Positions 1 to 64,000 of a stretch of 64,000 nt of DNA are shown one piece after another (the first letter of the stretch is position 1; the number at the start of each line of letters is the position of its first letter). The stretch is from Bacillota bacterium. GTDB lineage: Bacteria > Bacillota > Clostridia > Acetivibrionales > DTU013. The translations under genes and the position numbers were made by a program. The stretch lies in assembly GCA_023409735.1 (NCBI GenBank), contig JAEYRB010000006.1:10027-74026 (forward strand), written 5' to 3'. The notes beneath the pieces are model-generated. The model saw only the letters and a program-made list of their open reading frames with translations, had not been told where the DNA came from and ran no database searches.

Positions 1-93
1 GTTAATGCAACTATCCAGGCACTATCGCAACTCAAAACTGTTGATGATGTTGCAAAGCTTCGCGGTAAGGCCGCAGAAGAAATACTGGGTTAG
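1..93 (+). CDS. rpsE: 30S ribosomal protein S5, C-terminal fragment (starts upstream of the window)
   Basis: Frame +1 reads [30 protein letters not shown] then TAG at 91-93, an S5-like C-terminus. It sits just upstream of L30 and L15, as in the spc operon. Confidence 0.8.
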
Positions 94-105
94 GAGGATA
101 CTACG

Positions 106-285
106 GTGGCAAAACTTAAAATTAAACTGGTTAGAAGTACAAATAAAGCAGTGCAAAAACAAAAAGCTACTGTAAAGGCTCTTGGTTTAGGAAAGATCGG
201 AACTGTTGTAGAACAGGAAGATAATCCACAGATCAGGGGAATGATTAAAACAGTATCACACTTAGTATCAGTAGAAGAAATATAA
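106..285 (+). CDS. rpmD: 50S ribosomal protein L30
   Basis: GTG start after a GGAGGA site. The 59 aa product [59 protein letters not shown] is below the ORF-track length cutoff. Position between S5 and L15 fits. Confidence 0.85.
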
Positions 286-299
286 AGGAGGTGTGAAAG

Positions 300-743
300 G
301 TGAAACTACATGAATTACAGCCTGTAGCTGGCGCCAAAAAGGCTCCGACAAGAAAAGGCAGAGGACCGGGTTCAGGTAATGGTAAGACCGGAGGACGTGG
401 ACATAAGGGTCAGAATGCTCGTGCCGGCGGCGGTGTAAGGCCAGGCTTTGAAGGTGGTCAGATGCCTCTCTCAAGGAGAATGCCTAAGAGAGGATTTAAC
501 AATAAAGATTATGCAAAGGTTTATACTGAAATAAATGTAGCAGCCCTTAACATATTTGAAGATGGAACTGTTGTAAACGGTCAGCTTCTTATTGAAAAAG
601 GACTTACAAAGAAATTGTACGATGGTGTATCCGTGCTTGGAAATGGCGAGATCACAAAGAAGCTTACTGTCCAAGCTGCAAGATTTACCAAGTCAGCTTC
701 TGCTAAAATCGAGGCTGCAGGAGGAAAGGTAGAGGTGGTATAG
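300..743 (+). CDS. rplO: 50S ribosomal protein L15
   Basis: 147 aa with a Gly/Arg/Lys-rich N-terminus ([19 protein letters not shown]) typical of L15. Operon position agrees. Confidence 0.95.
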
Positions 744-744
744 T

Positions 745-2043
745 ATGGGCGGAATGATGGAGACAGTGCGTAATGCATGGAAAATACCTGATTTACGCAA
801 GAAGATCCTATTTACTATCGCAATGCTGATTGTGTACAGGATTGGCGCACACATACCAAATCCCGGACTTGATGCAAGAAAATTCTCCGAGTTGCTGTCA
901 CAGGCAGGATCCTTGGGCGGCTTTTTGGATATTGTATCAGGTGGAGCATTTAAGCTCGCAACAATATTTGCAATGAGTATAACACCATACATCAACTCGT
1001 CCATTATAATGCAGCTGTTGACTGTTGCGATACCTGCGCTTGAACGTCTTCAGAAGGAAGGCGAAGAAGGCAGAAAGGTTATACAGCAGTATGTAAGATA
1101 TGGTGCAGTCGTACTTGGACTCGTTCAGGCAATTGCATTGTACATGACGATGCAAAGCCGTGGCGGAATTGTCGATGGAGGAAGTGTGTGGAGCTTTTTG
1201 ACAATAGTTCTCACATTTACAGCCGGTACTGCATTCCTTATGTGGCTTGGTGAACAGATAACTGAAAAGGGTATAGGCAACGGAATTTCACTTATAATCT
1301 TTGCAGGTATCGTTTCAAGAGGTCCACAGGCTGCTAAGGGAATAATTGACAACTATAATTTAGGCAACTTCGGAGAGGGCATTATAGGAATAATCGTTAT
1401 TGTTCTCATATTAGCTATTTTCGTAGCAGTAATCGCAGCAGTCATCTATGTTCAGGAAGCTGAGAGAAGAATACCTATTCAATATGCTAAGAAAGTTGTA
1501 GGCAGAAAGATGTACGGCGGACAAAGCACACATCTTCCTATTAAAGTAAACCTTGCAGGTGTTATTCCAATAATATTTGCAATGTCTATAATGATGTTCC
1601 CGTCTACAATAATTGAAATGTTCTTTGCTAATAAGAATAACTGGTTCGTAAATACATTCAGAAATCCTGAGAAAAGCATTTTGTATATTATAATTTATTC
1701 CTTGCTTATATTATTCTTTACCTTCTTCTACTCAGTTATTCAGTTTAATCCTATAGAGGTTGCTAATAACATGAAGAAGAATGGCGGCTTTATTCCGGGG
1801 TATAGGCCTGGAAAAGCTACATCAGATTATATTACAAAGGTTCTTAACAGAGTAACATGGTTTGGTGGCTTCTTCCTTGCAGTAGTTACTATAGCACCTA
1901 TTATAATGGGAAATATCACAGGAATATCCGGATTGTGGATGAGCGGTACATCAGTTTTGATTCTTGTTGGTGTTGCACTGGATACAGTAAGACAAGTAGA
2001 ATCACAGATGCTGATGAGACATTATAAAGGATTCCTTGAATAA
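745..2043 (+). CDS. secY: preprotein translocase subunit SecY
   Basis: 432 aa multi-pass membrane protein with a SecY-like N-terminus (DLRKKILFTIAMLIVYRIGAHIP). Follows rplO. Confidence 0.95.
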   Translation: MGGMMETVRNAWKIPDLRKKILFTIAMLIVYRIGAHIPNPGLDARKFSELLSQAGSLGGFLDIVSGGAFKLATIFAMSITPYINSSIIMQLLTVAIPALERLQKEGEEGRKVIQQYVRYGAVVLGLVQAIALYMTMQSRGGIVDGGSVWSFLTIVLTFTAGTAFLMWLGEQITEKGIGNGISLIIFAGIVSRGPQAAKGIIDNYNLGNFGEGIIGIIVIVLILAIFVAVIAAVIYVQEAERRIPIQYAKKVVGRKMYGGQSTHLPIKVNLAGVIPIIFAMSIMMFPSTIIEMFFANKNNWFVNTFRNPEKSILYIIIYSLLILFFTFFYSVIQFNPIEVANNMKKNGGFIPGYRPGKATSDYITKVLNRVTWFGGFFLAVVTIAPIIMGNITGISGLWMSGTSVLILVGVALDTVRQVESQMLMRHYKGFLE

Positions 2044-2213
2044 ACAATGAGGCCGGTATTTGGCATAGCAAAGTAAGATTTGCTGTGCCGGAACCGGCTT
2101 TAGCAGGGAATATGCAGGTTAAAGACATTTAGAAGCTTCTGCAGAGGTTTATGCCTGCAAAATCTAATAATTATATGATATTAGAAGTAGATTTGATGTA
2201 GCAGGAGAGAGTT

Positions 2214-2861
2214 ATGAAACTTGTTATTTTAGGCGCACCGGGAGCTGGGAAAGGAACACAGGCTGTTGTTATTGCAGATAGACTAAGTATTCCTCATATA
2301 TCGACCGGTGATATATTCCGAAGTAATATAAAGAACAGTACTCAGCTTGGTAAATTGGCTAAGTCTTATATAGACAAGGGCGAACTTGTACCGGATGAAG
2401 TTACTATTGAAATTGTTAAGGACAGAATAAAGCAGGATGATTGTAAAGCAGGATTTATTCTGGACGGCTTCCCAAGAACCATACCTCAAGCAGAGAGTTT
2501 GGATGCGGTACTACAAGAAATGGGAACTACACTTGATAAAGTATTGAATCTTGAAGTCGAAGATGAGATAATTGTCAAGAGACTTTCAGGAAGAAGAGTA
2601 TGTCCTGAATGCAACATGAGCTATCATATTGATTTCAGCGAAAAGGCACGGCAAGGGCAGTGTGAAAACTGTGGAGCCAGACTTGTTCAAAGAGATGACG
2701 ACAAAGAGGAAACAGTTAACAATAGATTAAAGACATATCATAATCAGACAGAGCCTTTAATCAGTTACTATAAGGATCAGGGCAAGCTTGTTGTGGTTGA
2801 AGGGAAAAATAGCATAGAAGAAACTACAAAAAGTGTAAATAAGGCGTTAGGCATATTATGA
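2214..2861 (+). CDS. adk: adenylate kinase with zinc-lid cysteines
   Basis: P-loop GAPGAGKGTQ, plus a CPEC...CENCG lid motif. Canonical position after secY. Confidence 0.95.
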   Translation: MKLVILGAPGAGKGTQAVVIADRLSIPHISTGDIFRSNIKNSTQLGKLAKSYIDKGELVPDEVTIEIVKDRIKQDDCKAGFILDGFPRTIPQAESLDAVLQEMGTTLDKVLNLEVEDEIIVKRLSGRRVCPECNMSYHIDFSEKARQGQCENCGARLVQRDDDKEETVNNRLKTYHNQTEPLISYYKDQGKLVVVEGKNSIEETTKSVNKALGIL

Positions 2862-3640
2862 TATCAATAAAATCGAAAAAAGAATTAGAAATAATGAACA
2901 GAGCATGTGAAATAGTTGCAGAAACGCTAAAACTAATTGAGGAATCCATAAAACCAGGTATTACGACGAAGGAGCTTAGCGATATAGCAGAGAAGTATAT
3001 TTTAAGTCAAAATGCCACTGCTACTTTTAAAGGTGTACCATGCATATACAGAGGCGGTATCGATTTTCCCTCAGCAATATGCGCGTCGGTCAATAATGAG
3101 GTAATTCATGGGATACCTGGTTTAAGAGAATTAAAAGATGGAGATATTATTAGTATTGACATCGGAGCTTGTTACAATGGATTTCATGGCGATGCAGCCA
3201 GAACCTTCCCTGTAGGCAATATAACAAAGGAAGCGCAACGATTAATTGATGTTACAAGACAGAGCTTTTTTGAGGGAATAAAATTTGCCGTAGAAGGAAA
3301 TAGAATAGTTGATATTTCACGTGGGGTACAAAATTGTGCCGAGAGGAATGGATATTCTGTGGTGCGTGATTTTGTAGGACACGGAATAGGCACGGAACTG
3401 TGGGAAGCTCCGCAGATACCGAACTATGTAACAAGAGAGAGGGGTCCGAGAATTACCCCCGGTATGACAATTGCTGTTGAACCAATGGTTAACGAGGGTA
3501 CATTTGAAGTCAAAGCGCTTGATAACAAGTGGACAGTGGTTACAGCAGATGGAAAGCTATCAGCTCATTATGAAAATACAATAGTAATAACTGAAGGTGA
3601 TCCGATAATTATGACAAAACTCAGAGGTGAGAGTTTTTGA
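2858..3640 (+). CDS. map: type I methionine aminopeptidase
   Basis: 260 aa with the conserved metal-ligand context (DIGACYNGFHGD, VGHGIG, EP..NEG). Its start overlaps the adk stop. Confidence 0.95.
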   Translation: MISIKSKKELEIMNRACEIVAETLKLIEESIKPGITTKELSDIAEKYILSQNATATFKGVPCIYRGGIDFPSAICASVNNEVIHGIPGLRELKDGDIISIDIGACYNGFHGDAARTFPVGNITKEAQRLIDVTRQSFFEGIKFAVEGNRIVDISRGVQNCAERNGYSVVRDFVGHGIGTELWEAPQIPNYVTRERGPRITPGMTIAVEPMVNEGTFEVKALDNKWTVVTADGKLSAHYENTIVITEGDPIIMTKLRGESF

Positions 3641-3912
3641 GTGTAACTTTAGGGCGGATGGTCATATCTCGTGCTGGTAGAGATGCCGGAAAGAGCTTTG
3701 TTGTAGTCAATGTTGTTGACAAACAGTTTGTGGAGATAGCTGATGGTGATCTACGCAGGCTTGAGAAACCTAAAAAGAAAAAAATTAAGCATTTAAATAT
3801 AACTGATATTACAGCGGAAGAGATAGCGCTTAAATTCAGTAATTGCAGTAAGGTCACTAACGCTGATATAAGGAAGGCTCTGGCAAACCTGAAGATGCAG
3901 CAAAACATATAA
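3637..3912 (+). CDS. KOW-domain RNA-binding protein commonly found between map and infA in Firmicutes
   Basis: 91 aa, TTG start after GAGGTGAG. The GRMVISRAGRDAGKSFVVV motif is KOW-like, and the synteny fits. Confidence 0.7.
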   Translation: MSVTLGRMVISRAGRDAGKSFVVVNVVDKQFVEIADGDLRRLEKPKKKKIKHLNITDITAEEIALKFSNCSKVTNADIRKALANLKMQQNI

Positions 3913-3951
3913 ATAGTAATAGGAAATTGGCTAACAAGGAGGTTTTGAGTT

Positions 3952-4170
3952 TTGTCAAAGGAAGATGTAATTGAGGTCGAAGGTAAAATCGTAGAAGCAT
4001 TGCCAAATGCAATGTTTCAAGTAGAGTTGGAAAATGGGCATAAAGTACTAGCTCATATTTCCGGCAAGCTCAGAATGAATTTTATAAGAATATTACCTGG
4101 TGATAAAGTGACATTGGAACTGTCACCATATGATTTAACACGCGGAAGAATAACTTGGAGAGCGAAATAA
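3952..4170 (+). CDS. infA: translation initiation factor IF-1
   Basis: 72 aa, [51 protein letters not shown] is canonical IF-1. TTG start after GGAGG. Confidence 0.95.
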
Positions 4171-4173
4171 TAA

Positions 4174-4302
<129 letters not shown>

Positions 4303-4659
4303 TTTAATTGGACGATTGATAATTGAGAATTTATTAATAGTCTTGTTTTGATAACAAGAATGTGATATAATTCTAGCTTGGTTTTGATTATTTTGGATTA
4401 AGTGGTCAATTATCAATTGTCCTACTTTGCATTGAATTGACGATTCTGGTGCGGCTGCATGCGCGGTAACTCCAAGCATGATCCAGAAGTTAATTATATA
4501 TTTGTACGTTCCAGTAGGTATTAGGGAACGAATTGTGATTTTTGTGCATTTATCCATATAATTTTAGTAAATTATTTCGGAAATAATACACAAAAACGGG
4601 AAATGTTGAAGCATTAAGACATTTGATGGTAAGGATTTAATTTGGAGGTGTTTAACAAG

Positions 4660-5037
4660 ATGGCACGTATTGCCGGAGTGGATCTACCTAGAGAAAAACG
4701 GGTAGAAATCGGATTAACTTACATCTTTGGTATAGGAAGAAGTAAGTCAAATGAAATTATCAAAAAAACCGGTATAAACCCAAATACAAGGGTAAGGGAC
4801 CTGACTGATGATGAAGTCAGCAAGCTTAGAGAGATCATAGATAAGGAATATCATGTAGAAGGTGATCTCAGAAGAGAGGTATCCCTTAATATTAAGAGAT
4901 TGATAGAAATCGGCTGCTACAGGGGTAGAAGACACAGGATGGGTCTGCCTGTCAGAGGACAGAGAACAAAAACCAATGCAAGGACAAGAAAAGGTCCGTC
5001 AAAGACTGTTGGCGCTGCAAGAAAGAAGACGGTATAA
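4660..5037 (+). CDS. rpsM: 30S ribosomal protein S13
   Basis: [26 protein letters not shown] is canonical S13. The ATG at 4660 lies 8-9 nt after GGAGG; the ORF-track start at 4642 looks like an upstream extension. Confidence 0.95.
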
Positions 5038-5055
5038 AAGGAGGTTGGCTACTAA

Positions 5056-5460
5056 ATGGCAACAAAAACTGCTGGTGGTAAGAGAGTCACCAGGAAAAAG
5101 AGAGAGCGTAAAAATATTGAACGCGGTGCGGCACATATCCGTTCGACTTTTAACAATACTATAGTAACTATTACTGATACAGCCGGAAACGCACTTTCAT
5201 GGGCAAGCGCAGGTGGATTAGGCTTCAGAGGCTCAAGAAAGAGCACACCGTTTGCTGCACAAATGGCTGCAGAGACTGCTTCAAAGGCTGCCATGGAACA
5301 TGGACTTAAAACCGTTGAAGTGTATGTAAAGGGACCTGGAGCAGGCAGAGAAGCAGCTATCAGAGCTTTACAAGCAGCAGGACTTGATGTAAGCCTTATT
5401 AAAGATGTTACGCCTATTCCTCATAACGGATGTAGGCCACCCAAGAGAAGAAGAGTGTAA
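5056..5460 (+). CDS. rpsK: 30S ribosomal protein S11
   Basis: 134 aa with typical S11 motifs ([30 protein letters not shown]). Confidence 0.95.
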
Positions 5461-5479
5461 TGTGGAGGTGTTAGAATAG

Positions 5480-6106
5480 ATGGCAAGATATACAGATGCA
5501 TCTTGCAGGCTTTGCCGTAGGGAAGGTGAGAAGCTTTTCCTTAAAGGTGAGAGGTGCTATACCAACAAATGCTCAATATCAAAGAGAGCATATGCTCCGG
5601 GACAACACGGGCAGCAGAAGAAGAAAATATCGGAGTATGGACTACAGCTCCGTGAGAAACAAAAAGCAAGAAGATTTTATGGTATTCTTGAAAGCCAGTT
5701 CAGAGGCTACTTTGCAATGGCTGTTAAGAGAAAAGGTATTACAGGTGAGAATCTTCTGCAAATACTTGAAAGCAGGCTGGACAATGTAATTTATAGACTT
5801 GGTCTTGGCACATCAAGACCTGAGGCAAGACAGCTTGTAAGACACGGGCATTTCACTGTAAATGGTAAGAAAGTTGATATTCCATCCATACTTCTGAAGC
5901 CCGGAGATGTTATTGCAGTAAGAGAGAATTTCAAGGGCTCGGAGAAGTTAAAATCCATAATAGATATCGCAGGCGGCAAAGTAGTTCCAAAATGGCTTGA
6001 GTTCGACGCTGAAAATCTTACAGGTAAGGTTATTGCTCTTCCGACCAGGGAAGAAATCGATCTGCCGATACAAGAACGTCTCATCGTCGAGTTGTACTCG
6101 AAGTAG
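5480..6106 (+). CDS. rpsD: 30S ribosomal protein S4
   Basis: 208 aa beginning [26 protein letters not shown], with an S4 domain. Confidence 0.95.
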
Positions 6107-6326
6107 TAGGATAGTACATTGCTATTAAAACCTGAAATATTGGAAATAACCAGTTAATTTGGTGGCGTGGAGCGGTAAAATGTAGCCGCTCCTAAAGCCG
6201 GGCAAGCAGCTGACTATTCCGTAGATGTACGTAGCAGGATAATAGAAAAAGTACTGAATATGATATAAGGATTGCGAATCAGTTGCCCTCATAGAAACAA
6301 AATTGCCAGTTAAGGGAGGGTTTTTG

Positions 6327-7274
6327 TTGATTGAAATAGAAAAACCAAAAATTGAATGTGTAGAGTCCACAGAAGACAACACCTTTGGAAAGTTTGTTGT
6401 TGAGCCTTTAGAAAGAGGTTACGGTGTAACTTTGGGAAATTCTCTCAGAAGGATACTGTTGTCATCTCTTCCAGGTGTGGCTGTAACCTCCATTAAAATA
6501 GATGGAGTATTACATGAGTTTTCAGCAGTACCTGGAGTTGTTGAGGATGTTACAGAAATTATCCTCAATATAAAAAATCTTTCTATGAAGCTGTTCAGCG
6601 ATGGTCCAAAGATTGTGTATATTGATGCTGATGGGGAAGGCCCCATTACTGCAGGAGATATTAAGACGGATGCTGATGTAGAAATACTTAATCCGGATCT
6701 TCATATATGTACATTGAATGGCGAGAAAAGATTCTATATGGAAATGGTTCTCAATAAAAATAGAGGATACATACCAGCAGAGAAGAATAAGCAGCCTGGT
6801 CAGCCTATAGGAATAATTCCGGTTGATTCAATATACACTCCTGTAAAAAAGGTCAACTATACTGTAGACAATACGCGTGTTGGGCAGGTTACTGACTATG
6901 ACAGGCTCACACTAGAGGTCTGGACTAATGGCAGTATTAAACCGGATGAGGCTATTAGCCTTGGGGCTAAGATACTTAATGAGCATCTTAATTTATTTAT
7001 AGATCTTTCCGACCATGCTAAGCATACTGAGATAATGGTTGAAAAGGAAGAGACTAAGAAGGAAAAGGTCCTCGAAATGACTATTGAGGAGCTTGACCTA
7101 TCAGTTAGATCATATAACTGTCTTAAGAGAGCAGGTATAAATACTGTCGAAGATTTAACAAACAAGTCAGAAGAGGACATGATGAAGGTAAGAAATCTGG
7201 GTAGGAAATCACTTGAGGAAGTACTCCAGAAGCTGCATGCCCTTGGATTGTCACTCGCTCCGAGCGAGGATTGA
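6327..7274 (+). CDS. rpoA: DNA-directed RNA polymerase subunit alpha
   Basis: The (M)[15 protein letters not shown]-terminus is typical of RpoA. TTG at 6327 follows GGGAGGG; the ORF-track start at 6303 is probably too early. Confidence 0.95.
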
Positions 7275-7298
7275 AATTAGATAAGGAGGTAAAATACA

Positions 7299-7823
7299 AT
7301 GCCAACGAGAAAGTTAGGACGTGCAACTGACCAGAGAAAGGCTTTACTCAAAAGTCAGGTTACTGCGTTATTCCAGAATGGAAAAATAGAGACTACTGAA
7401 GCAAGAGCAAAGGAAATCAAGGCTATTGCTGAAAAGCTGATTTCAATGGCAGCAAAGGAAGATGGTAATATTACATCAAAGCAGATCAAGGTCAGTGCTG
7501 CTAAGCTTGACAGCAAGGGCAACAAGATAACAAAGTCTGCGACTTCAAAGAATGGAAAGAAGTATGAAGTAGTTGACAGAGAAATTAAAACAGATATGGT
7601 AACTGTTGACAATCCATCAAGGCTTAGTGCAAGAAGAAGAGCTATGAACTGGATATATAGGGTTAAGGATGAGAATGGAAAATATATTAATGTTGTTGAT
7701 AAGCTCTTTGATGAAATAGCACCTAAGTTCAAGGAAGTAAACGGCGGTTACACCAGGATATACAAGCTTGGACCAAGAAGAGGAGATGCAGCTGAAACTG
7801 TAATTCTCGAACTTACTAAATAG
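7299..7823 (+). CDS. rplQ: 50S ribosomal protein L17, long form with an internal Lys-rich insertion
   Basis: N-terminal [18 protein letters not shown] and C-terminal [18 protein letters not shown] are L17 hallmarks. At 174 aa it is longer than the roughly 115-130 aa typical form. Confidence 0.9.
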
Positions 7824-7848
7824 TAATGGAAGCTAATCAAAGCATGCA

Positions 7849-7890
7849 AAGGGATTTGCCGTTTATGCGGTGTAATCCCTTGTTTTGTTT
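7849..7890 (+). terminator. rho-independent terminator after rplQ
   Basis: AAGGGATT (7849-7856) pairs with AATCCCTT (7874-7881) and is followed by GTTTTGTTT. Confidence 0.6.
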
Positions 7891-7921
7891 CTAGTTTAAC
7901 ATACCTGCGGGAGGTTGTACT

Positions 7922-8797
7922 TTGTATAGCAATGAATTAATATCAGTAAATAATGTCAGCTATGTTTACAGGGCACATAGTGAAGAGAACACTGATGTAC
8001 AGGCATTAAGTGATGTAAGCATTACAATAAGCGAAGGAGAGTTTCTGGCGGTGCTAGGAAGGAACGGCTCAGGAAAATCAACTCTTGCTAAACTATTTAA
8101 TGCATTGATCCTGCCGACAAGCGGTACAGTCATAGTCAATAGTATTAATACAATGAATGAAGAGATGCTTTGGGATATACGAAGTATGACGGGAATGGTT
8201 TTTCAGAATCCGGACAATCAGATAGTTGGTACAGTTGTGGAAGAAGATGTGGCATTCGGGCCGGAAAACTTAGGCGTACCTCCCGAGGAAATCAGAAAGC
8301 GTGTGGATGAGGCTCTTGATATAATCGGTCTTTCGGAAATGAAGAAGCATGCTCCGCACCTTCTGTCCGGCGGTCAGAAGCAAAGAGTTGCCATTGCGGG
8401 TATACTTGCTATGAAGCCTAAGTGTATTGTTCTTGATGAAGCTACCGCTATGCTAGACCCAGTGGGAAGAAGAGAAGTAATGAACATCCTAAAAAAGCTC
8501 AATACGGAAGAAGGTATTACAATAATTCATATAACACATCACATGGATGAGGCCGCGCAAGCTGATAAGGTGATGGTTATTGACTCCGGTGAGTGCATTA
8601 TGTATGGAGTACCCAGAGAGGTATTCAGAAATGTGGAGGATATGAAGAAAATAGGACTTGATGTACCTCAGGTTACAGAGCTTTTATATGAGCTTAATAA
8701 AGCCGGATTTAAACTTCCAATGGATATACTGACCGTTGAGGAAGCAAAGGAGTGTATTTCTAAAGCTTTAAGAGAAGCAAAAAATGGAAGATATTAG
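7922..8797 (+). CDS. ecfA1: energy-coupling factor (ECF) transporter ATPase component A1
   Basis: Walker [10 protein letters not shown], signature LSGGQKQR, Walker [10 protein letters not shown]. Lies right after rplQ as in Firmicutes ecfA-ecfA-ecfT clusters. Confidence 0.85.
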
Positions 8798-8798
8798 G

Positions 8799-9395
8799 CT
8801 ATAGGCGTAAAGACCTGTAAACTCGTATACCACCACTTTTTTCCACATCTTCAACGTTACTAAAACGCTCTTTCATTATGTCCTTCAATGTAGAGCCACC
8901 CTTGTTATGAAATGCGACCAGCCATAACGCTCCATTTAGGCTCAGATGATCATATGCCTGATCAATAAGCATTGTAAGCAGCTTCTTACCTGCCGCTAGC
9001 GGTGGGTTTGTTACAATGTCATTGAACATTATTCCATCAAATGAAGAATATAAATCACTTTTAACAGCCTTTACATTAAGACGGTTTTTTGAAGCATTTA
9101 GCATAGTGTATTCAATTGCTCTTTCATTTATGTCTGACATGCATAATGCTTGATTTTGGTATATGGCCTTAATAAACAGTCCTATAGCGCCGTAACCACA
9201 ACCCAGATCCAGAACTGAGCGGCCCTGCGGATAAAAGGTTTTTATCAAAAGCTCTGAAGCCTTATCTACTCTATTTTCAAAAGAAAAAACGCCACTTACT
9301 GAGGTTAGTGTAAGCTCTTGATTCTTTATAACCTGTGTAAAGGTCCTTTCTTTTATCTCTGAGGTCGGATTCTCCGTATAATAATGCTCAGTCAT
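8799..9395 (-). CDS. class I SAM-dependent methyltransferase, small-domain RsmC/RsmD-like
   Basis: SAM-binding LDLGCGYGAIG and catalytic-like VTNPPL motifs. The ATG at 9395 lies 6 nt after AGGAA. Confidence 0.7.
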   Translation of the reverse strand: MTEHYYTENPTSEIKERTFTQVIKNQELTLTSVSGVFSFENRVDKASELLIKTFYPQGRSVLDLGCGYGAIGLFIKAIYQNQALCMSDINERAIEYTMLNASKNRLNVKAVKSDLYSSFDGIMFNDIVTNPPLAAGKKLLTMLIDQAYDHLSLNGALWLVAFHNKGGSTLKDIMKERFSNVEDVEKSGGIRVYRSLRL

Positions 9396-9603
9396 AGCCA
9401 TTTCCTTTCGAGCGAAAATCAATAAATTAAAGCCAAGTACATTGTATCAGATATATTGTTATTATCTCAACTATGACATTTTTATAAAACTATTTTTATT
9501 TACCTACTAAAACTTAACACTTTCTTAATTATTTGTTCAAGATAGGATATTAGAATGATTATAGTAAAAGAAACGGAGGATAATCTTGAAAGGAGTGTTA
9601 AAA

Positions 9604-11079
9604 ATGTCAGATAATCAGAATTACTATGAAAACACTAATAACACAGATATAAGCAATAATACGGAAAACGCCAATTGCATCAATAATAACGATAATAGCA
9701 ATATTGTAAACAACAGAAGTGCTATCAATAACAGTAATAATATTAATAGCAACAATAGCAACGACCAATGTTATTATAGTAATTACGATGAAAATCAGAG
9801 CTTAAGTTATGTAGACAGAAAAGTTAATAATGGCAATGGTAATCAAAGCTTTAATTTTGTAAGCAGCAGTGCTAACTTTAGGAATGAGGCTAAACAACAC
9901 AAGAGAAAAAGCAGAGAAAAGAAACCCAGACAGAATATTTTCCAGCTTGTACTTATTGCAGTTGTAAGCTCAATGATTGGGGGCGGTTCAGTATTTGCAG
10001 CGATGATGATGATACCTTCTGCAACAGACAGTATAGCATCAATAGCTCAAGACAGTGGCCTTAAGACTACAGAGGTCAAAAAGGTTACGATAAATGAGTC
10101 CACCAGCTCTCCTGCGGAAGCAATAGCAGAAAAGGTCAGTCCATCGGTTGTAGGAATCGTAGCAACAGTTGGTCAGCAGCAGAACAGCTTTTTCTTTTCA
10201 TCCGAAGCATCGGCAAGCGAAGGCTCAGGCATAATACTTAGTAAGGATGGATATATACTAACTAACAACCATGTGGTTGAAGGAGCATTAGTATCCGGTA
10301 CGAATAATTTAAGTAACGGCTCAAAAATCGAGGTAGTTCTTCCTGACGATAGTAATACCACGTATCCGGCAACATTGATAGGCAGAGACTCTGAGAGCGA
10401 TCTGGCAGTCTTGAAAATCAACGCTAATAATCTCCAGGCAGCTGAGATAGGCGACTCGAGTAATCTGAAAATAGGAGAGCTTGCTGTAGCAATTGGAAAT
10501 CCTGGCGGACTGCAGTATCAAAACTCAGTTACAACAGGTATTATAAGTGGACTTAACAGAACTCTGACCATATCTGATGGTACCCAGATGACGCTGATTC
10601 AGACTGATGCAGCTATTAATCCAGGTAACAGTGGAGGACCGCTATGTAATTCAACAGGCGAGGTTATCGGCATTAATACTGTTAAGATTGCAGCATCAGG
10701 ATATGAAGGAATCGGATTTGCAATTCCAATTAATGATGCAAAGGCAATTGCGGACGATCTGATAGAGTTTAAGTATGTAAAAGGCAGACCTCTTCTGGGT
10801 GTTTCAATAGATAATAGATATACAGATGAGATGGCGCAGCGTTACAATATGCCCAAAGGACTTCTTGTAGGCAGCGTCACTGAGGGAGGCCCGGCAGAAA
10901 ACGCAGGAATAAAGATCGGTGATATAATAACAAAATTTGATGGAAAAGAAGTAACAACATTTGATGAGCTCAATAAGCTGAAGGATGCACATAAGCCTGG
11001 TGATACTGTGGAAATAGAAGTATACAGAGAAAAAGGGAGCGTTACACTTAAGGTTACACTTGGTGAACAGACAATATAG
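9604..11079 (+). CDS. HtrA/DegP-family serine protease (trypsin-like plus PDZ) with an Asn-rich N-terminal extension and a TM anchor
   Basis: Catalytic context TNNHV, DLAVLK, GNSGGPL and a C-terminal PDZ-like region (GDIITKFDGKEV). ATG at 9604 after AGGAG. Confidence 0.85.
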   Translation: MSDNQNYYENTNNTDISNNTENANCINNNDNSNIVNNRSAINNSNNINSNNSNDQCYYSNYDENQSLSYVDRKVNNGNGNQSFNFVSSSANFRNEAKQHKRKSREKKPRQNIFQLVLIAVVSSMIGGGSVFAAMMMIPSATDSIASIAQDSGLKTTEVKKVTINESTSSPAEAIAEKVSPSVVGIVATVGQQQNSFFFSSEASASEGSGIILSKDGYILTNNHVVEGALVSGTNNLSNGSKIEVVLPDDSNTTYPATLIGRDSESDLAVLKINANNLQAAEIGDSSNLKIGELAVAIGNPGGLQYQNSVTTGIISGLNRTLTISDGTQMTLIQTDAAINPGNSGGPLCNSTGEVIGINTVKIAASGYEGIGFAIPINDAKAIADDLIEFKYVKGRPLLGVSIDNRYTDEMAQRYNMPKGLLVGSVTEGGPAENAGIKIGDIITKFDGKEVTTFDELNKLKDAHKPGDTVEIEVYREKGSVTLKVTLGEQTI

Positions 11080-11267
11080 GAATTTGTTTAAGTAATAATT
11101 GAAGGAAGAATTGTTTTTGAAAGCATAGTAGACATAAAGTACAAGCTTCTGAAGTAAAGCAACAGGTGGAAGAATGCAGAAGCACAAATAGATTTATTTA
11201 GAGTGCATAGAGAAGATGCATATAGTAAAAAGTCTCTTAAGTAAAGCAACACAAGGTTAAGAGAGAA

Positions 11268-11387
11268 GTAATACAAGAGGTAATACAAGAAGTAATACAA
11301 GAAGTAATACAAGAGATAATACAAGAGATAATACAAGAAGTAACACAAGAAGTAATACAAGAGATAACACAAGAAGTAACATAAGAA
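11268..11387. repeat. 10 contiguous copies of a 12-nt unit (consensus GTAATACAAGAA)
   Basis: Units read directly: gtaatacaagag, gtaatacaagaa, gtaatacaagaa, gtaatacaagag, ataatacaagag, ataatacaagaa, gtaacacaagaa, gtaatacaagag, ataacacaagaa, gtaacataagaa. Confidence 0.9.
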
Positions 11388-11427
11388 GCTCCTACAATAA
11401 ATATTTAACAGTAGGGGCTTCTTTCTG
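11385..11427 (+). terminator. candidate rho-independent terminator downstream of the protease gene and the repeat array
   Basis: GAAGCTCCTAC (11385-11395) pairs with GTAGGGGCTTC (11411-11421) with one G-U pair, followed by TTTCTG. Confidence 0.5.
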
Positions 11428-11450
11428 TAAAGGTACGATTGATAATGTAA

Positions 11451-11498
11451 ATCAATAGTTATAAATCAATAGTTATAAATCAATAGTAATAAATCAAG
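11451..11498. repeat. about 3.4 copies of a 14-nt unit (ATCAATAGTTATAA)
   Basis: atcaatagttataa, atcaatagttataa, atcaatagtaataa, atcaag, read directly. Confidence 0.8.
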
Positions 11499-11645
11499 AA
11501 GGCTCTTGGCAGGCACATAATTTACTTTCAAGCATCAAGCGGGTATATCTCGGGGCTTGTTGCAATGCTGCAGAGGTGTTAAAATGTTTCTGAAGTGAAT
11601 TAAATTATGTAAACCAGTAAATTATAATGAAAGGAAAGTGGTTAT

Positions 11646-12725
11646 ATGAGCTTGCCAAAGACAATGAAGGCTTTAGTTGCGTATGGTGCTAGCAAATATT
11701 GTTATGAACCGGAATATCCTGTTCCTGAGTGTGGTAAGGATGATATTCTAATTAAAACTGAGGGATGTGGAATTTGTGCGGGTGATCTGAAGTGTCAGCA
11801 TGGCTCTGCGATGTTCTGGGGAGATGAAGTTCAGCCTGTATGGGTAAAGCCACCTTTTATTCCCGGACATGAATTTGTCGGCAAAATAGTTTATATTGGG
11901 GAAAATATTAAAGGGTATTGTGTTGATGACCGAATTGTTGTTGACCAAATTGCACCATGTGGTGAATGTCGCTTTTGTAAGGATGGACATTATTGGATGT
12001 GCCAGCCTCACAAAATGTATGGGTTCTTCGAGGAATTCTGCGGTGGTATGGCTGAATATGTTCGTATCCCGGTTAAGAATTCCGTTATACACAAGGTATC
12101 AAAAGATATGGCTCTTGAAGATGCGTTGTTAATTGAACCATACGCTTGTGCCAAGCATTGTGTGGATAGAGCACAAATTTCCTGTGAAGATATAGTTGTA
12201 CTTTCAGGTGCGGGAACACTGGGACTTGGAATGGTAACATATGCAAGGCTGCGAAACCCAAAGCTTCTTATTGTCCTGGATATGTTGGATGGACGATTGG
12301 AAAAGGCAAAGGAGTTCGGGGCTGATCTGGTTTGGAACCCGTCAAAGATGAATGTAGCGGAAGAAATATTAAAGCTGACGGACGGTTATGGATGTGATAT
12401 CTATATTGAGGCGACAGGGCATCCATCTTCAGTAACACAAGGCATGCAGATGATACGAAAGCTTGGAAGATTTGTGGAATTTTCTGTATTCGGAGCTCCT
12501 ACGACACTGGATTGGTCAATTATCGGAGACAGAAAAGAGCTTGATGTACTTGGTTCTCACTTAAGTCCATATTGCTTCCCGTTTGTTATTGAAAATATAG
12601 GTAATGGCAAATTAAAAACAAATGGTGTTGTAAGTAAATTATTTGAACTGAAAGATTGGGAAAAAGCATTTGATTATGCATCCGGTAAATATGGAGACTT
12701 TAAAGTTGGGTTCAAGTTTAAATAA
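11646..12725 (+). CDS. zinc-dependent medium-chain dehydrogenase, polyol/threonine dehydrogenase-like
   Basis: 359 aa with catalytic-Zn context GICAGDL...GHEFVG, structural-Zn cysteines CGECRFCKDGHYWMC, and Rossmann GAGTLGLG. Confidence 0.8.
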   Translation: MSLPKTMKALVAYGASKYCYEPEYPVPECGKDDILIKTEGCGICAGDLKCQHGSAMFWGDEVQPVWVKPPFIPGHEFVGKIVYIGENIKGYCVDDRIVVDQIAPCGECRFCKDGHYWMCQPHKMYGFFEEFCGGMAEYVRIPVKNSVIHKVSKDMALEDALLIEPYACAKHCVDRAQISCEDIVVLSGAGTLGLGMVTYARLRNPKLLIVLDMLDGRLEKAKEFGADLVWNPSKMNVAEEILKLTDGYGCDIYIEATGHPSSVTQGMQMIRKLGRFVEFSVFGAPTTLDWSIIGDRKELDVLGSHLSPYCFPFVIENIGNGKLKTNGVVSKLFELKDWEKAFDYASGKYGDFKVGFKFK

Positions 12726-13085
12726 GAAGCATTAATAATGTAGTGTCCTGTTAACCATATAGATGATTATACTGATATGAATATTAAGTTTGAAGATTAC
12801 AAGGTCTTAAGTATTTAAATATCTGCCCATATTATTCGGATAGAGGTGATGCAGTTAATGGGATCATTGCCGGGTAATATGGGTATTGTTAATTAAATTT
12901 AGTTTGATTTACTTATTCGAGCATGACAGACAGCGTTTAGAATTTAACAAAAAAGGTTTTAACTATTTTATTCGTCACTATAATATGATAATATTCGTAT
13001 AGTTATTATTTAACGGGTATGGATATTCTAACATAACAGAATAATATGAGACAAAGGGCAACATGTTCAAAAGCAGGGAGATTAA

Positions 13086-13940
13086 ATGTCGATTGTAATT
13101 GAGAAGCTCTCATATATATATATGCAGGGTACGCCTTTTGAAAAGGCAGCGCTTGATAATATAAATCTGAATATATCGGATGGAGAATTTCTGGGAGTAA
13201 TAGGACACACCGGCTCAGGAAAGTCTACATTGATTCAGCATCTTAACGGTCTGCTAAGGCCAACATCAGGCAGAGTGCTGATAGACGGACTAGATACTGC
13301 CTCGAAAAATCTTAAGGAATTGAGAAGACATGTGGGCATAGTATTTCAGTATCCCGAACATCAGCTTTTTGAGGAGACTGTTTACAAGGATATAGCATTT
13401 GGGCTTAAAAAAAATAACATTGCAGATGAGCAAGTAAAAGAAATGATATCAGAGGTGATACAATCAGTAGGCCTCTCTCCGGAGATCCTTGAAAAATCAC
13501 CTTTTGAGCTATCAGGAGGGCAGAAACGAAGAGTTGCAATTGCCGGAGTACTTGTTATGAACCCCAGGATTCTTGTGCTTGACGAGCCTACAGCAGGACT
13601 TGATCCTAAAGGACGTGACGAGTTGTTCTCAGTTATCACACAAATACATAAAAAGCAGGGGATGACAGTAGTACTTGTATCTCATAGCATGGAGGATGTT
13701 GCAAGGCTAGTGGAGAGAGTTATAGTAATGAATAAAGGAAGGGTTGAGATAGATGGCTCGGTTTCAGATGTATTTGCTGATTTTGCCCGCCTTGAACAAA
13801 TCGGTCTCTCTGCTCCGCAAATTGCGTATCTTATGAAAGCTTTGAAGAATGAGTTTCCTGAACTGGATGACCACAAATATACAGTCACCGATGCCCGTGA
13901 TGAGATCATCAGACACCTGAAAGCAGAGGTGTCCCAATAA
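13086..13940 (+). CDS. ecfA2: ECF transporter ATPase component A2
   Basis: Walker A GHTGSGKST, LSGGQKRR, Walker B LDEPTAGLD. Immediately upstream of ecfT. Confidence 0.85.
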   Translation: MSIVIEKLSYIYMQGTPFEKAALDNINLNISDGEFLGVIGHTGSGKSTLIQHLNGLLRPTSGRVLIDGLDTASKNLKELRRHVGIVFQYPEHQLFEETVYKDIAFGLKKNNIADEQVKEMISEVIQSVGLSPEILEKSPFELSGGQKRRVAIAGVLVMNPRILVLDEPTAGLDPKGRDELFSVITQIHKKQGMTVVLVSHSMEDVARLVERVIVMNKGRVEIDGSVSDVFADFARLEQIGLSAPQIAYLMKALKNEFPELDDHKYTVTDARDEIIRHLKAEVSQ

Positions 13941-14743
13941 TGAATATAAACAGCATTACCATAGGCCAGTATATTCCGGGCAATTCGATCATACATAGGG
14001 CTGACCCCAGAACGAAGATAATAGTGTCATTAGCGCTTATGATCATAATTTTTATGTTAAATTCGTTCTGGACTATTACTGTAATGACTGCCTTTATTTT
14101 TATGGCAGTGGCTATATCCGGGGTGCCTATAAAATTTACACTAAGAGGATTGAAGCCACTACTTGTAGTTATCATATTTACTGCAGTAATAAATATTTTT
14201 ACAGCAAAGGGTACACCAATTTCTGATGTCGTACCACTTAAATATATAACATATGAAGGGCTTATACTAGCTGCAAAGCTTGCTGTAAGACTAGCCCTGA
14301 TAATAATAAGCGGTTCGCTGCTGACGTTTACAACTACGCCGATTCTTCTTACTGACGGTATTGAGAAGCTACTCAGTCCGTTGAAAAAAATAGGTGTTCC
14401 GGCACATGAGCTGGCAATGATGATGTCCATAGCGCTCAGGTTTATACCTACACTGCTTGAGGAAACTGATAAAATAATGAAGGCGCAAGCATCAAGAGGT
14501 GCTGATTTCGATACGGGAAATGTAATTCAGAAGGCTAAAAGCTTTGTACCTGTACTGGTACCGCTGTTTGTAAGCGCATTTCGCAGAGCTGATGAACTAG
14601 CTACTGCTATGGAGGCAAGATGCTACCGGGGCGGCGAGGGCCGTACAAGAATGAGAGAAATAAGGTTTACTAATATTGATATAAGGATATCACTGGTAGC
14701 GGCTGTATTCTTTGCAGCTCTGCTGCTGGTACAATATGTATGA
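13940..14743 (+). CDS. ecfT: ECF transporter transmembrane component T
   Basis: 267 aa multi-pass protein with EcfT-like coupling helices (ARGADFD, ATAMEARCY). Start overlaps the ecfA2 stop. Confidence 0.85.
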   Translation: MNINSITIGQYIPGNSIIHRADPRTKIIVSLALMIIIFMLNSFWTITVMTAFIFMAVAISGVPIKFTLRGLKPLLVVIIFTAVINIFTAKGTPISDVVPLKYITYEGLILAAKLAVRLALIIISGSLLTFTTTPILLTDGIEKLLSPLKKIGVPAHELAMMMSIALRFIPTLLEETDKIMKAQASRGADFDTGNVIQKAKSFVPVLVPLFVSAFRRADELATAMEARCYRGGEGRTRMREIRFTNIDIRISLVAAVFFAALLLVQYV

Positions 14744-14842
14744 AATATCGGGGTGGGTCATACCTGCCGATTTGCAGCAGCCTACCTTTTATTGAAGCGT
14801 AGTAGCTTTGAAATTATGTGTTAAGAATTTTTGGAGGTTATC

Positions 14843-16159
14843 ATGATAAGTGTTAAAGAAAAGACCGTGGATTTTCTCAAGAAGTATGGTATGTATGCTC
14901 CTGATATCGATCTTGAAAAGAATTGCTTAGATTTTCTTGAGGAGATGGAAAAGGGGCTTGAGGGTAATGAAAGCTCACTAATGATGATACCTACCTATAT
15001 AGGTATGGGAAATGAGTTGCCGCTGAATAAGCCGGTTATTGCTATAGATGCAGGAGGAACCAACCTCAGGGTGGCACTTATTCATTTTGATCAAAGTAAG
15101 AAGCTAATAGTGGAGGATTTCAAGCTGTATCCTATGCCCGGCACAAAGGGTGAAATATCTAAAGAAGAATTCTTTGATACGATTGCAGGCTATATAGAAC
15201 CATTGCTCAGCAGAAGTGATAAAATTAGCTTTTGCTTCTCCTATCCTGCCGATATCCTGCCTAATAAGGATGGAAGAGTGATCAGGCTCTGCAAGGAGGT
15301 AACGGTAAGAGGTATTGAAGGGGAACTTCTGGGTGAAAATCTAATGGCAGCACTTAAAAAACGTGGCTATACTGATGATAAGAGCATTATCGTGCTAAAT
15401 GATGCTGTTTCAACCCTTCTTGCAGGAAGGGCAGCTTATCCGGAAAGAGTATTCGATAGTTACATTGGCTTTATACTGGGAACAGGAACCAATATCTGCT
15501 ATACAGAAAAATTATCTGAGGTAAAGAAGATAAACAGTCCTTGTTCTCCAGATGAATTGATGATCATAAACACAGAATCAGGTATATATGATAAGCTGCA
15601 AAGAAGCGTCATAGACCTGGAATTGGATAGTGCTACTGTAAATCCGGGGGATCATGTCTTTGAGAAGACAATATCAGGAGCATATCAGGGTCCAATGCTG
15701 CTTGCTTTGATTAATAAAGCAGCTGATGAAGGAGAATTCTCAAAGGAAGCGGCCGTGGCACTTAAATGCATAAAAGATCTCGAATCGAAGGAAATAGACG
15801 ACTTCCTTTACTATCCCTATGGCAACAATGTTCTTGCTGAGTGTTGTTCAAAATCCGGTGATGAAAGCGACAGGCTGGCTCTATATTATTTAATCGATGC
15901 TATTTTTGAAAGAATAGCAAGGTTTGTTGTATTTAGCTTGACTGCAACAATGCAGAAGACAGGCAAGGGAACTAACCCTTGTTCACCTATATGTATTACG
16001 GCTGATGGATCGACCTTCTATAAATCAAAGCTTTTCAGGGCAAAGCTTGACTATTATATAAAATCATATACAAATGATATTAAGGGCATATACTGTGAAT
16101 TTGTAAAGGTAGACAACGGATCACTTGTAGGAACTGCAATTGCAGGACTTTTAAATTAA
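14843..16159 (+). CDS. hexokinase-family sugar kinase
   Basis: Motifs IDAGGTNLRVA, FCFSYP, LNDAVSTLLAG and ILGTGTNICY match the hexokinase/actin-fold ATPase signatures. ATG at 14843 after GGAGG. Confidence 0.7.
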   Translation: MISVKEKTVDFLKKYGMYAPDIDLEKNCLDFLEEMEKGLEGNESSLMMIPTYIGMGNELPLNKPVIAIDAGGTNLRVALIHFDQSKKLIVEDFKLYPMPGTKGEISKEEFFDTIAGYIEPLLSRSDKISFCFSYPADILPNKDGRVIRLCKEVTVRGIEGELLGENLMAALKKRGYTDDKSIIVLNDAVSTLLAGRAAYPERVFDSYIGFILGTGTNICYTEKLSEVKKINSPCSPDELMIINTESGIYDKLQRSVIDLELDSATVNPGDHVFEKTISGAYQGPMLLALINKAADEGEFSKEAAVALKCIKDLESKEIDDFLYYPYGNNVLAECCSKSGDESDRLALYYLIDAIFERIARFVVFSLTATMQKTGKGTNPCSPICITADGSTFYKSKLFRAKLDYYIKSYTNDIKGIYCEFVKVDNGSLVGTAIAGLLN

Positions 16160-16161
16160 TA

Positions 16162-16917
16162 ATGAGGAATATTAAGCTTACAATAGAATATGACGGCACA
16201 GCATATCATGGCTGGCAAAGCCAGGTCAATGCAGTGGCGGTTCAGGATGTTGTCACCGCTGCTCTCCAAAAATTGACAGGCGAGGATATAATCATAACAG
16301 GCTCCAGCAGAACCGATACAGGTGTTCATGCTCTCGGGCAGGTGTGTAATTTTTTTACCGGTTCATCAATACCGGCTGATAAATTTGCATTTGCTCTTAA
16401 TGCCATTCTTCCCGAGGATATTGTGATCAGAAAATCTGAAGAGGTTACTGAGGATTTTCACGCTCGCTTTAGCACAATTGGGAAGAAATATCGCTACCTC
16501 TTCTATAATTCCGTATTCCCTTCGGCACTTATGAGAAGCAGAGCGTATCATGTATTTTATCCCCTTGATGTTAATGCTATGAAGGAAGCGGCTGAATGCT
16601 TTAAGGGAACACATGATTTCGCAGCCTTCAGCGCGGCCGGCAGCAGTGTAAAAACTACTGTAAGGACAATAACCGATTGCAGTATTAAAAGAGATAATGA
16701 TATTGTTGAATTTACTGTGACAGGCAATGGCTTTTTATATAATATGGTTCGTATTATAGCAGGCACGCTTGTGGATGTGGGTATCGGCAGATTGGAGCCG
16801 AAGGCCATACCTGAGATAGTTGCCGCTTTGGACAGAAAAAAGGCCGGAAGGACTGCCCCGCCGCACGGACTTTATCTTGTGGAGATTTATTACGAAGATA
16901 TATATTCTGTAAAATAA
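16162..16917 (+). CDS. truA: tRNA pseudouridine(38-40) synthase
   Basis: YDGTAYHGWQSQ, GSSRTDTGVHALGQV (catalytic Asp context) and FLYNMVRIIAG. Confidence 0.9.
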   Translation: MRNIKLTIEYDGTAYHGWQSQVNAVAVQDVVTAALQKLTGEDIIITGSSRTDTGVHALGQVCNFFTGSSIPADKFAFALNAILPEDIVIRKSEEVTEDFHARFSTIGKKYRYLFYNSVFPSALMRSRAYHVFYPLDVNAMKEAAECFKGTHDFAAFSAAGSSVKTTVRTITDCSIKRDNDIVEFTVTGNGFLYNMVRIIAGTLVDVGIGRLEPKAIPEIVAALDRKKAGRTAPPHGLYLVEIYYEDIYSVK

Positions 16918-17137
16918 AAGCTTTTAAGAGCTTCGAGCCCCCATTTGTCTTTTGTGGACCTTTGGTCAACGCCAAAAAATATAGGCTCGAACAGTGCTGT
17001 GAAGCGTTGAGTATGTAACCTTTGAGCAGGTAATACATAAAAAGTGAAATGACGGGCGATTATAGAAGAGAATGGAGCATATTTGAGCAAGAATAAAGAG
17101 ATAACAGGAGATAAATTAAATTTATCGATTTATATAC

Positions 17138-17166
17138 TTGACACGGGATATGACCTGTATTATTAT
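17138..17166 (+). promoter_or_regulatory. sigma-A-like promoter upstream of rplM-rpsI
   Basis: TTGACA (17138-17143), a 17-nt spacer, then TATTAT (17161-17166), overlapping TATAAT at 17164-17169. About 95 nt upstream of rplM. Confidence 0.45.
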
Positions 17167-17260
17167 AATTAGGTGCCTAAATGATTGGCAATTGTCATGC
17201 TGTTATTTTAAAGGCATGGTGATGACATATATGTAAGTAGTTGAGGAGGACAGGTAACAC

Positions 17261-17695
17261 ATGAAAACTTTCATGGCAAAAGCCGAAGAAGTTAACAGAA
17301 AATGGTACGTAGTCGATGCCGACGGTAAGCCGTTGGGAAGGCTTGCAAGCGAGGTCGCCAAGATTTTAAGAGGCAAAAATAAGCCAACTTATACACCTCA
17401 TGTAGATACAGGTGACCATGTAATAGTTATAAACGCTGAGAAGGTAGTACTGACCGGAAATAAGCTTGATCAGAAGATTTATAGACATTATTCCGGCTGG
17501 ATCGGCGGAATGAAGGAAATTAAGTACAGGCAGATGATGGAAAAGCAGCCTGAAAAGGTAGTTGAGTTAGCCATCAAGGGAATGCTCCCGCATAACAGTC
17601 TGGGGCGTCAAATGTTCAGAAAGCTCAATGTATACAAGGGAGCTGAACACGAACACCAGGCACAGAAACCTGAAATTTTGGAAATCAATGTTTAA
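17261..17695 (+). CDS. rplM: 50S ribosomal protein L13
   Basis: 144 aa with [47 protein letters not shown], canonical L13. Confidence 0.95.
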
Positions 17696-17717
17696 TGTGA
17701 AGGGAGGAGCATAAAAG

Positions 17718-18113
17718 ATGGCTACAAAGATTCAATATTATGGAACTGGAAGAAGGAAAAAGTCTGTTGCAAGAGTCAGGCTTGTTCCAGGAGATGGAAA
17801 GGTAGTAATAAACGATAGAAGCCTTGATGATTATTTCGGACTTGAAACTCTTAAGACTATAGTAAAGCAGCCTTTAGTGCTGACTGATACTTCAGCTAAG
17901 TTTGATGTATTGTGCAAGGTTGCCGGTGGTGGATTAACAGGTCAGGCCGGTGCAATAAGGCATGGTATTTCAAGAGCATTGCTTAAGGCAGATGAGGAGT
18001 TCAGACTTACACTTAAGAAGGCCGGATTCCTTACAAGAGACCCGAGAATGAAGGAAAGAAAGAAATACGGTCTCAAGAAAGCAAGAAGAGCACCACAGTT
18101 CTCAAAGAGATAA
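17718..18113 (+). CDS. rpsI: 30S ribosomal protein S9
   Basis: 131 aa with [14 protein letters not shown] and the C-terminus [12 protein letters not shown]. Confidence 0.95.
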
Positions 18114-18147
18114 TCAAGAAGAAAATTGATTTTTTTGAAGAATACCG

Positions 18148-18176
18148 AAAAAGCCCCGATTTTTGGGGCTTTTTCT
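18148..18176 (+). terminator. rho-independent terminator downstream of rpsI, inside the left end of the element
   Basis: AGCCCC (18152-18157) pairs with GGGGCT (18165-18170), flanked by an A-run and a T-run. Confidence 0.7.
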
Positions 18177-18246
18177 TATGTCTTAAAAGTTTGAAAAATT
18201 GCGAGTTTAGTAACTAAAACAAAGTCATAGCCACACCATAGCCGTA

Positions 18247-18417
18247 TTATAGCCACAACTGAGAATGTTCCATAATAAGATATTCATCTTTATATTGTTC
18301 TTCTACTTCGTCAATATCATTTGCTTCAACAATAAAAGTTGTTTCTTCGTCATCAAAATCTGCATACCATAACCCATTTTCATCATATTTAACCTTTGAT
18401 ACAATAAACGTCATCAT
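18247..18417 (-). CDS. small acidic hypothetical protein (56 aa) of the element
   Basis: Uninterrupted ORF MMTFIVSKVKYDENGLWYADFDDEETTFIVEANDIDEVEEQYKDEYLIMEHSQLWL, abutting the upstream ORF on the same strand. Below the track cutoff, and no family was recognised. Confidence 0.35.
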   Translation of the reverse strand: MMTFIVSKVKYDENGLWYADFDDEETTFIVEANDIDEVEEQYKDEYLIMEHSQLWL

Positions 18418-18418
18418 A

Positions 18419-18649
18419 TTACCCCTTTCTATCTAATTCATTCATAAGTAAATCATTGTGTCTATGCAACATATCAACCTTGTTTTGTAATGTGCGTTCT
18501 TTAGCTGTTAGTGGGTCTCTGTTTTCTTCGGCAGGGGCTTCAGCCTTGCCAGTTAGTTCAGCCCCAGTAACTAATAAAGTGTTGATGTAATTAAGTTTTT
18601 GTTCGTCTGTAAGTTCTATCTTTGGGTACATTGTTGCAACTGGATTCAT
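18419..18649 (-). CDS. hypothetical protein of the element; start uncertain
   Basis: ORF 18419..18718 overlaps the rep 3-prime end, so an internal ATG at 18649 or 18631 is more plausible. The C-terminal part looks coiled-coil. No clear RBS. Confidence 0.3.
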   Translation of the reverse strand: MNPVATMYPKIELTDEQKLNYINTLLVTGAELTGKAEAPAEENRDPLTAKERTLQNKVDMLHRHNDLLMNELDRKG

Positions 18650-19670
18650 ATTTGTATTCTTCGGAATAATCGCCTTTTTTGTCATCAAAGAGGCTTGCAT
18701 AGAAATGGTCTTGTTCAAAACGCAAATGCAATTTACATCTTCGCTTTAACTGAACGATTGGTTCTTTCTGTTCCTTAAATACACCATTGAAAAATTCATC
18801 AATCTTTAATACTGATGTTACTATGATTAGTTTGCATTCTAAAACCTTGTTTTTGTATCTGCTTTTTACAGTAGAAGCAGTATTATTATCCAACATCTTT
18901 AATAAATCACTTAATCCCATGCAACTTGGTCTTAAATCATCAAGAATAATACAATCTTGTCCTGCATATCCGTCAAGTACATCATTAGAGCCACTTGATA
19001 CGAATACACTATAACCTTTATCTTCGCACATCATTTGTGCATATGTACTTTTGCCAGTTCCACTTTTTCCAGTAATATAAACGCATTCCATATTTCTTTT
19101 TGCCCCCTTTATAATATCGGTTCTGTATTTAAATGCATTGTCGATAGATTTCTTATATCTGTCGTATTCGTCAATAGTTATGTGTTTGTGATAGTTAAAT
19201 TCACGAATAACACCACTTACAATGTCATTTATAATTTGGATTTTTCTTGTTTCACTATTAGATTTGTTGATTGCTTTGGTCTTTTCTACTTTCCAGTTGT
19301 AATTACTGGTTACTTCATCTTCTGTGTATTGGTATTTAGTTGGTGCGTTTTCGTGAGTAAGATATTTTAACATATCAACCCATTTTCCTTTTACCTTATT
19401 TATAAAGTTTTCTTTGATACCTAACCAGTTAGCAATATACTTGGTATCTATACCATATTCCAGTCTAATTGCAATATGGTAATGAGCCTTTTTTGGTGTT
19501 CCTGCTTTATGGTCGGGATTTTTAGTTTCATCAGCTTCATTATAAGTATCTTTGTCGTGCAAGATATAAGCATAATCTTTGAACGGTTTTTGATTGTCTA
19601 ATACCTTTACAATTTCTTCAATGTTGATGTGTTCTACATCTGATACGATTTCACATAATCTAACTTGCAT
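18591..19670 (-). CDS. rolling-circle replication initiator: HUH (pMV158 RepB-like) N-domain fused to a P-loop NTPase
   Basis: ILHDKD and KKAHYHIAIRL (HUH motif), then Walker A GKSGTGKST and Walker B IILDDL. The ATG at 19670 lies 6 nt after GGAGGT. Confidence 0.8.
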   Translation of the reverse strand: MQVRLCEIVSDVEHINIEEIVKVLDNQKPFKDYAYILHDKDTYNEADETKNPDHKAGTPKKAHYHIAIRLEYGIDTKYIANWLGIKENFINKVKGKWVDMLKYLTHENAPTKYQYTEDEVTSNYNWKVEKTKAINKSNSETRKIQIINDIVSGVIREFNYHKHITIDEYDRYKKSIDNAFKYRTDIIKGAKRNMECVYITGKSGTGKSTYAQMMCEDKGYSVFVSSGSNDVLDGYAGQDCIILDDLRPSCMGLSDLLKMLDNNTASTVKSRYKNKVLECKLIIVTSVLKIDEFFNGVFKEQKEPIVQLKRRCKLHLRFEQDHFYASLFDDKKGDYSEEYKYESSCNNVPKDRTYRRTKT

Positions 19671-19955
19671 ATACATACCTCCTATAATTTTACTACATAC
19701 GACAGTAAAACTACGCCGAACAGACAAGCCCACTGTTCGGCTATTTTTCAAGCTTTTCAATGGTTTTACTACGTACTACATTGTTGTTTCATAAGTAGCA
19801 TGCAAGATAGAAATCGGTTATGTTTTTTCTGTATAGCCTTTTCATTTAAAAAATTTCCAAAATGAAGATTTTTTAAAAAACATCGGAATTTTATCGAAAA
19901 TTGATTTTATGGGGTGAGGTCAAAAATCACACTTTTTATAAGGAGGTGGAATGAA

Positions 19956-20132
19956 ATGGGAAAATTAAAAGAATGTGATGATGATACTTTTTACAATGCG
20001 TCCATTGATTTTTTAATTGAAGCATTGGCACAAAATGGCATTGAAGAATGTCATAAGCAAATTTCAGTAGATACCGATGATGATTATGCGAAAGTAGAAC
20101 CATACGAAAGAAAGACAACAGAGGAAAGATAA
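19956..20132 (+). CDS. small hypothetical protein (58 aa) upstream of the relaxase
   Basis: ATG preceded by AAGGAGGTGG. Product MGKLKECDDDTFYNASIDFLIEALAQNGIEECHKQ... with no recognised family. Confidence 0.35.
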   Translation: MGKLKECDDDTFYNASIDFLIEALAQNGIEECHKQISVDTDDDYAKVEPYERKTTEER

Positions 20133-20235
20133 GAAGAGCCCCACCTTGCTTGTCAAGGTATAGGGGCTTTACACCTTGGAGCAAGATTTAGAAGCATAGG
20201 CGGTCTTGCTACTGGTGGTTGAGAGGAGGGATTTT

Positions 20236-20988
20236 ATGGCGAAGTTCAGTTTTCATTGTCAATGCTATAAGGCAGGGCAACTTGGGGGAATTGACAAACA
20301 CAACAGACGATTAAACAAGAATTATATCAGCAATCCAGATATAAACTTGGAACGAAGCAAAGAAAATCGTATTTATATTGCACCGAAGCAATCACTTTAT
20401 CAAGATTGTAAGGACATTATAAATAAAAAGGTATTTGCTAATGGTGGCAGGGTTACAAAGGCTTCAAACTGGATATGTGAATGTATATTTTCATATCCTG
20501 AGGAATTACCGATAGAAAGGCTTGATGAATATAACGATTTAGTTATTAAGTATATGGGTGCAAGGATTGGGGCTGATAATATAGTAATGGCTTGTTGTCA
20601 TGTGCAAGATGAGGCAGGTGTTCCCCACCTACATTTAGATATAATACCGATAGACAATGGGAAATTATCGGGTAAGACTTTGATAACAAGGGATTTTATT
20701 ACATCAATCCATAGACTAATGCCTATGGTGTTACAAAATCATGGCTTTAATGTAGAAAGCTACGAAGAAACTGAAGCCCGTAGAACTGGAGGTTTAAGTG
20801 CTAAGGAATACAAGAAGAAAATGGAAGAGGAAAGCAGGGAACTAAACAAGAAACTTGATGAAATGGTTAAGGAATATAATAACTTGGCTGATAAGTATAA
20901 CAAGTTAGTTGAAGATAAGGAAGCATTGGAGCGCAAGAACAGAGATAAGGCTTATGAAGTCATAAAGCAGCAGGAACGAAACCGATAA
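20236..20988 (+). CDS. MobV-family (Mob_Pre) relaxase
   Basis: HVQDEAGVPHLHLDIIP matches the MobV HxDE...PHxH motif. There is an N-terminal HNRR region and a C-terminal coiled coil. ATG at 20236 after GAGGAGGG. Confidence 0.8.
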   Translation: MAKFSFHCQCYKAGQLGGIDKHNRRLNKNYISNPDINLERSKENRIYIAPKQSLYQDCKDIINKKVFANGGRVTKASNWICECIFSYPEELPIERLDEYNDLVIKYMGARIGADNIVMACCHVQDEAGVPHLHLDIIPIDNGKLSGKTLITRDFITSIHRLMPMVLQNHGFNVESYEETEARRTGGLSAKEYKKKMEEESRELNKKLDEMVKEYNNLADKYNKLVEDKEALERKNRDKAYEVIKQQERNR

Positions 20989-21054
20989 AGTTCTTGCATA
21001 ATTTAGAGAATTTGATATAATTGGCACAATTAAATTGAACTTGTGGAGGAAGAT

Positions 21055-21597
21055 ATGATGAATGCTTTGGTAATGAATTGTAGTCCAGTTAGGAACGGAG
21101 CAACTACTGAAATAGTAAATATAATAACAGATTGTTTAAAAGAGAAGTATGAGGTTAATAGTGTTTGTATTGACGATTATAACTTTAACTTTTGTAAAGG
21201 ATGTCGTTCGTGTCATAATACTGCAAAATGCATTCAACATGATGATGTTGATAAGATAATTGAACAATATGAATATGCAGATGTGATAATATCGGTAGCA
21301 CCTTCTTATTGGGCAGATATTCCAGGACAATTTAAAGCATTCATTGATAGGTGTACACCTTGGTGTAATACCCATGAACCACATGCTACGATAAGCACTG
21401 GAAAGAAAGGTTATTCAATTGCATTAAGAACAGGTCCAAGTATGAAAGAATGTAATCGTATTATTGAGAGTATTGAGCATTTTTATGGGCATATGGAAAT
21501 TGAATGTTGTGATAGTATGGGCTTATGTTCGATAGAGTATAAAGAAGCAGTAGAACCAAGAAAGGCTGAAATTATTGAGTTCTGCAAAAAAATATAA
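21055..21597 (+). CDS. flavodoxin-like-fold, iron-sulfur-flavoprotein-like NAD(P)H-dependent reductase (element cargo)
   Basis: N-terminal MNCSPVRNGAT (flavodoxin-like fold) followed by the cysteine cluster CKGCRSCHNTAKC. Confidence 0.6.
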   Translation: MMNALVMNCSPVRNGATTEIVNIITDCLKEKYEVNSVCIDDYNFNFCKGCRSCHNTAKCIQHDDVDKIIEQYEYADVIISVAPSYWADIPGQFKAFIDRCTPWCNTHEPHATISTGKKGYSIALRTGPSMKECNRIIESIEHFYGHMEIECCDSMGLCSIEYKEAVEPRKAEIIEFCKKI

Positions 21598-21759
21598 GAT
21601 AGTTTTGATACTGGACATTGTGCCAGTATCTTTTTTAATCCCCAAAACACCGAAATATTTAGAAGAAATATTATATAAATCCCACTTTGCAAAGTGTGGC
21701 TACGGAGTTATAATATTTATATCAATTTACTTCTTATTATTCAGCGAAAAGAGGACATT

Positions 21760-22848
21760 ATGAAACTACCTAACGGATATGGAAGTGTTAGCAAGGTTAA
21801 TAGAAAGAACTTACGAAAGAAGTACATAGCAAGGATTACTACGGATATTGAAATTGATGAGCAGGGCAAGAAACATCAGCACAAAAAGACAATAGGCTAT
21901 TTTGAAACAAAGGAAGAAGCCTTAAATGCCTTGACAAATTACAATATGAATAAAGACGAAGTAAACATTTTATTTATGAACATCACTTTTACTGATTTAT
22001 GGGAAGAATGGCAGGAAAGCGAAAAGGTTCAAGCATTAAAGCCAGATACCATAAAGGGTTATGAATTCTCTTATAAATTGATTACCGATAAAATCAAAAA
22101 AATGAAGTTTATAGACATTAAGTTTAATGACTTGCAGAATATGATAAATGAATTATTGGGCAACAGAAAAGGTTATCAATCGGTAAGAAAAGTTAAGAAT
22201 TGCATTAAGCAGTTGTATGATTATGCTATTAAATGTGATATTGTCAGTAAGAATTATGGCGAGTTGCTTGATATAGGTAAGATCCCACGCAAAGGGCAAG
22301 CGTTAATATTTACTGATGAACAGATAGAACGCTTATGGAAGTTGTATTACGAACAGAACAAAGATACAAGGCTGACTATCGAGATTATGCTTATGTTGAT
22401 GTATAATGGTTGCCGAATAAGTGAGTTCTTATGTCTTAAAATAGAAGATATGAATTTGAAAGACCGGTATTTCAATGTTACCGATAGCAAGACAGACGCA
22501 GGTATAAGACAAGTTCCTATTAGTGACAAGGTTATCAATATCTATGAAAGCATTGTAAACGAAAGAGAAAAGGGTTATTTCCTTATTAACCCGAATAATA
22601 AGAGAAAGTTTACATATGCTAATTTTAGAGATAGTTACTGGGATAGAATGATTGACTTGCTTGGTTGGGATAAGAAGTTGACACCACATAATTGCAGAAA
22701 GACTTGCATTTCAAAATTGACAAAAGCAGGTGTAAGACCTACATACATTAGATTGATTGTCGGTCATGAGGGTGCGTTGGATTTGACGGAAAAGACATAC
22801 ACCTATGTAGACTTTGAAGAACTGTTAAAAGCAATCAATGAAATATAG
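21760..22848 (+). CDS. int: tyrosine-type site-specific integrase
   Basis: C-terminal catalytic context (RISEF..., HNCRKT, LIVGHEG, YTY) and an N-terminal arm-binding-like region (LPNGYGSVSKV). ATG at 21760. Confidence 0.85.
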   Translation: MKLPNGYGSVSKVNRKNLRKKYIARITTDIEIDEQGKKHQHKKTIGYFETKEEALNALTNYNMNKDEVNILFMNITFTDLWEEWQESEKVQALKPDTIKGYEFSYKLITDKIKKMKFIDIKFNDLQNMINELLGNRKGYQSVRKVKNCIKQLYDYAIKCDIVSKNYGELLDIGKIPRKGQALIFTDEQIERLWKLYYEQNKDTRLTIEIMLMLMYNGCRISEFLCLKIEDMNLKDRYFNVTDSKTDAGIRQVPISDKVINIYESIVNEREKGYFLINPNNKRKFTYANFRDSYWDRMIDLLGWDKKLTPHNCRKTCISKLTKAGVRPTYIRLIVGHEGALDLTEKTYTYVDFEELLKAINEI

Positions 22849-22936
22849 CCACATTGTAGCCACACTTGGACTGAAATACAAGTAAAATAAACAAATCACA
22901 ATACGCCAAGAGATAAATTGTATATTATATACGTCG

Positions 22937-22969
22937 AAAAGCTGCAGACATTACGTTTGCAGCTTTTTT
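22937..22969 (+). terminator. rho-independent terminator following the second att-like repeat
   Basis: AAAAGCTGCA (22937-22946) pairs with TGCAGCTTTT (22958-22967), then a T-run. Confidence 0.65.
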
Positions 22970-23265
22970 GCGACCAGTTTTGTGTATGGCAGCATTGACG
23001 AGGGGACGGGGCTGGTGTCAACGGTGGCCAGTGATGGGTTATTGTACAATATGGTTCTATGTCAATAATTAAGGCTGGTACTCTAGTAAAAAAATAGCTA
23101 TATTTATCTGACAAATACCTCTTGAAATTCTAACTCTGAAGGCATTTCTCTTATTTATCTTGATTTTGTTGTTCACTCCTCAGTTTGGTCTGTCAGCGAA
23201 GGCGGATAAAATCAAGATCGACGGTTTCGTTTTCATAAAAGCGTATGGGCGTGATGGGGCCATGT

Positions 23266-23362
23266 CGGACTTTTTGTAACCGAAACTATGTTTTATGTCG
23301 AAAAAATCATGTTTCATGCAGTGGACGGTTCCTAAGAGAGATTTTTGATATATTGAACATGA
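23266..23362 (+). promoter_or_regulatory. conserved upstream element, copy 1 (shared with 27324-27420)
   Basis: 97 nt with 12 mismatches against copy 2 by hand alignment. It ends about 55 nt before the ATG of the downstream gene. Confidence 0.5.
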
Positions 23363-23416
23363 GGACAAAGGATCTTATTTTGGCCAAACAACAATGTTTA
23401 AAGGAGGAACAATATT

Positions 23417-26400
23417 ATGAAGAAACGATTTGCGAGCATACTTCTCATCGTATGCATGGTATTGACGCTGTTACCGGCTACGGCAAGTGCAGGAGAGAGC
23501 TTCAATAACTTTGTGGACCGGATGCGTAGCGAGTACGACGTGATTATCTCTTGTGATCGCAGTATCCCACTCACAGCCAAGGAGCAGGGCTATATTGAAA
23601 CAGCTCTCAGTGCATGGGGCAAGGAGTATGTCCGTACGATCTCAGGAGCCTTTGCGTCAAGCAAGTATTTCGGAAGTACGGAAACACTCAGTTCAACACG
23701 CATGAAGATTATTATTAGCAATCTAAGCGGGGACGCAGAGGCCGGTTTATATGGTAAAGCCTCAGGTGAAAAGCTCTACTTATACGGCGATATTTGGGAT
23801 GACGTGACCTTCCATCACGAGTTCGCCCATATGGTGAAGCACGCTTGTGAAAGCGCCAGTAGCGTTAACTGTTACGGTAAGTTTTCTGAACTCATCAAGG
23901 CGGCAAACAGTGACGCCATCAGTGTAAGCGGCGATTATAAATCTGCCTGGAAGCCGGGAGTCGATGAGTCATTCTATGCTTGGAGCTATGGCAAATATTC
24001 TCCCGATGAGGACATTGCCACCATTATGCCCAATACCACAGACTCAAAATGGGCAGAGAAGGTGAAAAATGGCGAAATGCCGGTCATCACAAAAAAACTT
24101 CAGGCCTTTCGCAATTACTATGAGAAGTATCTGACAGGTGGAAGCATACCATGTCCCTTGATAGACAATATTCTGGGGCCTTCTACCAATCATTCCACTG
24201 AGGCTATGGGTACATACTTCAATCTCATTACCACCAAAATGAATGCTGGAGAAACCTTCAAGCTCGAGATAATTGGCAGCTACCCTATCACAGCCACCGA
24301 GCGCTTTGAGATTACAAGCATAAGGTCAATGGACCCCAAAATTATCAAGGTAGACCAAAACACTGGTATTATAACCGCCTTATCTGAGGGATCTACGTTA
24401 GTGAGTTATGGCTTTAAGACAGCAACTCAGACCAGCAACATAGGTTTCACTATTACAGTAACAGGGTCCGTCCTACCCACGGATGTTCGATTCGACTTCC
24501 CCACAACCTTAAAAGTTGGTGATAAATTCAAACCCACCATCACTCTTCTTCCTGAGGGCTCAATCGCCCCAGCAGAGCCACGGTGGTCCTACTCGACCAA
24601 CCAAGTAATCACCTTTAAGGATGGCGAGTTGATCGCCCAGAGGCCTGGCAAATCCACCCTCACCTGTTTGCTGGACCATATGGATCTGAAAGTCCCGGTA
24701 GAGATTACCGTGGAGGCTGCCACGGTTACCGGCATAACCTTGAATGAGACCTCAGTTACAAAGACAGCCGGCAGCACAATACAGCTAAAGCCAACTCTGG
24801 AACCTGCCGGTTCTAATGGAGCAGTGACCTATTCCTCCTCTGACGAGAGTGTGGCCACTGTCAATACCAATGGTCTTGTCACCACCAAAAAGGCGGGTAC
24901 CGCCACCATCACGGCCAAGGTGGGAACTCTTACTGCCACTTGCACGGTTACTGTTACACCGGCTGCCGTTGCCGGCATCAGTCTAGCCCCTGCTCAAGCG
25001 GGAATCAAGGTGGGACATACCGTCCAGTTAGAGCATACCTTCATACCTGCCGGGGCTGTGGGCACAGTGAACTATACTACCTCTGACGCGTCTGTGGCTG
25101 CTGTTAGCGGCACAGGCCTGGTCACCGGCAAGAAGACGGGTACGGCTACAATCATTGTCAAGTCGGGTAACTTTTTTGCCACCAGTAAAATTACCGTATC
25201 CAACACCGATCCCACCGGCATAACCCTGGGCAAAGCGACCGCCACGGTGGAGGCGGGTAAGTCGATTCAGCTTACCGCCGCCCTGACCCCAGCTGGGGCC
25301 GGGGGTACAGTGACCTATTCCTCCTCTGACACGGGTGTGGCTACCGTGAGCGCCGCCGGGCTTGTCACCGGCAAGAAGGCGGGTACCGCCACCATAACAG
25401 CCAAGGTGGGAACTTTGTCCACCACCTGTAAAATTACTGTAACCAGCATCGCGCCTACCGGCATCACCATGAGCAGAGCCAATGCTACGGTGGAGGCGGG
25501 TAAGACGATTCAGCTTACCGCCGCCCTAACCCCAGCTGGGGCCGGGGGCACAGTGACCTATTCCTCATCTGATACGGGGGTAGCTACTGTGAGCGCCGCC
25601 GGGCTTGTCACCGGCAAGAAGGCTGGTACCACCACCATCACAGCCAAGGTGGGAGCTTTGTCGACCACCTGTAAAATTACTGTAACAAGCATTGCGCCCA
25701 CTGGCATAACCCTGGGCAAAACGACCGCCACGTTGGAGGCGGGTAAGACAATTCAGCTTACCGCCGCCCTAACCCCAGTTGGGGCCGGGGGCACAGTGAC
25801 CTATTCCTCCTCTGACACGGGGGTGGCTACCGTGAGCGCCGCCGGGCTTGTCACCGGCAAGAAGGCTGGTACCACTACCATCACAGCCAAGGTGGGAGCT
25901 TTATCGACCACCTGTAAAATTACTGTAACCAGCATCGCGCCCACCGGCATAACACTGGGCAAAGCGACCGCCACGGTGGAGGCGGGTAAGTCCATTCAGC
26001 TTACCGCTGCACTAACCCCAGCTGGGGCCGGGGGCACAGTGACCTATTCCTCATCTGATACGGGGGTAGCTACTGTGAGCGCCGCCGGGCTTGTCACTGG
26101 CAAGAAGGCTGGTACCACCACCATCACAGCCAAGGTGGGAACTTTGTCTACTACCTGTAAAATTACTGTAACGGCGGCACTCGAGACAACGATTGCGGGT
26201 GGCTGGTACAATCTTCGTGTTATGAACAACTACATCAATATCAGTGCCGCAGGGAACGCGGAGCTGCGCAGCAATACGAAAAACCAGGCCTTTTATGTAG
26301 ATAATAAGGGAGGCATGCAAGTAACCCTGAAAACGGTGGATGGAAAATATCTGGGAGTGTCCGGCACTGTGAAGGATGGCGTACAGTTAAAGGAAGTAGA

Positions 26401-27151
26401 CAGCCCGTATATTTGGAACATCTACTCCGAAAAAAAGACCGATATCTTTAGCCTGCGCCCGCCTGACAAAGTCAAAATGGTCGTCAATGCCTCGGGACAG
26501 AATAGCGAGGACGGAACGCAGATCATTTTGTGGACGCATGAGAACCTGGATGCTCCTAACCACGCCGAAATTAGGTTTATTACCACGCAAGCGCCCGGAG
26601 CAGGGACTGCAAAGCATCCCTTTAACGATGTTCCAAAGGGCACGTACTATGAAAATCCGGTCATTTGGGCTCTGAACAACGGCGTCACCAGCGGAACCTC
26701 CGCCACGAACTTCGCACCAGGTGAAACCTGCACAAGAGGACAGGTCGTAACTTTCCTGTGGAGAGCCAAGGGCAGTCCCGAGCCTGCTTCGACCGTTAAC
26801 CCTTTCTCCGATGTTAAAGCTTCCGATTATTTTTACAAGGCGGTGCTATGGGCGGTTGAGAAGGGCATCACTAGCGGCACAAGCGCCACTACATTTAGCC
26901 CGAACTCTACCTGCACCAGCGGTCAAGTGGTGACGTTCCTATGGCGCTCAAACGGTAGTCCCAAAGCCACCGGCACAAGTAGCCTTGCGGCACAATACAG
27001 CGGTCAATACTACTCCGACGCCGTGGCTTGGGTGGACAGCACAGGACTGCTAGCAGGCACAGGTACAGCCTTTGCGCCCAACAGCAATTCTCCACGCGCC
27101 GACATTGTCACTTATCTCTATCGCAACGCGGGAAGCCCGGCGATTCAATAG
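23417..27151 (+). CDS. secreted multidomain cell-surface protein: HExxH domain, about 8 Ig-like (Big_2-type) repeats, beta-trefoil-like module, three SLH-like repeats
   Basis: Signal peptide MKKRFASILLIVCMVLTLLPATASA and the motif HHEFAHM. Repeated units of about 81 aa (GITL..TVTYSSSD..VATV..GLVTGKKAGTATITAK). Three C-terminal F.DV...Y....W......TSGTSATTF.P...CTRGQVVTFLWR repeats. Confidence 0.85.
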   Translation: MKKRFASILLIVCMVLTLLPATASAGESFNNFVDRMRSEYDVIISCDRSIPLTAKEQGYIETALSAWGKEYVRTISGAFASSKYFGSTETLSSTRMKIIISNLSGDAEAGLYGKASGEKLYLYGDIWDDVTFHHEFAHMVKHACESASSVNCYGKFSELIKAANSDAISVSGDYKSAWKPGVDESFYAWSYGKYSPDEDIATIMPNTTDSKWAEKVKNGEMPVITKKLQAFRNYYEKYLTGGSIPCPLIDNILGPSTNHSTEAMGTYFNLITTKMNAGETFKLEIIGSYPITATERFEITSIRSMDPKIIKVDQNTGIITALSEGSTLVSYGFKTATQTSNIGFTITVTGSVLPTDVRFDFPTTLKVGDKFKPTITLLPEGSIAPAEPRWSYSTNQVITFKDGELIAQRPGKSTLTCLLDHMDLKVPVEITVEAATVTGITLNETSVTKTAGSTIQLKPTLEPAGSNGAVTYSSSDESVATVNTNGLVTTKKAGTATITAKVGTLTATCTVTVTPAAVAGISLAPAQAGIKVGHTVQLEHTFIPAGAVGTVNYTTSDASVAAVSGTGLVTGKKTGTATIIVKSGNFFATSKITVSNTDPTGITLGKATATVEAGKSIQLTAALTPAGAGGTVTYSSSDTGVATVSAAGLVTGKKAGTATITAKVGTLSTTCKITVTSIAPTGITMSRANATVEAGKTIQLTAALTPAGAGGTVTYSSSDTGVATVSAAGLVTGKKAGTTTITAKVGALSTTCKITVTSIAPTGITLGKTTATLEAGKTIQLTAALTPVGAGGTVTYSSSDTGVATVSAAGLVTGKKAGTTTITAKVGALSTTCKITVTSIAPTGITLGKATATVEAGKSIQLTAALTPAGAGGTVTYSSSDTGVATVSAAGLVTGKKAGTTTITAKVGTLSTTCKITVTAALETTIAGGWYNLRVMNNYINISAAGNAELRSNTKNQAFYVDNKGGMQVTLKTVDGKYLGVSGTVKDGVQLKEVDSPYIWNIYSEKKTDIFSLRPPDKVKMVVNASGQNSEDGTQIILWTHENLDAPNHAEIRFITTQAPGAGTAKHPFNDVPKGTYYENPVIWALNNGVTSGTSATNFAPGETCTRGQVVTFLWRAKGSPEPASTVNPFSDVKASDYFYKAVLWAVEKGITSGTSATTFSPNSTCTSGQVVTFLWRSNGSPKATGTSSLAAQYSGQYYSDAVAWVDSTGLLAGTGTAFAPNSNSPRADIVTYLYRNAGSPAIQ
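25201..26172 (+). repeat. four near-identical in-frame 243-bp tandem repeats (Big_2-type units)
   Basis: The repeat-unit junction motif AAAATTACTGTAAC recurs at 25431, 25674, 25917 and 26160 (period 243). Encoded units differ at only a few residues. Confidence 0.9.
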
Positions 27152-27230
27152 GAAATGTTGAAACAGTATTATGTATAGTGTGTTTTGGATTGTGTGATTC
27201 CGTACCTCGGTACTCAAAGAGATAAACGTC

Positions 27231-27263
27231 AAAAAACCGCAAGCATTGTGCTTGCGGTTTTTT
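27231..27263 (+). terminator. rho-independent terminator after the surface protein gene and the third att-like repeat
   Basis: CCGCAAG (27237-27243) pairs with CTTGCGG (27251-27257), flanked by an A-run and TTTTTT. Confidence 0.7.
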
Positions 27264-27323
27264 ATGGGCTCAGTGTCAATAATCGGGGCGGGCCTCTAGC
27301 AAAATAAATAATAATATTTTTTC

Positions 27324-27420
27324 CCGACTTTTTATAACCGGAACCATATTTTATGTCGAAAAAATCATGTTACATACAGTGGATGGTTTTTGCGAGAGAT
27401 TTTTGATATATTGAACATGA
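27324..27420 (+). promoter_or_regulatory. conserved upstream element, copy 2
   Basis: Homologous to 23266-23362. It ends 50 nt before the ATG at 27471. Confidence 0.5.
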
Positions 27421-27470
27421 AATATGTGTTTTCATCGATTAACCAGCAGAATCTGTATAGGAGGACTGAT

Positions 27471-30278
27471 ATGATGAAAAAACGACTTATGAGTATTTTG
27501 CTTATCCTGTGCATTGTTATGACCGTGCTGCCGTTATCGATAATGGCGGCGGAAGGTAGTACACCCGCTACTGAGTCGAGCAATACAAGCGGGACTCAAA
27601 ACTACTATGACAGTGATGTTACATGGCTCGGCACCACATCCGAGTATCAAAAGACCCTCAATGTTTTCTTTGATTCAGGATTGCGCAAGGTAGAGGTGAA
27701 CGACAAATACGGACTAGTTGACAGGAACGGAGCCTTCATTGTGCAGCCAATCTATGATGAGATCCAAGCCTACTACATGCACAAAGAAAGAGGTAAAACT
27801 GCTTCAATAGACCAAAATTTAAGAGCAGAAAAAATATTCGTTGATGGATATGTTCAGGCAAAACGAAATGGGAAAATGGGATTGCTTGATAACAAGGGCA
27901 AAGAAGTCATTCCCTGTAACTATGATGCGGTGGGACTACCATCGGAGGGCATATGCCGTATCAGTAAAAATACAAAAGGAAAGACTTACATTGGCTATTG
28001 GAGCCTGACACAAGGTAAGGAGATTGTTGCGCCAAATAAGTATGTTCTCCCCTATGGTTACGAAGATTTAGGAAATCCACAGGGAGGTGAAATACAAGGG
28101 TTCTGTATGCCCGATATCGGTGAAGATAGGATTGCCGTGGCATTTGACTTCTATGACGGATATGCGCTGGTTACTACAGGGAAAGAGGTTAAGGTTACTG
28201 AAGAGTGTGTAACCAATAGCAGTAACAACTGTTCAAGAACATTGGTCTATGCTCAAATTATTGATAAAAACGGTAAGGAAATACTAAAAGGTGGACCGTA
28301 CCCTTTTAATATAAATCCGGCAATTTCTAAAGATTATCCGCAGGCAGGACAGTATATGGTTTACGACCAGCTCTCCACAAAAAGGATTCGTATGAAAACG
28401 GATGCCGGGGATGAGGTAACCTTTAAGTCCCATCTTGAGTCCGGTATTGTCGGGCCGAAAGGCATTCTTATAAAAGCGCAATATCATGGTGGTATTTGGG
28501 GTAACTCAGCAGTAGGATGGTATGCACCTGGTGCCCAGATGAAGATCATTCCTGAACTGTCATTGGCTTTAACGCTGAATTGTGGTTACGAAGGTATCAA
28601 AGAATCTGCCGCTAAAATCGGTGTTATTAATTTCAGCAACAAGGTTATTATTCCTTTTGGAAGTAATAATTATTTATACTATGATTCCGAGAGCAAGGTG
28701 TTTGTTGCAGAAATGGGTAAACCTGTATATAAGCCCGATGGGACCAAGATTTCCGGAACAGAAAAACGGTCAGACTATCTTATTGTGAATGGTTATGCTA
28801 TATTAGGAGAAGAAGGAGATGATACGGACAATTTCGCATTATCTCCCAAGAAAGTTATATCAGTAAAGACTGGTAAAACCTATTCCATCGTAAATATAAA
28901 GGGTTCTGTCTGTTCTATGGTAAGTGCCAAGGACACCCTTTGGGTGAAAAAAAACAACAAGTGGGGGTTTATCAATGTAAGTGGTAAAATAATACTTCCA
29001 TTTGAGTACGAGGATATAAATATCTCTGCTTGGCAAGATAAATCAAAACCCTATGCTCTTGTAAAGAAAAGCGGGAAGTGGGGCATGGTTGACACAACAG
29101 GCAAAGTGCTTTTAGAGTGCAAATATAGCTCCATAGGATGGGGCGATGATGATTATTTCAATATCAAGGATTCTAGCACAGGAAAATATGGAATATATAA
29201 CTATAATACTTTTAAAATCACAACTCCATGCATTATGGAAGGTGTAATTAACGGCTCAATCTTTTTGGAGAATGGGTGGGGAAGTATTGGTGGTACAGTG
29301 CCTATTAATGTTGGAAATAGCCTGAACGCTCTATTTGATATGGACACCGGAAAACAAGTCACTTCCACTTATTTAGTAATGAAACCATCAAGCCGTGGAT
29401 TGTTTTATAACACCTATAATAATTACTTTGGACCAGATGGGCGAAGTGTATTTAACAGAGCTGAAGACTCAATAAACTATACGCTTGTAGTAAAAGACGG
29501 AAAAGTCGGTTCTATCAACGTATCAAGACTAAAAATAGGCGGCAAGCTGCCCACTGCAACCTATGCCAAACCTGTGCCTGAGACAATAACGCCTAGAGGC
29601 TATATTGTTGCGTATCCGGAAAATCGGGTTTATATGATAGGGGATGGCTTCGATATAACAGGTCTTATTGTACATTATTCAGATGAGAATGGAGTTCGCA
29701 GTATTGTAGATAATTCAAAGCTTAAGCTTTACACATCTGGTACTGTTGAACTGACGCAGGGCAGAGCATTTACAGCCGGCGGAATAAAAACGGTTGAAGT
29801 TCAGTATGACGGCAAAAAGGTTGATACATTCGATGTTAATGTTATACCAAAAGAAGCAGGTAATATTCTGCGGGATGGTGATTATTATATGCAAATCTTT
29901 GGTAAGTACATTTATCCGGTAAATGGAAATGGTACTTTATGGTTAGAGCTTTCGGACAAAAAACCTGATAAGCCGTTTACTGTAAAACTGATAAACTATA
30001 GCGAAGACCGTGGGCCTGCGTATACGATATCTTATGACGGGACAAATATCGGCCAGCCATCCTCACAGAATGGGGTTCAGTTGCAAACAGCGGCACTTAC
30101 CCATGTGTGGAGAATCAATAAATATTCTAACTTCTGCACTATCCGGGATTATGGTAACCAACAGCTGATTGTTAACGCAAGCGGTGAAAAGAGTGCTAAT
30201 GGTACAAAAGTCATTGTATGGAAAAAAACAGGGTCGGCACCGGAACACGCAAAAATAAAGTTTATAAAAGCTGACTGA
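27471..30278 (+). CDS. secreted protein with WG-containing repeats, an Ig-like domain and a C-terminal beta-trefoil-like module
   Basis: ATG after AGGAGG and signal peptide MMKKRLMSILLILCIVMTVLPLSIMAAEG. Repeated KYGLVD/KMGLLD/KWGFIN/KWGMVD units. The C-terminus is similar to the trefoil-like module of 23417..27151 (LIVNASGEKSANGTKVIVW versus MVVNASGQNSEDGTQIILW). Confidence 0.8.
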   Translation: MMKKRLMSILLILCIVMTVLPLSIMAAEGSTPATESSNTSGTQNYYDSDVTWLGTTSEYQKTLNVFFDSGLRKVEVNDKYGLVDRNGAFIVQPIYDEIQAYYMHKERGKTASIDQNLRAEKIFVDGYVQAKRNGKMGLLDNKGKEVIPCNYDAVGLPSEGICRISKNTKGKTYIGYWSLTQGKEIVAPNKYVLPYGYEDLGNPQGGEIQGFCMPDIGEDRIAVAFDFYDGYALVTTGKEVKVTEECVTNSSNNCSRTLVYAQIIDKNGKEILKGGPYPFNINPAISKDYPQAGQYMVYDQLSTKRIRMKTDAGDEVTFKSHLESGIVGPKGILIKAQYHGGIWGNSAVGWYAPGAQMKIIPELSLALTLNCGYEGIKESAAKIGVINFSNKVIIPFGSNNYLYYDSESKVFVAEMGKPVYKPDGTKISGTEKRSDYLIVNGYAILGEEGDDTDNFALSPKKVISVKTGKTYSIVNIKGSVCSMVSAKDTLWVKKNNKWGFINVSGKIILPFEYEDINISAWQDKSKPYALVKKSGKWGMVDTTGKVLLECKYSSIGWGDDDYFNIKDSSTGKYGIYNYNTFKITTPCIMEGVINGSIFLENGWGSIGGTVPINVGNSLNALFDMDTGKQVTSTYLVMKPSSRGLFYNTYNNYFGPDGRSVFNRAEDSINYTLVVKDGKVGSINVSRLKIGGKLPTATYAKPVPETITPRGYIVAYPENRVYMIGDGFDITGLIVHYSDENGVRSIVDNSKLKLYTSGTVELTQGRAFTAGGIKTVEVQYDGKKVDTFDVNVIPKEAGNILRDGDYYMQIFGKYIYPVNGNGTLWLELSDKKPDKPFTVKLINYSEDRGPAYTISYDGTNIGQPSSQNGVQLQTAALTHVWRINKYSNFCTIRDYGNQQLIVNASGEKSANGTKVIVWKKTGSAPEHAKIKFIKAD

Positions 30279-30334
30279 TTGAGTTTTGAGCAGATTATGC
30301 CGCTGGCCCAAATGGACCGGCGGCGTATGTAATA

Positions 30335-31225
30335 TTATGTTAATCTTTCAATAACCTCTTGTGCAATACGAATAAATTCTTTTAAAATAAAAGACAGCCA
30401 CTTATCGCGGTGCCAAATGATCTGAGATTTGATTTCGTAATCGCATTTATAATTAAGTGGAGCTAACTTTCCGGCATTTATTTCTGCACCTGCAGCGGTT
30501 TGTGGGAGGATACATACCCCGAGGCCGCTTTCGGTAAGATTTTTTATGGCCTGTAAACTTTCAGTTTCTAGTATAATTTTTGGATTTATACCGCTTCTCT
30601 CCAAATCATTTATGAAGTTTCTACGGTAATAAGCAGCCGGTTCAGTCAAAATTAAGGGGATACCGTCAAAATCTATTGGGCTGAGATTCTCCTTAGATGC
30701 AAGCCGATGATAAGGAGAAGCAAGAACAAGGATTGGTTCCAATGCTTCTGCAGTGTACTTGATTTCTGGGATTTTATTTAAATACCCGATAGTATAAGCA
30801 AGGTCAATTTTGTTATCACGTAATTCATTTAAAAATTCAGAACATTTAAGTATCTTTAAATAAATATCTACTTCTGGATATATTAGACTAAAGGATTTAA
30901 TAATAGCTGGCATTTTTTCGATGCAAAGAGAATCACAGATGCCGATTCGAATGGTTCCAGTTTTGCTGGTTGCTTCTTTTGAAAATTCCTGCAAATTCTG
31001 TGATATTTTTAATAGTTGACAAACAGAGGGTAAAAGCCTGCAGCCTGCTTCAGTCATAGTAACCCTCTTTCCGATTCTATCAAAAAGAGGTATGCCTAAT
31101 TCCTCCTCTAATTTTTTAATATGTAGGGTGATACAGGATTGAGTATATCCCAGCTTGTTTGCTGCTCTAGTGAAATTAAGCTCATTGCTTAAGACATAAA
31201 ATGACTGTAGTTGTCTGAAATCCAT
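30335..31225 (-). CDS. LysR-family transcriptional regulator
   Basis: N-terminal HTH (FYVLSNELNFTRAANKLGYTQSCITLHIKKLEEELG) and a LysR substrate-binding region. 296 aa. Confidence 0.9.
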   Translation of the reverse strand: MDFRQLQSFYVLSNELNFTRAANKLGYTQSCITLHIKKLEEELGIPLFDRIGKRVTMTEAGCRLLPSVCQLLKISQNLQEFSKEATSKTGTIRIGICDSLCIEKMPAIIKSFSLIYPEVDIYLKILKCSEFLNELRDNKIDLAYTIGYLNKIPEIKYTAEALEPILVLASPYHRLASKENLSPIDFDGIPLILTEPAAYYRRNFINDLERSGINPKIILETESLQAIKNLTESGLGVCILPQTAAGAEINAGKLAPLNYKCDYEIKSQIIWHRDKWLSFILKEFIRIAQEVIERLT

Positions 31226-31342
31226 GTTAAGCTCCTTACTATAATGAAATGTTATTATAACAATGATAATGATTAATTGTACTGATTATAAATTTGATGC
31301 TATCATATTATTACATAACAAGCAATAAAAGGAGATAAGGAA

Positions 31343-31846
31343 ATGGATGAATTTATGAGAGCATTAGTAAGCGAACAAAGACATAATATGATTCCTGTTG
31401 AAAAGGACTATTTTGGTTGTTTGATTGGCGAATGGGATTTTGATTGGAGAGATGCAATAGGAACAAAAAATGAAAGACTTGTAAAGGGTGAATGGATATT
31501 TTCAAGAATTATAGATGGTATGGGAATACAGGATCTATTTATCTGTCCATCTAGGCAAGAAAGAGAGAAACTAAAGGTGCCAGATGCAGAATACGGTACG
31601 ACGATTAGAACATATAATCCGACAACTGGCAATTGGGAAATATACTATTGCTGCTATGGAGAAAGCACAAGACTTGAAGCAGTAAAGGAAGAAGATAGAA
31701 TTGTACTGACAGAAAAAGAACATGGCACAATGAAGTGGATTTTTTCGGAGATAGAAGAAAACAGTTTTCATTGGCAGAATGTTATGCTAAACGATGAAGG
31801 AAAGTGGGTAGTATGCGCCGATTGCCGTGCAGCTAGAAGAAAATGA
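31343..31846 (+). CDS. hypothetical protein (167 aa), divergent from the LysR gene
   Basis: Good RBS (AAAGGAGATAAGGAA) and no internal stops. No family recognised. Confidence 0.5.
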   Translation: MDEFMRALVSEQRHNMIPVEKDYFGCLIGEWDFDWRDAIGTKNERLVKGEWIFSRIIDGMGIQDLFICPSRQEREKLKVPDAEYGTTIRTYNPTTGNWEIYYCCYGESTRLEAVKEEDRIVLTEKEHGTMKWIFSEIEENSFHWQNVMLNDEGKWVVCADCRAARRK

Positions 31847-31988
31847 TGTATATATAAGACTACGCTCACATATTGTGAACATGTGGCAGATATGATAAAA
31901 TTGTTTCTTGTGTAAATAGCAGAATTAGAAAGATAATGTAAAGTAACTTATGAAAAACGCGCTTAGATGTTATAAGGAGAGAGTATAT

Positions 31989-32027
31989 ATGATCCTAGTA
32001 ATAGCAAAAGCTCCATGCATGGTTTGA
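31989..32027 (+). CDS. candidate 12-aa leader peptide (MILVIAKAPCMV) upstream of the MFS gene
   Basis: AAGGAG lies 8 nt before the ATG. The ORF 3-prime half forms the left arm of a 10-bp hairpin (32010-32019 with 32034-32043). Confidence 0.35.
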   Translation: MILVIAKAPCMV

Positions 32028-32126
32028 GGATGCTGCATGGAGCCTGATATACATAAATAGGTTATCGTCCTCAAGCTTTGCGATTTGGTTTAGAGATAAA
32101 TAGAAAATCAAAGGAGCAAAGTTAAT

Positions 32127-33416
32127 ATGAAAACTACATTAAAAGAGTTAAGAACATTTTTTATTCTCTGGAGTACACAGTCTCTGTCGCAGCTTGGAAG
32201 CACAATGACGAATTTTGCACTGACGCTGTGGCTATATGAAAAGACGGGTTCTGCACTTCAAACGGCACTTCTATCGATATGCTCCTATGCACCTTATGTG
32301 TTGATGAGTATTTTTGCAGGAGCGCTTAGCGATCGATGGGATAAGAAAAAGGTAATGCTGATTTGTGATACTCTTGCGGCATGTTCTACTGTTACAGTTT
32401 TAATCTTGCTGAAAACAGGTTTACTCAGTCCCGTATATATGTATCTTCTAAATGCTTTGAACGGTCTGATGAACACTGTCCAGAGTCCGGCAAGCGATGT
32501 GGCAATGACATTGATCACGCCTAAGAGATTTTATCAGAAAACAAGTGGTATGAGGTCTTTTTCCCAGTCTCTTGTAACGATTTTACACCCCGTTTTTGCG
32601 ACGGCATTATTTTCGTTTGCCGGGCTGGAGGCTGTAATATATACGGATATTGCAACCTTTGCTGTGGCGTTTTTTACACTTTTTTTCTTTGTCCGGATAT
32701 CTTCTATTACAAAAGAAGCAGCAATACAGAAAGAACCTCTTTTAGAGTCAGTAAGTGTTGCTTTAAAATATCTGCAGAAAAATGGCCTGATTCTTGTTTT
32801 AATACTTTTCCTTGCAGGTGTGAATTTAGTTGCATCTGCATTTGATGCGGTGCTTCCGGCATTTGTGCTTCCGAGAGAGAATGGAGGGACAGTAGTGCTT
32901 GGTATTGTCACCTCTTGCGCGGGAATTGCGACACTTATAGGCAGCTTGATAGTAACAGTTCTGCCTGCTCCCAGGAACCGCATTCGTGTAATATGCCTTA
33001 CAATGCTGCTTTCGCTTAGTATAGAAAATTTCCTGCTCTCGTTTAGCAGGCAGCCGCTTCTGTGGTGTCTTGCACAGATCATAGGATGGATGCCGGTACC
33101 TGTGATGAGTGCGAATCTGGATGTTATACTTCGCTCGACGATTCCCGCGGATATGCAGGGACGTGTATATTCCTGCAGAAACACACTGCAATTCTTTACC
33201 ATTCCAATAGGGTTCTTTTTAGGAGGACTAATGGTTGATCGTGTATGTGAGCCTTTTATGGCATCGCCGGCTTCTCCTGGACTTTTAACACAGCTTTTTG
33301 GTGTCGGAAAAGGCTCAGGTGCCGCAATGATGATGTTTATTCTTGGCGTTGCAGGCACAGCTATCTGTTTGATCTTTGGACGAATTTTGCAAAAGTATAA
33401 ATATGAAGAGGTGTGA
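32127..33416 (+). CDS. MFS transporter, DHA3/macrolide-efflux-like 12-TMS family
   Basis: 429 aa polytopic protein with an N-terminal FFILWSTQSLSQLGSTMTNFALTLWLYEKTGSA pattern, typical of this MFS subfamily. Confidence 0.8.
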   Translation: MKTTLKELRTFFILWSTQSLSQLGSTMTNFALTLWLYEKTGSALQTALLSICSYAPYVLMSIFAGALSDRWDKKKVMLICDTLAACSTVTVLILLKTGLLSPVYMYLLNALNGLMNTVQSPASDVAMTLITPKRFYQKTSGMRSFSQSLVTILHPVFATALFSFAGLEAVIYTDIATFAVAFFTLFFFVRISSITKEAAIQKEPLLESVSVALKYLQKNGLILVLILFLAGVNLVASAFDAVLPAFVLPRENGGTVVLGIVTSCAGIATLIGSLIVTVLPAPRNRIRVICLTMLLSLSIENFLLSFSRQPLLWCLAQIIGWMPVPVMSANLDVILRSTIPADMQGRVYSCRNTLQFFTIPIGFFLGGLMVDRVCEPFMASPASPGLLTQLFGVGKGSGAAMMMFILGVAGTAICLIFGRILQKYKYEEV

Positions 33417-33458
33417 TTCTTCCCTGAGATTTTTTTTGCTGGCCAACAAGCTTCGTGA

Positions 33459-34187
33459 TTATCCTAAAAGATTAGTCATTGATTTATAAATAAGGAAAAT
33501 GCCTATACTCACAACAACTAATGGAGTAAGTATACTTGAATACTTACTCATTTTTTCTTTTATTATGCTATATAATTTATCTACTTTATTTTGAAATTTA
33601 ACATATAAAACATATAATATAATTAATGGTGAAGAATAAATGAGGTTATATAATAGCATTATTAAAACTACAGTTAAAACTGGCAGTTCATAGTTGAGTA
33701 TAATTGATATAAAAGCGAAGTATGGCAATGCTGTGGGAATCTCACAAATTGTTGCTACAGAACCTAAAAAGAATAGTGATACTGGATTGAGGCTTTTGAA
33801 CTTTAATAATGTATTACTCTCTACCAAGTGCTCTGCAAAATCTCCTTTTAAGCTAGAGGTTTTATTTTCAGGAGACTTGTCTTTTTTTTTCATAATTGAA
33901 TAACTTACAGCAACTAAAACTAATATTCCTAAAATTAGTCCAGCTGTATAGACTAATTGAGAATACCTATCCAGGATCATATTCATATAGTTTTTGACAA
34001 CTGCTGCCAGACCATAATACACTAACATACCACCAATAAAATTCACTGTTGCTGTTGCAACAATAAAATACCAGATATGATGCCTTTTCTTGACAAGTCC
34101 TTGAAGTACAAATTGTTGTGTAATTCCTACAGGATTTAGACTATCTATAGCACTTGTAGTAATCGTTGCAATTAATAATGATAACAT
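33459..34187 (-). CDS. uncharacterized polytopic membrane protein (242 aa), downstream of the ykkC riboswitch
   Basis: About 6 hydrophobic segments split by a charged central loop (KKKDKSPENKTSSLKGDFAEH). ATG at 34187. Confidence 0.6.
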   Translation of the reverse strand: MLSLLIATITTSAIDSLNPVGITQQFVLQGLVKKRHHIWYFIVATATVNFIGGMLVYYGLAAVVKNYMNMILDRYSQLVYTAGLILGILVLVAVSYSIMKKKDKSPENKTSSLKGDFAEHLVESNTLLKFKSLNPVSLFFLGSVATICEIPTALPYFAFISIILNYELPVLTVVLIMLLYNLIYSSPLIILYVLYVKFQNKVDKLYSIIKEKMSKYSSILTPLVVVSIGIFLIYKSMTNLLG

Positions 34188-34217
34188 CCTATCGCAATCC
34201 TTTCATATGGATTTTAT

Positions 34218-34344
34218 AAAGGTCTCGGGGGCATCGAGCCCTCTTGCCTCTTTTGTAGCACCTCGGTCAATGCCATTAATAAAAGCCTCGGGGGCAACTG
34301 TCCCTCTCGCCTTTTTGCTTTAGCCCTTCGGGCAACGCACTAAT
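34218..34344. repeat. two tandem imperfect GC-rich modules of about 64 nt in the riboswitch-to-gene spacer
   Basis: 34218-34280 and 34281-34344 share CTCGGGGGCA, CCCTCT.GCCT.TTT, TCGG and terminal TAAT blocks in the same order. Confidence 0.6.
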
Positions 34345-34468
34345 AAAAAAAGCCTACAGAGATATCAAAATATCTCCTAGGCTTTTGTCCCTCCGTGAGC
34401 ACAGTAGAAACTGTGCGTTTTCTCTCGGACCAGACTAATCTGTACTCAGACTACGGAACCCTAGAAAA
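34345..34468 (-). ncRNA. ykkC-yxkD (guanidine-I-like) riboswitch with terminator expression platform
   Basis: The minus strand reads CTAGGGTTCCG...CTGGTCCGAGAGAAAAC-(hairpin GCACAG/CTGTGC)-CACGGAGGGACAAAAGCCTAGGAGAT. This matches the conserved ykkC blocks. A terminator hairpin overlaps the aptamer 3-prime end, followed by a U-run. Confidence 0.75.
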
Positions 34469-34661
34469 CTAAATACTACTAAAATTTAAATGTATACATA
34501 AGATATCATAATAATTTGTTTAAATCAATGGTTATAATCTGATAGAGTATGATATTCTTCTTCGGGTAATGATAACTCTAATTGATATTATTGGTAAAAA
34601 ACATTATAATAAAGTTACAACGGAATGTTATGTATACAAAGTAAACTATAGGAGGGCACAT

Positions 34662-36293
34662 ATGAAATACATCCAGAATCCGATACTACCCGGTTTTAAC
34701 CCTGATCCGGCAATAATCCGCAAAGATGATGATTATTATATTGCCACATCGACATTTGAATGGTTTCCTGGCATACCCATTTATCATTCCCGCGACCTAA
34801 TAAACTGGGAGTTGTCATCTTATGCGCTGAAAACTAAGGAATATCTCGACCTTACAGGCGAAGAGGCCTCAAAGGGAGCATGGGCGCCATGCCTTAGCTA
34901 TTGCGAGGAGGATAAGCGTTTTTATCTTATTTATTCAAATGTACACGGCAGTAATCCATGGTTTTTTGATGTGGATAATTATATGATATGGACAGATGAT
35001 ATAAACGGTGATTGGAGTAAGCCTGTATATCTCAATTCAAGCGGCTTTGACCCATCGCTATTTCACGATAATGATGGAAGAAAGTGGCTGGTTAATAAAG
35101 ATCGTGACTTCCGTCCGGGAAAGATGGACAGCCGTGCCATAATTGTTCAGGAATTTGATATGAAGAAATGCCAGCTCATAGGAGAACCTGTCGAAATTAG
35201 CCGTGGAGCCACAAAAAGAGGCTTTGTAGAGGGTGCACATATATATAAGCATAACAAATTTTATTACCTTGTAGCAGCTGAAGGTGGGACGGGTTATGGA
35301 CACTGTGTGACTGTCATGCGTTCAACCTCCATTACAGGACCATATGAGCCGGATCCTCTAAATCCTGTACTGACAAGTGCGGCATGGAACTTTTCTGCCA
35401 GTGAGGCCTCTCCATATATGATGCCGGAGCTTTGCAATCCTCTGGCCGGTGTTCAAAAGGCAGGTCACGGCTCTCTTGTTGAAACACAGGATGGTCAGCT
35501 TTATATGGCGCATCTTTGTGCAAGGCCAATACTTCCTCAGCGCAGATGCTATCTTGGGCGTGAGACCGCAATACAGAAGTTAATGTGGACCAATGATGGA
35601 TGGCTTAGAATGGCTGACGGCAGCAACATAGCAAAAGCTCAGGTACTGGCTCCCGGACTTCCCGAGCACCCTTTTCCCGGTGAGGAGCCAAAATGTGATT
35701 TTGACAACGGATGCATGAGTCAGGATTTATGCTCTCCCCATAATCCGATAACTGGGGAATGGGCTGACCTGACATCCAGAAGTGGATATCTCCGCCTGAG
35801 AGGTCAGGAATCACTTACCAGCCGCTATAATGTAAGCCTTGTTGCAAGGCGTGTTTCATCCTTCAGGGCTATGGCTGAAACAAAGCTGGACTTCACTCCT
35901 GAGCGCTACCACCATATGGCCGGGCTCTCGGTATATTATAACAATAAAAATCATTATGCAGTATATAAGACCTACGATGAAGTATTAGGTGAATGTATCT
36001 GTGCATATGTATATTCGCAGGAAAGAGTGACAGAGCTATGCAAACCTATTAAGCTGTCAGGCAATTCAGATGTATGGTTCCGTGCCGATATCGACGGACC
36101 TTCTCTCGGGTTAAGCTTCAGTGAAGACGGGGAAACATTCACTCCCATAAGTATGGAGCTTGATATGACCATGCTTGCCGACGAATATGCACATCAGATG
36201 TTTACCGGATCCTTTGTTGGAATATTTGCAGCAGACCTTCATACAAAGAGTAAATGGGCTGACTTTGACTATTTTACATACAAAGACCTATAG
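34662..36293 (+). CDS. glycoside hydrolase family 43 beta-xylosidase/alpha-L-arabinofuranosidase
   Basis: NPILPGFNPDPAIIRKDDDYYIATSTFEWFPGIPIYHSRDLINWE is the classic GH43 XynB-type N-terminus. There is a C-terminal beta-sandwich region. ATG at 34662 after AGGAGGG. Confidence 0.85.
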   Translation: MKYIQNPILPGFNPDPAIIRKDDDYYIATSTFEWFPGIPIYHSRDLINWELSSYALKTKEYLDLTGEEASKGAWAPCLSYCEEDKRFYLIYSNVHGSNPWFFDVDNYMIWTDDINGDWSKPVYLNSSGFDPSLFHDNDGRKWLVNKDRDFRPGKMDSRAIIVQEFDMKKCQLIGEPVEISRGATKRGFVEGAHIYKHNKFYYLVAAEGGTGYGHCVTVMRSTSITGPYEPDPLNPVLTSAAWNFSASEASPYMMPELCNPLAGVQKAGHGSLVETQDGQLYMAHLCARPILPQRRCYLGRETAIQKLMWTNDGWLRMADGSNIAKAQVLAPGLPEHPFPGEEPKCDFDNGCMSQDLCSPHNPITGEWADLTSRSGYLRLRGQESLTSRYNVSLVARRVSSFRAMAETKLDFTPERYHHMAGLSVYYNNKNHYAVYKTYDEVLGECICAYVYSQERVTELCKPIKLSGNSDVWFRADIDGPSLGLSFSEDGETFTPISMELDMTMLADEYAHQMFTGSFVGIFAADLHTKSKWADFDYFTYKDL

Positions 36294-36811
36294 AAAGCAT
36301 AAAAACATACATACTGACAAATTGACGAGGTGACAAGGGGACATTACTTGGATGCCTCCTTTCATTTCTTTTTATTGAACCGTTTTTTGTAGCCTGTCTT
36401 TCAATATTTGGAATCAAAAAGTGCAGTATGAAGCTTGAAATTAATTATATGGCGGTTATATCAGTTTTAATTATCGTATGGTCTCAGATAATTATCGTAG
36501 CTAAGTCAATGAAGATAAGAAAGATTGTTCCTTGTGTAATGATACGGGAGAACTAAATAAATAGATCTTCATCAAAAATTCATATGGTCATGCTAAAATA
36601 TCCTCATGAATACTGGAATTGTCGGTAGTTATATGATTTGAACAGTCGTGCGGCAATTTCGGCAAAGCTGAAAAATCGCATAGCAAGTTGCAATACAAAG
36701 CTATTGATTTATAGTATAATTTTGTAATGTAACCGGGTTTATTTGCCGTTGTTATCGGTATACGGCTAAAAGTATATGAAAGCCTAATTGTTTTGGAAGG
36801 GATAAGTTATA

Positions 36812-37513
36812 ATGCAAAACAAGAAATACAGTGTATTATTTCTTGAAGACGAGCCAACAATTCGAGATGTTTTGAAGGAATATATGAATATATCCCATTA
36901 CAATGTTGTGGAAACAGAAAATGGAGATGCTGCAGTTGCATTATTGGATAAGCAGAGCTTTGATATTGCGGTACTTGATATAATGGTACCGGGAGCCAGC
37001 GGCCTTGATGTGTTAAGTCATATCAAAGAATGCCATCCGCAAACAGCTACTATAATGCTTACCGCATTAGAGGATGAGAGAACACAGGTGGATGCTTTTA
37101 ATCGTTATGCTGATGACTACATAATCAAGCCTGTTTCGCCTATTATTCTATTGAAAAGAATGGAGACGATCCTTCGGCGTGTGAGACGCAACCTTCTGGA
37201 CCTGCAAGAAAAACAACATGGCCTGACCTTTGAGGAGGAGGCTTATAGCGTGTATTATAACGGTAATGCCCTGCCGCTTACACTCAGTGAGTATTTACTA
37301 TTGCAAACGCTATACAAAGAGCCAAATCGCGTTTTTAATCGTGAACAGCTTATACTTCGTATTTTTAATGAGGATTATATCGGAAATGACCGCATTATTG
37401 ATGCTCATGTTAAAAACTTAAGAAAAAAGCTGCCTGTTTCGTGTATTAAAACAGTTATTGGTGTTGGGTACCAATTTGATAAGGAAGGAGCAGCATATGA
37501 AGCTCATCCATAA
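36812..37513 (+). CDS. OmpR-family response regulator
   Basis: Receiver domain (LEDEP..., VLDIMVPG, KP) and a winged-helix output domain (TLSEYLLLQTL, IDAHVKNLRKK). Confidence 0.9.
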   Translation: MQNKKYSVLFLEDEPTIRDVLKEYMNISHYNVVETENGDAAVALLDKQSFDIAVLDIMVPGASGLDVLSHIKECHPQTATIMLTALEDERTQVDAFNRYADDYIIKPVSPIILLKRMETILRRVRRNLLDLQEKQHGLTFEEEAYSVYYNGNALPLTLSEYLLLQTLYKEPNRVFNREQLILRIFNEDYIGNDRIIDAHVKNLRKKLPVSCIKTVIGVGYQFDKEGAAYEAHP

Positions 37514-39092
37514 GAATTTCCTGTATACTGCAATTGTGGCAGGTATCCTTACCATTTTGGTGCTTGGGTATTTTGTATTTATGCTGCCCTCTCTCTATGT
37601 GGAGCATATATCAAACAGAGACTTTAATTCTATAGTAAAACAGCATGAGAGCTATCTTAAAGAAGGCTCATACGAGAATGTCAGGGTCAATAATCCCGCT
37701 TGTATGACGCTTGATATCCCTTTTTCTGAAGAAGCCATTGTTGTCATGGGAAAGACCTTCAAGATTACAATAACACCGGCGACAGATGATATGAGAATGC
37801 TTCTTTCAGATATAAAAGATTATGTAAAAGCTAATATAAATTTCTTTAATGGCACAGAGAAGAGCCCGGATAAAAAACAAATTTCCGCTGAATTCCAAAA
37901 AAAAGCTGCACAATGGAAGAAAGCTTTTGAAAAGCAGGCAGATTTTTTAGATAAGCTGCCATTCACTTTAGAAGCGCAAACAGATACGACATATTTTGAT
38001 AGCTTTAGCGGTGAATCATCGAGTATACATTATCTCTCATCCGATACAATTGTTATTGAAAGCCTTGTTGCAGATGACAAAAATCAATACACAAATTATG
38101 TATGTTTTACATTTAACAATGACCGCATTGCAATTACTTATCTTCCTACAATGACTCCGCAAATTAATGAAATAGCCCCGGTTGTAATAAGCTCATTACC
38201 TATGCTTATAGCTGTTATTATACTATTTGCATTAGTTGTTTCGTACCTGTATTCCAAGGGCATTGTTGACCCTATTGTAAGCCTGGTAAAGCACACACAG
38301 GCAGTGAAGCAAAGCGGCAACATCACAAGTATTCCGCTTAAGTCAAAAGGAAAGGATGAGGTTTCTACCCTGATACAGACGCTAAATGAGATGTACGAGG
38401 AATTGAATAATAATTATAAGGCTCTTGAGGATAAAAACGCGGAACTTAAGGAAAGAAATAAAAGGCAGGAGGTCTTTCTGCGCTCATCCTCCCATCAATT
38501 AAAGACCCCCATTGCTGCAGCACTTTTGTTGGTTGAAGGTATGATAAACCAAGTGGGCAAATACCGGGATGTAAAAGAGTATCTGCCTAAGGTAAAAAAA
38601 CGGCTTTTGTCAATGCGCAAAATTGTAGAAGACATATTATATCTTAATCGCTGTGAAGAAAATGTAACGTTTGAGGCTGTGAACCTAAATATTCTCGTAG
38701 CAAGGCAATTATCCGATTATCAAATTACACTGGCAGAAGGCGGCTATACTTTGATCACCGATTATTCTGAAGCTTGTTACATAAACACAGATCAGAATCT
38801 ATTGTCAAAAATTATTGATAACCTCATTTCAAATGCAATTATGCACAGCAAAGAAGGCGCTGTGATAACAATTTCAACAAAAAAGGAACAGCTGGAGATT
38901 CATAATAGTAACGCTCATATTGACGAAAAATTATTGCCCGATATTTTCGAGCCGTTTGTAAGCGGCAATAGTAAAGGTCACGGACTTGGACTTTATATTG
39001 TTAAATATTATGCAAAAATTCTGAGAGCTGAAGTCAATATAAGTAATGTACAGGATGGGGTTCTTGCAAAGGTAACGTTTAATAAAGAATAG
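37497..39092 (+). CDS. sensor histidine kinase
   Basis: Two TM segments flank an extracytoplasmic region. H-box SSSHQLKTPIAA, N-box ISNAIMHS and G-box GHGLGLYIV. The ATG at 37497 overlaps the RR stop. Confidence 0.85.
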   Translation: MKLIHKNFLYTAIVAGILTILVLGYFVFMLPSLYVEHISNRDFNSIVKQHESYLKEGSYENVRVNNPACMTLDIPFSEEAIVVMGKTFKITITPATDDMRMLLSDIKDYVKANINFFNGTEKSPDKKQISAEFQKKAAQWKKAFEKQADFLDKLPFTLEAQTDTTYFDSFSGESSSIHYLSSDTIVIESLVADDKNQYTNYVCFTFNNDRIAITYLPTMTPQINEIAPVVISSLPMLIAVIILFALVVSYLYSKGIVDPIVSLVKHTQAVKQSGNITSIPLKSKGKDEVSTLIQTLNEMYEELNNNYKALEDKNAELKERNKRQEVFLRSSSHQLKTPIAAALLLVEGMINQVGKYRDVKEYLPKVKKRLLSMRKIVEDILYLNRCEENVTFEAVNLNILVARQLSDYQITLAEGGYTLITDYSEACYINTDQNLLSKIIDNLISNAIMHSKEGAVITISTKKEQLEIHNSNAHIDEKLLPDIFEPFVSGNSKGHGLGLYIVKYYAKILRAEVNISNVQDGVLAKVTFNKE

Positions 39093-39190
39093 CGGATTTG
39101 TTACTATTCAAAATTACCTGCACAAAATCTTCACACGATATTCATACCGGTTTGCTAACATTAATCCTGTAATAACGAGGAGGAGTAATT

Positions 39191-40072
39191 ATGCTATTAA
39201 AAATAAACAGCTTAAATGTCCAATATGGGAAAACAACAGCGCTTAATATTTTATCTCCAATTACCTTTGAGAAGGGCGATCGTATAGGAGTTATAGGCTC
39301 GAATGGAGCCGGAAAAAGCACATTGATAAAAAGTCTTTTAGGCATTGTGAGGTATACCGGGTCTATTGACAGTACCATTGCGCCGCTTGATATGGCTGTA
39401 CATATGCAATTTAATGAATACACAGACAGTATGGCAGTGAAATATGTTATGGAAGCCATTTTGCAGACGAAGCTTAAAAACAACCGGAGGCTTCAGGAGC
39501 TTATTTCATATTTTGAGTTCGAAAAGTGCCTTAATAAAAAGTATAAAAATCTTTCCGGCGGTCAAAAACAGCGCTTTACAATTATACTGGTAATGATGCA
39601 GGATGCGCCTCTCACCTTTTACGATGAGGTTACATCCGGATTGGATTTTGAGACGAGGCAAAGGCTCGTTGAAAAATTAGTCTCCTGGTATAAGGATAAG
39701 GAGACTACCCTATGCATTGTTTCTCATTACTACGATGAATTGGAGCATTTAACAAATAAGCTCATGATTTTAGAACAGGGAAGGGTAGTTGACTTTGGCG
39801 ATAAGGATGAGCTGTTCATGAAGTATTGCGGGCGTGCAATTATTCTAATAGATAATACGGAGGCAAATCAGCTGATAACAAACAAATATGCAAAGCTGGA
39901 AGCTCCGAATCACCTAATTGCTATTTCGTGCAATACACAGGAGCTTGAAATGGAAATATCCACATTATTAATTAAAAACAATGTTAATTATAAGCGCAGT
40001 AATAATGATATAGAAATGATTTTTATTAATGCAAGAAAGCAGGCTGCTCTGGGAGGTGTGATCAATGAATAA
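39191..40072 (+). CDS. ABC transporter ATP-binding protein
   Basis: Walker [18 protein letters not shown], Walker B FYDEVTSGLD. Confidence 0.85.
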   Translation: MLLKINSLNVQYGKTTALNILSPITFEKGDRIGVIGSNGAGKSTLIKSLLGIVRYTGSIDSTIAPLDMAVHMQFNEYTDSMAVKYVMEAILQTKLKNNRRLQELISYFEFEKCLNKKYKNLSGGQKQRFTIILVMMQDAPLTFYDEVTSGLDFETRQRLVEKLVSWYKDKETTLCIVSHYYDELEHLTNKLMILEQGRVVDFGDKDELFMKYCGRAIILIDNTEANQLITNKYAKLEAPNHLIAISCNTQELEMEISTLLIKNNVNYKRSNNDIEMIFINARKQAALGGVINE

Positions 40073-40838
40073 GAACAGAATTTCTCTTAAGATGATACAG
40101 TATGAGCTCAGAAATGTATTAGGGAACCCGTTCGTACATATTTTCGGCTTTGCTTTTCCAATTATGATGTCCATTATTTTTACTAAATCTATATCTGGTG
40201 ATATTACTGATAATTCCTATATGGGTGAGGTTGTTACTTCTATTTTCCTTGGTATGGGCACTATAATTCCCATGGCTACTATTCTTATTGGCTATGCCAG
40301 TACTTGCTCAATGGATATTGAGAAGGGTATTCCGCTAAGGATGAAGCTATTTGGCTTCAATGAAAAATACACGATTATAAATAGGTTAATCGCTGAGTTT
40401 ATCTATATGACTGTTGTTTATCCGATTTATATTGCCGTAGGGTTAGTTGTGATTAAGATCTCTGCGCCTTCAGCCTTGGGATTAATCATTTATAGTGCCT
40501 GTTTATATGCTTTAGCGGTGTCGCTTTTTATTATGGCACATGCCATTGCAAACCTTGTAAAGAAATTCGGCTTAACTTATATGATCACAATGTCGATATA
40601 CTTTGGAATAATGATTTTCAGCGGCATGATGGGAGTTACTGTTGATAAATTGCCAAGGGGTATGCAGGTTGTATCAAACTTACTTCCTACTACATATTTC
40701 ACAAAGGATTTTTATAAAGCTTGGATTGGCAAGGCCTATAATTTTGTGCCTATGATACAGGCCTATATATTCATGTTTGCTATATCAGGAATACTGGCTT
40801 TTGTTATGATTTACAAGTCAAAAAGAGCCTTGCACTAA
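40065..40838 (+). CDS. ABC-2-type transporter permease
   Basis: 257 aa with about 6 TM segments. Translationally coupled to the ATPase gene. Confidence 0.7.
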   Translation: MNKNRISLKMIQYELRNVLGNPFVHIFGFAFPIMMSIIFTKSISGDITDNSYMGEVVTSIFLGMGTIIPMATILIGYASTCSMDIEKGIPLRMKLFGFNEKYTIINRLIAEFIYMTVVYPIYIAVGLVVIKISAPSALGLIIYSACLYALAVSLFIMAHAIANLVKKFGLTYMITMSIYFGIMIFSGMMGVTVDKLPRGMQVVSNLLPTTYFTKDFYKAWIGKAYNFVPMIQAYIFMFAISGILAFVMIYKSKRALH

Positions 40839-41092
40839 AACATGCGAAGATAGTAGGAGACAGCAAAATCAAGCAATATCAAAAGTGGAACCTATAATTA
40901 TTTATTTTATACAATGCACTTTTATCTAGACTGGCAAGGGGAACATGATTGCATTTGACGCTCATATCAAATTGTTGACATGATGACGAGACCACTGTAA
41001 TCTTAAGACGGGAATAACCGGAATATGTTGATGAAATAGTCTGATACCATCTATAAAGGTTGTGGTGTAATCGAGCATAGGAGGCAAATTAT

Positions 41093-42136
41093 ATGATGCA
41101 AATTGACAAATTAAATCAGGTAGAAAAGCTTTTTGAAAGCTACAGAGATACCAAAGGCTTTTCAGGAGTAGCATTGATGAAAACGGAGCAAGAAGAATTA
41201 TTTCATTTTTGTGCTGGGTACGAAAACCGAGCATACAAAATAGAAAACAAATTAAGCACAGCTTTTGATACAGCATCAATTACAAAGCTTTTTACGGTAG
41301 CTGGAATCATCCTTTTGGAAAGTAAAGGACTGATCAGTCTTGAGGATGACATACATTCGATCTTGGATTTACAGAATACTAGAATTCCAAAGGATGTAAA
41401 AATAAAACACTTACTTACCCATACATCAGGAATTGCAGACGATGTTGAGGAGGAAAAAGGGGAGGATTATTCTGCGCTGTTTGCTAATTCTGCAAATTAT
41501 GCATTAAGGGAAAATATAGATTTCATGCCTAATTTTGCGAATAAGGTACCTAATTTCAAAGCAGGAGAACGAATTTGCTATAATAACTGTGCATTTATTC
41601 TTCTAGGGTTGGCAATAGAAAAAATAACAAATAAGGGTTATCGACAATTTATTACAGAAGAGATTTTTCCAACTTTTCAGTTGAAAAATACTTTTTTTAC
41701 CGGAAAAGATGATTGTGACAGAAGGTATGCTGAGGGGTATTATTATGATGAAAGTCGGAATCTAAGGAAAAATATTTACTCATTTCCTCCAATTGGAACA
41801 GCAGATAGCGGTGCATATACAACAGTAGGTGATCTGGATATATTTATTAGAAATATAAAGAATAGTGATGTTTATCAGAAAATGATGTGCCCTCAAACAA
41901 GCATAAGATATGAAAGAAATGACGCCTATTATACGGTTGGCTTTGGATTTGAACTGATAGAGAAGGATGGAAAAATTCTTAGGGTACATAAGGATGGACA
42001 TAATAATGGTGTATGTAATATCACAATATTTTATCCTCAGGAGGATATTACATTTACTATTTTAGGTAATGTGGAATGTAATATATGGGAGCTAAAAAGT
42101 GAATGCGAAAAAATCTTGTTTGACAAAGCATTTTAG
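41093..42136 (+). CDS. serine hydrolase of the beta-lactamase (class C / PBP4*-like) family
   Basis: S-x-x-K motif ASITK and the Tyr motif YNNCAF. 347 aa. Confidence 0.8.
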   Translation: MMQIDKLNQVEKLFESYRDTKGFSGVALMKTEQEELFHFCAGYENRAYKIENKLSTAFDTASITKLFTVAGIILLESKGLISLEDDIHSILDLQNTRIPKDVKIKHLLTHTSGIADDVEEEKGEDYSALFANSANYALRENIDFMPNFANKVPNFKAGERICYNNCAFILLGLAIEKITNKGYRQFITEEIFPTFQLKNTFFTGKDDCDRRYAEGYYYDESRNLRKNIYSFPPIGTADSGAYTTVGDLDIFIRNIKNSDVYQKMMCPQTSIRYERNDAYYTVGFGFELIEKDGKILRVHKDGHNNGVCNITIFYPQEDITFTILGNVECNIWELKSECEKILFDKAF

Positions 42137-42217
42137 TGGTTTTGTCAACAAAAGAAGTATACTATCATGAAATTATGGTTTTAATGAAAAATCTCATCGA
42201 TAGAAGGCGTTGTTTGC

Positions 42218-43474
42218 ATGGAGAGACAATATATTCGTTCAGAGCGAGCACATTTTATGTGCCCTAATATGCACTTCGGAATTATGGTTACTATAAAGGA
42301 CAAGCCGGATATAAATAAGATTATAGCTAGCTTCGATGTCATGTCTAAAGCACACCCCTTTCTTAGAAGTACTATAAAGTATGAGAGTGGCAGTACCAAT
42401 TTATATTATGATATTGGCGACAGGTCAACTGTTGATATACAGGAGAGAGGATTCACCCATACAAGATGGGAGGATTACCGAAAAATTGGAGAAAAAGAGT
42501 GGAACATGCTGGAAAACGGCCTGCTCAAGGTATTTGTCTATACTAAGCAAGAAGAGACGACCATGCTTTTTGTTTCGCATCATTTACTTGGCGATGGCAG
42601 ATGCCTGCTTGAGTTGGTAAATGAGTTTGCTGATCTTTATGTTCAGGGTAAGAAACCTGTTTATATTGAGGAAAATTTGATCAAAGGAATAGAGGATCTA
42701 CCGGCAAAGAGCGACCTGGCCGGGGTTAGCAAGTACTTGGTAAAATATTTAAATAAGAAATGGAAGAAAGAACAAACGCTTGTTAGCTATGAGGAATATG
42801 AAAGGTTCTCTGATGATTTTGCTAAAAATAATCCTGTAGCACACGAAGTAATGACAATAGAAGAGCAGGAATGTAATGCACTGAGAGCATATTGTAAAAA
42901 GCATGGCATTACAGTAAATGATTTATTAATGGCTAAAATGTATGTTGGTATGAATACAGATAAAGTAATTATTGCAGCAGATATACGAGCTAAGCTCAAA
43001 TGCTATAACAAGGGAGCATGTGGAAATTACGCCACTGCAATGGGGATCGTATGTAAGGATAAGAACAAGGATATTATAAGCAGAGCAAAAGAGACACATA
43101 AGCAGGTACAAAGGCATCTTGGCAGTAATCAAAAATTAATGCTGGTACTGTCCTGCTACTTGAATATGGATCAGGATCTGCTTGATGCAGCGGCTATAAC
43201 GACACTTGGGGGCTTTAAAAGCAAAGCTGCCGGTATTGCGGGTGGTATGTTCGGGTTCCAAAAGAGGGATGGGATAAGCCTTACGAATTTAGGCAGTCTT
43301 CAAAATGACAATATTACCGAAGCAGTATTTATTCCGCCAGCATCACCTGCTGCCATCCAAACAGTTGGAGCATTGACTGTAAATGATAGGCTACAGCTCT
43401 GCAGCAGCTATTATGAAGCAGCAATTTCATCAGAGAAAGTGAAAAGTCAACTAAAAGCATTAGGGCATCTATAA
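42218..43474 (+). CDS. stand-alone condensation-domain-like acyltransferase (HHxxxDG)
   Basis: The motif VSHHLLGDGRCLLELVNEF matches the HHxxxDG catalytic signature of the NRPS C-domain/WS-DGAT/PapA5 superfamily. 418 aa. Confidence 0.55.
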   Translation: MERQYIRSERAHFMCPNMHFGIMVTIKDKPDINKIIASFDVMSKAHPFLRSTIKYESGSTNLYYDIGDRSTVDIQERGFTHTRWEDYRKIGEKEWNMLENGLLKVFVYTKQEETTMLFVSHHLLGDGRCLLELVNEFADLYVQGKKPVYIEENLIKGIEDLPAKSDLAGVSKYLVKYLNKKWKKEQTLVSYEEYERFSDDFAKNNPVAHEVMTIEEQECNALRAYCKKHGITVNDLLMAKMYVGMNTDKVIIAADIRAKLKCYNKGACGNYATAMGIVCKDKNKDIISRAKETHKQVQRHLGSNQKLMLVLSCYLNMDQDLLDAAAITTLGGFKSKAAGIAGGMFGFQKRDGISLTNLGSLQNDNITEAVFIPPASPAAIQTVGALTVNDRLQLCSSYYEAAISSEKVKSQLKALGHL

Positions 43475-44001
43475 CTCGCCAACTTTTATGTACATACTGT
43501 TTACAAGGTGTACTAACCTGAATAAGAATATTACCAAGAAACAGAATAAAAACTAGCGGAATAAGGAAAAACCTAATAAAAAATATCCATAAAGATAACT
43601 AAAAAGACACATTTTTACCGTGATCACTGAGGAAGACACTTTTCTATTGATAATACTCCGCGAAGCCTTGATTTACCAGGGCTTTCTTTGTTCATATATG
43701 CAGTCTTTTGAATATTGTATACAGTATATCAAAAAATGTAAAAGTTTGTAGAATTAATTTATACAAACTGTACAAAAAAAACACAAAAGAAGCATTAAAA
43801 TTTTTATGTTTTAAAAATGGTAAACAAATGTTATTTATGCTAGGATAGTCAGCATGTGCTTTAAATAAACAACGATGGTGTTTAATGACAAAATATATAG
43901 TATAAAAGCCATAAGATTATTTTATCTGAACTTGTTGTAAGGACTTGCTCGATAAAATTTTAACAATGTTATCGATATAATGGTTTTGGAGGGAGTAGGT
44001 T

Positions 44002-44973
44002 ATGATTTCAAAAAGTAAAATTGTAGTTATTGGATCAGGCAATGTTGGAGAGGCAATCGCCTATACACTGATGGTGCGCCAGCAGGCCAATGAAATCGTT
44101 CTGGTTGATATTAATGAAGAACGTGCACAGGGAAGTGCTTCCGATATATCTCACGGTACGGCATTTTTCAAAGCAATCAGAGTAAGAAAGGGAGACTATT
44201 CTGACTGTAAAGATGCAGAAATTATAGTTATTAGTGCAGGAATTGGCAGGAAGCCAGGACAATCCAGAAGAGAGCTTGCTGCAACGAATATTAAGATTAT
44301 TAGAGCTGTGACAAAGTCAATTATGCAATATGCTCAAAACCCTATTATTATTGTAGTATCAAACCCATTGGATGTTCTAACATATACTGTCTGGAAAGAA
44401 TCCGGTCTTCCAACTAATCGGGTGATTGGTACAGGAACAGCACTTGACACTGCGCGTTTCCGCCATACAATAAGCAAGGAAACAGGTATAAATGTTTGTG
44501 ATGTTGATGCATACATTCTCGGCGAGCATGGCGATGGCATGGTGCCTATTTATAGTAATATAACTATAGCAGATGAGCCATTGGAAAGCTTTATAAAGAA
44601 CAATAACTGCTCTATCGACATCAAGGAAATTGGAGAGAACACTAAAACGTCAGGAGCTAGAATAATCGCAAGAAAAGGAGCAACCTTCTATGGCGTAGCA
44701 ATGGCAGCCTGTGAAATTATAGGCGCGATTATTGATGATGAAAACGCTGTGTTCCCGGTTTCACATGTATTTGTTAACGAAGACTATGCAGATTATGAAG
44801 GAATTGCCATAAGCATGCCTTGTGTGTTAAACTTTAATGGTATTGCACGTGTTATAAACCTGCCTATGAATGAAGAGGAAACACAGGCAATGAAGCAATC
44901 AGCACAAGTAATAAGAGATTTAACCTCAGCTGCAATTTCTGATGTAGACTCAGACGGAAAGAAAACAGCGTAA
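44002..44973 (+). CDS. LDH/MDH-family 2-hydroxyacid dehydrogenase, probably malate dehydrogenase
   Basis: Rossmann VIGSGNVGEA and catalytic GEHGD. The specificity loop GIGRKPGQSR has Arg where lactate dehydrogenases carry Gln. Confidence 0.8.
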   Translation: MISKSKIVVIGSGNVGEAIAYTLMVRQQANEIVLVDINEERAQGSASDISHGTAFFKAIRVRKGDYSDCKDAEIIVISAGIGRKPGQSRRELAATNIKIIRAVTKSIMQYAQNPIIIVVSNPLDVLTYTVWKESGLPTNRVIGTGTALDTARFRHTISKETGINVCDVDAYILGEHGDGMVPIYSNITIADEPLESFIKNNNCSIDIKEIGENTKTSGARIIARKGATFYGVAMAACEIIGAIIDDENAVFPVSHVFVNEDYADYEGIAISMPCVLNFNGIARVINLPMNEEETQAMKQSAQVIRDLTSAAISDVDSDGKKTA

Positions 44974-45002
44974 AAAATATTTTAATATAAGGAGAATTGA
45001 AT

Positions 45003-46175
45003 ATGGACAGAAAAGAACTTGCATTAAAAAAGCATAAAGAATGGAATGGAAAAATCGAGGTTACCTGCAGAGCAGCAGTTGATAACAAGGAAGCACTTTC
45101 ACTAGCGTACACTCCGGGCGTTGCAGAGCCTTGCCTTGAGATCGAAAAGGATGTTGATCTCTCATATGTCTATACAAGAAGACATAACATGGTTGCTGTT
45201 GTTACAGATGGAACAGCTGTGCTCGGACTTGGAGATATAGGCCCGGAAGCCGGTATGCCTGTTATGGAAGGTAAATGTGTTCTTTTCAAAAGCTTTGGAG
45301 ATGTTGACGCATTCCCTCTTTGTATCAGAAGCAAAAATGTAGATGATATTGTAAACACTGTTAAGCTCCTTGCCGGTAGCTTCGGCGGAGTTAATCTGGA
45401 AGACATTTCAGCACCTCGCTGCTTTGAGATAGAGAGAAAGTTAAAGGAGTGCTGTGATATACCAATATTCCATGATGATCAGCATGGCACAGCAGTTGTA
45501 ACACTTGCAGCTATGCTTAATGCACTTAAGCTGACAGGTCGCAAGCTTGATGAAATAAAGGTCGTTACTTCAGGTGCAGGTGCAGCTGGTATTGCAATAA
45601 TTAAACTGCTTATTAGCCTGGGCCTTAAGAATGTTATTATGTGTGACAGAACAGGCGCGATATATGAAGGACGTGATGGCCTTAATTCAGAAAAAATTGA
45701 GATGGCTAAGATCACTAATCATGAGAAGAAAGCCGGTTCACTTGCCGATATGCTTAAGGGTGCAGATGTATTCATAGGTGTGTCCGCTCCGGGAACAGTT
45801 ACACCGGAAATGGTAAAGACTATGAATCCAAATCCGATCCTTTTCCCTATGGCAAATCCAACTCCGGAAATTATGCCAGACCTTGCTCTTGAAGCAGGAG
45901 CTGCCGTTGTTGGTACAGGCAGAAGCGATTTCCCGAACCAGATAAACAATGTTCTTGCATTCCCGGGAATCTTCCGAGGAGCACTTGATGTTCGTGCAAG
46001 TGATATCAATGATGAAATGAAGATTGCAGCCGCATATGCTATTGCTGGTCTTGTTTCTGATGAGGAGCTGTCAAAGGATTATATTATTCCAAATGCTTTT
46101 GACACACGTGTTGGTAAGGCAGTTGCAGAGGCAGTTGCAGAAGCAGCACGCAAGACCGGAGTAAATAGAATATAG
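45003..46175 (+). CDS. NAD(P)-dependent malic enzyme, short form
   Basis: LAYTPGVAEPC, VVTDGTAVLGLGDIGP, FGGVNLEDISAPRCFEIE, HDDQHGTA and GAGAAG motifs. Confidence 0.85.
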   Translation: MDRKELALKKHKEWNGKIEVTCRAAVDNKEALSLAYTPGVAEPCLEIEKDVDLSYVYTRRHNMVAVVTDGTAVLGLGDIGPEAGMPVMEGKCVLFKSFGDVDAFPLCIRSKNVDDIVNTVKLLAGSFGGVNLEDISAPRCFEIERKLKECCDIPIFHDDQHGTAVVTLAAMLNALKLTGRKLDEIKVVTSGAGAAGIAIIKLLISLGLKNVIMCDRTGAIYEGRDGLNSEKIEMAKITNHEKKAGSLADMLKGADVFIGVSAPGTVTPEMVKTMNPNPILFPMANPTPEIMPDLALEAGAAVVGTGRSDFPNQINNVLAFPGIFRGALDVRASDINDEMKIAAAYAIAGLVSDEELSKDYIIPNAFDTRVGKAVAEAVAEAARKTGVNRI

Positions 46176-46526
46176 GTTGATTAGTTTTATATTTAGTAAT
46201 AGATTTAATTAGCAGTAAGAGGACTGTCATCATTTATATATGATGCCGGTCCTTTTTTGGTGCTTATGCAAATCCCCCATATTTAATATTTTTGTCATTG
46301 ACCAGTATTAAGTAATTATAAGTATTTGTGGTATAATTTGTCACAATTGTATTCTTGTTAATAAGCAAGCAGACAAAGATATAAAAAGAAAAAAATTACG
46401 ACAAAATGTTCACATAAAGAGTTGACGGGTTGCAGATTGGGGTTTATGATATAATGGCGGTGAACTTGGAAAATGTATTGAATCAAGTAAATCCGTATAT
46501 CATATAAAATGAGTGGGTGAAGTATA

Positions 46527-48698
46527 ATGTCAATCGTAGTTCTACTAGCTTTTGCTGTGGTATTAGCTCTCGGCTTTGCAGCTGTTAACTATTTCGCAGT
46601 GAAAAAACTTGATGAGGGAAGTCAGCTTATGCAGAAAATTGCTGCTGCAATACGCCTCGGTGCAAACACCTTTATTAGTTATGAATATAAAGCGCTTGCA
46701 GTAGTCGTGTTGATCGTTGCAGTCTGTGAGTGGCTGGCCCTTGAATGGTATGTTGCCGCAGCATTTATACTGGGTGCTGTCATGAGCGCATGTGCGGGCT
46801 TTATCGGAATGAAGATAGCCACATATGCAAATGTACGTGTTTCAAATGAAGCCAGAAAGACATTGAATCTTGGTAAGACCCTGAAAGTAGCGTTTCGTGG
46901 TGGGTCTGTAATGGGAATCTGTGTAGGTGGCTTCGCGCTTTTGGGAATATTTATTGTGTATATGGTATTTGGTGTGGGCTTTGGCTGGCTCACAAAAACT
47001 ACTACAAATACATGCTGGCTTACAGGTATTCCTATTGTTCCCTTCCCTAACGCACTTTCTGGTTATGCTCTTGGCTGCTCTATTGTTGCTATGTTCAACC
47101 GTGTTGGCGGCGGTATATACACAAAGGCAGCTGATATGGGTGCTGACCTTGTTGGAAAGACAGAGGCACACATTCCGGAGGATGATCCTCGTAATCCTGC
47201 AACTATAGCAGATAACGTAGGTGATAACGTTGGAGACGTTGCCGGTCTGGGAAGCGATCTTTTGGAAAGCTATGTTGCATCAATTGTTGCGGCTATTGTG
47301 CTTGCGTACAATCTTGTTCTTGCAGGAAGCTCAATAAGCGGGGAGCTGCTAGAAAAAATGTATACGTTCCCTCTGGCCTTTGCTGCAATCGGATTGATCG
47401 GCTGCTGCATCGGAATAGCCTGGCTGCTGATAAAAGACCTTTCAAAGTCTAAAGATCCTCATACAATCCTTAACGCTGCTACTTGGATAGCAGCAGGAGT
47501 TACTCTTGTCGGAGGATTTATTGCGGCACTTGTTATGTTCAAGGGAATGGATCTTACAGCTGCATCCTTTAAGCTTGGCTTTATTTCGCCATGGATAGGT
47601 GCTGCAGTTGGCGTTATCTCAGGTATAGTAATAGGCGTAATTGCTGAATACTATACAAGTGCAGATTACAAACCGACACAGGTTGTGGCCAACTCTTCTG
47701 AGGAAGGCTCTGCACTTACAATAACCAGTGGCTTAGCACTTGGTATGCGTTCATGTATGCTCCCATGCATCGTTCTTGGTATAGGTATAATTATTGCATA
47801 CTATGTTTCCGGATTATATGGTGTTGCTATGGCTGCAATGGGTATGCTTTCATTTGTCAGTGCTACAGTATCCGTTGATACTTATGGACCAATATCCGAT
47901 AATGCAGGCGGAATTGCTGAAATGTCCAAGCTTGATGAGGGCGTTCGTAAAATAACAGATACACTTGATTCTGTCGGAAATACAACAGCAGCTATAGGAA
48001 AGGGCTTTGCAATAGGCTCCGGTGCACTTGCTGCATTATCATTGATGATAAGCTATATGTACTCATATGGAGGTACTGTTGGAGAGAATTTCCTTCCTGA
48101 ATTAAACATAATAAATCCTATGACACTGGCAGGCGCTATTGTCGGAGGGGCATTGCCGTTCTTCTTCTCAGGAATGCTGATCGATGCTGTTGCAAAGACG
48201 GCACGTAAGATGGTTGATGAAGTAAGGCGTCAGTTCAAAGAAGTTCCGGCTATACTTGAGGGTAAAGCTGATCCTGATTACAAGACCTGTATAGGAATAT
48301 CTGCTCAGGGCTCACTTAAAGAGATGAAGGTCCCGGCGTTATTAGCAATTATTGTACCTGTATTATGCGGATTGATATTTGGACCTGAATTTGTCGGAGG
48401 AGTTCTTATTGGTTCAACAATTTCAGGAATAATGATAGCTTTGTTTACCGGTAATGCCGGTGGTGCCTGGGACAATGGCAAGAAGTATATTGAAGCAGGC
48501 GGTATAAAAGGCCTTGGTAAGGGTACACCTGCGCATGATGCAGCTGTTGTTGGCGATACAGTAGGTGATCCGCTTAAGGATACAGTAGGTCCATGCATGG
48601 ATATATTTATAAAGATCATGGCTACAGTATCTCTGGTTACAGTTTCAGTATTCAGCCATTACAACCTGTGGGGCTGGATTGAATCTCTGCTTAAATAG
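46527..48698 (+). CDS. hppA: membrane-bound ion-translocating pyrophosphatase
   Basis: 723 aa polytopic protein with GGGIYTKAADMGADLVGK, DNVGDNVGDVAG and AAVVGDTVGDPLKDT signatures. Confidence 0.95.
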   Translation: MSIVVLLAFAVVLALGFAAVNYFAVKKLDEGSQLMQKIAAAIRLGANTFISYEYKALAVVVLIVAVCEWLALEWYVAAAFILGAVMSACAGFIGMKIATYANVRVSNEARKTLNLGKTLKVAFRGGSVMGICVGGFALLGIFIVYMVFGVGFGWLTKTTTNTCWLTGIPIVPFPNALSGYALGCSIVAMFNRVGGGIYTKAADMGADLVGKTEAHIPEDDPRNPATIADNVGDNVGDVAGLGSDLLESYVASIVAAIVLAYNLVLAGSSISGELLEKMYTFPLAFAAIGLIGCCIGIAWLLIKDLSKSKDPHTILNAATWIAAGVTLVGGFIAALVMFKGMDLTAASFKLGFISPWIGAAVGVISGIVIGVIAEYYTSADYKPTQVVANSSEEGSALTITSGLALGMRSCMLPCIVLGIGIIIAYYVSGLYGVAMAAMGMLSFVSATVSVDTYGPISDNAGGIAEMSKLDEGVRKITDTLDSVGNTTAAIGKGFAIGSGALAALSLMISYMYSYGGTVGENFLPELNIINPMTLAGAIVGGALPFFFSGMLIDAVAKTARKMVDEVRRQFKEVPAILEGKADPDYKTCIGISAQGSLKEMKVPALLAIIVPVLCGLIFGPEFVGGVLIGSTISGIMIALFTGNAGGAWDNGKKYIEAGGIKGLGKGTPAHDAAVVGDTVGDPLKDTVGPCMDIFIKIMATVSLVTVSVFSHYNLWGWIESLLK

Positions 48699-48829
48699 TC
48701 CATATTTAGTTGCTATCAGGTATTTGGTGGATAGTTTTAAAAAAATGAAATTAAATATTGACAAGACAAATTGTTGTATGTTATAAATTATCAGGCGTGT
48801 GTTTTTAACACCGCCTGATTTTTAGTTAT

Positions 48830-48849
48830 ATAGTTGACAAGTCAACTAT
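48830..48849. promoter_or_regulatory. palindromic candidate MarR operator
   Basis: ATAGTTGAC-AA-GTCAACTAT, a perfect 9-bp inverted repeat about 50 nt upstream of the MarR gene start. Confidence 0.45.
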
Positions 48850-48898
48850 TATGGAAGAAAAAGACTATTATTGAATTAGAATGAAGGAGGGCTGTTCT

Positions 48899-49318
48899 AT
48901 GATAAGCAATCTGTCGCTGATTGCCCGTGGAAGCCATATGTACTTTGCGCGCCGCATGAAGCATTATGAAATTGGCATGTCAGAGCAAATGATACTAATG
49001 CACCTTGCTGCGGTAGATAAAGAGAATCAGGATGGAATTGCGCAATATTTCAGGCTGGACAAGGGAGCAGTAGCAAAAATAACTGCAAAACTGGCGCTGA
49101 AGGGCATGATTACGAGAGATAGGAACAAGGACAATTTAAGAGAAAATGTAATAGCTATAACAGATAAAGGACGATCACTTATAAATGAACTGGAGACTGT
49201 AGCAAAGGAATGGGAAAAGCAGGTGATGAAAGGTTTTACTGAAGAACAGAAGCAGGAACTGCGCGAGATGCTTACAAAGGCTGCAACAAATGTGAGCACA
49301 TATCTGGGGAAATTATAA
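48899..49318 (+). CDS. MarR-family transcriptional regulator
   Basis: Winged-HTH pattern (QMILMHLAAVDKENQDGIAQYFRLDKGAVAKITAKLALKGMITR). ATG at 48899 after AAGGAGGG. Confidence 0.85.
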   Translation: MISNLSLIARGSHMYFARRMKHYEIGMSEQMILMHLAAVDKENQDGIAQYFRLDKGAVAKITAKLALKGMITRDRNKDNLRENVIAITDKGRSLINELETVAKEWEKQVMKGFTEEQKQELREMLTKAATNVSTYLGKL

Positions 49319-49572
49319 TGTGTCACACTTTATACGCCATAGTATATTATATTGCTGATAAGCCTTATAGCTAGCATGCTCATATTGTTCTTGTGCAGCA
49401 AAGGCATTATAAGAAAATTCTCTGATTTAAGGTGGATGCTCAATTTAGAATGAAATACTTAGTAAAAAAATACTTAGTTAAAAATACTTAATAATAGAAG
49501 TAAAGTGATTAATTAATAATTGGATGTTAATGCTTAATTAAGCGTAATAAAATGAAAGGAATTGTGTAATTT

Positions 49573-51816
49573 ATGGGAGTAGCAAGAAAAAAGAGTTATG
49601 GATTAATAATGGCGGTGTATCTGCTCGGTATTTTCATGGGAGCGATCGATACTGGCATAGTATCTCCTGTAAGAACTATTATACAAAGCAGTCTTGGAGT
49701 TGATGGAAATACCGGTATCTGGATGATTACAATTTATACGCTTGCATATGCGGCAAGCATACCTGTTATGGGTAAGCTTGCTGATAAATATGGGCGTAAG
49801 GTCATTTATCTCATTAGTATATTACTTTTTGGTGCAGGCTCGCTGTTCTGCGGATTATCACAGATGTTTGGCAGCTTTTCAGTAATGCTGACAGCCCGTG
49901 TTATACAGGCTATTGGCGGTGGCGGAATCATTCCTGTTGCTACTGCCGAATTCGGAACAACCTTCCCGAAGGAAAAGCGGGGTATGGCACTTGGCCTTGT
50001 AGGAGGCGTATATGGTATTGCAAATATATTCGGTTCTTCTGCGGGAAGCCTGATACTCGACATATTTGGTTCGGATAATTGGAAGTACATATTCTTTGTC
50101 AACCTGCCGATTTCGGTATTTATTATAATTGCAGGAATTGTTTGCCTACCTAATACCAAGACAGAGAATGTTAAGAAAATAGACATTCTTGGTATTATGT
50201 CCCTGACAATTATGGTGTTGTCCATACTTTATGGACTTAAGAATATTGATTTCTTCGATTTTGCAAATAGCATCTCAGGCACAGATGTATACCCGTTCCT
50301 GATTATTTTTGTTATTATAATGCCGCTGTTTATTCTGGCTGAAAAGAAGGCTGAGGACCCTGTTATGAATTTAGCCTTCTTTAAAAACCTTCGTATAAAT
50401 ATTACGCTCATAATATCCTTTATCACAGGAGTTGCGATGATGGGTATAATATTCGTACCACAATTCTGTGAAAACTGTATGAACATGGTATCCGGAAGCG
50501 GAGGCTATTTTGTTATTGCACTTGGCGTGTTTGCCGGCCTTGGAGCTCCCGTGTCAGGAAAGCTTATTGATAAATACGGAGTTAGGCTTGTCCTTGCCAT
50601 AGGTTTTATTTCTTCTATCGCTGGTGCGCTTTTCCTGAATTTTGTGACAATTCCGCACTCGAACTACATTACAGTTTTTGCAGGCCTGATTCTGATGGGC
50701 ATAGGTATTGGCTTTACTATGGGGACACCGCTTAATTATATGATGCTGTCTAATACAAAAGAGGAAGAGTCTAACTCTGCTCTGGCAACTGTTTCTCTTG
50801 TGCGTTCTATAGGCACAGCTATTGCGCCTGCAATAATGATCGGCTTTATATCTCATGCAGGCATGAATGTCGGAACACAGGTAATGAATATTATGCCTGA
50901 AGATGTTAATATGCCGGAAATCAAATATGTTGATGAGCTTAGCGAGGAGATCTCTGTTATACAGGAAAACAAAGCTATTATGGCTATGATGGGTGATGTA
51001 GACCTGAGTAAAATGGATATCAAAAAAATGCTTGATATGAAAATTGATATGAGTAATACATCAGGAGATTTTACAATGCCTCAAGAGCTAACTACACTTA
51101 TGCAGAGCTCTGATGTTACCACCATTACCGATAATGCAAAGACTATGGCATCATACATGTTTGATAATATTCTTCCTAAGGCTGTTGGTGGAATACAAGA
51201 GGGAATAAGCTCACTTGAAAAGGTTTCAGCTTCAATGAGCAGTATGATGGGCTCAATGAAGGGCGGACAGGGAGCTGGTATGCCAAGTATGGATGCTGGC
51301 GCTATGGCAGACGGAAAAGGCGCAATGCCTGAAGGTATGCCAGGTATAGATGCTGGCGCTATGGCAGATGGGAAAGCCGCAATGCCTGAAGGTATGCCAG
51401 GTATGGATGCTGGCGCTATGGCTGGCGACAAAGGCGTAATGCCTGAAGGTATGCCGGGTAAGGATGCTGGCGCTATGGCAGACGGAAAAGCCGCAATGCC
51501 CGAGGGTATGCCGGGTATAGACATGAGCAAGATGGGCAATATGCCAGACATAAATACCATGCTTGAGCAGATGAAGTCTATACGCGACGAAATGCCTAGT
51601 GCTTTTGAAAAGGCAAAGGCCAATTACCTCTCACAGATCGACGGACTTGACGCTGATATAAGAGCGACATTTAAAGACACTCTTAATGTCGGCTTCCGTC
51701 AGGTTTACACTACAGTTATTGTGGCATCCCTTATAGCCTTGCTGCTGCTTGCTTTCTACAGAGAAAAGGAAAGAAAGGCAAAAGCTAATATTAACAGCAC
51801 AGCAGCAGGTAAGTAA
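49573..51816 (+). CDS. MFS drug/H+ antiporter-like transporter with a large hydrophilic insertion before the last TM segment
   Basis: MFS motifs (GKLADKYGRK, many TM segments). A non-membrane segment of about 260 aa (roughly 50880-51690) includes tandem repeats. 747 aa. Confidence 0.8.
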   Translation: MGVARKKSYGLIMAVYLLGIFMGAIDTGIVSPVRTIIQSSLGVDGNTGIWMITIYTLAYAASIPVMGKLADKYGRKVIYLISILLFGAGSLFCGLSQMFGSFSVMLTARVIQAIGGGGIIPVATAEFGTTFPKEKRGMALGLVGGVYGIANIFGSSAGSLILDIFGSDNWKYIFFVNLPISVFIIIAGIVCLPNTKTENVKKIDILGIMSLTIMVLSILYGLKNIDFFDFANSISGTDVYPFLIIFVIIMPLFILAEKKAEDPVMNLAFFKNLRINITLIISFITGVAMMGIIFVPQFCENCMNMVSGSGGYFVIALGVFAGLGAPVSGKLIDKYGVRLVLAIGFISSIAGALFLNFVTIPHSNYITVFAGLILMGIGIGFTMGTPLNYMMLSNTKEEESNSALATVSLVRSIGTAIAPAIMIGFISHAGMNVGTQVMNIMPEDVNMPEIKYVDELSEEISVIQENKAIMAMMGDVDLSKMDIKKMLDMKIDMSNTSGDFTMPQELTTLMQSSDVTTITDNAKTMASYMFDNILPKAVGGIQEGISSLEKVSASMSSMMGSMKGGQGAGMPSMDAGAMADGKGAMPEGMPGIDAGAMADGKAAMPEGMPGMDAGAMAGDKGVMPEGMPGKDAGAMADGKAAMPEGMPGIDMSKMGNMPDINTMLEQMKSIRDEMPSAFEKAKANYLSQIDGLDADIRATFKDTLNVGFRQVYTTVIVASLIALLLLAFYREKERKAKANINSTAAGK
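51277..51530 (+). repeat. in-frame 57-bp tandem repeat, 4 full copies plus a partial one, encoding GMPGIDAGAMADGKAAMPE
   Basis: GGTATGCC unit starts at 51277, 51334, 51391, 51448 and 51505. Confidence 0.9.
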
Positions 51817-52067
51817 AGCTGAGAATTTAATTAATAACGAAGCCAGCAGGTAAGTAACCTAAAAATAATACTAATTACATGGCAGCAGATAAAATATAAC
51901 ATAATACTATTTCATATCTATACTATAATGCTGCTATAAGCGCGCATTACAAAAACCTCTTTCAGCTTAAAGCCGGAAGGGGTTTTTTATGGGTGCGCCC
52001 TAAGGGTTATAGCAAAAAGTTGAGGAGGGCTCTATGCCCCGAAACTTTTATTAATACATATAGTAAG

Positions 52068-52745
52068 TTAATCAATATACTTTTCAATTTTCATGTTCTT
52101 CATTAGGTCTGATATTTTATCTTCATAGTACTTATTGAATTTGTCCCGGAAATCGTTGCCTGGAGCATAATCAATATTTTCTGACATAAAGTTCTTTTTT
52201 ATTTTATCCTTATATTTTCCTCTGATCATAACCTTCTTAACAGCGGGCTTTAGCCTTTCCCAATATTGATCGACTGTTATATTAAGGCTTTCAGATAATG
52301 CATCTATGGTATTCTTAATTTCCTCGTCACTTGAATAGCTGTTCTTCTGCTCCTGCAATGCCTTTTCCAAGTCCTCGTCACTTACTGTGATGCCTTCCTT
52401 TAAAGCATTGATATATACAGCCTCATTCCTTATGATTTTATCCAGGAGCTCTGAATCCGAGGGAACCTTATCGGCAGCCTTCCATAGAGCTTTATAGCTA
52501 TCAAACGACTCTTTTGTTATTATTGTATCTTCTATTTTTGCAACGGCTTTGTTATCGTCATCGTTATTTCCCTCAGCTTCAGCTGTTTTCTCGGTAAATG
52601 AATTAAGCTCGGGCGTCAGACCGAAAAGTACATCTTCTGTATTTGCCCTGTTAGAAGCTTTAGAATTAATAAGGGAAAGAACCAGTACTCCTGTGACTAA
52701 CAATATCGCGGCTATACAGGCTATTATCAGTTTGATTTTTTTCAT
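52068..52745 (-). CDS. membrane-anchored secreted protein, SurA-N/PpiC-chaperone-like (tentative)
   Basis: N-terminal TM/signal anchor MKKIKLIIACIAAILLVTGVLVL followed by a helical, charged domain of about 190 aa. Confidence 0.45.
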   Translation of the reverse strand: MKKIKLIIACIAAILLVTGVLVLSLINSKASNRANTEDVLFGLTPELNSFTEKTAEAEGNNDDDNKAVAKIEDTIITKESFDSYKALWKAADKVPSDSELLDKIIRNEAVYINALKEGITVSDEDLEKALQEQKNSYSSDEEIKNTIDALSESLNITVDQYWERLKPAVKKVMIRGKYKDKIKKNFMSENIDYAPGNDFRDKFNKYYEDKISDLMKNMKIEKYID

Positions 52746-53115
52746 TATATTTTTTCTCCTTTTCCTGTGAAGTTAAGCTTTACTAATTCAATACCTCCTT
52801 AGTTACTTTGATCTGACATCTATCATATACCAGTAAGTGTAAAAAAATGTAGAAATTGCTGTCATATTGCCTGTTACTATAAAATTATACGCAGTAAAAC
52901 AGTGATGAGATAATTAAACATTTTAAATTAAACATATATGAATCCTTTATAATTATGTAAAAAACTAGTACAATGTAGAAGGGCAAAGGTATGTGTGCGA
53001 CTCTGAGTAAAAATGAATATGCCAGTGCTGCAATTGCAGGAATGTATAATAGATACAAACAAAGCCTGCTTAAATGCCGAATCGTAATAAATGAAACGGA
53101 GATGATATCAGGTGA

Positions 53116-53418
53116 ATAATATGTATCAAAGCTGTCCTACGTGAAAAAGGTCTGAATGGCTGCTGGGAGTGCGACGATTTTCCATGCAAGGGCAGTATGC
53201 TTGACAAACCGCGTATCCGTGCCTTTGCCGGCTTTGCTAAGGAATATGGTACAGACGAGCTGACAAAATGCTTATTCCGGAACCAGGCAAAAGGCATTAT
53301 TTATCATTATGAGGGCCAGCTTGTAGGTGATTACGATAAATGTGAAGCGGAAGAAGAAATCAAAGAATTAATAAAGACCGGAGTTCTTAAGGGGGAGAAG
53401 CGTCATGAAACAGTATAG
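53116..53418 (+). pseudogene. 5-prime-truncated or frameshifted DUF3795-like gene fragment
   Basis: The open frame reads ..REKGLNGCWECDDFPCKGS.., resembling the C-terminal Cys motif of DUF3795 proteins. There is a stop at 53113-53115, no ATG before 53197, and no N-terminal Cys cluster in frame. Confidence 0.35.
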
Positions 53419-54292
53419 AAGCAAGAAAGCCGGGAAGGAAATAATCCGGACCTACAATGAGCTCCTGACGCAATGGGGCGTTGAATACGAGGAGAAAATG
53501 ATCAATACAAGATATGGGCAAACCCATGTCACTGTCTGGGGGAAAGTAGACGGAGCTCCGCTTGTGCTGTTTCATGGAGTAGGCGATGATACAGCACTGA
53601 TGTGGGTGTATAACGCCAAAGCACTGGGAGAAAGGCTTCGCCTTTATGCAATTGATACAATAGGCGGTCCGGGTAAAAGCGTAATGGGAGAAGCTTATAA
53701 TAAGGAATTTGATGATGTTCTATGGATAGATGATATTCTTGATGGACTCAAGCTCAGAAAGACATCAGTGGCAGGCGTTTCACATGGAGGGTATCTTGTA
53801 CAGCTTTATACCGTAAGGCGGCCGGAAAGAGTTGATAAGCCAATAATTCTTGCCAGCAGTGTTGCAGCAAGAAAGGACGGGAAGAAAAGTAACCCACTTA
53901 AGGCAATGATGAAGATATTTTTACCCGAGGCGCTTTTCCCAACAACCAATAATATTAAGAAGCTTTTGACTAAGCTATCAGGTGATAATCCTCAGGCATT
54001 CACTGAAAATGCTTTGCTGCTGGAACACTTCACATGGCTATTAAAGGGTTTTAATAATATGGCTATGGGTTATCACAAGCTGGAGACTCTTACAGTGGAT
54101 GAAGTTGACATAATCAGAAACAGAGCGCATTTCCTTGTGGGCCTAGAGGATCCCTTTGAGAAGCTTGGAGGGGAAGCTGCACTTCGCGACATGAAAATGA
54201 ATGCAAAATTCTATAAGGGAGTAGGACATGGTATTAACCATGAGATCCCTGAGGAGATAAACAAAGAAATTATCAGTATTATGTGTAGTTAA
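53405..54292 (+). CDS. alpha/beta-fold hydrolase
   Basis: HGVGDD oxyanion region, nucleophile elbow GVSHGG, C-terminal His (GHGINHE). Confidence 0.8.
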   Translation: MKQYRSKKAGKEIIRTYNELLTQWGVEYEEKMINTRYGQTHVTVWGKVDGAPLVLFHGVGDDTALMWVYNAKALGERLRLYAIDTIGGPGKSVMGEAYNKEFDDVLWIDDILDGLKLRKTSVAGVSHGGYLVQLYTVRRPERVDKPIILASSVAARKDGKKSNPLKAMMKIFLPEALFPTTNNIKKLLTKLSGDNPQAFTENALLLEHFTWLLKGFNNMAMGYHKLETLTVDEVDIIRNRAHFLVGLEDPFEKLGGEAALRDMKMNAKFYKGVGHGINHEIPEEINKEIISIMCS

Positions 54293-54576
54293 CAGCAATA
54301 AAAATTGTGCTATTGAGTACATAAAAGTTATTGCAGCTTTTGCGTTGCCAATTACTCTTATGTGCAGCTGATTCAGACGCTTCAACTGATATCCGCTTAA
54401 CCTTTATTAGGTAGGCTTGATGTAATAGATAACTTAGGATAAATCTACTGCTTTAAACACTGTAGCTTTGCAGATAAAGACGGTTTGACAAGGCTAAACG
54501 CATATTATACTATAAAGTGGTCGGAATATTTAAAATATAAATATAAAACTATAATAGACAAGAGGTAATTACAAAT

Positions 54577-55758
54577 ATGTTATTTATTAAGAATGCAAAA
54601 TTGCTGACAATGTCAGGCATTAATTATGATAAAGGGTATGTTGCAATAGATGAGGGGAAAATAACAGCGCTGGGCAGCGATGCCGCAGAGGCTCAAAGCT
54701 TGGAAAGGGAATGCAGAGGCGAGGTAATTGATGCTGAAGGCTGCTATGTGCTGCCCGGATTTATTGATGCTCATTGCCACATTGGAATGTGGGAGGATTC
54801 GGTCGGGTTTGAAGGCGATGATGGAAATGAAATGACCGATCCTGTGACTCCGCAGTTAAGAGCCATTGATGCCATATACCATGCCGACAGGTCATTTGAA
54901 GAAGCAAGGGAGGCTGGTATAACTACAGTTGTCACCGGGCCGGGAAGCGCAAATGTTATAGGTGGGCAGTTCGCAGCTCTCAAGACATACGGCCGCAGCG
55001 TTGATGATATGCTCCTAAAGTCGCCTGTAGCAATGAAGGTTGCCTTTGGAGAAAATCCTAAAACAGTTTACCATGAGAAAAGACAGTCCCCCACAACAAG
55101 AATGGCTACGGCGGCAATACTGAGAGAAAGCCTTATGAAGGCACGGGAATACAAGCAGATGCTTGATGATTATGAACGCGACAGTGAAAATAATGATAAG
55201 CCCGACTATGATATTAAGCTGGATGCTTTGATGAAGGTGCTAAATGGCGAGCTTATGGTAAAGGCGCATGCTCACAGAGCGGATGACATACTTACAGCAC
55301 TGCGTATAGCGAAGGAATTCGGACTGAAGATGACGATAGAGCATTGTACGGAGGGGCACCTTATAGCTGATATATTGAAGGAAGAAAACGTATCTGTGAT
55401 TTCGGGGCCGTTCCTTACTGACAGGTCTAAAATAGAATTGCGTAATCAAAGTACTAAAACTCCGGGTATATTGTCAAAGGCAGGGATAAAGGTTGCTATT
55501 ATGACAGATCATCCATGTACACCTGTACAGTATTTGCCTCTTTGCGCTGCAGTAGCTGTTAAAGAGGGGATGGATGAGAAGGAAGCTCTTAAGGCGATCA
55601 CTATAAATGCGGCTGAGATTACAGGTATAGATGACAGGGTGGGAAGCCTTGATGTTGGCAAGGATGCAGATATAATAATTATGGACGGTGCACCTCTGGA
55701 GCTTAAATCAAAGGTGCTTTATGCTATAATAAATGGTCAGGTGGTAAAAAGAGTATGA
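54577..55758 (+). CDS. metal-dependent amidohydrolase
   Basis: GFIDAHCHIG (HxH metal site) and a C-terminal GSLDVGKDADI motif. Confidence 0.8.
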   Translation: MLFIKNAKLLTMSGINYDKGYVAIDEGKITALGSDAAEAQSLERECRGEVIDAEGCYVLPGFIDAHCHIGMWEDSVGFEGDDGNEMTDPVTPQLRAIDAIYHADRSFEEAREAGITTVVTGPGSANVIGGQFAALKTYGRSVDDMLLKSPVAMKVAFGENPKTVYHEKRQSPTTRMATAAILRESLMKAREYKQMLDDYERDSENNDKPDYDIKLDALMKVLNGELMVKAHAHRADDILTALRIAKEFGLKMTIEHCTEGHLIADILKEENVSVISGPFLTDRSKIELRNQSTKTPGILSKAGIKVAIMTDHPCTPVQYLPLCAAVAVKEGMDEKEALKAITINAAEITGIDDRVGSLDVGKDADIIIMDGAPLELKSKVLYAIINGQVVKRV

Positions 55759-56234
55759 TGAAATATCATGCAGGTTCTCCCATTGAAACAGAAAAATTGG
55801 GACATAGACTGGGCAATATTTTGCAAAAAGGTGATATTGTATGCCTGACAGGAGATCTCGGCACCGGTAAGACTGCCTTCACAGGAGGTATTGCAAAAGC
55901 CTTAGGGGTCGATGACTATATCACCAGTCCGACATTTATAATTGTCAATGAGTATGAGGGAAAAATTCCGCTATACCATTTTGATGTATATAGAATAGGC
56001 AGCTCTGATGAAATGTTTGATATTGGCTTTGATGAGTATATCTCAGGAAACGGTGTTGTCGTTATAGAATGGGCTGAACTTATTATGGACATACTTCCGG
56101 AAGAACGTATTAATGTTACTATCGAAAAGGATCGCACCGATATGGTCGATAGCAGGCTTATTACAATAGAATTCAACGGAGCACGTCTCAAAGAATATGA
56201 AAGGAAGCTGACTAATGAAAGCGCTGGCAATTGA
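55755..56234 (+). CDS. tsaE: tRNA t6A37 biosynthesis ATPase TsaE
   Basis: GDLGTGKTAFTGGI P-loop, SPTF, HFDVYR motifs. Confidence 0.85.
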   Translation: MMKYHAGSPIETEKLGHRLGNILQKGDIVCLTGDLGTGKTAFTGGIAKALGVDDYITSPTFIIVNEYEGKIPLYHFDVYRIGSSDEMFDIGFDEYISGNGVVVIEWAELIMDILPEERINVTIEKDRTDMVDSRLITIEFNGARLKEYERKLTNESAGN

Positions 56235-56925
56235 TACTTCAACATCTATGGCAGGTGTTGCTGTAGCTGATGAGAACGGACTATTAGGAGAGTATTCGAT
56301 TAACGATAAAAAGACACATTCCCAAAAGCTTGTACCTATGCTTGACGAGCTCCTTAAAAGCTTACAGTTATGTACAGAAGATATAGATGTTTTTGCGGCA
56401 ATAACAGGGCCTGGCTCGTTTACCGGAATCAGAATAGGCGTTACGACAATTAAAGCGATGGCGTATGCCGGGCAGAAACCGACAGTAGGGATCACCTCTC
56501 TTGATGCACTAGCTGAAGCTGTTCCTGCTTTCGGGGACACATTGGTTTGTCCCATGCTTGATGCCAGGAACAACCAGGTCTACACTGCAATTTATAAGTG
56601 CAAGAACGGTGTTATGACAAATTTGTCCGGCTATATGGGAATACATATATCTGAGCTTGCTAAACAACTGGAAGAAAAAAATGCCAATATTATATTTACC
56701 GGTGATGGGGTACTGCTGCACGAAGACTTTCTTAAAATACAATTAAACGATAAATGCAGCTTTATGCCTGTCACAGCACTTCGGCAGATGGCAGCCTCAG
56801 CGGCCTCGATTGCGGTCAGCCGTGTTTTGAAGGGAGAGACTCTGAGCAGCGTTGAGCTTGAGCCTTTTTACCTTAGACAGTCTCAGGCGGAAAGGGAATT
56901 TGCCAGGAAGAATAACAATGGATAA
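56215..56925 (+). CDS. tsaB: tRNA t6A37 biosynthesis protein TsaB
   Basis: LAIDTST start and GPGSFTGIRIGV motif. Follows tsaE. Confidence 0.85.
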   Translation: MKALAIDTSTSMAGVAVADENGLLGEYSINDKKTHSQKLVPMLDELLKSLQLCTEDIDVFAAITGPGSFTGIRIGVTTIKAMAYAGQKPTVGITSLDALAEAVPAFGDTLVCPMLDARNNQVYTAIYKCKNGVMTNLSGYMGIHISELAKQLEEKNANIIFTGDGVLLHEDFLKIQLNDKCSFMPVTALRQMAASAASIAVSRVLKGETLSSVELEPFYLRQSQAEREFARKNNNG

Positions 56926-57367
56926 TGCAAAGATCATTATTGCCAAAAGCGAAAATATTGACGATATAATGGTTATAGAGAACCTCAGCTTTAAGGTACC
57001 ATGGTCAAGAAAGTCCATAACCGAGGAAATCATCGAAAACGACATGGCTGTTTATATATGTGCTGTTATTGATGGTAAAGCAATTGGTTATGCAGGTATG
57101 TGGCATGTGTGTGATGAGGGGCATATTACAAATATTGCAGTACATCCCGAATTCAGAGGCGGTGGGATAGGCAGTATTCTCGTTGAGGCACTGCTGTCTA
57201 TTGCAAAAGAGAACGGTATTAATGATCTCACCCTGGAGGTTAGACAAAGTAATATAATTGCACAATCATTATATAAAAAGTATGGATTCAAAGAATGTGG
57301 AGGCCGTAAAGCATATTATGCTGACAACAAGGAGGATGCCATAATTATGTGGAAGCATATGCTGTAG
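56918..57367 (+). CDS. rimI: ribosomal-protein-alanine N-acetyltransferase (GNAT)
   Basis: GNAT motif A (NIAVHPEFRGGGIGSILV). Canonical position after tsaB. The ATG at 56918 overlaps the tsaB stop. Confidence 0.8.
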   Translation: MDNAKIIIAKSENIDDIMVIENLSFKVPWSRKSITEEIIENDMAVYICAVIDGKAIGYAGMWHVCDEGHITNIAVHPEFRGGGIGSILVEALLSIAKENGINDLTLEVRQSNIIAQSLYKKYGFKECGGRKAYYADNKEDAIIMWKHML

Positions 57368-57561
57368 TGAGGTAATAATGATAGATGGCTTAAAGCACAA
57401 GGTAACAATAAATGGAGAACTTTGCCTGAAGTTAATTTTTTGAAATTAATTTTCTACTTTTGATAGTAATATCTACATGTTATAATTATTTGCAGCCGGT
57501 TAGAGTGCATAAGTTATTTCAGACATGGTTTTCACTTTATCGTATAATTCATATAGGTAAG

Positions 57562-58131
57562 GTGGTGAGAACCGAATTGGAGCTGACCGACTATGAACTC
57601 ATACAGGAGTGTTTATCAGGACGGCAGGAATATTTTGAAGAACTGGTAACCAGATATAAAAGATTGATCTACAGTGTAGTGTATAACATGATAAGCGATA
57701 AAGAAGAGGTCAGCGACATATCTCAGGAGGTGTTTTTAAGAATCTACAAATCACTTGCCAGATACAATCCTGAGTACAAGTTCTCTACCTGGGCAGCTAG
57801 AATTGCCACAAATCTCTGCCTTGATATACACCGCAAGAAAAAGGTTGACTCTATGCCGATTGAGGAAATAGAGGGAATGTCGGATGATATAGATACACCT
57901 GAGGAAAGTTATCTTCAAAAGGAACGTTCTGAGAGAATTAAAAAAGCAATTGATGCTTTACCTGAGAAATATAGGGTTACGATAATACTCTTCCATCAAA
58001 ATGGTCTGTCCTATGAAGAGATGACCAAGGTGCTGGGAGAACCGATGACTATAATAAAAAACAGGCTCTATAGAGCAAGACTAATGCTTAGAGAATCGCT
58101 CATGCCTGATAGAAAGGAGGAGGTGCTATGA
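57562..58131 (+). CDS. ECF-type RNA polymerase sigma factor; start uncertain (GTG 57562 to TTG 57577)
   Basis: Region 2 (EVFLRIYKSLARYNPEYKFSTWAARIATNLCLDIHRKKK) and region 4 (LPEKYRVTIILFHQNGLSYEEMTKVLG). Confidence 0.8.
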   Translation: MVRTELELTDYELIQECLSGRQEYFEELVTRYKRLIYSVVYNMISDKEEVSDISQEVFLRIYKSLARYNPEYKFSTWAARIATNLCLDIHRKKKVDSMPIEEIEGMSDDIDTPEESYLQKERSERIKKAIDALPEKYRVTIILFHQNGLSYEEMTKVLGEPMTIIKNRLYRARLMLRESLMPDRKEEVL

Positions 58132-58706
58132 ACTGTAATACAAGCAAGGAATATATAATGAAATATTTTGATGGGGAAAAATCTATTGCTCAAGATGAGC
58201 AATTTAAAAAGCATTTAGATAGCTGCCCGGACTGCAGGGATGAATTCAGCAGCATGGAAACCATATTTGAATCAATAGAGGAGCAAGCTGCTGTTGAGCC
58301 TCCGGAAAATTTTGAGGCGATGGTCATGGAAAAGGTTAACCTTTATGAGAAGCAGCGAAGCAAGAGAAATTCAACACTCATAGTACTTACCTACAACGCA
58401 GCAACGTTATTATCAATTGTACTGCTGCTGATTTTTGTCGCAGATATAAAGCAGTTCAGCGTTTTAACTGCATTTGAACAGATAAAAGAGTATATTGGCT
58501 CTTTTTCAAGTGCTACAGAAGCTGTTTTTGGGGTTGTAGGGGATATATCAAGACTTCTGGGAAATGCAATTGTAACTGTTGCAAAAGCCGCATTTACTGT
58601 TGTTAGATCATATTATTATGTATTCCTGGCTCTCATTGTAATGCTGTTTGCTATAGAGAAACTGTTTAGCTATGTATGCAAACTGGGCAGGGAGGAAACA
58701 AAATGA
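58128..58706 (+). CDS. anti-sigma factor (zf-HC2) with TM segments
   Basis: HLDSCPDCRDEF matches the H-x3-C-x2-C zinc motif. Coupled to the sigma gene by an ATGA overlap. Confidence 0.7.
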   Translation: MNCNTSKEYIMKYFDGEKSIAQDEQFKKHLDSCPDCRDEFSSMETIFESIEEQAAVEPPENFEAMVMEKVNLYEKQRSKRNSTLIVLTYNAATLLSIVLLLIFVADIKQFSVLTAFEQIKEYIGSFSSATEAVFGVVGDISRLLGNAIVTVAKAAFTVVRSYYYVFLALIVMLFAIEKLFSYVCKLGREETK

Positions 58707-59602
58707 AAAAGCTTACAGCATTGATTGCCTTAATTATGGTAACTTTGTTCTGTGTGATCCCTGTTTATGCGGCAGGAGTGTACATTTCTTCACAGGGCAG
58801 TGACAAGATAAGCTTAATGGATAATATTACAATAGGTGAAAGCATTAATGGAAATGTTATATCTGTTCTCGGAGATGTAACAGTGAACGAAGTAGTAAAT
58901 GGGCAGGTTATTGCTGTTTTTGGCGATGTATATGTAAATTCTCTGGTATCAGGACAGGTCGTTACTATTTTTGGAAATACGCATATGAACGAAAAAGCAA
59001 ATGTAACAGGCGATGTTATCACCATTGGCTCGCTGCATAGGGCTAAAGGATCCAATATAGGCGGACAGGAGGTCCGGATCTTTGGAGAAGCAATGAATCT
59101 GGATATTAGCTCTATACTGTATCTCAGGCTCGCAATAATGATGCTAATGACATTTTCTGTATTAGCTGTAGGCTTGGTACTTATAACATTGCAGAAAAAG
59201 AAATATAAAGAAATCTCCGGAAACATAGATAAAAATCTCAGCAAAAAGCTGCTGATGGGCGTCTTGTCATTCCTTGCAGTTAGCATTATGCTTATCCTTC
59301 TAGTTGTTACATTAATTGCACCATTTGTGTACATAATAATACTGATATTGTCCACAGTTGCAGCAAGTATGTTAGCCGGAAAGCTAATTCTCAATTCCTT
59401 TAGTCAGTCCAACAGCGTATATATGGAATTTATTACCGGATTGATAACAATATCACTTGTTAAGCTTCTGGTGATTTTTGCTGTGCCACAGAGTAATGTA
59501 ATTCTAGGGCTGGCGTTGGTTGGCATAATTGACATGTTAATTTATTCTGCCGGACTTGGAGTACTGGTGGAGAAACGTTTTGTTGAAAATGAAAGAAAAT
59601 AA
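58703..59602 (+). CDS. membrane protein with bactofilin-like beta-helix repeats and C-terminal TM bundle
   Basis: Signal/anchor, then repeats GNVISVLGDVTVNEVVNGQVIAVFGDVYVNSLVSGQVVTIFGN, then about 4 TM segments. Overlaps the anti-sigma stop. Confidence 0.55.
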   Translation: MKKLTALIALIMVTLFCVIPVYAAGVYISSQGSDKISLMDNITIGESINGNVISVLGDVTVNEVVNGQVIAVFGDVYVNSLVSGQVVTIFGNTHMNEKANVTGDVITIGSLHRAKGSNIGGQEVRIFGEAMNLDISSILYLRLAIMMLMTFSVLAVGLVLITLQKKKYKEISGNIDKNLSKKLLMGVLSFLAVSIMLILLVVTLIAPFVYIIILILSTVAASMLAGKLILNSFSQSNSVYMEFITGLITISLVKLLVIFAVPQSNVILGLALVGIIDMLIYSAGLGVLVEKRFVENERK

Positions 59603-59698
59603 GAATTAAATATTCTCTGATATAGAAAAAAAACCAATGTATTAGCTTCAGGTACATCACTGATAATAAATATACTTTTTTATTTTTAGGGTGATTAC

Positions 59699-60877
59699 AT
59701 GAAGCTATTATTTTTACGTATAATTCCGGTAATGATGATAATATTACTGCTCTGCAGCTGTACTCAAGCCGGCAATGAGCTGAAGGATCACTCTGAGCAA
59801 AGGCTAGATGTAAACAGTGGCAGCGCAACGGGGCAGCTTGATAATAATTCAAATGGCAATGCGGCCAATAAAAGGACAGCAGACGAGAATATGCCTGATG
59901 TAGGTGGTAGACCAGAGACACAGGCAGATGTTGACAATGGATATTCAGCAGCAGGCGGTAAACCCGGCACACAGATAGGGGCCGGCAGTGATGCCTCAAT
60001 GCCAGGCGGCAAGCCCGGCACACAGATAGTGGCCGGCAGTGATGACTCAATTCCAGGTGGTAAACCCGGCACACAGATAGCGGCAAGCGGCAACGGTTTG
60101 CCGGCGGTGGGCGCCAAAAAGGGTGGAACCTATGTGGCAAAGAACGTATATTTAGAAGGGCAGAATGTAGGTGGATTATCTGAAAAGCAGCTTGCAGCCA
60201 GGTTACAAAAAATTGCAGATCAAAAAAATGTTAGCGCCAGGAATGCCGTATATAATCAAAAGACCTGGGAAGTCACCAAGGAGCAGGTCGGCAGAAGGCT
60301 TGATGCCGAAAAACTGATGAAAGCTATACTATCAGCAGGTCCGGGCGAAAGGTTCAAATATGAATATATCAGCATATATCCCGAGGTTACAAAAGAACAG
60401 TTCATAACGGTAGGGGTAATTTCTGAATTTTCCACAAAGCTTATTGATAGAAGCAGGTCAAGAATATATAACATAAAGCGTGCGGGAAATAGTATGAACA
60501 ACAGGATCATAATGCCGGGAAGAGAGTTTTCATTTAACAGGGTAACAGGAGGCAGAACTCTTTCTGATGGATATAGGTTGGCTACAATAATTAAAAAAAC
60601 ACCCGAAGGCGTAAAGCATGTTAAAGGGCCGGCAGGAGGAGTCTGCCAGCTTTCTACTACAGTGTATAATGCCGCATTGAGGGCAAATCTTAAAATTACT
60701 GAGAGGCATGAGCATTCTGATGAGGTTCCGTATGTAAAGGATGGAATGGATGCTACTGTTATGTATGGTGGGGTTGATCTGAAGTTTATGAATAACAGGG
60801 ATCATCCTGTAATGATCAAGGTAATAGTCGGAAAAAAGTATGTGACGGTACGGTTCCTTGAAAACACAGGCCTCTGA
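59699..60877 (+). CDS. VanW-family lipoprotein
   Basis: Lipobox LLLCSC. The C-terminal region GREFSFNRVTGGR...GGVCQLSTTVYNAALRANL...RHEHS is VanW-like. Confidence 0.8.
   Translation: MKLLFLRIIPVMMIILLLCSCTQAGNELKDHSEQRLDVNSGSATGQLDNNSNGNAANKRTADENMPDVGGRPETQADVDNGYSAAGGKPGTQIGAGSDASMPGGKPGTQIVAGSDDSIPGGKPGTQIAASGNGLPAVGAKKGGTYVAKNVYLEGQNVGGLSEKQLAARLQKIADQKNVSARNAVYNQKTWEVTKEQVGRRLDAEKLMKAILSAGPGERFKYEYISIYPEVTKEQFITVGVISEFSTKLIDRSRSRIYNIKRAGNSMNNRIIMPGREFSFNRVTGGRTLSDGYRLATIIKKTPEGVKHVKGPAGGVCQLSTTVYNAALRANLKITERHEHSDEVPYVKDGMDATVMYGGVDLKFMNNRDHPVMIKVIVGKKYVTVRFLENTGL
59954..60092 (+). repeat. in-frame 51-bp tandem repeat, about 2.7 copies, encoding GGKPGTQI.AGSD.S.P
   Basis: Unit starts at 59954, 60005 and 60056. 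Confidence 0.85.
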
Positions 60878-61087
60878 AGAGTAAACTGCTCCACCTAAAC
60901 TTATGTAAGTAAAAATATGCAGCAACCGGCAATATGCCAGCGATTTTCATGCCAGTTTGATCAAAAATATGCAGGTGAAGATCAAATAGTATGTGAAAGT
61001 TAATTATAGTCAAGTGTAATACTTTCTGATATAATTAATTTAATGTTTATGATTGTAATTAGTTGATTTACAAAGCGGAGGAAGAAA

Positions 61088-61357
61088 ATGATAGTTCGAG
61101 AAGTAACAATAAAAAATTTATCCGGTCTTCAATCAAAATCTGCTGCTATATTTATTCAGAAGGCATCAAATTATAAGTCAAGTATCTGGATAACGAAGGA
61201 GGACAGAAGAGCCAACGCAAAAAGTCTTCTGGGAGTGCTATCATTGAATATCGGACCTGATACAAAGCTGTCACTTTCATTTGAAGGTGATGACGAGGTA
61301 GAAGCCGCTGAGGAGCTTGAAAAGTATTTGGTATCTGATTCGGGAGAGATTGCTTAA
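61088..61357 (+). CDS. HPr-family protein lacking the His15 phosphorylation site (Crh-like)
   Basis: HPr fold pattern with GLQSKSA in place of GLHARPA (Gln at position 15). The Ser46 context KSLLGV is retained. Confidence 0.8.
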   Translation: MIVREVTIKNLSGLQSKSAAIFIQKASNYKSSIWITKEDRRANAKSLLGVLSLNIGPDTKLSLSFEGDDEVEAAEELEKYLVSDSGEIA

Positions 61358-61360
61358 ATA

Positions 61361-63454
61361 ATGTTCGACATACAAGAAGAACTAAAAAAACTGCCCGACA
61401 AGTCGGGCGTTTATATTATGAAGGACGAAAAGGGCAATATTATTTACATTGGTAAGGCCGTTGTTCTGAAAAACAGAGTACGGCAATATTTTCATGCATC
61501 CTCTAACCACACGCCCAAGGTTTTAGCAATGGTGGCTAAAATAAGCGAATTCGAGTATATAGTTACTGATACAGAGCTTGAAGCACTCATATTAGAGTGT
61601 AACCTAATAAAAAAATTCAGACCAAAATTTAATATTCTGCTTAAGGATGACAAAACATATCCTTATATAAAGGTTACAATGAACGAGGATTATCCTCGTA
61701 TTTTTATGACAAGGCGGATAGAGAAAAACGGAGCAAAATATTTCGGTCCATACTCTAACGTGTTTTCTGTAAAGGAGACACTAAACCTCATAAGAAAGAT
61801 ATTTCCCATAAAATCATGTAAGCGTGAGTTACCTAGAGATATAGGAAAGGGAAGACCTTGTCTTAACTATCATATTAAGCAGTGCCTTGGACCATGTACG
61901 GGAAATGTGGACAAGGAAGAATACAGGGCTGTTATGCAGGATATATGCTCATTCCTTGATGGGAAACAGGATATAATTATAACAAAGCTTGAGAAAAAAA
62001 TGCAGGATGCAGCTGAACGACTAGATTTTGAGGAAGCTGCAGCATTGAGGGATAAGCTTGCAAGCCTTAGAAGTATTACAGAGGAGCAGAAGGTACTGTC
62101 TATTGCCGGAGTTGATCAGGACGTGGTAGGCTTTGCTTCAAATAAGACAGATACATGTGTGCAGGTGTTTTTTGTAAGGGGAGGAAAACTTCTCGGAAGA
62201 GAGCATTTTATAATTGAGGGAAGCGGAGAGGGTGAGCTTGGTGAGCTGGCGTCATCGTTCCTCAAACAGTTTTATGCATCTGCCTCGCTGATACCTCCGG
62301 AAATAGTTGTAGCAACAGATTTTGACGACATTGAAGTTATAGAAGAATGGCTGAGTTCAAAAAGAGGCGGAAGAGTTCGCATAAAGGTACCAAAAAGAGG
62401 CGAAAAGCTGCATATGGTAGAAATGGTATCACAAAATGCCGAGATTGAGCTTACCCGTTTTACAGAGAAGATTACAGGCGACGAGTCAGTACAGGCAGGG
62501 CTGATGGAAATGACAGAGCTTTTAGGACTGCCCAATATACCTGAGAGAATAGAGGCATATGATATATCAAATACAGGTTCCACGGAAATCGTAGCCTCAA
62601 TGGTAGTGTTTGAACATGGAGTCCCTGCAAAGAAGGAATATAGGCACTTCAAGGTCCGCTCAACAGGCGGGCAGGACGATTATGCCAGTATGCAGGAGAC
62701 ATTGTACAGAAGATTATGCCATGGACTGGCTGAAAAGGAGCAGATTGAACAATCAGTCAGGGGTGTAGGCATACAGCAGGAACAGCTGAGTAAACCAGAA
62801 GCCGGAGGACGGAGTGAACAGCCTGAGGATATAATTATGATGCAGACGGAGGATGGTCAGGTTGAGCAGCCGGCAGATGCTCAAACATTGCAGTTTAAAG
62901 ATTGCCAGACTGAGCTGAGCCAGGATAACCAGGATGAACTGCAGTTAGGACTGATTGAACAGCAGAAGGACAATGAAATTGTCAGAAAGGCTGTGAAACC
63001 GGTAAAGACAGGCTTCAGCAAGCTGCCTGACATAATCCTCCTTGATGGTGGCGCGGGACACGTTAACGCAGTTAGCAAGGTGCTTGATCAGCTTAATGTC
63101 AGCATACCGCTTTTCGGTATGGTAAAGGACGACAAGCACCGTACCAGGGGACTTGTTGTGCAGGATGATGTGATTGATATTACAAAAAATCTTACAGTAC
63201 TTAGGCTTGTAACAGCTATACAGGATGAGGCTCACAGATTTGCTCTCGAGTATAATAAAAAGCTCAGGACAAAGAGATATGCAAGATCTGTACTGGACGA
63301 TATTGACGGAATCGGACAGAAACGCAAGAAGGCACTTTTGAAGCACTTCGGCTCTGTGAGCAATATAAAGCAGGCAGGGGTCGATGACCTATCAGCAGTT
63401 GAAGGGATAAGTGTGCCTATTGCCGAAAGAATATATGAATTCTTCCATAACTAG
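61361..63454 (+). CDS. uvrC: excinuclease ABC subunit C
   Basis: GIY-YIG (SGVYIMKDEKGNIIYIGKA), a UVR domain, an endonuclease domain and a C-terminal HhH2 (IDGIGQKRKKALLKHFGS). Confidence 0.95.
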   Translation: MFDIQEELKKLPDKSGVYIMKDEKGNIIYIGKAVVLKNRVRQYFHASSNHTPKVLAMVAKISEFEYIVTDTELEALILECNLIKKFRPKFNILLKDDKTYPYIKVTMNEDYPRIFMTRRIEKNGAKYFGPYSNVFSVKETLNLIRKIFPIKSCKRELPRDIGKGRPCLNYHIKQCLGPCTGNVDKEEYRAVMQDICSFLDGKQDIIITKLEKKMQDAAERLDFEEAAALRDKLASLRSITEEQKVLSIAGVDQDVVGFASNKTDTCVQVFFVRGGKLLGREHFIIEGSGEGELGELASSFLKQFYASASLIPPEIVVATDFDDIEVIEEWLSSKRGGRVRIKVPKRGEKLHMVEMVSQNAEIELTRFTEKITGDESVQAGLMEMTELLGLPNIPERIEAYDISNTGSTEIVASMVVFEHGVPAKKEYRHFKVRSTGGQDDYASMQETLYRRLCHGLAEKEQIEQSVRGVGIQQEQLSKPEAGGRSEQPEDIIMMQTEDGQVEQPADAQTLQFKDCQTELSQDNQDELQLGLIEQQKDNEIVRKAVKPVKTGFSKLPDIILLDGGAGHVNAVSKVLDQLNVSIPLFGMVKDDKHRTRGLVVQDDVIDITKNLTVLRLVTAIQDEAHRFALEYNKKLRTKRYARSVLDDIDGIGQKRKKALLKHFGSVSNIKQAGVDDLSAVEGISVPIAERIYEFFHN

Positions 63455-63662
63455 CTTATTGTCAATGATACTTGAAATATTATGACTCTTCAGGTAAGAA
63501 ATTTACGGAGCTGTTGCACAATGACGAAATCGAAGCTTCATTATGACTCTTCCATTAACACTTGTATATTTACAGCGGAGCCTGAAGATAGCCGCAAATA
63601 CTTTACCAAAATGTAGCACATGATCGGTTAGACTGCTGCTAATGCTGAAAGGAAGCAGAAAT

Positions 63663-64000
63663 ATGGCTATATATGCAATATCGGACCTGCATCTTGCTCT
63701 GAGTGAGGACAAACCAATGGATGTATTCGGAGCACGATGGGCTAATTATATGGATAGGCTCTACGAGAACTGGAATAACGTTGTTAAGGCTGATGATTAT
63801 GTAATAATACCAGGGGACATATCATGGGCAACTTATCTGGAACGGGCATATGATGACTTTGATTTTATTAATAAGCTGCCGGGAAGGAAGATTATTTCAA
63901 AGGGAAACCATGATTATTGGTGGACTACCATAAGCAAGCTGAATAAGTTTTTAGAAGTAAACGGCTTTTCAACTATAAGCTTTATGCATAATAACAGCTA
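63663..64000 (+). CDS. metallophosphoesterase, N-terminal part (continues beyond the window)
   Basis: MAIYAISDLHLAL, IIPGDISW and KGNHDYWW are calcineurin-like phosphoesterase motifs. No stop before the window end. Confidence 0.6.
   Translation, partial: MAIYAISDLHLALSEDKPMDVFGARWANYMDRLYENWNNVVKADDYVIIPGDISWATYLERAYDDFDFINKLPGRKIISKGNHDYWWTTISKLNKFLEVNGFSTISFMHNNS

Follow-up and report, generated by a model that had tools for sequence, protein, structure and literature searches.

The 3' end of rpsI, in the 64,000-nt stretch of contig JAEYRB010000006.1 analysed here (the window), is followed by a genuine and intact integrative mobilizable element (IME) at 18114–22916. Beyond it lies a segment, 22917–27225, that carries a surface-protein gene and is bounded by a further copy of the rpsI end. 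We think that this segment is best read, short of proof but with somewhat better than even chances, as an att-bounded, integrase-less island of CIME-like type stacked with the IME in a tandem accretion. The 9.1 kb between rpsI and a WG-repeat gene would then be a two-part stack of inserted DNA. The features are collected in Table 1.

Table 1. Features of the rpsI region, in window coordinates.
Feature	Position	Strand	Basis
rplM, just 5' of rpsI	17261–17695		Pfam Ribosomal_L13 on the identical gene of L001
rpsI, ribosomal protein S9, 131 aa, integration target	17718–18113	+	ORF list; Pfam Ribosomal_S9 (identical gene, L001)
Copy 1, attL, genuine rpsI 3' end CACCACAGTTCTCAAAGAGATAA, core CAAAGAGATAA	18091–18113	+	
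IME left arm (P'), TCAAGAAGAAAATTGATTTTTTT..., with replacement rpsI terminator (hairpin 18147–18175)	18114–18180	+	Arm conserved beside rpsI in L084, L088, L094, L095, L097; terminator scan
Three TAGCC(A/G)-type repeats (TAGCCACA, TAGCCGTA, TAGCCACA), candidate arm-type integrase sites near attL	18227–18259	+	Read from sequence
Two small IME ORFs, 56 aa and 70 aa	18247–18417, 18419–18631	-	Gene calls in L001
IME replication initiator, Rep_OBD (HUH-type origin-binding domain) fused to SF3-type helicase, 359 aa as called	18591–19670	-	Pfam PF01719 1.1e-7, PF00910 4.9e-11
Hairpin just 5' of relaxase gene, candidate oriT	20137–20168	+	DNA fold 20130–20205: -13 kcal/mol, z -2.8
MobV-family relaxase (Mob_Pre)	20236–20988	+	Pfam PF01076 1.2e-22; NCBIfam MobV 1.3e-20, below equivalog cutoff
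IME cargo gene, FMN reductase/flavodoxin-like, 180 aa	21055–21597	+	Pfam PF03358, PF02525
Tyrosine integrase, 362 aa, rpsI-targeting clade	21760–22848	+	Pfam PF00589, PF14659
Two TAGCCACA repeats from the integrase stop codon on, candidate arm-type sites near attR	22846–22864	+	Conserved in L084, L088, L093, L094, L095, L104
Copy 2, IME attR AATCACAATACGCCAAGAGATAA; probable internal att of the stack	22894–22916	+	
Left end of integrase-less segment: 14-nt stretch ATTGTATATTATAT, terminator (hairpin 22936–22968), promoter/leader (core 23268–23362)	22917–23416	+	Fold; homology to 27226–27470
Segment cargo (gene 1), 1244-aa secreted surface protein	23417–27151	+	Pfam; repeats; GC3
Copy 3, TACCTCGGTACTCAAAGAGATAA, read as outer attR of the stack	27203–27225	+	19/23 to rpsI end, perfect 13-nt core
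Terminator (hairpin 27231–27263) and promoter/leader (core 27326–27420) of gene 2; probable chromosomal B' side	27226–27470	+	
Gene 2, WG-repeat/ricin-like secreted protein, 935 aa, marks right edge of insertion	27471–30278	+	Pfam PF14903

The Three Copies of the rpsI End

The final 13 nt of rpsI (CTCAAAGAGATAA, 18101–18113) recur exactly at 27213–27225, so that the window has the 13-mer twice where 100 shuffles predict 0.00 occurrences, and AAGAGATAA is found again at 22908–22916. Both repeats had been reported in the initial annotation and are confirmed. Its flank counts held for copy 1 (18091–18113) against copy 3 (19/23), while the 15/20 given for 18094–18113 against 22897–22916 is in fact 16/20. 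In the rpsI frame, copies 2 and 3 end in SQYAKR and PRYSKR before the stop, the latter within an ORF at 27028–27225, so the proposed S9-like C-termini are also borne out. Copy 2 has C at position -10, where attL and the close relatives have A, and 9 nt of identity with attL are left. As for how easily such resemblance arises, a best match of at least 19/23 to the rpsI end was obtained in 42 of 3,000 random 900-nt windows, drawn from fetched loci that are themselves rich in rpsI ends and att sites.

Low-GC Clostridia have this 13-mer as their most frequent rpsI end (26 of 84 rpsI loci); it is a target shared by many genomes and not peculiar to this one. In the 3.3 Mb of fetched loci there are 71 exact 11-mer cores, and the rpsI-like copies outside rpsI are all integrase-adjacent att sites, with the exception of copy 3 and of a site next to an SLH-protein gene in L115.

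The Mobilizable Element and Its Target

The identification of 18114–22916 as an IME follows from its modules, as the Rep_OBD–helicase fusion, the Mob_Pre/MobV relaxase and the integrase fit together. At the nucleotide level, the Rep gene is about 70% identical to those of phytoplasma plasmids. The 56-aa and 70-aa ORFs gave no match in Pfam or NCBIfam, and no conjugation genes were found in the 4.8 kb with the ORF list, Pfam and NCBIfam. GC3 of the IME genes is 0.22–0.38. Each integrase subfamily has its own repeat pair after the int stop codon, and the TAGCC(A/G)-type repeats may be the arm-type binding sites of the enzyme. The candidate oriT has the location relative to mob that is known from MobV elements (PMC5090054).

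At E ≤ 1e-10 the integrase has 307 homologs, and many Clostridia have a relative placed at the stop codon of rpsI. Eight genome or metagenome loci besides the window, and ten loci of a viral collection, have one next to rpsI: those of L084, L088, L094, L095 and L097, 50–95% identical, are located 3' of rpsI, and more distant ones (L101, L105, L106 and the ten viral-collection loci) adjoin it in inverted architecture. Element and host always diverge directly past the TAA of rpsI, and CAAAGAGATAA is always common to attL and attR. Integrases that are 95–100% identical have four different right host flanks, and the IMEs with 95–98% identical integrases stop at the same TAA as copy 2 in front of three other host flanks. 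Moreover, the L084 element recurs in L087 in circularly permuted form, with 11 nt of overlap at the core, i.e., the assembled attP junction of a 76%-identical relative, and it is this overlap that delimits the core. The IME of a Lachnospiraceae MAG (L094) is 91–95% identical to the one in the window apart from the FMN-reductase slot, which does not align, whereas the rplM–rpsI region is only 75% identical there. The 3' end of rpsI is a hot spot for elements with tyrosine integrases, and the earlier assignment of copies 1 and 2 as attL and attR, respectively, of an rpsI-targeting IME is fully supported by gene content, rpsI-adjacent relatives, TAA breakpoints and the attP of the relative. The same-species contigs that were examined all have the same arrangement, and neither for this IME nor for 22917–27225 did a circular junction, an empty site or another position come to light.

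From this family behaviour, the integrase would recombine the rpsI end of the chromosome with an attP whose sequence imitates the final ~20 nt of the gene; the strand exchange would take place inside CAAAGAGATAA, which leaves S9 intact, and the IME would provide rpsI with a replacement terminator. Presumably this copy is active, excising as a circle, replicating via its Rep protein and transferring by means of the MobV relaxase through the mating pore of another element.

The Ancestral Site and the Integrase-less Segment

In Ruminiclostridium herbifermentans (CP061336), a 79% identical ortholog of gene 2 is placed directly after rpsI; the order rpsI, 378-nt spacer, ortholog is found both there and in contig L108, and the upstream gene order is the same. 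Compared with that genome, all of the 9.1 kb is therefore inserted DNA, and gene 2, with a host-like GC3 of 0.38, appears by gene order to be the ancestral neighbour of rpsI. This comparison, which had been suggested in the initial annotation, came out in favour of insertion, with the right boundary set by gene order and not to the base because the intergenic sequence has diverged; the sole empty site available belongs to a different species (S9 84% identical).

The cargo of the second segment is of another kind. The protein has an N-terminal region containing HExxH, six Big_2 domains encoded by 243-nt tandem repeats (24803–26170), a ricin-like domain and SLH domains, and its N-terminal 409 aa have no relative in the representative genomes or the protein index. 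GC3 of the gene is 0.58 (subregions 0.52–0.61) against 0.21–0.47 in 32 host genes. This composition is foreign, and it marks the gene as in all probability horizontally acquired. Copy 3 starts 51 nt past its stop codon. The similarity of copy 3 to rpsI ends about 24 nt in, as it does in the element-side arms of real elements, and its arm scores 8/12, the same as that of L098. No integrase, excisionase, relaxase or recognisable remnant of one was detected in 22917–27225 with the ORF list and Pfam, and a search for a composite junction, or for a circular or empty junction of this segment, found none.

Similar cassettes exist elsewhere. A Clostridiaceae MAG (L073) has a PhD/ParE pair in 1 kb between rpsI-end repeats, Lachnoanaerobaculum sp. 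ICM7 (L016) has a Schlafen/AlbA_2 gene in 2.6 kb with a 33-nt repeat, and in a metagenome contig (L115), from which the left side is absent, an SLH-protein gene is followed after 38 nt by an rpsI mimic and then a terminator. Like 22917–27225, they hold one or a few cargo genes, enclosed by a true rpsI end and a second rpsI-end mimic that a terminator follows, and are without integrase; in L115, as in the window, an SLH-protein gene ends shortly before the mimic (38 and 51 nt). The cargo of L016 and L073 differs from the surface-protein gene, and none of the three was seen beside an intact IME, unlike the segment in the window. These cassettes are undescribed observations and belong to no curated family.

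The tandem accretion that had been proposed stands in part. The empty site, the foreign cargo, the perfect 13-bp core, the att-sized (~24 nt) similarity and the other cassettes speak for it; the missing mobility remnant, the missing junction, the mere 9 nt of identity between copy 2 and attL and the homology of the right flanks, discussed below, speak against it. Within this preferred reading, a site-specific insertion at this very site, whether earlier or later, most likely left 22917–27225 behind as its remnant or its product. The IME integrase might in principle recombine copies 1 and 3 in trans, in which case both parts would move together.

Homologous Right Flanks and Other Explanations

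Each copy is followed by a strong hairpin and a U run, with -19.6 kcal/mol (z -5.1) after copy 1, -23.2 kcal/mol (z -7.9) after copy 2 and -22.4 kcal/mol (z -6.2) after copy 3. The three terminators had been described as different, which does not hold for the last two: they are 28/40 identical in the same register, with a maximum of 21/40 among 198 other terminator-like segments. The homology runs on collinearly between the left 500 nt of 22917–27225 and the 245 nt right of copy 3, through a 47-nt block that none of 1000 shuffles equalled and a leader of 95 nt at 88% identity that includes perfectly matching stretches of 23 and 27 nt, and it reaches the signal-peptide codons. The signal peptides of genes 1 and 2 are 59% identical, and their ricin-like domains are 36% identical over 70 aa.

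Such collinear flanks are most simply expected from a local tandem duplication, a possible but clearly less probable explanation, in which the IME is the only mobile element and copy 3 is a duplication relic. The duplication would have started about 24 nt inside rpsI and spanned the terminator, the promoter/leader and the first part of the secreted-protein gene that follows; one gene body would later have been swapped for foreign DNA, and the IME would then have entered the true rpsI end. The lack of mobility-gene remnants agrees with this course. So does the fact that the terminator type of copies 2 and 3 occurs in this genome only, being absent from the rpsI downstream regions of all relatives examined, so that a foreign element with a host-type terminator requires an extra assumption. 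On the other hand, the edge of the duplication must coincide by chance with the att-site distance in rpsI, the 13-nt core must have remained perfect while the neighbouring sequence is only 70–83% identical, and a separate event is required to bring in the GC3 0.58 gene body. The 51 nt between gene 1 and copy 3 do not resemble the sequence that follows gene 2, and the ribosome-binding-site region of gene 1 is closer to that of the R. herbifermentans ortholog than to that of gene 2. The leader similarity is weak evidence of duplication, because this regulon-type promoter also precedes other genes and is present in other species, its motif being common to the orthologs in L107, L109, L110 and L113–L115. 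Finally, bona fide IMEs of the same family also have homologous right flanks at successive att copies (L088 and L095, 0/500 shuffles each).

It is improbable that the IME and the gene-1 segment came as a single 9.1-kb element, formed in a donor, excised between the outer sites and mobilised by the IME relaxase, with copy 2 as an internal leftover. The perfect core shared by the outer copies is indeed longer (13 nt against 9 nt for copies 1 and 2), the IME moves across families, and for ICESt-type elements, work cited in PMC5357655 describes accreted islands that are mobilised in cis. However, the GC3 of the IME genes is very different from that of gene 1, the close IMEs in L093, L094 and L104 are without the segment and have their ends at sites of the copy-2 type, the segment has a promoter/leader that looks native to the lineage, and the composite junction did not turn up. 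That copy 3 resembles the rpsI end by chance or convergence, sharing no history with rpsI or any att site, is hardly credible: the region is AT-rich, and a related 18-mer (CGGTACTCAAAGAGATAA) does arise by chance in phage coding sequence (seven contigs, one family), but no occurrence of the exact 13-mer is expected in the window, and copy 3 matches the rpsI end at 19/23, ends on TAA in the same register to the terminator and sits at the junction of foreign and native DNA.

Comparison with Known Systems

The closest parallel to the IME is IMESag-rpsI of Streptococcus agalactiae, which is att-flanked at the rpsI 3' end and excises as a circle (Lorenzo-Diaz et al. 2016, PMC5090054). Both have att sites, a tyrosine recombinase, a replication initiator and a MobV (Mob_Pre) relaxase, and both are without a mating-pore apparatus. 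IMESag-rpsI is larger (9.5 kb and 13 ORFs against 4.8 kb and 7 ORFs), its Rep is of the Rep_trans/RepA_N type and not a phytoplasma-plasmid-like Rep_OBD and SF3-helicase fusion, and it has a Cro/CI regulator and a RelBE pair that the IME of the window lacks. Circle excision was observed for IMESag-rpsI itself, and on our side only in the relative L087. The hosts also differ, a streptococcus in one case and a Ruminiclostridium-like Clostridium in the other.

The CIMEs of the ICESt1/ICESt3 family at fda of Streptococcus thermophilus derive from ICEs by deletion and are excised and co-transferred (Pavlovic et al. 2004; Bellanger et al. 2011, cited in PMC5357655). They resemble 22917–27225 in being bounded by att-type repeats, in lacking integration and transfer genes and in having as tandem partner an element with an integrase that could work on the outer sites. 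They differ in target gene and recombinase family, and their derivation and excision have been shown, whereas for 22917–27225 both are conjectural.

In streptococci, tandem IME/ICE accretions and decayed elements occupy the 3' ends of rpsI, rpmG and rplL, and several integrase families target rpsI and give direct repeats that are short or long (Coluzzi et al. 2017, PMC5357655). Those hosts belong to another phylogenetic group than ours, and their integrases to another clade. Unlike those accretions, the partner in the window has no recognisable element remnants, just a cargo gene whose promoter and terminator are its own, and the flanks of the inner and outer sites are homologous beyond the core. 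The rpsI accretions share with the window the serial att copies and the intact IME beside a partner without its own recombination module, so that an arrangement already known in streptococci probably occurs here in a Ruminiclostridium-like bacterium.

Copies of the rpsI End in the Window

The genuine 3′ end of rpsI (copy 1) is followed in the window by two mimics (copies 2 and 3). The 13-mer CTCAAAGAGATAA is exact at 18101–18113, where rpsI ends, and at 27213–27225 in copy 3, giving two matches in the window versus none in 100 dinucleotide-preserving shuffles, and AAGAGATAA is found again at 22908–22916, both copies 2 and 3 ending in it. These recurrences are in the sequence as the initial annotation had described them, and so are the flank match of copy 3 with the rpsI end (19/23) and the S9-like C-termini read in the rpsI frame, SQYAKR-stop in copy 2 and PRYSKR-stop in copy 3. 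The likeness of the copy 2 flank stands as well, with the count corrected from 15/20 to 16/20 (18094–18113 versus 22897–22916). Each of the three copies is followed by the terminator ascribed to it, a strong hairpin with a U run, folding at −19.6, −23.2, and −22.4 kcal/mol (z −5 to −8). Among low-GC Clostridia, no rpsI end is more frequent than this 13-mer (26/84 loci), which is a target sequence common to many of them. Of the extra matches to AAGAGATAA within the window, three are explained by a 12-nt tandem repeat. A permissive Rfam scan of 16–32 kb gave no known family that explains the repeats or the leader before genes 1 and 2, the sole match being a sub-threshold Phe_leader on the IME terminator.

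Features of the region behind rpsI, with window positions
Feature	Position	Evidence or remark
12-nt tandem repeat (CAAGAAGTAATA / CAAGAGATAATA variants)	~11290–11390	gap after HtrA-like protease gene
rpsI	17718–18113	
Copy 1 (attL)	18091–18113	genuine rpsI 3′ end
IME	18114–22916	
TAGCCACA-type repeats, left	18227–18259	
Two small ORFs	IME left part	minus strand; ORF list
Rep (minus strand): HUH-type origin-binding domain fused to SF3 helicase	18591–19670	domain profile matches
58-aa ORF	IME, listed between Rep and relaxase	ORF list
Candidate oriT hairpin	20137–20168	
MobV/Mob_Pre relaxase, hairpin just upstream	IME	Pfam and NCBIfam profile matches
FMN-reductase-like cargo gene	IME, between mob and int	profile match
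Tyrosine integrase, 362 aa	21760–22848	PF00589 at 5.9e-19 and PF14659
TAGCCACA-type repeats, right	22846–22864	
Copy 2 (attR)	22894–22916	
Segment 2	22917–27225	
Promoter/leader motif of gene 1	23283–23362	
Gene 1 (surface protein)	23417–27151	
243-nt tandem repeats of gene 1	24803–26170	five to six, 72–81% identical to reference copy, one Big_2 each
Copy 3	27203–27225	
Promoter/leader motif of gene 2	27341–27420	
Gene 2 (WG-repeat, ricin-like)	27471–30278	

The IME and Its Integrase Clade

The module content, the rpsI-adjacent relatives, an attP junction in one of them, and the four right flanks of nearly identical integrases identify the stretch between copies 1 and 2 as an IME, with copy 1 as attL and copy 2 as attR. 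It has 7 ORFs in 4.8 kb, with no conjugation genes and no coupling or pore protein among them; the relaxase is present, the oriT being a candidate hairpin only. The integrase, whose catalytic-domain residues are invariant in 33 homologs, has its stop codon 45 nt upstream of copy 2. The IME begins at the base after the TAA of S9, whose ORF is complete, so that the coding sequence is left intact. The TAGCCACA-type repeats just inside both IME ends resemble arm-type integrase sites, given that a subfamily-specific repeat pair occurs at this position in each integrase subfamily.

We found 307 homologs of the integrase. On long contigs they lie behind rpsI in the same orientation in five of the fetched comparison loci (L084, L088, L094, L095, and L097), with the core and the break after TAA as in the window, and more distant relatives are convergent with rpsI (L101, L105, L106, and ten viral-collection loci). 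In every rpsI-adjacent case, CAAAGAGATAA is common to attL and attR, with host sequence from the base after TAA. For integrases of 95–100% identity to that of the window, the right flanks are of four unrelated kinds (window, L093, L094, and L104). Moreover, L087 holds, in circularly permuted order, the element that is integrated in L084, and the halves of L087 overlap by the 11-nt core, an attP junction that is either circular or tandem, in a relative whose integrase is 76% identical to that of the window; for the window's own IME, no circle junction was present among the fetched loci and same-species contigs. The IME with its own integrase at the rpsI 3′ end, as initially proposed, is thus borne out by modules, relatives, core repeats, and the attP junction of a relative. 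Besides, the att core (the CAAGAGATAA-type 11-mer, with CAAAGAGATAA) and exact boundaries are now defined for a broad integrase clade, which spans small IMEs and prophages; the best annotated phage matches are 31–41% identical.

The window IME is 91–95% identical to an element of a Lachnospiraceae MAG, in which rplM-rpsI is only 75% identical, and the two do not align where the cargo sits, between mob and int. Judged from these identities, the IME has spread across bacterial families, one 4.8-kb element being common to different ones. The near-copy fits, indirectly, transfer by a helper conjugative element. We think that the integrase would join the rpsI-end mimic of the circular element with the chromosomal rpsI end, and exchange inside CAAAGAGATAA would leave S9 unchanged while the element supplies a new rpsI terminator. 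After excision, Rep would maintain the circle, and the MobV relaxase would nick oriT, probably the hairpin at 20137–20168, for transfer via the pore of the helper.

In other same-species contigs, 99.8–99.9% identical to the window, a prophage of ~38 kb lies within the relaxase gene of the IME (window ~20717–20719; L001 13055–20396, L082 20233–20891, L146 1–3646), and its genes include a 479-aa large serine recombinase, YqaJ, RecT, and SSB. The window is the form without prophage; in the other contigs, a phage sits inside an IME that itself sits at rpsI. The species is present in the samples ERZ27269263, ERZ28597459, and SRR13358427.

Some observations were made alongside. The Rep has ~67–71% nucleotide identity over 370–880 nt to phytoplasma plasmid Reps (onion yellows, aster yellows, periwinkle), which are its only plasmid matches in PLSDB. 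Integrases of 37–43% identity occur on small 'viral' contigs or prophages of the viral collections (L241 11629, L253 4137, L256 3471, L260 545), with rpsI-end mimics of at most 17 identical nt (e.g., TAGTTCTCAAAGAGATAA) or adjoining rpsI fragments, and many 4–13 kb IMG/VR and GenBank 'Bacteriophage sp.' records may be rpsI-targeting IMEs. In L088 (8603–9335), the cargo of the window IME has a counterpart of 79% identity, an FMN reductase just outside attR of the L088 IME. Before it comes a stretch similar to the left arm of that IME, with ATTGATTTTTTCAA at an equal offset; this may represent a second, decayed element of an accretion.

The Insertion and Its Segment without Integrase

The 9.1 kb between rpsI and gene 2 is an insertion relative to Ruminiclostridium herbifermentans, in which the ortholog of gene 2 (a secreted protein, 79% identical) is found 378 nt after rpsI, behind L17/ABC/CbiQ/TruA/L13/S9 in the order that the window also has. 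In L114, a more distant relative, the homolog is 2.4 kb after rpsI. In R. herbifermentans, rpsI and the gene-2 ortholog are thus direct neighbors, the kind of empty site called for in the initial annotation, though in a different species (S9 84% identical), so the right boundary is fixed only to gene-order precision. The closest genome found with TruA as query (S9 93%) has a contig that ends 350 nt after rpsI. Exact-protein look-ups with S9, LysR, integrase, and the 56-aa ORF gave the same arrangement only, with or without prophage, and no empty site or alternative junction in the contigs that carry any of them. The leader 23-mer had no match in representative genomes, so the species is not in that collection.

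Segment 2 has no recombination or transfer modules and holds one gene, gene 1, for a 1244-aa secreted protein. The N-terminal region of this protein contains HExxH, and Big_2 (six), ricin-like (one), and SLH domains are also present. The tandem repeats that encode the Big_2 domains make assembly hard, and the gene varies slightly between samples. Its GC3 is 0.58 (0.52–0.61 in every part) versus 0.21–0.47 in 32 host genes and 0.22–0.38 in IME genes, so the gene body is foreign. The N-terminal part had no relatives in representative genomes or the protein index, the exact protein had no database record, and these searches led to no donor or other context. Gene 1 ends 51 nt before copy 3 with no terminator of its own, and copy 3 sits exactly at the border between foreign and native DNA. 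Besides its perfect 13-nt core, copy 3 has an rpsI similarity that ends ~24 nt in, like the element-side arms of real att sites, and its arm match of 8/12 is the same as that of L098. In a census of the 11-mer core over 3.3 Mb of fetched loci, the rpsI-like copies outside rpsI are all integrase-adjacent att sites, save copy 3 and one site in L115, a metagenome contig.

We consider it fairly probable that segment 2 has a site-specific, CIME-like origin by accretion. The integrase-less CIME-like segment of the initial annotation is supported by the att-type flanks, the absence of recombination and transfer modules, and the foreign GC3; against it, 22917–27225 has no remnant ORF or family match that would point to deletion of an ICE or IME, and the right flanks of copies 2 and 3 are homologous. 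The island may have been there first, with the IME inserted into its attL, or the IME first, with the island inserted into its attR. Given the 13 nt common to copy 3 and attL, 18114–27225 could be excised as one unit by the IME integrase. With a slash at the joint, circle junctions would read ...ACGCCAAGAGATAA/TCAAGAAGAAAATTG for the IME, ...GGTACTCAAAGAGATAA/TCAAGAAG for the composite, and ...GGTACTCAAAGAGATAA/ATTGTATATT for segment 2 alone, and chromosomal ones rpsI ...TTCTCAAAGAGATAA/ATTGTATATT after loss of the IME and rpsI ...TTCTCAAAGAGATAA/ACGTCAAAAAACC after loss of both; no junction k-mers for joint or single excision were present in any fetched locus. If accretion is the case, strains lacking gene 1 are expected to have rpsI/ACGTCAAAAAACCGC directly before gene 2.

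Three candidate signals were rejected. The match of TAGTGTGTT before copy 3 (27176–27184) to the pMV158 nick site, which might be a remnant MobV oriT, has 2 matches versus 0.77 expected and a weak fold. An 18-mer of the copy 3 left arm occurs in seven viral contigs, all within one phage coding sequence, that is, by chance. The rpsI-like 11–15-mers upstream of the gene-2 homologs in L111 and L113 are within background.

Flank Homology and the Duplication Alternative

A local duplication beginning 24 nt inside rpsI would predict exactly the homology observed between the right flanks of copies 2 and 3. The terminators there are identical at 28/40 positions versus a background maximum of 21/40, the score of a common 47-nt block is reached in 0/1000 shuffles, the 95-nt leader has 88% identity, and the signal peptides of genes 1 and 2 are 59% identical; moreover, this terminator type was found in no relative. 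We nevertheless think that duplication is unlikely. The leader is a regulon-type promoter present also before other genes and in other species, the ribosome-binding-site region of gene 1 resembles that of the R. herbifermentans ortholog more than that of gene 2 in the window, and right-flank homology between attL and attR is significant at bona fide IMEs too (L088, L095). A tandem duplication would give homology over the whole unit including its distal end, whereas only the 5′ part is homologous here: the sequences after the stop codons of genes 1 and 2 are unrelated and so give no support for full-unit duplication, the likeness of the gene bodies is confined to a ricin-like stretch of 70 aa (36%), and their composition differs (GC3 0.58 versus 0.38). 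Duplication would also need two coincidences, a left edge at att size and a core that is perfect amid 70–83% identity. Single arrival of the IME and the gene-1 segment as one composite is a minor variant.

The promoter/leader motif TTCATGTCAAAAAAATCATGTTTCATGCA ... TGATAGATTGAA of genes 1 and 2 is also found before gene-2 orthologs and neighboring secreted-protein genes in several species (L107 9877, L109 2294, L110 1404, L113 9886 and 12850, L114 9325 and 14873, L115 9880). It has no Rfam match and looks like a regulon operator and promoter. The 100 nt after rpsI were compared in L151, L154, L161, L170, L171, L114 (7010–7110), L159, L163, and L165. Several relatives have a conserved block of ~90 nt directly after rpsI (TTACACACGAGTTTGTTTACAATTACAAAGTTTGC...CCGTCAGGGGG...GGCGGTTTTTT) and others a GGGAACGGTATACCACCGTTCC hairpin or a CCTCAGAAAC...GTTTCTGGGG hairpin; the two homologous terminators of the window are a fourth type, seen in none of the compared relatives.

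Cassettes without Integrase in Other Clostridia

In two further loci, a gene cassette with no integrase is enclosed by the genuine end of rpsI and a mimic, and a terminator follows in each. In a Clostridiaceae MAG (L073 3492–4502) it is a PhD/ParE toxin–antitoxin pair of 1 kb, and in Lachnoanaerobaculum sp. ICM7 (L016 10390–13050) a 486-aa Schlafen AlbA_2/HATPase_c_4 gene of 2.6 kb, with an imperfect repeat of 33 nt. In L115 (91–1620), an SLH-protein gene ends 38 nt before CAGTTATCAAAGAGATAA and a terminator, with no integrase adjacent; this mimic and the element-side arm in the L098/L099 integrase subfamily agree exactly over 18 nt, and a gene-2 homolog lies 8.4 kb downstream, the fetched locus stopping short of the left side.

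A speculative and, we think, quite improbable generalization is that the rpsI stop codon in Clostridia is an open site for collecting cassettes, on which integrases from rpsI-specific IMEs and phages would act in trans. The surface-protein gene of the window, the toxin–antitoxin pair of L073, the Schlafen-like gene of L016, and the SLH-protein gene of L115 would be examples. Cassettes without integrase, each with an rpsI-end mimic and its own terminator and promoter, would be inserted, stacked, and moved by foreign integrases, and the homology past the stop codon would belong to an att site longer than the core. Such cassettes would then be a widespread hitch-hiking class and not decayed elements.

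Comparison with Known Systems

The concepts of IME, accretion, and CIME are already established, and the findings in the window leave them unchanged. In streptococci, IMEs are integrated at the rpsI 3′ end by several integrase families with that target, and IME–IME and ICE–IME tandem accretions occur there, also with decayed elements (PMC5357655, PMC5090054). Like the streptococcal Tyr_4/Tyr_5/Tyr_7 elements (PMC5357655), the window IME sits at the rpsI 3′ end with the coding sequence intact. The closest characterized analogue is IMESag-rpsI, which likewise has a tyrosine recombinase, a Rep, a MobV relaxase, and the rpsI 3′ end as target, and which forms circular intermediates (PMC5090054). 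The CIME concept comes from the ICESt1/3 system, which these two papers cite (PMC5357655, PMC5090054). Segment 2 resembles a CIME in being flanked by att sites of the co-resident IME type while lacking recombination and transfer modules, but it differs in having no remnants of, or homology to, a full element, and gene 1 has no retrievable relatives.

The novel features are a Ruminiclostridium-like Clostridium as host group, the particular integrase clade with its core, a Rep with ~70% nucleotide identity to phytoplasma plasmid Reps, and a partner segment that consists of no more than a cargo gene, its own terminator, and a promoter of native type. Descriptions of the rpsI hot spot with tandem accretions had been mainly streptococcal; these findings extend them to cellulolytic and gut Clostridia and add a testable case of a foreign cell-surface gene parked under a native promoter type right behind a ribosomal operon.

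Follow-up and report, generated by a model that had tools for sequence, protein, structure and literature searches.

The window, by which we mean the whole 64,000-nt stretch of DNA that was analyzed, contains two copies of a 97-nt element on the plus strand, one at 23266–23362 and the other at 27324–27420, and each copy lies upstream of a gene for a large secreted protein. This arrangement raises the question of what the element does at the two genes. Our analysis led us to replace the speculative sigma-factor reading given in the original prediction with a concrete circuit, which consists of an operator at 23288–23321 and an extended −10. Each copy is probably a promoter of the sigma-A extended −10 type that depends on a response regulator of the LytTR family, and we assign this reading, which is drawn from sequence comparisons, a probability of about 80%. 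The operator and the extended −10 would put two large surface proteins under two-component control. The element is most likely a new example of a known switch type, as the same promoter adjoins the regulator gene in many other Bacillota.

Architecture of the two copies in the window

An ungapped alignment of the two copies confirmed the 12 mismatches in 97 positions that had been counted by hand (87.6% identity), and a self-comparison of the window aligned 95 nt of both copies at 88%. Outside the element, the copies compared at equal offset were 23% identical over the 66 nt upstream, 24% identical over the 54-nt leader, and 30% identical over the first 64 coding nucleotides. This collapse in identity from 88% to approximately 23% beyond the element indicates that the conserved block is sharp-edged. 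Exact sub-blocks of 23 and 27 nt within the element each occurred only at these two sites in the window and were found in 0 of 100 shuffles. The block further upstream that had been reported as shared, GTCAATAAT..CTCTAG.AAAA, is also common to both copies, being found on the plus strand at 23061–23098 for copy 1, within the duplicated rpsI-downstream intergenic region, and at approximately 27272–27310 for copy 2. In copy 1 alone, an insert of ~165 nt (23099–23265) separates this block from the element; the insert ends in a terminator-like hairpin (23248–23266) directly before the element. We side with the original prediction in regarding the conservation as non-coding and regulatory and as the mark of a shared promoter region. 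The TAACCG...CGAA arrangement that it described is present in both copies as well, with a spacing of 16 nt and not the 17 nt that had been given.

Copy 1 is laid out as a 9-nt direct repeat, 12 bp, a second 9-nt direct repeat, 8 bp, CGGTTC, 14 bp, and TGATATATT. In both copies, the direct repeats follow the 13-nt consensus ATGTTTyATGyvG, are phased by 21 bp from start to start, and leave a 12-nt gap between the 9-mer cores. Repeat A of copy 1, ATGTTTTATGTCG, occupies 23288–23300 (9-mer core, 23288–23296) and corresponds to columns 2–14 of the family logo described below, while repeat B, ATGTTTCATGCAG, occupies 23309–23321 (9-mer core, 23309–23317) and corresponds to columns 23–35; the two match at 10 of 13 positions, the family mean being 9.7 of 13. 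Between them lies the A-tract spacer AAAAAATC (23301–23308), whose logo columns 15–20 are A in 84–91 of the 91 copies. The 5′ flank TAACCGAAACT (23277–23287) aligns with ATAnCCGAAAC, which stands ahead of box A in the family, and it is not maintained in the orthologs of gene 2. A third in-phase repeat in the TAACCG flank was ruled out, the CGAAA-to-CGAAA spacing being 18 nt and not 21 nt.

Downstream of the repeats of copy 1, a weak −35-like hexamer, CGGTTC (23326–23331), is located 8 bp past the repeat B 9-mer and 14 bp before the TG, in a region where logo columns 40–46 are conserved. The extended −10, TGATATATT (23346–23354), corresponds to the TGnTAnnnT that is found at a fixed position in the family and begins 28 nt beyond the repeat B 9-mer. 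Transcription from copy 1 is predicted to start at 23361–23362, which is 7–8 nt past the −10 and is where conservation stops; in sigma-A promoters, transcripts begin 6–8 nt beyond the −10. The leader that would result (23363–23416) is unconserved and has no significant fold, and it contains an RBS, GGAGG, at 23403–23407. Copy 2 carries the corresponding repeat A (ATATTTTATGTCG, 27346–27358), repeat B (ATGTTACATACAG, 27367–27379), −35-like hexamer (TGGTTT, 27384–27389), and extended −10 (TGATATATT, 27404–27412), all on the plus strand. The predicted leaders measure ~55 nt for copy 1 and ~51 nt for copy 2, with the start codons 56 and 52 nt past the predicted start. At logo column 8, where C is near-invariant, both window copies have T. 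In copy 2, repeat B is further changed at column 28 (T>A, where T is found in 91/91) and column 32 (G>A, where G is found in 89/91), and these two extra changes at near-invariant positions suggest that the response of copy 2 may be weakened. A sigma-70 −35/−10 scan upstream of genes 1 and 2 predicted no promoter, because the scan demands a −35; the extended −10 was recognized solely through comparative alignment.

Both downstream genes encode large signal-peptide proteins, as had been proposed. Gene 1 (23417–27151, plus strand) encodes a 1244-aa secreted protein with six Big_2, RicinB-like, and SLH domains, and gene 2 (27471–30278, plus strand) encodes a 935-aa secreted protein with WG_beta_rep repeats. 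The N-terminal 460 aa of gene 1 (23417–24796) contain an HExxH motif (FHHEFAHM) in a stretch to which Pfam assigned no family, and no relatives of this N-terminal domain were found in the species-representative genome collection; judging from the motif, the region could be a metalloprotease domain.

Several other features of the window were recorded. A guanidine-I riboswitch (Rfam RF00442, 88.8 bits) is located on the minus strand at 34372–34475, upstream of a gene for an SfLAP/Sap-like membrane protein (33459–34187, minus strand). A 12-nt tandem repeat (AGAAGTAATACA-like, ~15 units) at 11228–11407 lies between the genes for an HtrA-like protease (9586–11079) and a zinc alcohol dehydrogenase (11646–12725), and a 57-nt tandem repeat (~6 units) at 51220–51561 is found in the C-terminal extension of an MFS transporter gene (49573–51816). 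The ORF at 14831–16159, between an ECF-transporter-like region and truA, gave strong Pfam matches to Hexokinase_1 and Hexokinase_2, a hexokinase fold of the eukaryote type.

Conservation of the element in other genomes and its linkage to a LytTR regulator

Searching with the protein identified orthologs of gene 2 in Lutispora thermophila DSM 19022, a Lutispora MAG, and two Bacillota MAGs, and those of Lutispora and the related MAGs have the same promoter. In L. thermophila (contig NZ_FQZS01000007.1), the promoters are located at 4881–4955 and 7846–7914 of locus L004. The parts kept in the orthologous upstream regions and in the window copies were T.ATGTC[AG]AAAAAATC, TTTCATGCA, and AGATTT.TG.TA.A.T, the last of which fits the Firmicute extended −10 (TRTGnTAnAnT), and TAACCG showed no conservation in the orthologous promoters. 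When the species-representative genome collection was scanned for the motif and then searched with nhmmer, ~55 full-length copies were recovered in many Clostridia; both window copies matched the nhmmer core model, copy 1 with E = 1e-19.

The genes that neighbor the element pointed to a candidate regulator. In the Lutispora MAG, genes for a Response_reg+LytTR protein and a HATPase_c_5 kinase are located divergently, just upstream of the gene 2 ortholog, and tblastn placed LytTR/kinase pairs beside gene 2 homologs at at least six further loci. The intergenic regions of the more distant gene 2 homologs contained 21-bp-phased repeats, each followed by an extended −10, and the repeats form a graded series that runs from the AgrA-like ACAGTTCAG / ACCGTTCAG through ACATTTCAGGG and GTGTTTCGTGCAG to ATGTTTCATGCAG. 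The divergent gene beside the motif-sampled copies, where present, was repeatedly the LytTR regulator; one such regulator is encoded at L005 4065–4808. As this first sample had been chosen by motif, loci were re-sampled by homology to the response-regulator protein alone, and relatives of the regulator were found to be encoded in 207 stretches of the species-genome collection. Among the best 80 of these 207 loci (76–84% identical, the query's own locus aside), 78 carried the element on the opposite strand, ~55–110 nt upstream of the regulator start codon, and one of the two exceptions had merely 44 nt of upstream sequence. Taxonomically, the regulator ranged from Lutisporales to Gorillibacterium (Paenibacillaceae, class Bacilli), so that its relatives span Clostridia and at least one genus of Bacilli, with L. 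thermophila DSM 19022 as a cultured carrier. The same divergent arrangement of element and regulator was found on a complete replicon of Acetoanaerobium noterae. In the plasmid collection, the regulator occurred in one record only, a 2.6-Mb replicon labeled as a plasmid, which does not demonstrate carriage on a small or mobilizable plasmid. The bit scores of the regulator against the NCBIfam equivalog models were 58 versus a cut-off of 246 for BtsR, 53 versus 375 for LytR, and 40 versus 400 for AgrA.

A family logo was then drawn from 91 copies at 77 loci in other genomes, the loci being those sampled by the regulator protein, and the ~75-nt consensus of these copies was TATGTTTCATGTCGAAAAAATCATGTTTCATGCAGCGGACGGTTTTTTAGGGAAATTTTTGATAGATTGAACATGA. 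Both repeats, the A-tract, GGACGGTTTT, and TG.TA...T were near-invariant, with a variable stretch in between. The extended −10 TGnTAnnnT was found at a fixed position in 85 of the 91 copies and TAnnnT in all 91. By column, T63, A64, and T68, which stand for the conserved T−12, A−11, and T−7 of the sigma-A −10, were present in 91/91 copies, and the T and G at columns 60–61 in 88/91 each. Nearly all copies (90/91) were directed away from the regulator gene, and the first RBS-preceded start codon fell 25–70 nt past the predicted start in 56 of 82 cases. Arrays of three to four repeat units with the same 21-bp phasing were observed at some loci.

Three classes of genes were found behind the element copies. 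They encode LemA (often together with DUF2207), small lipoproteins, or large secreted proteins whose signal peptide reads MKKRxMSILLxLCMxLTLLP, and it is the last class that includes genes 1 and 2. The near-invariant operator allows a simple regulon prediction in these genomes, comprising LemA/DUF2207, lipoproteins, S-layer-anchored proteins, and lectin-like proteins. A search of the full-text literature for the motif, and for LytTR together with LemA or DUF2207, returned no description of the regulon, which thus appears to be new to the searchable literature. In many genomes (loci L001–L210; in the window, 23417–23491 and 27471–27548), a near-identical signal peptide (MKKRxMSILLxLCMxLTLLP..A.A) was observed on unrelated mature proteins, whose mature parts carry Big_2/SLH, WG-repeat, BspA-LRR, or ricin-like domains. 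From its sequence, the combination of promoter and signal peptide looks like a cassette.

No LytTR regulator gene was found in the 64-kb window by tblastn and Pfam scans, and the regulator is presumed to be present in the source organism. In the MAG OH_CFB_174, a relative, the gene 2 ortholog (L003) and the regulator (L147) are located on different contigs, which makes it plausible that the regulator would act in trans on the window promoters. In the proposed mechanism, the repeats, spanning approximately −73 to −41, would bind a dimer of the phosphorylated LytTR response regulator, and the bound regulator would recruit RNA polymerase carrying the housekeeping sigma-A to a promoter whose extended −10 is good but whose −35-like CGGTTY is weak. 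From start points near 23361 and 27419, transcription would produce the unconserved leaders, and genes 1 and 2 would be members of a single regulon controlled by a membrane histidine kinase of the GHKL (AgrC-like) type. The sequences directly show the architecture of the element, its pattern of conservation, and its position beside the regulator gene in other genomes, and we infer binding, activation, and the start sites.

The regulator-adjacent copies (L131–L210) showed a second, divergent extended −10, TATGGTAAA, on the opposite strand ~16–28 nt upstream of repeat A. Repeat A overlies the −35 region of this divergent regulator/kinase promoter, and this overlap suggests that the regulator/kinase operon may be autoregulated; LytTR regulators are usually linked to their target promoters and control their own expression. 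No AgrB/AgrD-like peptide genes were seen beside the regulator-kinase operon in the inspected loci, and a peptide pheromone signal is therefore not indicated.

Alternative explanations and the history of the locus

Among the alternatives, the one that survives best retains the sigma-A promoter and its operator repeats and assigns the repeats to another regulator, or else regards the promoter as orphaned, that is, silent or constitutive for want of its regulator. The window does lack a regulator gene, and both copies deviate at conserved positions of the repeats. However, the linkage between element and regulator at the best loci (78/80) argues against this possibility, as do the length and phasing of the repeats and their distance from the promoter, all of which have the values of LytTR sites, together with the YpdB-like core TTTCATGC. 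The MAG of a close relative, in which the regulator resides on another contig, also speaks against it. We consider this alternative unlikely, and a LytTR-dependent promoter remains the preferred reading.

The original prediction had offered an alternative-sigma promoter of the sigma-I/ECF type, in which TAACCG would serve as the −35 and CGAA would serve as the −10, and had taken the downstream part for a shared 5′ UTR. Clostridial sigma-I promoters share the consensus AAA-N13-14-CGWA, both parts of which are conserved to more than 85%, and the consensus for sigma-I6 of C. thermocellum is CNNAAA-N13-CGAA-N3-AT (PMC4711584). Copy 1 fits the sigma-I6 consensus, some family members have a C-rich run and AAA 13–14 nt before CGAA (e.g., CCCCTAAA-N14-CGAA at L188), and the window includes a pair of genes for an ECF sigma factor (Sigma70_r2, r4_2) and a zf-HC2 anti-sigma factor (57460–58706). 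Nevertheless, AAA-N13-14-CGWA was found in just 32 of the 91 family copies, and the CGAA columns carried C in 69/90 and G in 64/90 copies, against more than 85% in true sigma-I elements. Copy 2 is without the AAA triad (GGAAC) and so falls outside the sigma-I consensus. ECF promoters (AAC ... CGT/GTC) keep an AAC in the −35, about 16–17 nt ahead of the −10, and the AAC of TAACCG is missing from the orthologous promoters L001, L003, L004, and L005. The proposed signature is thus not family-wide, and it is the sigma-A extended −10 that is conserved instead. No sigI-rsgI pair was found in the window (Pfam, most ORFs of ≥100 aa) or beside any family member, whereas the LytTR regulator was adjacent in 78 of the best 80 loci. 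The ECF/zf-HC2 pair lies 30 kb from the element, and no similar motif upstream of the pair links it to the element. The apparent CGAA/AAA match is explained by the 21-bp tandem unit, in which an A-tract and a repeat are followed by CG or AG; the CGAA (23299–23302) straddles the junction of repeat A with the A-tract spacer. The idea of a shared 5′ UTR did not hold either, because conservation stops at the predicted start, the leaders are 24% identical, and the supposed UTR contains the near-invariant extended −10 and no conserved fold. An alternative-sigma promoter is, in our judgment, very improbable. Two further sigma-factor candidates were rejected. For sigma-54, TGGATGGTTTTTGC in copy 2 reads GG-N9-GC, one position away from the expected spacing, and has no counterpart in copy 1 or the orthologs. 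For a sporulation sigma-E/K promoter, the stretch proposed as the −10 (CATACAGT, copy 2) is repeat B, and the linkage to the regulator explains it.

Still less probable is that the similarity is a passive remnant of a segmental duplication or of the import of a mobile element and has no regulatory role. The duplication does extend beyond the element and takes in an rpsI 3′ remnant, the terminator after it, and the GTCAATAAT block, each of which is present twice, as is the element. Three rpsI 3′ ends were found, i.e., the real one at 18092–18113 and displaced remnants at 22895–22916 and 27204–27224. Behind each remnant come a terminator, the GTCAATAAT block, and the promoter, and the two terminators are homologous and differ by compensatory changes in the stem. 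By alignment, the second of the three copies, with an original-looking terminator, occupies 22895–22972 and the third 27204–27264, after gene 1, both on the plus strand. An integrative mobilizable element also adjoins copy 1; it lies at the rpsI 3′ end, between the real end and the first remnant (18092–22972), and encodes a Rep with a helicase domain (18591–19760, minus strand), a Mob_Pre relaxase (20206–20988), an FMN reductase (21043–21597), and a tyrosine integrase (21694–22848). Against a passive remnant, the identity falls from 88% to ~23% exactly at the element edges, position-by-position conservation extends over 75 nt in the 91 copies at 77 loci of other genomes, and the copies keep a fixed orientation and distance to the downstream start codon. 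The duplication history does not make the element functionless, given the position-specific constraint in the 91 copies.

The least probable alternative, a cis-acting RNA (a riboswitch or leader structure) with the stem TCATGTTTCA / TGAACATGA, is highly improbable: a 9–10-bp stem is drawable in both window copies, but Rfam gave no match either at its gathering threshold or with the E-value limit raised to 10, the fold z-scores were 0.40 and −1.20, all nine pairs were kept in 0 of 85 family members (mode, 6/9), and the 5′ arm, which is upstream of the predicted start, is invariant while the 3′ arm is variable, so that there is no covariation.

With the LytTR-dependent promoter as the preferred reading, the history of the two cassettes can be considered. 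In a related MAG (L008, 4781–5400), an rpsI remnant and a terminator were found before a truncated element fused to frame-broken fragments of a gene 2 homolog; this locus adjoins a transposase fragment and is a decayed version of the locus in the window. From the order of the rpsI remnant, the terminator, and the broken element before gene 2 fragments in this MAG, the ancestral order was likely rpsI, terminator, promoter, and gene 2, and gene 1 with its promoter copy was likely added later, either through duplication or through import into the same attachment site. Gene 1 and copy 1 are bracketed by attachment-site-like remnants, which suggests either tandem accretion or the import of a cassette, and the window illustrates how a promoter-gene cassette can be duplicated or imported at an rpsI attachment site. 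More tentatively, the regulator/kinase pair, the nearly invariant 75-nt promoter, and the signal peptide might form a horizontally spread module for surface-protein expression, a possibility that we regard as doubtful on balance. It is supported by the 76–84% identity of the regulator from Lutisporales to Paenibacillaceae and by the position of gene 1 and its promoter between rpsI remnants and beside a mobilizable element, which suggests that a cassette ready to respond may have been imported into a genome that already bore the regulon. If it were true, unrelated secreted and cell-wall proteins would have been plugged in behind one promoter-plus-signal-peptide cassette.

Comparison with known LytTR-dependent systems

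LytTR regulators bind two repeats of 9–11 nt with 11–13 nt between them (PMC4847170). The LytTR operon promoters of S. mutans are arranged as DR9-12-DR9, 4–11 bp, a weak −35, 13–17 bp, and an extended −10 (PMC6193735, Table 2), with TGATAGACT, TGATATACT, and TGCTATAGT as examples of the extended −10; the HdrR promoter was tested by EMSA and reporter fusions, and the other four were identified by a sequence scan (PMC6193735). The window element has the layout of the promoters of the LytTR regulators AgrA, ComE, YpdB, and HdrR, with agreement in the number and length of the repeats, the 11–13-nt spacing, the weak −35 at 8 bp, and the extended −10, whose sequence is close to identical to those of the S. 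mutans promoters.

The geometry of the HdrR and BrsR promoters of S. mutans is almost identical to the DR9-12-DR9, 8 bp, CGGTTY, 14 bp, TGATAKATT of the element. As for the element, the HdrR/BrsR site is in the promoter region of the regulator's own gene, an arrangement that suggests autoregulation. The regulators themselves differ, since HdrR and BrsR, which have no receiver domain, are kept in check by a membrane inhibitor, whereas the element-linked regulator is a classical phospho-accepting one with a kinase. The sequences of the repeats differ as well, reading ACCnCTTAn for HdrR/BrsR and ATGTTTCAT for the family.

The YpdB site is GGCATTTCAT-N11-GGCATTTCAT(GC) (PMC4847170). Like the window copies, the YpdB (PyrR) site in the E. 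coli yhjX promoter consists of direct repeats of ~10 nt at 21-bp phasing, and its core, GGCATTTCAT(GC), resembles the family core ATGTTTCATGC. Repeat B of copy 1 resembles the YpdB site GGCATTTCATGC, as does the repeat core of the element. YpdB belongs to a two-component system as its LytTR response regulator, and we propose a regulator of this kind for the element too. Differences were found in the kinase, which is of the LytS type for YpdB and a GHKL/HATPase_c_5, AgrC-like kinase for the element, and in the targets, which are a transporter for YpdB, in contrast to the surface proteins, LemA, and lipoproteins behind the element.

In the quorum-sensing promoters controlled by AgrA (P2/P3), ComE, and PlnC/D, 9-bp direct repeats separated by 12 bp precede a poor −35, and in these systems a LytTR regulator works with a multi-pass kinase of the AgrC-like type. 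The element resembles them in repeat length, spacer, the poor −35, and the pairing of an AgrC-like kinase with a LytTR regulator, and the AgrA-like boxes of the graded series are found at the more distant homologous loci L010, L011, and L013.

Follow-up and report, generated by a model that had tools for sequence, protein, structure and literature searches.

A guanidine-I riboswitch precedes a lone GAP/SfLAP-family membrane protein gene in Clostridia, a candidate guanidinium exporter

The locus lies on the minus strand of the window (the whole 64-kb stretch of DNA that was analysed) and consists of a riboswitch aptamer, an overlapping intrinsic terminator, two tandem repeat units and a single gene for a membrane protein, with a third copy of the repeat at a distant site on the plus strand:

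34372..34475, minus strand: guanidine-I (ykkC subtype 1) aptamer with P1/P1a/P1b, P2 and P3 with its A-rich loop (RF00442)
34345..34385, minus strand: intrinsic terminator, hairpin 34385-34349 and U-tract 34351 to 34345
34275..34340, minus strand: repeat unit R1, 66 nt, of direct-repeat family D1, between the terminator and the ribosome binding site (RBS)
34211..34274, minus strand: repeat unit R2, 64 nt, in tandem with R1
34185..34204, minus strand: RBS GAAAGGA (34204-34198) and ATG start codon (34187-34185), read from the sequence and aligning with orthologous leaders
33459..34187, minus strand: gene for a 242-aa polytopic membrane protein, PF11139 (SfLAP/GAP, LysE superfamily) by Pfam, candidate guanidinium exporter
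about 51992-52054, plus strand: third repeat copy, after a terminator-like hairpin between the convergent ORFs 49573-51816 (plus) and 52068-52745 (minus)

Scanning all 64 kb of the window with cmscan against Rfam 15 gave a sole match at gathering level, RF00442 (Guanidine-I), at 34372-34475 on the minus strand (88.8 bits, E = 1.3e-14; gathering score 63 bits), covering model positions 1-107 of 107. The score upholds the ykkC/guanidine-I identity proposed in an earlier reading made without database searches (hereafter the sequence-only reading). The three ykkC blocks quoted there are all present, in the minus-strand order UUUUCUAGGGUUCCG...CUGGUCCGAGAGAAAAC...CACGGAGGGACAAAAGCCUAGGAGAU, and its coordinates of 34345-34468 were essentially right, the model match reaching 7 nt further 5′ to 34475. 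A permissive Rfam rescan of positions 33000-35000 (E <= 10) found no other riboswitch family, including ppGpp, PRPP and guanidine-II/III/IV. Covariation in P1/P1a/P1b, P2 and P3 was analysed across 21 homologous leaders, using an alignment that was fitted to the RF00442 model and is biased towards its structure; here 97.6% of cells were paired, compared with 30-48% in slid controls, 17 of the 28 pairs had changed on both sides, and none of 500 shuffles reached the observed values. As a guanidine-I ON switch of the standard kind and a regular RF00442 member, the riboswitch brings no novelty for RNA biology, and we regard this part of our explanation as almost certain.

The ligand subtype had been left in doubt, because the last block contains TAGG where the sequence-only reading expected CGGG. 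Criteria were taken from two published studies (PMC5340920; PMC6031431), and positions in the window were given D. dadantii numbers by mapping through the Rfam alignment. In the D. dadantii aptamer the guanidinium stacks on G67, the G37/A38 bulge comes close to it, G84 is flipped out and paired with C64, and the C69-G83 pair is weak and poorly conserved (Battaglia et al., PMC5340920). Subtype 2 RNAs carry pyrimidines at the positions of A38 and G67 (PMC5340920). The same adenosine, A46 in S. acidophilus numbering, is the marker that parts guanidine aptamers from subtype 2, in which conserved terminal extensions form a P0 helix (Knappenberger et al., PMC6031431).

Within the window aptamer, GUCCGAGAG supplies G37 and A38, CACGG corresponds to C64, A65, C66, G67 and G68, and AGGAG corresponds to A83, G84, G85, A86 and G87. 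The ligand-pocket residues G37, G67, G68 and G85, the S-turn residues G84/C64 and the A-rich P3 loop (ACAAAAG) are all kept, and the subtype marker is A (GUCCGAG-A-G), as it is in all 21 related aptamers. Across these aptamers the pocket nucleotides were invariant, except for one G-to-A change in the loop-closing GCC of locus L028. The deviation of TAGG from CGGG is real and has two components: a C-to-U change that leaves a G·U pair closing the central P3 helix, and a change of G83 to A at a variable position. Position 83 was A in 11 and G in 10 of the 21 aptamers upstream of homologous genes, and position 69 was usually U where position 83 was A.

These observations bear on whether the aptamer could instead be a ykkC subtype 2 variant sensing ppGpp, PRPP or a nucleoside diphosphate. 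The one point in favour of such a variant is that the sequence-only reading expected CGGG in the last block, and the departures from it amount to a wobble pair plus a change at the variable position 83. The marker is A and position 67 is G, neither of which is the pyrimidine found in subtype 2. Conserved tails able to form P0 are not apparent, since the 21 leaders differ from one another in the six nucleotides 5′ of P1 and the aptamer leads at its 3′ end straight into the loop of the terminator. Nor does the gene context, which in subtype 2 comprises amino-acid and purine biosynthesis and nucleotide hydrolases, correspond to that of the window, where the sole downstream gene encodes a PF11139 membrane protein. 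A subtype 2 ligand is in our view extremely improbable. As far as can be read from the RNA itself, every published ligand-contact and subtype-marker position is of the guanidine type (marker A, G67, G68, G84, G85, A86 and G87), which dispels the earlier doubt; since TAGG is also explained, the subtype question is closed for guanidine, short of a binding experiment.

In the minimum-energy fold of the leader, AAAGCCUAGGAGAUAU (34385-34370) pairs with AUAUCUCU-g-UAGGCUUU (34365-34349) to form a terminator hairpin that is followed by U7 to 34345, and the local terminator segment has a minimum folding energy of -26 kcal/mol. The 5′ arm of the hairpin is made up of the P3 A-loop and the 3′ strand of P3 (G84, G85, A86, G87), so that the aptamer and terminator folds exclude each other, as is standard in ON switches. 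The fold thus bears out the earlier description of a terminator that reuses the 3′ end of the aptamer and ends in a U-run. A terminator overlapping P3 was found in every one of the 20 leaders folded, that of the window and 19 others. According to the model, without guanidinium the 3′ strand of P3 would pair downstream to form a 16-bp intrinsic terminator, and transcription would stop at the U-tract (34351-34345). Guanidinium in the pocket (G37/A38, G67, the G68 phosphate and G85) would stabilize P3 and block the terminator, whereupon RNA polymerase would read through the repeat-bearing 5′ UTR into the 242-aa gene. The expected response in vivo would be guanidine-dependent read-through.

Upstream of the aptamer, a promoter scan returned two candidates for the riboswitch transcript, 34631-34603 and 34598-34569. 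A 574-aa ORF on the plus strand, judged by eye to encode a GH43-like glycosidase, has its listed start in the 34569-34665 region; its probable start is an internal Met (MKYIQNPILPGFNPDP) near 34662 with GGAGG before it. A start there would leave a divergent intergenic region of ~186 nt (34476-34661) for both promoters.

The distance from aptamer to start codon is 184 nt in the window compared with 38-87 nt in orthologous leaders, because a 130-nt insertion of two tandem repeat units (R1 and R2) is present. An alignment of leaders placed the insertion cleanly between the U-tract and the conserved AAATC-ATATGAAAGGA RBS block, and it was absent from the orthologous leaders L001, L002, L003, L005 and L009. 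The repeat is 63-66 nt long with the unit GTGCG(TT)GCCCGAAGGGCTAAAGCAAAAAGGCGAGAGGGACAGTTGCCCCCGAGGCTTTTATTAAT and has a GC content of about 50%, compared with 40% for the window. The third copy at a distant site indicates that it is a small dispersed repeat, perhaps REP-like or MITE-like, and not part of the riboswitch. No Rfam family matched the repeat at E <= 10 and no match was found in plasmids. Further leads on the repeat were considered and set aside. As a structured RNA or second aptamer it offered a weak consensus fold (-8 kcal/mol) with one compensatory change at a single pair among three copies; ten exact matches of its core in viral contigs had nothing in common beyond that core and are therefore attributed to chance; and a likeness to the ykkC 3′ block (GAGGGACAAAAGCCUAGGAG compared with GAGGGACAGUUGCCCCCGAG) involves three mismatches in a short pattern and is not meaningful. 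At locus L025 (1345-1470) a different insertion of ~120 nt occupies the same place between terminator and RBS and holds inverted repeats (GGGGATATAGTTTGAATAAATTCAAACTATATCC and CCGGCGG...CGCCGCCG). This spot seems to tolerate inserted elements in both the window and L025.

The inserted repeats could alter the coupling between riboswitch and gene in this genome. An extreme form of this idea is that the insertion supplies its own promoter, terminator or processing site and that the aptamer is a relic uncoupled from the gene. The insertion is indeed missing from all orthologous leaders examined, and the Clostridium sartagoforme orthologue shows decay of the cassette, with three in-frame stops behind an intact aptamer. 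Against complete uncoupling, the aptamer, terminator, RBS and ORF of the window are all intact and the protein keeps every invariant residue of its family; furthermore, a search of the insertion for terminator-like sites on its sense strand found none, and the common fold of the repeat copies is weak. We consider uncoupling very unlikely and retain the reading in which the riboswitch controls the downstream gene.

The next ORF on the aptamer strand is 33459-34187, and because the ORF beyond it (32127-33416) lies on the opposite strand the unit is monocistronic. As the sequence-only reading had stated, the 242-aa polytopic membrane protein is the product of the only downstream gene. Its sole Pfam match above the curated cutoff was PF11139 (SfLAP, 'Sap, sulfolipid-1-addressing protein'; E = 3.6e-17, 63 bits vs a cutoff of 35), which spans residues 13-237 and profile positions 6-212 of 213, and none of the NCBIfam models matched. 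The suspicion that the downstream family is an unusual one was justified, since by Pfam and NCBIfam the protein is not a carboxylase, SMR/Gdx, ABC, MATE or PnuC protein. The GAP family (TC 2.A.116) belongs to the LysE superfamily and comprises proteins of ~233 aa whose six segments are arranged 3+3; the only members characterized are mycobacterial and are implicated in glycolipid export, and members of the LysE superfamily mostly export basic amino acids and cations (Tsu and Saier, PMC4608589). An exhaustive phmmer search of 1.84 billion representatives found 436 homologous proteins at E <= 1e-3 and 27 at E <= 1e-30, the latter being clusters at 50% identity. Relatives are labelled in public records as 'GAP family protein' or, misleadingly, as 'cytochrome c biogenesis protein CcdA'.

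Hydropathy and an AlphaFold2 model (pLDDT 81, pTM 0.69) agreed on six helices in a 3+3 arrangement, so that the 242-aa protein has the size and topology of the GAP family (about 180-290 aa, six segments, 3+3). The modelled helices span residues 2-31 (broken at 17-18), 35-57, 60-113, 135-166 (broken), 170-197 and 199-241, and the central loop (108-130) is disordered in the model. Both hydropathy and the model placed a break in TM1 at D15-S-L-N-P19 and a break in TM4 at E149-I-P. The residues D15, N18, P19, E149 and P155-Y-F were conserved in essentially all of the 68 family sequences compared, D15 and E149 being invariant in 67 of them, and the window protein keeps every invariant family residue. 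An internal 3+3 sequence duplication was undetectable by hhalign (probability 3.5%). A sequence-profile search of the PDB (best E = 1.5) and a Foldseek search of the PDB with the pLDDT-81 model (best E = 2, TM 0.2) found no solved relative, so that membership of the LysE superfamily rests on the Pfam and TCDB classification.

The transporter gene (region 33250-34250) has a GC content of 28-34%, compared with 42-49% in the flanking genes, and the closest relatives of the window protein occur in low-GC Clostridiaceae. Both observations are compatible with horizontal acquisition of a riboswitch-gene cassette.

Homologous loci were collected from genomes, by exact-protein look-ups and by a metagenome scan with a 21-sequence alignment. 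A same-strand RF00442 match above gathering immediately precedes the homologue in L001-L004, L005, L009 and L010, and likewise in 17 further loci that include the Oscillospiraceae metagenome-assembled genome (MAG) L106; at L019, where the aptamer is cut by the contig end, it was found with a custom model built from six of these aptamers. After duplicates had been collapsed, 21 distinct loci besides the window carry the pairing of riboswitch and homologue. The riboswitch-positive hosts, which include Clostridiaceae and Oscillospiraceae MAGs as well as Clostridium sartagoforme, are gut and fermenter Clostridia. Spacing between aptamer and gene was 38-87 nt, with the exception of L025 (173 nt). 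The window protein is 73% identical to the closest of the riboswitch-positive homologues and about 35% identical to the most distant, and the genes flanking these homologues (ABC exporters, phosphate transporters, CRISPR-cas genes, Tex and others) were unrelated between loci. The next gene past the homologue is usually on the opposite strand and most loci are monocistronic. The riboswitch-gene pairing persists through extensive sequence divergence and neighbourhood change.

In a neighbour-joining tree, all riboswitch-positive proteins fell into one clade of 22 positive and 11 negative members, and none of the 35 sequences in more distant clades had a riboswitch. Scans upstream of the riboswitch-negative members of the clade, including scans with filters off, found no guanidine-II, guanidine-III or other Rfam element. 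Since neither guanidine-II nor guanidine-III occurred in any locus scanned, the support comes from one riboswitch class only.

Several individual loci merit description. In Clostridium sartagoforme JCM 1413 (NZ_BAAACH010000002.1; L002:2831-3729) the three in-frame stops in the orthologous gene replace residues that are conserved elsewhere (Q24, G59 and a glycine near residue 228), behind a guanidine-I aptamer that still scores 85.5 bits; either the cassette is decaying or these are sequencing errors. Three same-clade homologues without a riboswitch adjoin two-component systems. At L015 and L107 the order is a UvrD-like helicase, the transporter and a histidine kinase gene in the opposite direction, with a response-regulator gene beside the kinase at L015 and the locus ending inside the kinase at L107; at L011 the homologue runs divergently from a gene pair for a response regulator and a kinase. 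These neighbours could provide alternative, protein-based regulation. A Clostridiales-1 RNA (RF01699, 114 bits; L039:3171-3333, minus strand) lies ~1 kb downstream of a distant riboswitch-less homologue, to which it is probably unrelated. Finally, a same-strand ORF for a GNAT-type acetyltransferase lies 180-350 nt downstream of the homologue at L001/L003:4083-4517, L004:1637-2080 and L002:3909-4427, the GNAT identity having been assigned by Pfam in L003 and L004. GNAT is among the domain classes associated with guanidine riboswitches (Lenkeit et al.).

The pairing with a guanidine riboswitch in ~20 other Clostridia makes the PF11139 protein a good candidate for a new guanidine exporter. A lone transporter gene behind a guanidine riboswitch is the documented pattern for detoxification (PMC12186494, PMC7736828). 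Together with the presence of importers in operons with degradative enzymes, and with a superfamily in which exporters of cationic substrates predominate, this pattern favours export, and we infer both the outward direction of transport and guanidinium as its substrate. On the other side, guanidine riboswitches are missing from about 12 proteins of the same clade, the characterized GAP members are tied to glycolipid and not ion transport, and the structure search found no solved relative to guide the mechanism.

The protein might alternatively import guanidine or a guanidino compound as a nitrogen source, with the riboswitch inducing uptake once guanidine is present. Such arrangements exist, in that some guanidine-I riboswitches control importers (ABC systems) in guanidine-assimilating species, but there the controlled importers lie in operons with guanidine carboxylase or guanidinase genes (PMC12186494). 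The gene studied here is monocistronic, and such enzyme genes were missing both from the 29-40 kb part of the window and from the flanking regions at 20 related loci; moreover, most families of the LysE superfamily export their substrates (PMC4608589). Import is distinctly unlikely, and export remains the preferred direction.

A different substrate has somewhat more to recommend it. The protein could export a related compound (arginine, canavanine, methylguanidine or agmatine), or it could act on envelope lipids in the manner of mycobacterial Gap/Sap, within a general response to guanidine stress. ArgO exports arginine. LysE/ArgO relatives export arginine and related amino acids; the downstream same-strand GNAT acetyltransferase genes at L001/L003/L004 also speak for another substrate, and the characterized GAP-family members, mycobacterial Gap/Sap, are lipid 'addressing' proteins (PMC4608589). 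However, larger guanidino compounds are rejected by guanidine-I aptamers (PMC5340920), and transporters controlled by guanidine riboswitches have been selective for guanidinium where tested (PMC12186494). With regard to lipids, neither the window gene nor its counterparts at the related loci have glycolipid, sulfolipid or other lipid biosynthesis genes beside them, and the window subfamily probably shares the fold family of the mycobacterial GAP members but not their function. Taken together we regard another substrate or a lipid role as unlikely.

Our best explanation is that a guanidine-I ON riboswitch controls a single gene whose GAP/SfLAP product most likely exports guanidinium, and guanidinium export considered by itself is likewise probable. 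In this scheme, the 242-aa protein produced after read-through would export guanidinium (Gdm+) from the cytoplasm, as a functional counterpart of Gdx (SMR) and of the MATE and PnuC-like proteins predicted to work behind guanidine-IV. The likely binding site for the cation or for protons would be D15 and E149, invariant residues that lie within the membrane where TM1 and TM4 break, a role that we put forward as a hypothesis.

Comparison with known systems places the locus closest in design to ykkCD/gdx (e.g. Bacillus subtilis), with which it shares the aptamer class (RF00442 subtype 1) and the terminator-based ON logic, in each case a riboswitch joined to a small stand-alone membrane transporter. 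The proteins differ: SMR subunits are ~105 aa with four helices and form dual-topology dimers, whereas the window protein is 242 aa with six helices (3+3) and belongs to PF11139. It falls outside the Gdx/SMR description (about 100-110 aa, four helices, PF00893) and has no Multi_Drug_Res match in Pfam, and it may work like Gdx without being a member of that family. Guanidine-IV (the mepA motif) is found upstream of MATE and PnuC-like transporters that were predicted to be new families of guanidine exporters (PMC7736828), which gives a precedent for nominating exporters by riboswitch association, as done here; the aptamer class and the transporter folds differ from those of the window. PF11139 is absent from the supplementary gene tables of that study (Lenkeit et al., PMC7736828).

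Among proteins of the same superfamily (PMC4608589), LysE/ArgO/RhtB, MntP and CadD have about 200-240 aa in a 3+3 arrangement and export basic amino acids bearing guanidinium or ammonium groups, or metal cations. The window protein resembles LysE at the superfamily level only, its best Pfam family being SfLAP and not LysE. The mycobacterial Gap/Sap proteins, founding members of PF11139 (TC 2.A.116), share its Pfam family and predicted topology. In contrast to the window clade, which is from Clostridia, stand-alone and controlled by a guanidine riboswitch, they come from Actinobacteria, where they lie in glycopeptidolipid/sulfolipid loci, and have been implicated in the export of lipids.

The literature searched, outside which lay Nelson et al. 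2017 and Reiss et al. 2017, did not connect PF11139, DUF2910, GAP or LysE with guanidine riboswitches, and the association of PF11139 with guanidine may already be listed in the gene tables of Nelson et al. 2017. The RNA is an ordinary riboswitch, and the new lead, a modest one, lies in its association with this gene.

It was through associations between riboswitches and genes that Gdx, guanidine carboxylase and the MATE and PnuC candidates came to be linked to guanidine biology, and the same logic gives a testable substrate to a small uncharacterized clade of membrane proteins. On balance, we lean slightly towards the view that the GAP/SfLAP clade of Clostridia is an unrecognized class of guanidinium exporter, structurally unlike Gdx/SMR, MATE and PnuC-like transporters, that uses D15 and E149 for Gdm+/H+ exchange. 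If so, it would represent a fourth structural solution to guanidinium efflux and would extend the range of chemistry known for the LysE superfamily. Genes of gut and fermenter Clostridia would be better annotated, and a family so far known only from lipid export in mycobacteria would gain its first ion or small-molecule substrate.
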